Positions 1-22,221 of a stretch of 22,221 nucleotides of DNA are shown here, in pieces (positions within the stretch are counted from its first letter, which is position 1; each line of letters opens with the position of its first letter). The translations under genes and the position numbers were made by a program. The stretch spans positions 1 to 22,221 of the forward strand of contig JBBQPO010000071.1 in assembly GCA_038217285.1 (NCBI GenBank), read 5' to 3'. This DNA comes from Chthonomonadales bacterium (GTDB lineage: Bacteria > Armatimonadota > Chthonomonadetes > Chthonomonadales > Chthonomonadaceae). The notes beneath the pieces are model-generated. The model saw only the letters and a program-made list of their open reading frames with translations. It had not been told where the DNA came from and made no database searches.

Positions 1-2104
1 AGTTCGAGGGACTCGGATCGCTGGTATCGTAACGATAGATCGCAGGCAGCACCCACTGATGCAGGCTGTCGGAAGCGCTGACAATATCGGTCAGTTGCAG
101 TGAATCGGTGTCGAACACCTGAAGTTCCGAGAACTTGAACCCATAGACATAAGGATCCGCGATCTGGTTCCAGCCCTGCGGGTAGTTCAACTTCAAGGTC
201 GTCGCGTTCGGCTGCACCTGATTGGCCAGCGGCGGATACTTCGCCGCATCGATGACGAAGGACGCTGTGGTGGGCAACTGACTGCGTACCCAGTAGGCTT
301 GCCCGATCTGGAACGTGTTCTGCGGCTCGTATTGGGCTGTCACCGGATTATAGCGCAGGATATCGATCACCGGCGGGTTGGTCGGCAGACCGAGAATTTC
401 GGATGGCGTGGCGCTGCCGGTAAGCAGCGGGAAGGATGCCATTTTGAACAGGCCCTGTGTCGTCCCATTACTTAGCAGTGTGAGGGCGGCAGGGGCCGGA
501 ACCTCGATGGTTTTCTGGACACTCTTACCGTTACCAAGGTTGGGCGACGCGGTCACCGTATACTTTAGTGGCCCATTTATCCTGGAGGTGCTGTCCACCT
601 GGACGGTCCAACTCACCGTGCCTTCGGTGCCGGCATCGACGTTATTGATGGTCTTTGTCGCGGATTCTCCCGGCGCCAGAATCAGTCCCTTGGGCAGATC
701 GAGGAACAGGTTGACCGGCCCGATGGATAGTCCACCGGACTGGGTCAGATCGGTCAGGTTCTGCACGTAGGCCGAAATCTGGAACGGGCTGGGAGTCGCA
801 GTGACCATCGGTGCGGCGGGATTGGTACGATCTGTATGGAAGCTCAGGGCCGCCGGGCCGCTGACGCTCAACGCCAGTGGCGCTCCGAAATTGTTCTCCG
901 TATCGGCGTTACCGACATAGGTAATTCGCTTCAGATCCTGTCCCGGTGCTACGGACTGCTCGTCCCAGAAGACCACGACGCTGCCATCCGTAGATTTCGA
1001 GGACACATTCTTGTCCAGGATCACATTCGGATTGGGTCTGAAGTTCCAGACCTGGTCGAAGTTGCGCACCTTAGCGCCGTTTACCTGATTAAACGCGTCG
1101 AGGAACTCCGTGCGTCCGTAAGCGAATCGCGACGGTACGGTCGGTTCGTTCTGCGATCCGGATAGGGGCTTCAGCGTACCGCGTACGGTGTGAAGAAGCG
1201 CCGGCGTCGTATTGGTTGCCGGGCTGATCTGAACCGACGTCTCCCACCGATCCGGAACCTGTGCGCCGGAAAGCAGGGTCTCATGGTGAAGATAGGGCTG
1301 ACCCGGCAGGCGAAGCGGACCATCGATCTCCGCGCCAAAGGTGATGGTCGGCTGTACGTTGATATCCTGCACAAAGGCAAGACCTACCGTATGCGTCTGA
1401 CCAGCGCTGTTGTTGACGATATCGAACTGGAATCGCACGGTGTCATGCACGAAGGTAGCGACCATATCGATCTCTACCTGAGGATCGTAGGTGGCACTGA
1501 AGCCGCCGCCTGCGGCGTCGAGTTTGTGCGCGATTGTCTGCCAACTGGCTTCGATATGATTGCCGACGACGGTCGGTAACTGGAGCCAGACGCCGGTACG
1601 CTGGTCGCCGAAAATATAGTCGCCGCCTGTGGTTCCGGTAGTACCACCACCGCCGTTGCCACCGCTTCCGCCGCCACCGCCGCCAACACCCCCGCCCCCG
1701 CCCCCGCCGGTGCCTCCGGTGAGGCCGGGAAGTATGCCGCCGCCGCCATCGACGCGCACGAAGAGCCAGGATCCGTAGAATACCTGCAGCAGACCCGGAG
1801 GATCTGTAGGAACCAGTGGTGCAGGCCAGAGCAACAGGTTACCGAAACCGGCTCCGCCTGGGTCCGAGGGGCTGTTCGGCGTCGAGATCAGCCCGATAGA
1901 GCCCGCGACGTTCTTCCCCAAGCCGACAAAGATACACAGATAAGCATTGCATAGTCCGTTGTAACAGTCGTCCGGAGTCTTAATACAGTCGTTGCCCGGC
2001 AACTGCGCCTCGGCGCCTCCGCCTGTCAACAGCAGCGCGCCACTTAAGAAAAAGAGGCTAGCCAGCGCTTTCACGCTGCGCATAATCTTAGAATTCCACC
2101 CCAT
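1..2104 (-). CDS. Large secreted protein, 3'-truncated by the window edge (>701 aa): signal peptide, 4-Cys N-terminal segment, Gly-rich linker, NEW3/CARDB-like Ig domain, start of the shared GWN C-terminal module
   Basis: Not in the ORF track because there is no stop in the window. Manual minus-strand translation is open from ATG 2104 (GGAGG at 2113-2117, 8-nt spacer; alternative ATG 2083) to base 2: MGWNSKIMRSVKALASLFFLSGALLLTGGGAEA|QLPGNDC...FQISAYVQNL...LDLPKGLILAPGES...VSWTVQ...FQIGQAYWVRS...YPQGWNQIADPYVYGF...VLPAIYRYD. The last part aligns by eye with the two upstream paralogous modules. Confidence 0.9.
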   Translation of the reverse strand, partial: MGWNSKIMRSVKALASLFFLSGALLLTGGGAEAQLPGNDCIKTPDDCYNGLCNAYLCIFVGLGKNVAGSIGLISTPNSPSDPGGAGFGNLLLWPAPLVPTDPPGLLQVFYGSWLFVRVDGGGGILPGLTGGTGGGGGGGVGGGGGGSGGNGGGGTTGTTGGDYIFGDQRTGVWLQLPTVVGNHIEASWQTIAHKLDAAGGGFSATYDPQVEIDMVATFVHDTVRFQFDIVNNSAGQTHTVGLAFVQDINVQPTITFGAEIDGPLRLPGQPYLHHETLLSGAQVPDRWETSVQISPATNTTPALLHTVRGTLKPLSGSQNEPTVPSRFAYGRTEFLDAFNQVNGAKVRNFDQVWNFRPNPNVILDKNVSSKSTDGSVVVFWDEQSVAPGQDLKRITYVGNADTENNFGAPLALSVSGPAALSFHTDRTNPAAPMVTATPSPFQISAYVQNLTDLTQSGGLSIGPVNLFLDLPKGLILAPGESATKTINNVDAGTEGTVSWTVQVDSTSRINGPLKYTVTASPNLGNGKSVQKTIEVPAPAALTLLSNGTTQGLFKMASFPLLTGSATPSEILGLPTNPPVIDILRYNPVTAQYEPQNTFQIGQAYWVRSQLPTTASFVIDAAKYPPLANQVQPNATTLKLNYPQGWNQIADPYVYGFKFSELQVFDTDSLQLTDIVSASDSLHQWVLPAIYRYDTSDPSPSN
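1621..1750 (-). repeat. Gly-rich low-complexity tract (DGGGG...GGTGGGGGGGVGGGGGGSGGNGGGGTTGTTGG) inside the CDS
   Basis: Runs of ccgcc/ccacc on + translate to poly-Gly in the minus-strand frame. Confidence 0.85.
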
Positions 2105-2361
2105 GAGGAAGTCCTCCCTGTGAACTTGGTTCGTTGTGGGTATGGCCGGGGGAGCCACCATACCGGAGTCTGGGAGCCAGCAATCTGGCTCGAAGACGAA
2201 CTGCACCCGTCCTCGCATCCGTCGCATTCCAGAGAATACGGGGTTCGGAAGCTGGGGGGACCGCGATGTGTCGCCCTACAAACATTGGGGAACTGAGGGA
2301 TCCGGCTTTGAACTGCTCTCCCATTAGCAAGCCGCTCGCACGCCGCTCAGTTGGTATCTCA

Positions 2362-2402
2362 GGGGAGTACGGAGCGCCTGTAAGGGCGTGCCCGTACTCC
2401 CC
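2362..2402 (-). other. Strong stem-loop directly after the S8 gene stop; no U-tract (RNA stabiliser or non-canonical terminator)
   Basis: GGGGAGTACGG (2362-2372) is the exact reverse complement of CCGTACTCCCC (2392-2402), with an inner CGCC/GGCG pairing; followed on the minus strand by TGAGATACC rather than poly-U. Confidence 0.7.
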
Positions 2403-2408
2403 GGCCTT

Positions 2409-5400
2409 CTATCTGGTGATCGTCAGCGGACGAATCTCCCGGCTGACCGTGCCATCCGGGGTAATAGCCCTCAGTTGGAGGAGGTAGGTTCCGGCGGGCA
2501 CGTTTGCCCCTCGGGTGTCCTTCCCATTCCAGACCTGACGGTTGTCACCGCTGCTGACAGCGCGCGTCGAGCCGATCTGCGCGAGCGTCTGCCCATTGTA
2601 ACCGATAATGGCTACTTCCACTCGGGCGTCCTGAGAGACAGTATACCCGATTTCGTAAGCCCCTGCCCCGCGCGATCCCGCCACACGCGGCGGGTTGACG
2701 ACTATGTTCGTCAGCACGGCGCGCCCGCCTGCATTGGTCGGATGGGCGGTCAACGTAAACTCCCTCGTGACCGCCTGATGTCCCGAGTTGAACTGGTAGG
2801 CGGCTTGATGGCGAAGGTCGATCTCCTGGCCGGTCGCTTTGTCCAGCATAGTCAGTCGATAGGACTTTGGCAGCGTACTGATATTGGGCCAGCGAAGGGT
2901 GATATCGGTATTGGGCTGATCGGTCATGACAACCACATCCCATGTCTTTACGCCGCCTGCCACCTGCAGGTCCTGCGCGTAGACCGCCCCTTTACCGTCC
3001 TTACGCGTCATCCCTAGCGTAATATAGGGAGAGGGATGCGGAGGCTTCGGCGCGAGCGAACGGGCACTGTCAACGGCAGAGCGCGTGACCCCGATGAAGT
3101 TATACCCGTCGTGGAGGTCATTGCCGCTCGCCTCGAGCTGCACGGTCCAACCGCCTCCACCGTGAATTCGCGGCGGCGTGTTCAGCGAGGCCGGGGTGGT
3201 CTTCGTACCAGCCCTGGTCATTCTGGCCGCGCGCCCCCCGAAACCGGAAACCGCGACCGGCGTGGTGATCATGGTCAGAATCGGATTCGTACTGGATGGA
3301 CCCTCCCGTTTGACAACGAAGATCCACTGACCTTCCCAGGGCTGGAGGTTACCCGCTGGCAGGTGTTCGAACTGATACTGCCCACCGACGTAGCGGTAGA
3401 TGAAGGGCAGGATCAAGTTCTTGTCCGCCGCCGCTTCCGCCGTAAGGCGGTTTCCGGACAGGTCCTCGAACTCGAGTCCATCAAACGGTACCGCGAATTT
3501 GTACGGGTTCCCTACCATATTCCAGCCTTCGTGCAGCGGAATTCGGAAGGAAGTGGTATCGAACGACTGTCCATACGTGACGACCGAAATGGGGGTCTTT
3601 GTCAGGAGGAAGTAACCAACCCCAAGCGGGGAAGTATCCCCCGAAATATTTGCGTTGTTCGGCACCGGCTTATATTCGGTCGGGTAAAGGGAGGCTGCAT
3701 TTTCCACAGTGTCGGTACCATTAAAATAGATGTAATCGAGTGGCGGCAAGGTGCCGCTGTTTGCATCCCTTTTGTACAGAAAACGAGCCAGGATAACCTT
3801 CTTGTCCAGCAGATCCCCAGCTTCGCGCGTTTTACCGGTAGGAGAGTCGATCGCACTCTCGGCATAGGGAATGGAGACGAGCGAAGTCCCCGGAGGGAAA
3901 ATGTGCGACTGAATGGAGAAGGTGCGCGTATCAGTTGCGGTGATACCGAGATTGACGTTGGCTCCCGATATAACGATTTTGTGGTTACCCTGTGCAGTAG
4001 AAGGGAACGCATAGCGGAAGGAGATTACGTAATGTGGGACTAACCCAGTCGTATTACCGGACTCGATCTGATTCCGAAGGAATGCCGAGGTTAGCACGAT
4101 TTGCTGAGGGGTACCTGGGTCGATAGTCACATTGAGTTGATCCACCGGAACGCCCGAAACCTTGAATCGGATGTTGGGTTTCAGTGTTTCTACAGGCGGG
4201 GGCGGGAAGCCCGTAGGATCAGTAGAGACGCCGGTCGCGTTGATTCCGAGGGGATCCTCGGTAATGATGCTAACCGATACGCGCAACAGAGCAGCGTAGG
4301 CATCTAGCACGCCATAGCCATAGTGTGGGTCCGGCAAACTCGTTAGGGCCAGTGCTTTGCGGTTGGCGGTGTCGAACATGGCCTGCTTTGCTTGATCGGG
4401 CGTGACTCCAGGGACTGACATCAGCAACCCTAAGACAGCGGTAACGTGGGGTGCCGCAAAGGAAGTACCGTCTTCGAAGGCGTATTGGCTGTTCTGTTTA
4501 AGGAGCAGAACCCCGTTTGCGTCGACGCCCGTGAAACCAGCATCCCCGCCGGGCGCAGCGATATCCACCTTACCAAATTCCGAGTAACTGGTTGTCTTAC
4601 CATTGATGTCGGTTGCGGCAACGGAAATGATGTGGGCATAGAAAGCAGGAGTGCTCGTGGGGTTGCCTTGATCCCCAAAGTTTCCTGCGGATGCCACCAT
4701 CAATACTCCCGCGTCCGTGAGCGCCTTAGTCGCTACGTAGTCCGGAGCATTGACATCATTTGGATTGCCGAATGGACGCCCGTAACTCATATTCACAGCG
4801 ACGATGTGAAAACGATCCTTATTGGCCAGAAGATATGCATAAGAATTAAGTATGCCTGGTCCAGACAGGAAGCCTGGCAAGCCAGCAGCCCCAACCTTGA
4901 GAGCCAGACACTTAGTGTTCGTCCAGTCGACGCCAGCGATACCCTTTGCATTATCTGTAAGGGCGAAGGCCACTCCGCTTGTTGACACTCCGTGATCATC
5001 ACCTGTCGCGGTGATATCAGTAGTGTTGTTGCCGAAGTCGTAACTACCCGAAAGGAACTGCCCTAAGGCATCTTCGTGCTTCGGATCGAAACCGCTGTCG
5101 ATCCAGCCGAGATTTACGTCGACCGCTCCTTTCTGAAGTAGCCACGCTTGAGGCATGCGAATCTGATTAAGTGCCCACTGTTCCGGAAACCGCGGATCGT
5201 TAGGGATCAGCTTAGTCGGCGCTGCTACCGGTGCTTGCATTGTCTTATAAAGCACACTAGCGTTGACCCAACGCACATTTGGGTCCATTTTCAGTGTAGA
5301 CACTGCGTCGGCTGTGTCTTGAAGTGTAGCTCGCTTGACCGGTAGCTCAATGACATAGCAGTCTTTGAGTAAAAGTGGAGTCACGGAGGCCGAAGTCACT

Positions 5401-5585
5401 TTGGCAGCAAGAGCCGTTACAACATCCTTGCCAGTGCCAGGTTGCATATAAAGAATTATTTCACCGGGAACGGTCGCGGGGTTTTTCGCGGCCTGTCCGA
5501 ACACACCAGTGGCGGCTCCTGTTGAGAAGAGAGCCGCGAACGCCATTGTCCGGCCGAGATGCCGGAGCCTGGGCTTATGTATCAT
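2409..5585 (-). CDS. Secreted S8 family (subtilisin-like) serine peptidase with prodomain, shared GWN module and C-terminal FlgD Ig-like domain (~1058 aa)
   Basis: Catalytic motifs WIDSG (Asp), DDHGVSTSG (His), ASAGN (oxyanion Asn), GTSFAAPHV (Ser); VPGEIIL prodomain and PNDPRFPEQWAL junction; YGYGVLDA domain end; C-terminal VWNGKDTRGANVPAGTYLLQL. Start moved from 5630 to ATG 5585 (AAGGAG at 5594-5599, followed by a signal peptide ending VFG|Q). Confidence 0.93.
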   Translation of the reverse strand: MIHKPRLRHLGRTMAFAALFSTGAATGVFGQAAKNPATVPGEIILYMQPGTGKDVVTALAAKVTSASVTPLLLKDCYVIELPVKRATLQDTADAVSTLKMDPNVRWVNASVLYKTMQAPVAAPTKLIPNDPRFPEQWALNQIRMPQAWLLQKGAVDVNLGWIDSGFDPKHEDALGQFLSGSYDFGNNTTDITATGDDHGVSTSGVAFALTDNAKGIAGVDWTNTKCLALKVGAAGLPGFLSGPGILNSYAYLLANKDRFHIVAVNMSYGRPFGNPNDVNAPDYVATKALTDAGVLMVASAGNFGDQGNPTSTPAFYAHIISVAATDINGKTTSYSEFGKVDIAAPGGDAGFTGVDANGVLLLKQNSQYAFEDGTSFAAPHVTAVLGLLMSVPGVTPDQAKQAMFDTANRKALALTSLPDPHYGYGVLDAYAALLRVSVSIITEDPLGINATGVSTDPTGFPPPPVETLKPNIRFKVSGVPVDQLNVTIDPGTPQQIVLTSAFLRNQIESGNTTGLVPHYVISFRYAFPSTAQGNHKIVISGANVNLGITATDTRTFSIQSHIFPPGTSLVSIPYAESAIDSPTGKTREAGDLLDKKVILARFLYKRDANSGTLPPLDYIYFNGTDTVENAASLYPTEYKPVPNNANISGDTSPLGVGYFLLTKTPISVVTYGQSFDTTSFRIPLHEGWNMVGNPYKFAVPFDGLEFEDLSGNRLTAEAAADKNLILPFIYRYVGGQYQFEHLPAGNLQPWEGQWIFVVKREGPSSTNPILTMITTPVAVSGFGGRAARMTRAGTKTTPASLNTPPRIHGGGGWTVQLEASGNDLHDGYNFIGVTRSAVDSARSLAPKPPHPSPYITLGMTRKDGKGAVYAQDLQVAGGVKTWDVVVMTDQPNTDITLRWPNISTLPKSYRLTMLDKATGQEIDLRHQAAYQFNSGHQAVTREFTLTAHPTNAGGRAVLTNIVVNPPRVAGSRGAGAYEIGYTVSQDARVEVAIIGYNGQTLAQIGSTRAVSSGDNRQVWNGKDTRGANVPAGTYLLQLRAITPDGTVSREIRPLTITR

Positions 5586-5670
5586 CTTAACAACTCCTTC
5601 ATTCCGGGGCGGTTGGAAGGTTGCCGCCACGCATGGATTGTCTGCGCGGAGGGAGCGAGACCGGAAGCAG

Positions 5671-5715
5671 AAAATGAGTGCCAGGCGTCGAAGGGAAGTT
5701 CGACGCCCGACGCTC
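5671..5715 (-). terminator. Putative intrinsic terminator or attenuating hairpin after the CsgG/FlgT-like gene
   Basis: Perfect 9-bp stem GGCGTCGAA/TTCGACGCC (5684-5707), extendable with G-U pairs to 5676-5715, followed on the minus strand by ATTTTCTGCTT. Confidence 0.6.
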
Positions 5716-5729
5716 CAGGTGAGTAGCGA

Positions 5730-7973
5730 CTAGTTGCGTTTGCGCCGGGCGCCCAGCAGGATCTGCTGAGGCGTCAGAACGGTCGTATGCAGGGTCGCCG
5801 CGCCGCGCTGTGTAGAGCCGACGCCAAGAACAGGGAACTCCGCACGGCTGTGGCCGGCGTAGATCTTGTTCAGCAGATTTGCCGCCCGACTTGGTCCGGG
5901 GGGACAAGGCGGCAAGGGGGCAGGAGTGAAGGAGAAGACCTGGCTATAGACAAAGCGGAAGGTCGTATCTCCATCCGACGCGTTCTGCGTGATCGCATTG
6001 ATCGGCCCTGGTGTATCGCCATCATGACGAGCACCGACACGGTAGTAGAGTACCGGCGGCGTAGTTGTGCCTGTGGTCGAACCTGAACAGGTGCTGGACT
6101 TGACGAAAGCACCGAACGTCGGATCGCGCAGCAGTTCGGGTGACTGAGTCAGATCGAGTGGGTTCGGAGTCGTCTGGGCCACGCCGTCCGCGTTGGGCGA
6201 GGAGGAGATCAGCGGATACCGGAAGATCAGGCTCGGATTGGAAAACGTGCGGTCGGTCGAGACTTCGACCTGGAACACGTCGGCTCCGTTACGGCTCGTG
6301 AACTGCGGTGCGAACTGGCGCACATTGACCGAGGCCGTGGTGTTCGCAGGGGAAGTCAGCAGCACAGGATTGATCGGCGTGGACTGGCCGGAGCGCGAAG
6401 GATCGGTTTCGATACACTCGAACCCGCCGCTGCCGCCACCCTGGCCGCCACCGCCACCGCCATTGCCGCCACCGCCACCGCCATTGCCGCCGCCACCGCC
6501 GCCGTTGCCGCCGCCACCGCCGCCGTTGCCGCCGCCGCCATTGCCGCCGTTAGTGCCGCCGGTACTCGGAGACTGGCGCAGAATGATCGCCGTCACGAGG
6601 TAGTGGTAGCTGGAGCCGGGTCTAAAACCGGTGTCCAGGGTGCCGACGATTGTCAGAGTACCACAACCGCCAGTGGTGCCATTGTTACCATTGCCGCCGC
6701 CCACGGGGTTGCCGTTACCGGCTCCGATCAGTGGTGCGAGGCCACTGGCGTAGGGGAAGAAGGGAGAGCCATGATCCAGGAACTCATGTACGGTGGAAGA
6801 CTGAACGCCGATAGGAACAGAGCCGCCATTCGTCGTAGTGCCGTTGCCGCCCCCGCCCGCAGACTGGCCGAAGGGGAAGTCGGGCTCCCGGTAGATCTTG
6901 TACTGCTGCACATTGCCCTGGCCGAAGATGTTGTCGTTCCAGCGAACACGCACGATCGGCGCGTTGTTGAGAACGCCAGCCTCTGCTGTGACGGACGTGG
7001 TCGAGGCCTGCCCGCCGCGGGACGCCTGCGCAACCAGCACACCCAGGCCGATGGCCGCGATGGTGCTGCTCACGGCCGTCAGATTGAACTGCGCGCCTTT
7101 GCCCGTAGGCTTTTGGAGAGTTGGAGACACGATCTCGACGGGGGGCTGATAGAGCACGCGGGCTCCGTCTTCGGGTCGAATTCCGCCGACATTGTTGATG
7201 ATTTCGGCCTCGGAGTCGGTGGGATAGACACGCGCCACTCGAACTCTGCCGACCTCAAGCTTCTTGCCGTTGACGCCTTCACGCAGAATAACCACGTCGT
7301 CGCCGATCTTGACGCCGTCACGAACACCCTTGTTAAGGATGACCATGTTGGTTTCGATGCCGATAACGGTCGCAGTGGCAATCTGTCGTCCCAGTATCTG
7401 ACGAACGACATCCTGCGCGGCGTCGCTGACGCCCTTATTGATCAACTCCTCGGGATCGCTGGGTTCGCCAGGACGAGGGGCCGTCGTCGTCTGCACATAG
7501 CCGCCGTTGATATACTCCTTGGAGGCGACTTCACGCAGGTTGGTGGCCAAAGACACGCGAACGCTTTTGCCACGGCTGGCGCCGGCGGCTACCTGACCTT
7601 CGACAATTACGTCTGCCGTCAGGTTAGTGGCGATCCGAACTAAATCGCTGGGGCTGAAGTTGGCAGGCTGGTTCGGATTGCTGGGAACTTTGATCCCGAG
7701 CGACACGGCCTCTTTGAGAACCTCAGAGTTCTGAAAAACGCTAAAACGCCCCTGTCCGGCGTTGACCATCTCGTTGTAGATGGCGGCCGTCGCGGTAATG
7801 CCCAGGTTCGGGTTGCCGGGCGATTTGTTAACGATATCGGCGATAATTACCCGGAGTGGCTGTTGCGTCTGCGCTCTGGCTGCGCGACCTGCCATCAGGC
7901 ACGGCGCGACCATCGCCAGGGTCACAAGCCAGGCGGTGGCGCGGGCTATCGGACTCCTACGAATAGTTTTCAA
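5730..7973 (-). CDS. Secreted protein with N-terminal CsgG/TolB-N-like alpha/beta domain, FlgT C-terminal-like beta domain, and Gly-rich FN3-like region (747 aa)
   Basis: TTG start with GGAAGGGAG upstream; signal peptide ending ARA|Q; RVIIADIVNKS...RIATNLTADVIVEGQV...LREVASKE resembles CsgG/FlgO-type folds; ATVIGIETNMVILNKGVRDGVKIGDDVVILR...VGRVRVARVYPTDSEAEI resembles FlgT_C; VRVRW...YKIYR...GSSYHYLVTAI resembles FN3. The CDS is solid; the domain calls are by eye. Confidence 0.75.
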   Translation of the reverse strand: MKTIRRSPIARATAWLVTLAMVAPCLMAGRAARAQTQQPLRVIIADIVNKSPGNPNLGITATAAIYNEMVNAGQGRFSVFQNSEVLKEAVSLGIKVPSNPNQPANFSPSDLVRIATNLTADVIVEGQVAAGASRGKSVRVSLATNLREVASKEYINGGYVQTTTAPRPGEPSDPEELINKGVSDAAQDVVRQILGRQIATATVIGIETNMVILNKGVRDGVKIGDDVVILREGVNGKKLEVGRVRVARVYPTDSEAEIINNVGGIRPEDGARVLYQPPVEIVSPTLQKPTGKGAQFNLTAVSSTIAAIGLGVLVAQASRGGQASTTSVTAEAGVLNNAPIVRVRWNDNIFGQGNVQQYKIYREPDFPFGQSAGGGGNGTTTNGGSVPIGVQSSTVHEFLDHGSPFFPYASGLAPLIGAGNGNPVGGGNGNNGTTGGCGTLTIVGTLDTGFRPGSSYHYLVTAIILRQSPSTGGTNGGNGGGGNGGGGGGNGGGGGGNGGGGGGNGGGGGGQGGGSGGFECIETDPSRSGQSTPINPVLLTSPANTTASVNVRQFAPQFTSRNGADVFQVEVSTDRTFSNPSLIFRYPLISSSPNADGVAQTTPNPLDLTQSPELLRDPTFGAFVKSSTCSGSTTGTTTPPVLYYRVGARHDGDTPGPINAITQNASDGDTTFRFVYSQVFSFTPAPLPPCPPGPSRAANLLNKIYAGHSRAEFPVLGVGSTQRGAATLHTTVLTPQQILLGARRKRN
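6424..6561 (-). repeat. Imperfect 21-nt tandem repeat encoding (NGGGGGG)n
   Basis: Units such as ccgccgccaccgccgccgttg (two identical in tandem) and ccgccaccgccaccgccattg; protein GGTNGGNGGGGNGGGGGGNGGGGGGNGGGGGGNGGGGGGQGGGSGG. Confidence 0.9.
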
Positions 7974-8104
7974 TCTTTTCGTCTGCTCCCTTCCTCGTGC
8001 AGGCTCTTGCCTGCATACGTATGTCCCGCTTCACAGGATTGCCGGTAAGATTCTCTCTTGTGAACTCATATCCCTGCTTCCTTTTCAGGAGTTCAGGGAG
8101 AGAA

Positions 8105-8132
8105 CGGCAGGGTTTGTCGCCAAACCCCGCCG
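8105..8132 (-). terminator. 12-bp GNRA-capped hairpin after the giant gene; weak U-tract (leaky terminator or stabiliser)
   Basis: Minus strand CGGCGGGGTTTG-GCGA-CAAACCCTGCCG followed by TTCTCT, about 23 nt after the stop codon. Confidence 0.6.
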
Positions 8133-8155
8133 AACTGTCACTTGTCAGCGTCCCA

Positions 8156-11100
8156 TTACCGTCCTACGGTGAGCGGAACGATCTGGCGGACCGTATGACC
8201 TTCGCTGTCCTGAGCGCGGACTTCGATGGTGTAGAGGTCACTCGGCACCGCCTGCCCACGATTGTCCTTCATATCCCACACCACTTCCGAGGTTCCGGCG
8301 GCGGCGCGCGTTCCTGCGCCGACGGTCCGGATCAACTGTCCGCCCTTCATGATGCCGACCTGGATGGTGGCATCGGCGGTCGTATTGTAGGAGATGCTGA
8401 CCGAACCGGTCGTTCCTGCAGCGCGGCCCGGATGGTACTGCGCGGACAGAGAGGACAGGCTCAGCTTTTGCCGTTGCGCCGCACGGGTCTCCAGGTGGAA
8501 GTGCCGTACAACGCCGGTGGCTCCGGCAGCCATGGTGTAGTTGCTGCGCCCACGCAGATCCAGGGTCGTCTTGGAGTCCACATCCGTAAGGATAAGGTCT
8601 TTGCGACGGCCTACCTGGGCCAGATTAGGCCAGTTCAGGGTCACCGGTTCGTTGGGCACAGTGGAGGTGACGGTGAAGTCCCATTTCTGTGTCAACGAAA
8701 CCGCCGAGCGGACATCGACACTGTAGTGTCCCGCTTTGTCGGCCCATTCAGGATGATCGAAGGCCAGAGTGACGTCTTTCTTCGAGACGGCAGGGGGAGC
8801 CTCCAGCTTGTAGCGATCGTAGGTGTCGAGGGCGGCGCGGGTCTGTCCGACGGTTGCCGGGGCAGACTTGCGGCTGCCGACCTCTGCCACCATGTTGAGC
8901 ATCCAGCCGTCGGTCTGGCGATTGCCAGCGGTGAGCACTCCACGGGTGTCGTGTGCCGCACGATCCTGGCGCGCATTCGGGCTGATGATCAGGGTGATGA
9001 TCGCCCCCGAGGTGCGTTGCCCGACCTGGCGGTTGTCGAAGGCCCGGATCCAGTAGCCCCGGTAGGGATCGAGCGTATAGGCGACCTGATAGGTCCCGCT
9101 CGAATATGTCCAGAGCGCCGCCCCGAGGGACGGGTTCGAGCCGCTCTGCGCGGTCAGGACATCGAGGAGCTGTCCGTCGGCGCCCACTACCTTGAGGTTC
9201 AGGAAGTTGACGGGGTACGGGAACGGTTCGCCGATCAGGTTCCAGCCCGGTTTGAGGGCGATACGGAACGAGCCGTCCTGCGTGTTGTAACCCGCATGCG
9301 TCGGATCGGGTGCGACCGTGTCTTTCGCTTCCACTCCCTTGATCGTCAGCGCCAACGAGGTATTGCCGTTGGAATCAGCGAGGAAGTAGCCGCGGCCCAG
9401 ATGGAACGTGTCCGCCGGCGGAGTCGGGAAGAACACGTAGCTTGCGGTCTCATTCAGCCAGGTGATGAAGGAGAACGCCCCGCTGCTGACGTCCGAGGCC
9501 GGCACTCCGAAGAGAGTGGCGACATTGCTGTTGGCAATGCCGGCGTACTCGTAGGGCGCCGATACCAGAGAGAGTCGCGGCGAACCGTCTATCGGGTTGA
9601 CTCCACTGTCGAACGTGTTCAACGGGTCGATGGTGAAGTTGACGCCGGTCGTCTCCGCTCCCGTATTGATGAGCACGGTCTGCGTCGGGGACGGATCCGG
9701 CAGGTAGCCATCTTTGCGTGTCCCGACGATGACGTTGCCGCCGGCAGGAACATTGGTCACCACGTAGTTGAACACGTAGCTCCCCTTGGTCTGCGTTGCT
9801 CCGGTCGTCACCTGTCCGAGCACGGTTCCGTTCGCGTCTACCACCGCGACGGTGGCTCCGGGAACCGGAATGCCCTTGGACGTCTGCACCAGACCGGAGA
9901 GGCTGCCCGGCGGAATCGGAACCAGCGCGAAGTTACCCAGCGCGTCGTTGACGAAGTCTACGACCGTGTTCGTCTTGCTGTTGACCGTAGCGGTCTTAGG
10001 TCCTGCCAGTGCGAAACCAGGCGCCGTCGCCGTCACCTGATAGACACCGACATCGACGATGGGCATCGAGTAGGTTCCGTTGGCCCCGGTCACAGCAGTA
10101 TAGACTTTGTTTCCTACGACCGCAGTGACCGTCGCTCCCGCCAGCAGCGAGGACGGGTCGCTGGCCGGTTTGTCGCTCCGGCGCACGGTTCCACTAATGG
10201 ATCCGGGAGCCAGGGTGAGGGCGAAGTCTACTATTCCGGTGACGTTCTGACTGGGCGCGACGAGAACCGCCGGCTTAGCTCCCGCCTCCGGGCCACCGTA
10301 GCTCGACGGAACGCTTCCGCCGTAGCCCAGTGTGTCCACGTTGCCGGTAGGCGCGAGCGGCGTGCTCACCATATAGCCGGTAGTGGTGTCGCTTGGAACG
10401 TTCTTTATGATATAGGTGCCATCGGTCTGGGATTTGGCCGTGAAGACTTCCCCAGTCGCGATGTTTTTCGCGATAACGATGACGCCCGCTACGGGAGCCT
10501 TCGTCGATTGCACCGTGATGGTCCCGGCAATGGAGCCGGGTTGAGCCTCGGTCAGGAAGAGGTCGGCCCGCACCGAATACCCGCCATGAAAGACCCCGGC
10601 GACCCCATGCTGGGTCAAGAAACGGGCTTTGGCGGCATCGATCGTATACGTGCCGGTCGCATCGAGGCCGGGGAGCGTAAAGGTCCCATCGGATTGAGTC
10701 ACCGCTGTCGAAGCCGTTTTACCCGTATGGTTGGAGACGGCTCGGACGAAGACACCCTTGAGCGGCTGCGTAGCGCCGGTCGAACCGTTGATCGAACGGA
10801 TACTCCCGTAGATACGTCCGGTCCGCAGGTAGTCTCCGATGTTGTGCATGATCTCCGCACGCCGGTTCTGCAGGATGATCGGGCCGGGTCCTGCACCGGG
10901 CGGGACGAAGTACTCAGGGTTGATCCCTTCCAACCCGACCGGAATATAGACTACCTTGGAGACGATAGGCGCTGCCGTATTGTCGGTAACCCAGACGATG
11001 GCAAACGAGCCGCCGATCTGCCAAGTCGCATCGAAGTCCGACACATCAGGTGTGCTGGGCGCGGTGAACGCTATCGCGTCCACAGAGACCTGATTCAGCG

Positions 11101-14100
11101 CACAGTAGTCCTTCGGGAGCATGTACTCATCCCCTTTATAGAGGGGCTTGGTAGACGGCGGTTCGTTCGGATTCGTAGGTCCCGGGTAGTTATGGAACGT
11201 GTCGTACCACGTCTCCGTGATGATCGGATGCGTGCCGCGTCCGCCAACGGGGTTCATGGTGCTGCCCCCAATAATGGGCGGGAAATTCCCGACGCTGTCA
11301 CCTACGTAAGTGGACTTGAAGACCCCGTTCAGAAACGCATTGGTCGTGCCGGGCTGTCCCAGAGAGACGCCGAAGGCCACATCCTCGCCGTTCAGGAACA
11401 TACGCCCACCGGTTTTGACGAAGTTCGTCAGCCGCACCTGGGTGTCGGTGTCGGTGATCGTACCGGGTCCGACGAACAGATCGCCGGAATAGGGCGAGTG
11501 CCAGACGATGCACCGTTCCGCTACGAAGACCGAGCGCGGACCTTTGCCCCCGGCGATGACGTCGGCAGGCTGAACTTCGATATGGCCCTTATAGGTGTTG
11601 AGAACCACATCGGGAACCGGACCACGGCACTGAACACGCCAGATGTCGTAAAGCCCGGTGATGTTATTCCCTCCCGGATCTACGGAGAGGACATCGCCAT
11701 AGGCGTTTTGACCTAGAGTCGTCAGGAAGTTCACCAGCGGAGCTTTGACGCCGCCTGTGAGCGCCGAGGTCGGCCACAGGAACTGAGCGAACTCTGTCAT
11801 CCAGCTTTCTGTAGCCGTACCGGAGTAGCTGTTGTTGAAGAAGGCGGTACCGGCTCCGAACTGAGTGTGGAAGAAACCCTGCCCGGAATCGTAGTCGTTC
11901 ACGTAGAGGACGCCGTTGACGCCCTGGAAGGGCTTCGTGGTAAATCCCCAGACGTTATCGTAGATTTTCCAGTTCGTTTTGAAAGTCGAAGCAGCGGGCA
12001 CAAAAGGATCCAGGGCCTTGTCGCGCACAATGACGTCCAGGATCCAGTCGCTCGGCAGAGCGGCGGGGGTGTTCCAGGTGTTGGTGTAGACGCCGTCGCT
12101 GGCGGTTTCGCCTTCCGGCTCATGTCCGCCTTTGGAGATGGGCCCATCGTCCCACATACGCAGCCAGTAACTGCCGTCGTTCTGGTAGTCACTGCCGGGT
12201 GTCGCCAGACCGGTCGTGTCCTGGACATAGTCCGGCGGATTGGTGCCGCCGCTGAAAGCAGTGACATCATCCACTCCGGCCAGATACTGGTTGAAACTCG
12301 GCCAGTTGGGCCTGACGGTGACATTGTATCTGGGGTTCCCACCTGGTTTCCGGAACTTGCCGCCCAGAGCATTGCTATACGGGTTGATGGCCTGTGAATC
12401 CACTTCGAAGGGTGCATCGATGACCTTGGTGCCCGCATCCAGGAAGCCCAGATTGGGGGTCGTATAGAAGACCTTGTGCTCGAAGCCGTCGCGGCTCTTT
12501 TGACTGCTTTCCGGGCATTTGATCTGTATGAAAACAGATTCCACGCCGGACTCATAGTCCACCACGCGTGTCCGGAAGCGCACTTTGTCGCCTGCCGAGA
12601 CTTCACGCACGGCGGTATCGGGAGCCGTGTCGCGGGAGACATGCACGATCTCATTGTTCTGGATATCGTACTTCAGCAGCGTGGGCGCATTGAGGTCGAG
12701 GATGGTCGACGCCCAGATGTTGAGTTCCGTCCCCGCAACCGCCGGGGTCAGTCCACGATCGCTCTGGAACACGATCCGATAGCTGCTGTTATACTGCGGC
12801 CACGTAGGATTGTCCTCGTTCGACACAAAGTTCGGGTCGAAACGAGAGGCAGGATCGTTAGGATCGATCGCCGTGCCAGGGGTGCTGGTACGCAGCTTGA
12901 GCGCCGGATTCCCCACGGATTCCTGTGTCGAGACAGTGAAACTGCCTGGAGCGCCGCCCGCCTGGATCCGAGTATGCATGAAATAGATGTCGAAGGTTGT
13001 CTTGACGCCGTTCGCGATTCCATCGCCGTTGCTGTCGGCCCGATTGCTGGCGAAAGCCAGCCGATTCTCGGAGACCGTGGGCGCGCCCGGCTCGTTGGGA
13101 ATGATGCCCAGCGGATCAGGGCGGGTAGTGCTCCAGGCAGGATTCTTATTGCTGCTTATCGGCACACCGAGGATCGAAGAAGAGTTCGTGACCTGCTTGG
13201 GATTCGGAACCGTCGGAACGGGCGTAATGACCCATATATCGGTCTGAGCCGGGTTTGCCGTCAACGATCCGGCGGTGGTCGGACCGCCGCCCGAGAAGGC
13301 TTTGCCGTTCGTGGTGAAGGCGATCAGGCGCGTATCCGGCGACCAGGCCGGAGCGGTATCGTTGCTGATACCGGTCGTCAACAGGGTGATGACACCGGTC
13401 TGCGAGTCGACTTTGTAGATGTGGTAAGGCTGCCCTGCCCCGCCGACCTGACCGGCAAAGACGATTTCGCTGCCGCCGGGTGCCCAGCTCGGATGGCGAA
13501 CATCCGTGAAGACGATGTTGGAGGCGTTGTTCTTCGTCAGCCCTAGCGGAGCGCCGCCGTTGCTGATATCGTAGACGAACAGGTTGAACCCTGCCGTCCT
13601 CGGCGTATCGAGACCGGTAGCCAGACTAAGGGTTCCGCCGGAGACATAGGCGACCTTGCTCCCATCAAAAGAGATGTTGGGCTCGATCTGGTTGATCGTG
13701 TCGGGGAGCAGTTGGGTGATGCCGGAACCGTCCGGGAACATTCGATACAGATTGAATGTCTGGTTCGCGTTCTCCGCCGTATTGGTGTCGCTCACGCGGT
13801 CGCTGTCGAAATAGATGTACTTTTCGTCCGCACTGAAGTTGGGATGTTCATCTTGCGACGGCGCCGGGACGTTGGAGTACTGCTGGGAAGGATCCTGCTT
13901 GGTCAAAAGTATCGTCTGACGAATGACGGCAGGGTCACCAGGCGCGCGCCCTGGGCTGAATTTGCCCTGCAGGCGTGATGGGAGTTTACGGTGCGTCATA
14001 TACGCGGGAATGTAGTCCATTTTACCGGCGTATTTGTGTTGACCGGCGATGGGGCCTGCAGTCGGCAGTCCGTTCGGCTGGCCGTTGACGTTTCCGTTGC

Positions 14101-14197
14101 CGCGTGCCTGGGCAGGCACACTTTGCGGAAGGGTCAACGCTAGCAGTCCGGAGAAAAGCGCGAGCAGGACAGCTGTGTTGGTTTTGGCTCTGTTCAA
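8156..14197 (-). CDS. Giant secreted multidomain protein (~2013 aa): TolB-like PD40 beta-propeller, choice-of-anchor-X-like motif, GATase-like alpha/beta segment, four carboxypeptidase-regulatory-like repeats, shared GWN module, FlgD Ig-like C-terminus
   Basis: PD40 motifs HPNFSADEKYIYFDSDR, EPNISFDGSKVAYVS, HPSWAPGGSEIVFAG, APAWSPDTRLIAFTTN, NPAWS, NPTW..RIVFQSDR; repeats starting GRIYGSIR, PGSIAGTIT, PGSISGTVR, PGSLSGLVQ; C-terminal VWDMKDNRGQAVPSDLYTIEV. Start reassigned to in-frame TTG 14197 (AGGAGG at 14209-14214, then a signal peptide) because the ORF-track start lies upstream of the promoter. Confidence 0.88.
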   Translation of the reverse strand: MNRAKTNTAVLLALFSGLLALTLPQSVPAQARGNGNVNGQPNGLPTAGPIAGQHKYAGKMDYIPAYMTHRKLPSRLQGKFSPGRAPGDPAVIRQTILLTKQDPSQQYSNVPAPSQDEHPNFSADEKYIYFDSDRVSDTNTAENANQTFNLYRMFPDGSGITQLLPDTINQIEPNISFDGSKVAYVSGGTLSLATGLDTPRTAGFNLFVYDISNGGAPLGLTKNNASNIVFTDVRHPSWAPGGSEIVFAGQVGGAGQPYHIYKVDSQTGVITLLTTGISNDTAPAWSPDTRLIAFTTNGKAFSGGGPTTAGSLTANPAQTDIWVITPVPTVPNPKQVTNSSSILGVPISSNKNPAWSTTRPDPLGIIPNEPGAPTVSENRLAFASNRADSNGDGIANGVKTTFDIYFMHTRIQAGGAPGSFTVSTQESVGNPALKLRTSTPGTAIDPNDPASRFDPNFVSNEDNPTWPQYNSSYRIVFQSDRGLTPAVAGTELNIWASTILDLNAPTLLKYDIQNNEIVHVSRDTAPDTAVREVSAGDKVRFRTRVVDYESGVESVFIQIKCPESSQKSRDGFEHKVFYTTPNLGFLDAGTKVIDAPFEVDSQAINPYSNALGGKFRKPGGNPRYNVTVRPNWPSFNQYLAGVDDVTAFSGGTNPPDYVQDTTGLATPGSDYQNDGSYWLRMWDDGPISKGGHEPEGETASDGVYTNTWNTPAALPSDWILDVIVRDKALDPFVPAASTFKTNWKIYDNVWGFTTKPFQGVNGVLYVNDYDSGQGFFHTQFGAGTAFFNNSYSGTATESWMTEFAQFLWPTSALTGGVKAPLVNFLTTLGQNAYGDVLSVDPGGNNITGLYDIWRVQCRGPVPDVVLNTYKGHIEVQPADVIAGGKGPRSVFVAERCIVWHSPYSGDLFVGPGTITDTDTQVRLTNFVKTGGRMFLNGEDVAFGVSLGQPGTTNAFLNGVFKSTYVGDSVGNFPPIIGGSTMNPVGGRGTHPIITETWYDTFHNYPGPTNPNEPPSTKPLYKGDEYMLPKDYCALNQVSVDAIAFTAPSTPDVSDFDATWQIGGSFAIVWVTDNTAAPIVSKVVYIPVGLEGINPEYFVPPGAGPGPIILQNRRAEIMHNIGDYLRTGRIYGSIRSINGSTGATQPLKGVFVRAVSNHTGKTASTAVTQSDGTFTLPGLDATGTYTIDAAKARFLTQHGVAGVFHGGYSVRADLFLTEAQPGSIAGTITVQSTKAPVAGVIVIAKNIATGEVFTAKSQTDGTYIIKNVPSDTTTGYMVSTPLAPTGNVDTLGYGGSVPSSYGGPEAGAKPAVLVAPSQNVTGIVDFALTLAPGSISGTVRRSDKPASDPSSLLAGATVTAVVGNKVYTAVTGANGTYSMPIVDVGVYQVTATAPGFALAGPKTATVNSKTNTVVDFVNDALGNFALVPIPPGSLSGLVQTSKGIPVPGATVAVVDANGTVLGQVTTGATQTKGSYVFNYVVTNVPAGGNVIVGTRKDGYLPDPSPTQTVLINTGAETTGVNFTIDPLNTFDSGVNPIDGSPRLSLVSAPYEYAGIANSNVATLFGVPASDVSSGAFSFITWLNETASYVFFPTPPADTFHLGRGYFLADSNGNTSLALTIKGVEAKDTVAPDPTHAGYNTQDGSFRIALKPGWNLIGEPFPYPVNFLNLKVVGADGQLLDVLTAQSGSNPSLGAALWTYSSGTYQVAYTLDPYRGYWIRAFDNRQVGQRTSGAIITLIISPNARQDRAAHDTRGVLTAGNRQTDGWMLNMVAEVGSRKSAPATVGQTRAALDTYDRYKLEAPPAVSKKDVTLAFDHPEWADKAGHYSVDVRSAVSLTQKWDFTVTSTVPNEPVTLNWPNLAQVGRRKDLILTDVDSKTTLDLRGRSNYTMAAGATGVVRHFHLETRAAQRQKLSLSSLSAQYHPGRAAGTTGSVSISYNTTADATIQVGIMKGGQLIRTVGAGTRAAAGTSEVVWDMKDNRGQAVPSDLYTIEVRAQDSEGHTVRQIVPLTVGR

Positions 14198-14569
14198 GGC
14201 GAGTCCTACCTCCTGGTGATTCGCATCATTAAAAGCTGGCACGCTAAGGGGGAAAGCCTGCACTACCGGCGGTGGGGGATTACCGGTATGAGTGTATGAT
14301 AGTGTTCCATGGTGCCTGGAAACCGCCACCTTCTTAAACGCCGATCTGGGGGAGATAGACGGATAAGTATGGCGAACTACTTCCTGCGTCGAGAAGAACA
14401 GCGGAGTTTTCCGTCTGTCATTCTCTCCCCAGAGATCGAATGGTGGCAGGCAAACAGGACGCCACATCGGTGGTGATCCTGCGGACCTTTTCGATACTGC
14501 ACGTAGTTCGCGGGGGGTGGATCGGCGACGAATAGAAGGCGTTTTGGGTCTGACCCCTGTCAATTTCGA

Positions 14570-14608
14570 ATTATAGCATATTGGCGGAGACAACGCAAGC
14601 TTTTTTTT
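14570..14608 (-). promoter_or_regulatory. Sigma70-type promoter of the secreted-protein cluster
   Basis: TTGCGT (14598-14593), 17-nt spacer, TG-c-TATAAT (extended -10; hexamer 14575-14570), with an A8 tract just upstream of -35 (UP-like). Confidence 0.8.
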
Positions 14609-14729
14609 CAAAAGCGGCTTGAACGGTGCCGTCGTCGGGAAATGGAATGTTCCCTATTCCCGCTACAATCCTATAGACGCGGTGTCATACGCCATTCGGT
14701 CGAACCACACAAATGCATTTTCGAGAACT

Positions 14730-15344
14730 CTACAGGTTTTTCCTGCCCCGATTCAGGGACTGCCAGAGAGTTTCTACGGCGGCGTCCAACTGCGGCAGCG
14801 AGCCGTCGTTGACGAGGACGTGATCCGCACGGGCGATCTTGCGGTCGAGAGGCCACTGCGCCGCAAGACGTCGGTCGATCTCCGCCGGATCCAGGCCGTT
14901 ACGCTGCCGCAGGCGTTCTCTCTGTTTGGCTTCCGAGGCGGCCACGACGACGACCTCATCGAACCAGGTCTCCAGACCGCCTTCGTAGAGCAGAGGGATC
15001 TCAACGACAAGGAGGGCCTCGGAGGCCAGATCGCTTCGCGCCGCCTCGATCTGTGCGCGCAGCAGGCTGCGAATGAGGGGATGCAGAATCCGTTCGAGTC
15101 GGCGGCGGGCCTCGCTGTCGGCAAAGACGAGGCGACCCATACGGCCACGATCCAAGTCTCCCAAGGAGGTCAGCATCTCGGGGCCGAACTCTGCGGCGAT
15201 TCGGCGCAGGGCCGGCCCCTTGGAAACGAGAACGGCACGGGCGGCTTCATCGGCGCTGAACGTCACGGCTCCGCGCGCCGCCAGCAGACGGGTCACGGCG
15301 CTTTTGCCGGTCGCGATACCGCCGGTGAGGCCTATAAGGGGCAT
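14730..15344 (-). CDS. coaE: Dephospho-CoA kinase
   Basis: MPLIGLTGGIATGKS P-loop, ADEAAR, LDRGRMGRLVF, LERILHPLIR, EIPLLYE, RLRQRNG, ADHVLVNDGS. ATG 15344 preferred over 15368, which abuts the rpsA terminator. Confidence 0.96.
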   Translation of the reverse strand: MPLIGLTGGIATGKSAVTRLLAARGAVTFSADEAARAVLVSKGPALRRIAAEFGPEMLTSLGDLDRGRMGRLVFADSEARRRLERILHPLIRSLLRAQIEAARSDLASEALLVVEIPLLYEGGLETWFDEVVVVAASEAKQRERLRQRNGLDPAEIDRRLAAQWPLDRKIARADHVLVNDGSLPQLDAAVETLWQSLNRGRKNL

Positions 15345-15370
15345 AGCAGGGATTTTCCGGGCAGGCATGC

Positions 15371-15414
15371 AAAAGGGAGGCGGCTTCGGCAGTTGCCGAT
15401 CGCCCCCTCCCTTT
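15371..15414 (-). terminator. Intrinsic terminator after rpsA
   Basis: AAAGGGAGG (15372-15380) pairs with CCTCCCTTT (15406-15414), inner TCGGCA/TGCCGA stem, ends TTTT on the minus strand. Confidence 0.75.
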
Positions 15415-15428
15415 GGGTCGTCTCGAGG

Positions 15429-17111
15429 CTACTCTTTAGCGGCCTCATCAGGGGTCTTTTCGGGATGCGTCTCTTCCGCGTGAGTCTCCACAGTAGGAGT
15501 CTCTTCCACAGGGGTCTCTTCGGTGGTCGCCTCGGTCGTCTCTTCGACCTCCTCGATCTCCTCGATATCGCCCATGTCCTCGAAGCCTTCTTCCTCGGTG
15601 TTATCGCGACGATGCTTCTTGCGCTCGTTGCGTTTGGCCGCGGCAAAGGCTTCGCCCAGTTGGTTGAAGCGCATATCCTGACCACCACCACCGCCAGCAA
15701 AGCGGTTGAAGTCGTCCCGATCCTCCGTGCGGTCGTTGCGTCCGCGTTTGTTCTCGCGTTCGCGGCCGCCTGTGGCCGTGCCTGCCCCAGTTCCCCCACC
15801 GGCAGCGGCGGGTTCACGCGGTTCGCGGGGCGGCGGCGGGCCGTCACGCTCTTCCGGCGGCTGAAGCGCCCGCAAGGAGAGCGTCATCTTACGCTCTTCC
15901 GGGCGCAGGGAGATCAGTTTGACGGTCACCTCTTCGTTGGCATTGAGAGGCGTCGCTCCCTTGCCGGGCCGACTGCGCGGCAGTTCCGACTGCGGGATGA
16001 TGCCTTCGACACCGTCCACCTGCACGAAGGCGCCGAACGGCACGATGCGTGTGATGGTACCGACGATGGTATCGCCTTCGGTGTACTTCTTCTTGATGTC
16101 TTCCCACGGATCGGGGAGGATCTGGCGCAGACCCAGCGAAACCCGGTTGTTCTCCAGATCCATTTTCAGGATCAGAACATCGAGTTCCTGGCCTTCGCGC
16201 AGAACTTCCTTGGGATCATTGATGCGGGTCCAGGACATCTCGGAGATATGCAGCAGACCGTCGATACCGCCGAGATCGATGAACGCCCCGTAGTTCGTCA
16301 GACGTCGCACCGTTCCCCGTCGCGTCTGGTTCGGCGCGAGCGACAGCTTCGTCTCATGACTGCGGCTCTCGCGCTCCTCGACAACGGCCAGTTTGTTGGA
16401 AAGCACTACCTTGCGGCGTTCCTTGTCCACTTCGATGACCTTGAGGGGAATAGACTGCCCGACATACTTGTCGAGGTTGGTCTTCAGGCTACCGTTGCCG
16501 ACATGCGACGCCGGCACGAAGCCACGGATACCCAGATCCACGACCAGCCCGCCCTTGACGCGCTCCTGCACCATCGCGGTGATGGTCTCACCGCTCTCCT
16601 TGGCTGCCTGTACCTTCACCCACGCCTGCTCGAAGTCGGCTCGCTTCTTGGAGAGGACAGGGATACCTTCCTGATTTTCCGGTTCCAGTACATAGACACG
16701 TATCTTATCGCCGACCTGCACGATGCTTTCCGGGTTGACATTCGGCCCGGCTTCGCGTGAGAGTTCATTGAGTCGGATAATGCCTTCGGACTTTGCGCCT
16801 ACGTCCACCAGCACCCCTTCACGATCAACGCGCATCACCATACCGTCTACGACGGTGTCCCGTTGGAGTTGCTGCAACTGGCCAAATGCGGCCATGCTGT
16901 AGCGCTCTTCATCCTCTTCCTGGGTGGCGACCTGTTCCGCGGCAGACGGCGCGGGCGTTTCATTCGCGGGTGCGGTGGGTTGCGCCGGAGCCGGTTCTTC
17001 GGTCATCGCGGGCGCGGCGGGTACAGGGTCGCCGGAATGATCAGGGTGACCATCCTCATTCGGCGACGGTGTTGCCGTCTCCGTCGATTCCAGAACCATC
17101 TCGTCAGACAT
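15429..17111 (-). CDS. rpsA: 30S ribosomal protein S1 (four S1 domains, low-complexity N- and C-terminal extensions)
   Basis: GVLVDVGAKSEGII, VKGGLVVDLGIRGFVPASHV, YGAFIDLGGIDGLLHISEMSW, FGAFVQVDGVEGII; AGAGGAG RBS at 17124-17130; adjacent to coaE. Confidence 0.95.
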   Translation of the reverse strand: MSDEMVLESTETATPSPNEDGHPDHSGDPVPAAPAMTEEPAPAQPTAPANETPAPSAAEQVATQEEDEERYSMAAFGQLQQLQRDTVVDGMVMRVDREGVLVDVGAKSEGIIRLNELSREAGPNVNPESIVQVGDKIRVYVLEPENQEGIPVLSKKRADFEQAWVKVQAAKESGETITAMVQERVKGGLVVDLGIRGFVPASHVGNGSLKTNLDKYVGQSIPLKVIEVDKERRKVVLSNKLAVVEERESRSHETKLSLAPNQTRRGTVRRLTNYGAFIDLGGIDGLLHISEMSWTRINDPKEVLREGQELDVLILKMDLENNRVSLGLRQILPDPWEDIKKKYTEGDTIVGTITRIVPFGAFVQVDGVEGIIPQSELPRSRPGKGATPLNANEEVTVKLISLRPEERKMTLSLRALQPPEERDGPPPPREPREPAAAGGGTGAGTATGGRERENKRGRNDRTEDRDDFNRFAGGGGGQDMRFNQLGEAFAAAKRNERKKHRRDNTEEEGFEDMGDIEEIEEVEETTEATTEETPVEETPTVETHAEETHPEKTPDEAAKE

Positions 17112-17378
17112 AGTTACGATCCACTCCTCTCAGCGCGGCAAAGGCGCCGGTCTCCTTGCCGGTCGGCGTCCGCGGCGGGTTGACAATTTTGGGCAGGGGT
17201 AAGCCAGCCCGGTTGGGAACAATGCGGGGATAAAATGGCCATAACGGTGAAGACAATTCAACGTACTCCGCAGGAATCCTTCTTTTAAGGAACGGAAATC
17301 CTTCTTTTCGAGGAGATAAGAGGTATAAAACCGTTTCGTTCTACCTCGAAGAGGCGGAACCCCACTGTTGCCCCTGCT

Positions 17379-17387
17379 ATTATAGCA
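17379..17387 (-). promoter_or_regulatory. Extended -10 promoter element for rpsA
   Basis: TGcTATAAT on the minus strand (hexamer 17384-17379); no convincing -35 at 17 nt. Confidence 0.6.
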
Positions 17388-17470
17388 CGATTCCAGGCGT
17401 TTGAGACTCGATTCACCCGGAAACTTCTCAGAATGGGGCTGCACGGCCCAAAATGCCCCGATACGCGCCC

Positions 17471-18742
17471 CTATTCCGCCGTTTTTACGACCGAGGTTCG
17501 GGCCGGTTCCACCGGTGCGGCTGCGGTGAGCGACGGTCGGGAGGGCGGGTCATGGCGCAGGCGCAGCCAGTAACGTCGTATGATGATCCGCAGCAGCGAG
17601 GCGACCGGCGCGGCGAAGAACATCCCCAGCAGGGCGCCCAACTGGCCGCCGATCACGATGCCGCCCGTTTCGCCGCCGATCAGCAGCACCAGAATGATGA
17701 TGATCGGGTGGAGTTCCATCCGATCGCCGATCAGCATCGGCATGATGAACTTGCTCTCCACCAGGTGCAGCAGCGTGAAGAACCCCAGAACGGCCAGCGC
17801 GGTCGTGGTGCCTTTGGTGACCCAGGTGAGCAGAATGATGGGGATGCCGCCGATAATCGGCCCGATGATGGGAATGGCGCGGGTGATGCCGGCCAGGACT
17901 CCCATGGTGATGGGGTATTTGACGCCCAGAGCCGCGAGGCCGAGCCAGACGACGGCGCCTGCCAGCACACATAGGATGAACTGCCCGTAGACGAAATCAC
18001 GCATGATCCGATTGAACTGCCGCAGCAGACGTAAGATGTCCGGCAGATAGGGTTTGGGAACCAGCGCGACAAACTCGTGCTTGAGCTTGCGGCCATCGAT
18101 CAGAAAATAGAACGCCAGTACCGGCAGAAGAACGATCTCGACGATGCTCTTCAGGCTCTCGGCCACCCGGCGCAGAACCTCCTGGCCCGGCTCGACCAGG
18201 CGCTCGCCGAGGCTGCTCTTCTTGATATTGCCCAGCACCTTATCGGATTTCATGCCGTCCGGTGCAGACTGGTCGTAGCGACGCAGAGCGTCTTCCGTCA
18301 AGACCTGCAGCGGGCTTTTGCCGGAGAGAGCGTCTTTGGCCGTGACGCTCCGGAACTCCTCCACAAACGGCGTGAGAACCAGTTTGGCTCCCTGCCAGAC
18401 GATCAAGACGGTCAGCACGAAGACATAGAGGGTGGCATAGGCGCGCAGCGTGTGCTTTTTGGGAGCCTTGGCCCGCGCAGGGGTTTGCCGGATAAGCGCT
18501 GCCTTTATCCCATGGACCATGTTGCCAAGAGCGGTGTGCGCCTGCACGAAGAGCGGTCGGCCGACCAGCCACTCCACCAGGGGATCCAGCACATAGGCGA
18601 TAATCGCCGCGACCAACAGGGTGGTAAAGATGTTGCGCAGTCGGTAGCAGGCATAGAGCGCCACTGCGACCAGCGCGAGCCGCCATAACAGCCGCCACAC
18701 CCCGTTCACCAGCCCTTCCGAGCGATTGATCCAACCCGCCAT
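17471..18742 (-). CDS. AI-2E family (PerM/UPF0118) membrane transporter
   Basis: AAIIAYVLDPLVEWL, AFYFLIDGRKL, MRDFVYGQFIL, AIPIIGPIIG, ESKFIMPMLIGDRMELHPIIII, LLGMFFAAPVA; several hydrophobic helices. Confidence 0.93.
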   Translation of the reverse strand: MAGWINRSEGLVNGVWRLLWRLALVAVALYACYRLRNIFTTLLVAAIIAYVLDPLVEWLVGRPLFVQAHTALGNMVHGIKAALIRQTPARAKAPKKHTLRAYATLYVFVLTVLIVWQGAKLVLTPFVEEFRSVTAKDALSGKSPLQVLTEDALRRYDQSAPDGMKSDKVLGNIKKSSLGERLVEPGQEVLRRVAESLKSIVEIVLLPVLAFYFLIDGRKLKHEFVALVPKPYLPDILRLLRQFNRIMRDFVYGQFILCVLAGAVVWLGLAALGVKYPITMGVLAGITRAIPIIGPIIGGIPIILLTWVTKGTTTALAVLGFFTLLHLVESKFIMPMLIGDRMELHPIIIILVLLIGGETGGIVIGGQLGALLGMFFAAPVASLLRIIIRRYWLRLRHDPPSRPSLTAAAPVEPARTSVVKTAE

Positions 18743-18801
18743 TCTCTTTTATCCTTGCACACCGCGGTCGAGGCGGCGCTGTCTACCGAGGTCGCCCCGG
18801 A

Positions 18802-21321
18802 CTACATGCGACGCCGGCGCACCGGCTGGCGACGCACCGTGCCGGGCTTCGCGGAGCCGGGCGCTTCCTCGTCCGAGGTGAAACCGATGGAAGAGGCGGA
18901 CCTCGGCGGAGTCACCAGCGGGCGATCTCCGGGCAGCAGGGTGTTCGGTCGCGCCGTCAGGCCGCTTTTCGGGCCGCTCAGAGCGCCCGAGGTCGTCAGG
19001 ATGCCGCCGGCGTCCTGCTGTTTCCAGAGCACCAGCAGCACGCTGGCGTTGAAGATCGAGGAGTAGGTCCCGCTCACGATACCGATCAACAGCGCCCCGA
19101 TAAACTGGTGGATGATCGCCCCACCGAAGAAGAACAGGGCGAGCAGCGTCAGGATGACGGTAAACGAGGTGTTCAGCGACCGGGCGATGGTCTGGTCGAT
19201 ACTGCGGTCAGCCAGATCGCTGAAGTTTTCGCCCTTCAGTCGGTGCGCCAGATTCTCCCGCATACGGTCGAAGATAATGATCGTATCGTGAACGGAGAAG
19301 CCGATCACGGTCAGCATGGCGGTGACGAACAGGCTGTCGATCTGCCATTTGAAGATATACCCCAGGATGGCGAACGATCCCCAGACGACCAGGACATCGT
19401 GCAGCAGCGCGGCCACCGCGCAGAGGCCATATTTGAGCCCCTCTTTGAAGCCGCCGATAGAGAAGCGGAACGCCAGAAAAAGAACGATCAGCAGCGAAGC
19501 GACCAGAACGGCCTCGATCGCGTCGTGGGTCAACTCCAGGCTGATCGTTCCACTGACATCGGAGAAGCCGACATCCGACGCGTTCCGGTTCTGCGCCAGG
19601 GGTCCCACTCTGTCGATAAGCGCCTGAATAACCTTGGGGCGCTCCTCGAGCGAAAGCCGGGTGGTCGTGACGAAAGCAGGCTTGGAGTTCAGATCCTCGC
19701 TGACCACGACCCGACTGTCCGCGTAGCGTGGGTTGATGCCGATCAGGGCTTTCTGTATCTCGTCGGAAGTGTGGCGTGTGGCGAACGGAATGTTCAGCTC
19801 TGTGCCGCCCTGGAAGTCGATACTCTTCTTGATGCCGCCCATTGCCCAGAAGATCATGCCGGGGACGATGACGATGCCGGACAGCCCGAGCCAGAACATC
19901 TTGCGGCTCATGACGCGCAGCTTCGGGGTCCACTGCACATTGAGGCCGTAGGCGGCAGGGTTCTGCGCGCCGCCCATGCCGACGAGCGCGAACAGGAAGG
20001 TGCGGGTCACGGTGATAGCCGTAAACATACTGACCGCGACGCCGATACCGAGCGTCAGCGCGAAGCCTTTGATCGGCCCGGTTCCGAAATAGTAGAGAAC
20101 GGAGCAGGTGATCAGAGTACAGGCGTTCGAGTCGAAGATGGCCGTAAAGGCGCGTTTGAACCCGGTGTCGATGGCGACGCGGAGGGTCTTACCGGTTCTC
20201 AACTCCTCTTTCACGCGCTCGAAAATCAGAATATTGGCGTCTACCGCCATGCCGATGGAGAGGATAAATCCGGCGATACCCGGCAGGGTGAGCGTGACAG
20301 GCCAGAGTTTGAACAGCGCAAAGGAGAAGAGCGTGTAGAGGATCAGCGCCACGTTTGCGATCGCGCCGGGCAGGCGATAGTAGATCAGCATGAAGAACAG
20401 CACCAGGCTCAGTCCGACGGCGCCGGCGATGGTCGTGGCCTTCACGGCCTCCGCCCCCAGGGTGGCCTCCAGCTTGCGGGTCTCCAGAATATCGAGCGGC
20501 ACGGGAAGCGCACCGGCGTTCAACTGTTCCGACAGCGCCTTCGCGCTCTCCAGGGTAAAGTTGCCTTCGATGATGCCCTTGCCGGGAATCGGTCCCTTGA
20601 TGGTCGGGGCCGTCAGCAGTTTGCCGTCCAGAAACACGGCGAGAAAGTCCCCGGTATGCGAGGGAACGCGCGTAAACTCATCGAAGATGCGTCCGCCTTC
20701 CGAGTTGAACTCGAACTGGATTACGGGCGACCCTGTGCCCTGAATAATGGCCTCGCTGTTGGGCAGCAGATCCTTACCGCTTACAAGAGGATCTTTGCTG
20801 AACACCTGTGCATCCAGAACCGCCCTTGAAATGGGCTGGCCTGTGGCAACATCGACAAGGACCTCGTCCGTGCTGACAGAAGTCTTGTCGGTTACCTTGC
20901 CCACTTTCCAGATGCTGGAGCGCGTTCCGTTCTCGTTGCCGAGTTGCGGCAGCCAGTAGAACTGTAGATTGGCGGTCGACTTGAACTGATCGAGTGCTTC
21001 CTGTTCATTCTTCAGCCCCGGCAACTCGACAATGATCTGATCCGGAAGCTTCGTGATCAGAAGCGGCTCGGCAACGCCGGTCGCGTTCACACGCTTGTCC
21101 AGGATGTTGCGAATGGCCTCCAGCTTTTCCGGGGTCCATTTGCCGCCTTTATACTCTTCGGTCCGGGCGCGCAGGATGACGCGTACCCCACCCCGGATGT
21201 CGAGCCCATACTTCGGCGAGATGTCGAAACCGAACAGCCGATGGTTGAACGCGATCACAGCGGCGCAAACCGTCAAGACCAGGATAGTGGCGAGCAGTAT
21301 CCTATTCTGATTACCAGTCAA
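18802..21321 (-). CDS. secDF: Fused protein translocase subunit SecDF
   Basis: SecD motifs YGLDIRGG, RVNATGVAEP, QIIVELPG, LNAGALPVPL, GMAVDANILIFERVKEE; SecF motifs SIDFQGGT, GFSVHDTIIIFDRMREN, RSLNTS, GTYSSIFNAS in one frame. TTG 21321 is better spaced from GGGAGG (21328-21333) than GTG 21324. Confidence 0.96.
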   Translation of the reverse strand: MTGNQNRILLATILVLTVCAAVIAFNHRLFGFDISPKYGLDIRGGVRVILRARTEEYKGGKWTPEKLEAIRNILDKRVNATGVAEPLLITKLPDQIIVELPGLKNEQEALDQFKSTANLQFYWLPQLGNENGTRSSIWKVGKVTDKTSVSTDEVLVDVATGQPISRAVLDAQVFSKDPLVSGKDLLPNSEAIIQGTGSPVIQFEFNSEGGRIFDEFTRVPSHTGDFLAVFLDGKLLTAPTIKGPIPGKGIIEGNFTLESAKALSEQLNAGALPVPLDILETRKLEATLGAEAVKATTIAGAVGLSLVLFFMLIYYRLPGAIANVALILYTLFSFALFKLWPVTLTLPGIAGFILSIGMAVDANILIFERVKEELRTGKTLRVAIDTGFKRAFTAIFDSNACTLITCSVLYYFGTGPIKGFALTLGIGVAVSMFTAITVTRTFLFALVGMGGAQNPAAYGLNVQWTPKLRVMSRKMFWLGLSGIVIVPGMIFWAMGGIKKSIDFQGGTELNIPFATRHTSDEIQKALIGINPRYADSRVVVSEDLNSKPAFVTTTRLSLEERPKVIQALIDRVGPLAQNRNASDVGFSDVSGTISLELTHDAIEAVLVASLLIVLFLAFRFSIGGFKEGLKYGLCAVAALLHDVLVVWGSFAILGYIFKWQIDSLFVTAMLTVIGFSVHDTIIIFDRMRENLAHRLKGENFSDLADRSIDQTIARSLNTSFTVILTLLALFFFGGAIIHQFIGALLIGIVSGTYSSIFNASVLLVLWKQQDAGGILTTSGALSGPKSGLTARPNTLLPGDRPLVTPPRSASSIGFTSDEEAPGSAKPGTVRRQPVRRRRM

Positions 21322-21485
21322 CACGGACCTCCCAGGAGAACTTTACGGGCTAAATTTGAAATAAGTGCGGGGTTAGTGAGTCGGGTCTTCCTCGGAACCG
21401 AAAACTTCGGGGACGGGGCGGCGGGTCGGCAGACAGGCCGGAGGCGCGGAGACACCCGTTGGCCCTGCGCATGGAGACTTCCTCT

Positions 21486-21515
21486 ATTATATGTCCCGTA
21501 TGCCCTCATTGTCAA
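21486..21515 (-). promoter_or_regulatory. Consensus sigma70 promoter for secDF
   Basis: TTGACA (21515-21510), 18-nt spacer, TATAAT (21491-21486). Confidence 0.85.
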
Positions 21516-21603
21516 GCCGTGCCTGTCAGTGCCGCCCGTTTCTTCCTCACTGCCTTCCCGTCGACCGCGTCTAACCTCGAAATTTCCGCCCCTTTCGCGT
21601 CGT

Positions 21604-22082
21604 CTACCAGTGGTTTTTGCCTGCCACGACGTCGCCAACACTGTTCTGATTGACGAAGTAACGGGCGTTCGGATTGGAACTCCTCGCCTGTCTGGGGTCG
21701 TCGATAGGCGTACCGCCATCATCTTTGCCATCCGGGCCGACGCTGTAGAGAACGTAACTCTCGCCCTTGAGGTGATACTTGAACGTTTCCTGTACGCCAA
21801 AAGGGTCGTCCGGAAGCTTCTTCAGATACGAAGGCGCAAGTTCGGGCAACAATTCCGGGTAATGACCGTGTTCCAGCCGAAAAGCGTGGAGCGCCAGCGC
21901 GAGGAGCAGCAAACCGTTCTGGGTTTCGCTCTCGACATCCTTGAGTTGGCTCTGCGTAAAGACGGGCAGCAGAGAGCGATTAATTGGATCCGTCGGCAGG
22001 CGCGGCGGAGGCAAATGAAGGCCGTACGGCTGCCGTGCCAATTGGGAGTTCTCGTCCATATACGTCGTATAGTTGTTCATGA
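21604..22082 (-). pseudogene. 3' remnant of a hypothetical gene with GspG/T2SSG-like C-terminal motif, interrupted by an IS66-family element
   Basis: LLLLALALHAFRLEHGHYPELLPELAPSYLKKLPDDPFG...YVLYSVGPDGKDDGG is a C-terminal motif; no RBS, signal or prepilin leader; in-frame TAA two codons upstream of ATG 22080 lies inside the IS terminus. Confidence 0.75.
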
Positions 22083-22221
22083 GTTACTGTCTAGCCTGGA
22101 GCGACAGGCTCGGGCGATCCCCGAAAGACGCCTTCCAGAGCGGTCAGGATATTCTTGCCCTGTTTGCGTAATGTCGAGAGATAACTGCGCAGACGACAGA
22201 AACCCTCGGCACCCGGCAAGG
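22083..22221 (-). mobile_element. Right end of an IS66-family insertion sequence (ISBst12-like group), continuing beyond the window
   Basis: Transposase C-terminus followed at once by GGCTAGACAGTAAC (read inward GTTACTGTCTAGCC), similar to the GTAACT-type ends I recall for this group. Confidence 0.75.
22091..22221 (-). CDS. IS66 family transposase, C-terminal 42 aa (5'-partial)
   Basis: Manual translation LPGAEGFCRLRSYLSTLRKQGKNILTALEGVFRGSPEPVAPG* matches the IS66 C-terminal pattern GAxxFCRxRSYxSTxRKQG; not in the ORF track. Confidence 0.8.
   Translation of the reverse strand, partial: LPGAEGFCRLRSYLSTLRKQGKNILTALEGVFRGSPEPVAPG

Follow-up and report, generated by a model that had tools for sequence, protein, structure and literature searches.

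Genes and features of the locus

The window, which is the whole stretch of 22,221 nucleotides that was analysed, encodes on its reverse strand a giant protein, a protein without the shared module described below, an S8 protease, and a third module carrier that is cut by the window edge. By eye, all four proteins have a basic-then-hydrophobic N-terminal stretch resembling a Sec signal. Their features are:

8156..14611, reverse strand: giant protein gene, an ORF of 2151 aa (P0002) with PD40/TolB-like propeller repeats, four CarboxypepD_reg domains and then the module
8159..9580, reverse strand: module copy of the giant protein (474 aa; module HMM, 2e-137), terminal Arg codon at 8159-8161
8960-8962 and 8942-8944, reverse strand: Arg codons of the linker motifs of the giant copy, DRAA (R1884) and TRGV (R1890), respectively
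5730..7973, reverse strand: module-less cluster gene between the giant and S8 genes, with a signal-peptide-like N-terminus, an LpoB-like N-domain and a Gly-rich region
2409..5630, reverse strand: S8 (thermitase-type subtilase) gene, P0001; Pfam Peptidase_S8 (PF00082) E=1.6e-33 over 174-440, nearest solved relative thermitase (E=2e-24)
within 2409..5630, reverse strand: S8 protein order of signal-peptide-like N-terminus, prodomain, S8 domain, spacer domain and module
2412..3893, reverse strand: shared C-terminal module, S8 copy (494 aa, P0001 580-1073)
3579..3893, reverse strand: N-domain repeat unit A (module 1-105, SLVSIPY ... LGVGYFL), identified by hhalign against unit B
3249..3560, reverse strand: N-domain repeat unit B (module 112-215, GWNMVGNPY ... 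PWEGQWI), identified by hhalign against unit A
3150..3257, reverse strand: linker from N-domain to middle domain (P0001 792-827), disordered in the model at 3201-3242
3231-3233 and 3213-3215, reverse strand: Arg codons of the S8-copy linker motifs GRAA (R800) and TRAG (R806), candidate processing sites
2724..3149, reverse strand: middle Ig-like beta-sandwich domain (module 249-390), from alignments and the structure model
2412..2723, reverse strand: terminal FlgD-type Ig domain (module 391-494), ending ..SREIRPLTITR
2412-2414 and 2409-2411, reverse strand: terminal Arg codon and stop codon of the S8 gene
2..2227, reverse strand: third carrier protein, truncated at the window edge (matches to the S8 and giant modules; module HMM, 3e-25)
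2-454, reverse strand: units A and B of the module in the third carrier, from about residue 592

The S8 ORF opens at 5630, and its start is probably M16 at 5585, since the database copy (P0005) has 1058 aa. The Asp/His/Ser motifs IDSGFD, HGVSTSG and GTSFAAP are present in its translation, as read by eye. The giant protein probably starts further in than its ORF, before the signal-peptide-like stretch, and M42 at 2104 is the probable start of the third carrier.

A C-terminal module is shared by several proteins

The S8 and giant proteins share the module in a single BLASTP alignment (P0001 665-1073 and P0002 1734-2151; 29% identity, 445 columns, E=9e-38), and the stretch upstream of this match (SLVSIPY in one, SLVSAPY in the other) also aligns in MAFFT. 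A preliminary description of this DNA had proposed such a common module from peptide strings, all of which are present in the translations; its coordinates were right except for the frame, which places the module at 2412-3893 with the stop codon outside it. The protein at the left edge carries the start of the module, as had also been claimed (E=5e-7 over 60 aa against P0001; E=7e-5 over 111 aa against P0002). The further suggestion that this third protein ends in a FlgD-like Ig domain with a terminal Arg holds for its full-length orthologues, which are about 990 aa long and end in ..P-x-x-x-x-R in 24/26 among the matches listed. One orthologue, P0204 (79% identical to the third protein), matches P0001 693-1073 with E=2e-44.

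The shared tail is about 410-495 aa long across S8 and giant copies. In more distant copies the shared core begins near module residue 85, a point that the preliminary description missed. An exhaustive search returned 208 representative homologues at E<=1e-30 and 1490 at E<=1e-10, on proteins of 400-3038 aa, and the matches nearly always end at the last residues of the protein.

Domain anatomy of the module

The AlphaFold (AF2) model of the S8 copy (pLDDT 89.7, pTM 0.81) has three ordered domains and one disordered linker. The module is predicted to run from an all-beta N-domain of ~215 aa through a disordered linker of ~20-35 aa to an Ig-like sandwich and a FlgD-type Ig domain. The first half had looked like two copies of one unit, and profile comparison supports this: unit A aligns with unit B over 72 columns (hhalign probability 92%, E=6.7e-7), whereas four controls against the other two domains reach a probability of at most 11% (E>=0.0028). 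The N-domain modelled alone reaches pLDDT 91 and pTM 0.88, and it contains the invariant aromatics Y54, W124, Y173 and W190. A fold search with it against the PDB gave no match at E<=0.001, and Atlas searches returned nothing beyond clusters without a name (0.94) and named clusters below the threshold (0.83). With neither a solved structural relative nor a catalogued family, the N-domain may represent a new fold family. Weak fold matches to cupins or bicupins and of jelly-roll type (best E=4e-3, TM about 0.19-0.22) were not taken as homology.

The middle domain is marked by invariant W249, P284-P285 (KPP), W318, W335 and D351. The terminal domain, whose modelled strands lie at module 394-492, is FlgD-Ig-like, in agreement with the earlier assignment: Pfam FlgD_ig (PF13860, gathering score 27 bits) scores above cut-off in 8/8 terminal 110-aa pieces (29.2-60.2 bits), and the module profile matches solved FlgD with E=3e-9. 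In full proteins the model scores 27.2 bits for P0002 and 24.7 bits for P0001, compared with 29.2 bits for the last 110 aa of P0001 alone. The domain is thus a sequence homologue of the Ig-like domain of the flagellar hook cap protein, but the module has no flagellar context and possesses one extra, Arg-ended strand past the Pfam model, whose match in P0001 stops 17 residues before the terminus. A fold search with the whole module gave generic tandem Ig/Fn3 matches only (TM <=0.19). The terminal 99 aa were found on none of 131 shorter candidate proteins at E<=0.001 in a search that depends on shared words, so this is weak evidence against a stand-alone terminal domain on small proteins.

A conserved R-[S/A] motif in the linker

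The linker, with pLDDT <50 at module 218-231, carries a consensus [S/T/G/A]-R-[S/A] that the preliminary description missed. R[SA] is present in 197/212 linkers, compared with 102 +/- 6 expected and a maximum of 120 in 500 shuffles, and the linker 4-mer is present in 134/212, compared with 36 +/- 5 expected from shuffles. The S8 protease of the cluster was considered as an Arg-specific enzyme, and this was rejected: its nearest solved relatives are thermitase and subtilisins rather than kexin-type proteases. Since the domain is closest to these broad-specificity enzymes, there is no indication that it cuts after Arg.

The module ends at a near-invariant arginine

The module closes with a last-strand pattern R-x-x-x-P-h-x-h-x-R. 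Conservation of the terminal Arg, proposed earlier from two complete copies, extends to 198/199 complete module ORFs at 80 loci, one for each of 80 genomes, to 59/59 sequences of one module alignment and to 190/198 database proteins in which the module runs to the last residue (the others end in K in four cases, Q in two and P in two). Upstream of it, P at -6 (155/196) and R at -10 (147/196) are frequent and neighbouring positions are variable. The HMM ends exactly on the last residue of the protein in 176/199 copies, and none of the four carrier clades of the module tree has lost the terminal Arg. The proposal that the final strand with its Arg acts as a recognition signal is consistent with this near-invariance and exact stop position in the sequences. 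In the model, however, this strand (module 483-492) is an integral part of the Ig domain like any other strand, so the terminal Arg could be purely structural.

The module belongs to a conserved gene cluster of Armatimonadota

The 80 loci were found with S8-type peptide patterns and taken with 10-kb flanks. They are centred on S8 orthologues because of the patterns used, and the 348 confirmed hits of the scan are not a census of all module copies. All of the named loci (68/68) belong to Armatimonadota. The conserved cluster encodes the giant protein, an LpoB-like protein, the S8 protease, the third protein, a small protein and an OMP-like protein, and this six-gene order is kept across Chthonomonadales and Fimbriimonadales. 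Immediately downstream of the S8 gene comes a module ORF (60/60 loci) and immediately upstream of it the LpoB-like gene (57/57 loci with enough sequence), which in turn is preceded by another module ORF in 49/55 loci; two more cluster genes on the same strand occur in 44 loci each. The small protein has roughly 232 aa and the OMP-like protein roughly 650 aa.

The profile of the LpoB-like protein matches solved LpoB weakly (E=4.7e-4). The OMP-like protein contains Big_1 in 22/22 members and ends in ..SFDLTATRF, which is outer-membrane-barrel-like. This downstream Big_1 protein is at most a candidate LptD: its similarity to LptA/LptD_N is only at E about 0.04, with a Pfam match in 2/22 members. 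Armatimonadota, which are widespread and little studied, are probably diderm, since LPS and BamA genes are reported for them in an excerpt of PMC5629042.

The passengers are the thermitase-type S8 protease, the giant propeller/CarboxypepD_reg protein and a family without a Pfam match, to which some genomes add a protein of 2000-2600 aa; all have signal-peptide-like N-termini. A tree of 203 modules resolves clean carrier clades with supports of 0.94-1.0: S8 (70/70), giant (50/50), third family (57/59) and fifth family (10/10). By carrier type, 132 representatives divide into 42 S8-type, 22 third-family and 11 giant-type proteins, 27 fragments and 30 others, and most representatives fall into three to five carrier families. 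Among these representatives the module appears restricted to a small number of families from a single conserved cluster rather than a general tag, which the preliminary description did not recognize. We conclude that the module is real, ancient and phylum-restricted.

Comparison with known C-terminal domains

LPXTG, PEP-CTERM and GlyGly-CTERM are C-terminal sorting signals with a transmembrane helix and basic residues at the end. The module is likewise C-terminal with a basic end, but it lacks a hydrophobic helix followed by a basic tail: polar and hydrophobic residues alternate over its final 12 positions, which the model folds as a beta-strand. Surface subtilases with Fn3/Ig tails, such as the C5a peptidases ScpA/ScpB and the Bacillus Vpr fibrils, also place tandem beta-sandwiches after an S8 protease and are among the best fold matches, although with TM-scores <=0.19 and 10-15% identity. 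To our knowledge, ScpA, ScpB and Vpr do not share their tails with unrelated neighbours, and no obligatory terminal Arg is reported for these tails.

A further close parallel is the C-terminal domain of type IX secretion system (T9SS) cargo, which is marked by a ~70-100-aa Ig-like beta-sandwich at the extreme C-terminus; the module has one. As with T9SS type A and B domains, this sandwich sits at the extreme end of Sec-exported multi-domain proteins, proteases included, and a basic residue is conserved in a last strand that matters as a motif (PMC11285876, section 2.2). The two differ in that the Ig domain here makes up just the final third of a module of 410-495 aa, in that the chain ends at Arg whereas T9SS domains tolerate extension (same section), and in that the host phylum is Armatimonadota with few carrier families. 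The T9SS models themselves are unmatched, which places the module outside this family. For type A, NCBIfam gave no match to TIGR04183 even with the threshold relaxed to E<=10, and Por_Secre_tail (PF18962) reaches at best 14.1 bits against a cut-off of 27, in 1/8 terminal pieces (E=0.058). For type B, CHU_C (PF13585) reaches 19 bits against a cut-off of 27, also in 1/8 pieces (E=0.0016), and TIGR04131 has no NCBIfam match.

Proposed role of the module

Since the shared tail sits in a cluster conserved across the phylum, it probably addresses or anchors its carriers at one site of the envelope. With about even confidence, we propose that the module is specific to this cluster, serves in targeting or anchoring, and works in the manner of a T9SS C-terminal domain while lying outside that family. 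The passengers would first be exported to the periplasm, where the module would serve as a common address or anchor and gather them at the same envelope site. The terminal Ig domain, with its free Arg carboxy-terminus, would be the part that is recognized, probably by partners encoded in the cluster. A cut in the linker after its Arg would create a second Arg carboxy-terminus. The working would thus resemble that of T9SS domains, with unrelated signal models and probably unrelated machinery. Against targeting, the module would make a very large signal, it occurs on few carrier families, unlike general sorting tags, and the homology of the putative LpoB-like and OMP-like partners is weak.

The fixed set of carriers, always co-encoded in the same order, and the ancient paralogues inherited together in the module tree could also point to co-assembly, a possible though doubtful alternative. 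The homologous tails of three to five proteins would bind or polymerise into one hetero-oligomeric surface structure, such as a fibre, a layer or a large protease complex, in which a neighbouring subunit would receive both the terminal Arg and the Arg end produced in the linker. Among the top PDB matches of the whole module are a fibril-forming S8 peptidase (8jmw, E=1.3e-6) and an S-layer protein (7ptp), and Vpr fibrils are described in an excerpt of PMC10657474. These matches are weak (TM <=0.19), however, and of the generic tandem Ig/Fn3 kind, and co-assembly overlaps with anchoring and is compatible with it.

It is unlikely that the tail instead binds a ligand, with the duplicated N-domain and the Ig domains attaching to a substrate or an envelope glycan in the manner of a carbohydrate-binding module array that serves the enzymes, and the terminal Arg acting as a structural cap only. 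The invariant N-domain aromatics and the weak cupin/jelly-roll-like fold matches are in keeping with binding, as are the predicted beta-sandwiches of all module domains, a fold class of many binding modules. This leaves without account the exact stop at Arg in nearly every copy, the R-[S/A] motif in a disordered linker and the restriction to one cluster with envelope-type partners.

Least probable by far is ordinary type IX cargo, in which the terminal Ig domain would be a diverged T9SS domain recognized by a T9SS in these bacteria: the shared position and fold class (a ~100-aa Ig-like sandwich with a basic residue in the last strand), weak matches to the C-termini of PorU and PorZ (E=1.5e-3 to 0.03; PorU again at 0.12) and the single-piece Por_Secre_tail and CHU_C matches speak for it, but every T9SS signal model stays below cut-off, excerpts of PMC11285876, PMC11611037 and PMC5445135 describe the T9SS as a Bacteroidota system, the excerpted part of the Fimbriimonas ginsengisoli genome paper (PMC4072686) names genes for T2SS, T4SS, Tat and Sec and none for a T9SS, module proteins never pass the Arg that T9SS domains can be extended beyond, and the tag is on few families rather than dozens.

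Taking the proposed targeting and anchoring role further, we speculate that the cluster may be an undescribed, Armatimonadota-wide outer-membrane export and anchoring system, an analogue of T9SS made of unrelated components, an idea that is rather improbable in this full form. It would consist of the LpoB-like periplasmic proteins and the Big_1/jelly-roll protein with its barrel-type C-terminus, with the tripartite module as the cargo signal. Maturation would cleave the cargo behind the Arg of the linker, with the S8 protease of the cluster perhaps in a processing or sortase-like role, and the new and natural Arg carboxy-termini would be offered to the same receptor.

We know of no phylum-specific surface or secretion apparatus in Armatimonadota, and a conserved six-gene envelope cluster offers a testable way into the question of how their surface is built or populated. 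The linker R-[S/A] motif and the module's membership of this cluster are new here. Should the tail prove to be an address, there would be a second and independent case, beyond Bacteroidota, of a C-terminal Ig domain that targets proteins to the outer membrane, and the module could serve as a surface-display tag in Armatimonadota.

A C-terminal module shared by neighboring proteins

Three neighboring proteins in the window share a C-terminal tail of ~410-495 aa, referred to here as the module and numbered after the 494-aa copy in P0001. The window carries the following features:

2-2227, minus strand, P0003, third module carrier, cut by the left edge
2409-5630, minus strand, P0001, S8 protease
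5730-7973, minus strand, P0004, LpoB-like protein of 747 aa lacking the module, without a Pfam match
8156-14611, minus strand, P0002, giant protein, ORF of 2151 aa
14619-16760, plus strand, ORF of 713 aa, no family
14730-15368, minus strand, coaE (Pfam CoaE, E=6e-49)
15429-17111, minus strand, rpsA, adjoining coaE
beyond rpsA, minus strand, AI-2E transporter gene, then secDF, in the same run
21241-22221, plus strand, ORF of 327 aa running off the right edge, no Pfam or NCBIfam family

Since the plus-strand ORF of 713 aa is antisense to coaE and rpsA and matches no family, it is probably spurious. The true start of the giant gene is probably ~130 codons further in than listed, which concerns the first ~135 codons of the ORF, since the listed TTG lies well upstream of a signal-peptide-like stretch (..TNTAVLLALFSGLLALTLPQSVPAQA) and the orthologues are 1720-2000 aa long, versus 2151 aa for the ORF in the window. 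Judged by eye, P0001-P0004 have Sec-like N-termini.

The preliminary description had aligned the three tails by eye, and all peptide strings it quoted are found in the translations. P0001 665-1073 aligns with P0002 1734-2151 at 29% identity (BLASTP, E=9e-38), and MAFFT aligns the stretch N-terminal to this (SLVSIPY / SLVSAPY). In P0003, cut by the window edge, the final 60-111 residues match (E=5e-7 and 7e-5), as does the module HMM (3e-25). P0003 orthologues are about 990 aa long, and one of 79% identity aligns with P0001 693-1073 (E=2e-44). The listed orthologues end in ..P-x-x-x-x-R in 24 of 26 cases; the other two (760 and 885 aa) have different ends and appear truncated or shifted. The end of this third protein had been named beforehand as a point at which the shared module might fail; as its orthologues carry both module and Arg end, the outcome favors the finding. 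Within the P0003 passenger lies a long Gly-rich run (GGGGILPGLTGGTGGGGGGGVGGGGGGSGGNGGGGTTGTTGG) at residues about 160-200 (window 1600-1760, minus strand), and no Pfam family covers the rest of this passenger (550 aa).

Module architecture

We modelled the 494-aa module with AlphaFold2 from an 82-row alignment; the resulting all-beta structure scores confidently (mean pLDDT 89.7, pTM 0.81) and comprises:

1-215, N-domain
218-231, disordered part of the linker
about 249-390, middle sandwich
about 391-494, last domain, with the final strand at 483-492

Modelled alone, the N-domain reaches pLDDT 91 and pTM 0.88. For this domain, PDB offers nothing at E<=0.001 (the best hits, cupin-like, are weak at TM about 0.2), Atlas lists no named cluster, and neither Pfam nor NCBIfam has a family. 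The internal duplication suspected earlier is borne out by profile-profile comparison, in which the N-domain halves are homologous (92% probability, E=6.7e-7, 72 columns); four control comparisons with other module domains gave at most 11%. The halves pair G-x-s-M-i-S-x-P-y with G-W-N-x-I-G-x-P-f, L-x-R-W...Y with l-y-x-Y...Y, and G-x-G-Y-W with P-W-x-G-Y-W. The last domain is of the FlgD Ig type, as had been supposed: Pfam FlgD_ig exceeds its cut-off in 8/8 terminal pieces, and a search with the module profile hits solved FlgD (E=3e-9). A full-length scan of P0001 falls slightly short (24.7 vs a cut-off of 27).

Terminal arginine and linker motif

The terminal Arg, proposed from the copies in the window, is near-invariant in each set examined. 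R is the final residue of all 59 sequences in alignment A1 (x-R or x-G-R). In 80 related loci fetched from other genomes (L001-L080), the module HMM matches 213 ORFs, of which 199 are complete, reaching the HMM end; 198 of these end in R, and the protein's last residue coincides with the HMM end in 176 of the 199. The sole exception is a giant-type ORF (L023:2-3373) ending in ..VRILDN. Of 198 database proteins with a module running to the terminus, 190 end in R (the others: K 4, Q 2, P 2). A raw tally of 140 new representatives, which includes truncated entries and eight FlgD-repeat proteins of different architecture, gave R in 116, Q in 8, K in 4, N in 4, and others. Upstream of the Arg, P occupies -6 in 155/196 and R occupies -10 in 147/196, and positions -2 to -5 are variable.

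The disordered linker between the N-domain and the middle Ig-like domain has its own Arg motif. R followed by S or A occurs in 197/212 copies, versus 102 ± 6 (maximum 120) in 500 composition-preserving shuffles, and [STGA]-R-[SA]-[AVSGT] occurs in 134/212 where 36 ± 5 were expected. Among the 15 linkers lacking R-[SA], several have K-[AS] instead. P0001 carries GRAA (R800) and TRAG (R806), both within a segment of pLDDT<50, and P0002 carries DRAA and TRGV. In most copies S, T, G or A precedes the linker Arg, and T, V, G, A or S the terminal one. Judging from these sequences, a putative cut after the linker Arg would leave an end resembling the natural C-terminus.

A conserved gene cluster

In the loci fetched, the module is restricted to one conserved gene cluster. 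In all 60 loci with at least 3 kb of sequence, the gene immediately downstream of S8 is a module ORF, recognizably of the third family in 53. Immediately upstream of S8, 57/57 loci have a P0004 homolog, and upstream of this homolog comes a module ORF in 49/55, giant-type in 48 of these. In the window, coaE and rpsA are directly upstream of the giant gene, and CoaE-like ORFs occupy the equivalent site in 26 loci, so the position beside housekeeping genes is conserved too. The S8 gene of L007 (L007:8221-11536) is broken into ORFs of 520 and 579 aa, suggestive of a frameshift or assembly error.

In 12 loci (L017, L020, L021, L028, L029, L032, L036, L037, L040, L043, L049 and L072; for example L036:14070-20132), a fifth module protein, of 2000-2600 aa, is encoded after the third carrier gene. 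Two extra same-strand genes, off the window's left edge, occur downstream of the third carrier gene in 44 loci each (for example L059:13987-14682 and L001:8428-10401). The partner of about 232 aa has no Pfam family, and its best PDB match (5t11) reaches only E=0.16. The partner of about 650 aa has an N-terminal Big_1/Invasin_D3 region (Big_1 in 22/22 members). Its similarity to LptA/LptD_N is weak (E about 0.04), and its end, ..SFDLTATRF, we take to resemble the C-terminal signature of outer-membrane barrels. This partner may supply the cluster's outer-membrane component or be LptD-like.

The start of P0004 is signal-peptide-like, and its N-domain resembles solved LpoB (E=4.7e-4); similarity to TsaP (E=0.025) and, in a homolog, to CsgG (E=0.004) is weak. 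P0004 also includes a long low-complexity stretch rich in Gly and Asn (GGNGGGGGG repeats) and a C-terminal tail that ranges from ..RGRKRN in close relatives to ..ELPPSP or ..PPPPP elsewhere.

Possible function and comparison with T9SS

C-terminal Ig-type address or anchor domains are a known kind, in which we putatively place the module. We infer, at roughly an even chance, that it serves a fixed set of envelope proteins as their common address or anchor. It would be recognized through its terminal Ig domain and free Arg end, and processing would occur at the linker Arg. Several points weigh against this: for a signal the module is large, its carriers among the representatives are few, the final strand is integral to the Ig domain in the model, the S8 domain is thermitase-like, with no pointer to Arg specificity, and the partner-protein similarities are weak. 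A less likely alternative is that the tails co-assemble into one structure; a ligand-binding tail with a structural Arg is less likely still. That the module marks a new export and anchoring system is rather unlikely.

We likened the module, known here from sequence and a model, to the T9SS C-terminal domain, which the relevant passages of PMC11285876 describe as a 3+4 Ig sandwich at the C-terminus in which a last-strand motif containing a conserved Lys is required for export. T9SS domains tolerate a C-terminal extension according to the same passages, whereas module proteins never extend beyond the Arg. The module does not reach the T9SS family models and thus lies outside that family; that it is true T9SS cargo is very improbable. 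Passages of PMC11285876, PMC11611037 and PMC5445135 describe T9SS as a Bacteroidota system. Within Armatimonadota, the secretion passages of the Fimbriimonas genome paper give only T2SS, T4SS, Tat and Sec genes (PMC4072686), and genomes of the phylum are reported to carry LPS and BamA genes (PMC5629042). Searches of the main text of articles on Armatimonadetes/Armatimonadota and Chthonomonas turned up no account of module or cluster.

Distribution and phylogeny

An exhaustive HMMER search against 1.84 billion representatives gave 3415 matches at E<=1e-3, of which 1490 reach E<=1e-10 and 208 reach E<=1e-30. The best 150 of the 3415, in proteins of 400-3038 aa, nearly always extend to the final residues and widely share a core at module 85-494. 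The 132 module-bearing representatives comprise 42 S8-type, 22 third-family and 11 giant-type proteins, 27 fragments and 30 others. A Pfam scan of 38 representatives found S8 in 10, giants with PD40 and/or CarboxypepD_reg in 8, three other architectures (Big_5/CopC, DUF3466 and Big_1/GH2_C5), and FlgD_ig only or nothing in 17.

The 80 loci are centered on S8 orthologs because the genome scan used S8-type patterns; 68 are titled Armatimonadota (Chthonomonadales, Fimbriimonadales and others), 12 only 'bacterium', and none as another phylum. In a FastTree phylogeny of 203 modules, the sequences form clades by carrier with supports of 0.94-1.0: S8 70/70, giant 50/50, third family 57/59, and the fifth family as a separate clade (10/10, support 1.0). 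It follows that both fusion and Arg end are older than the divergence of these orders.
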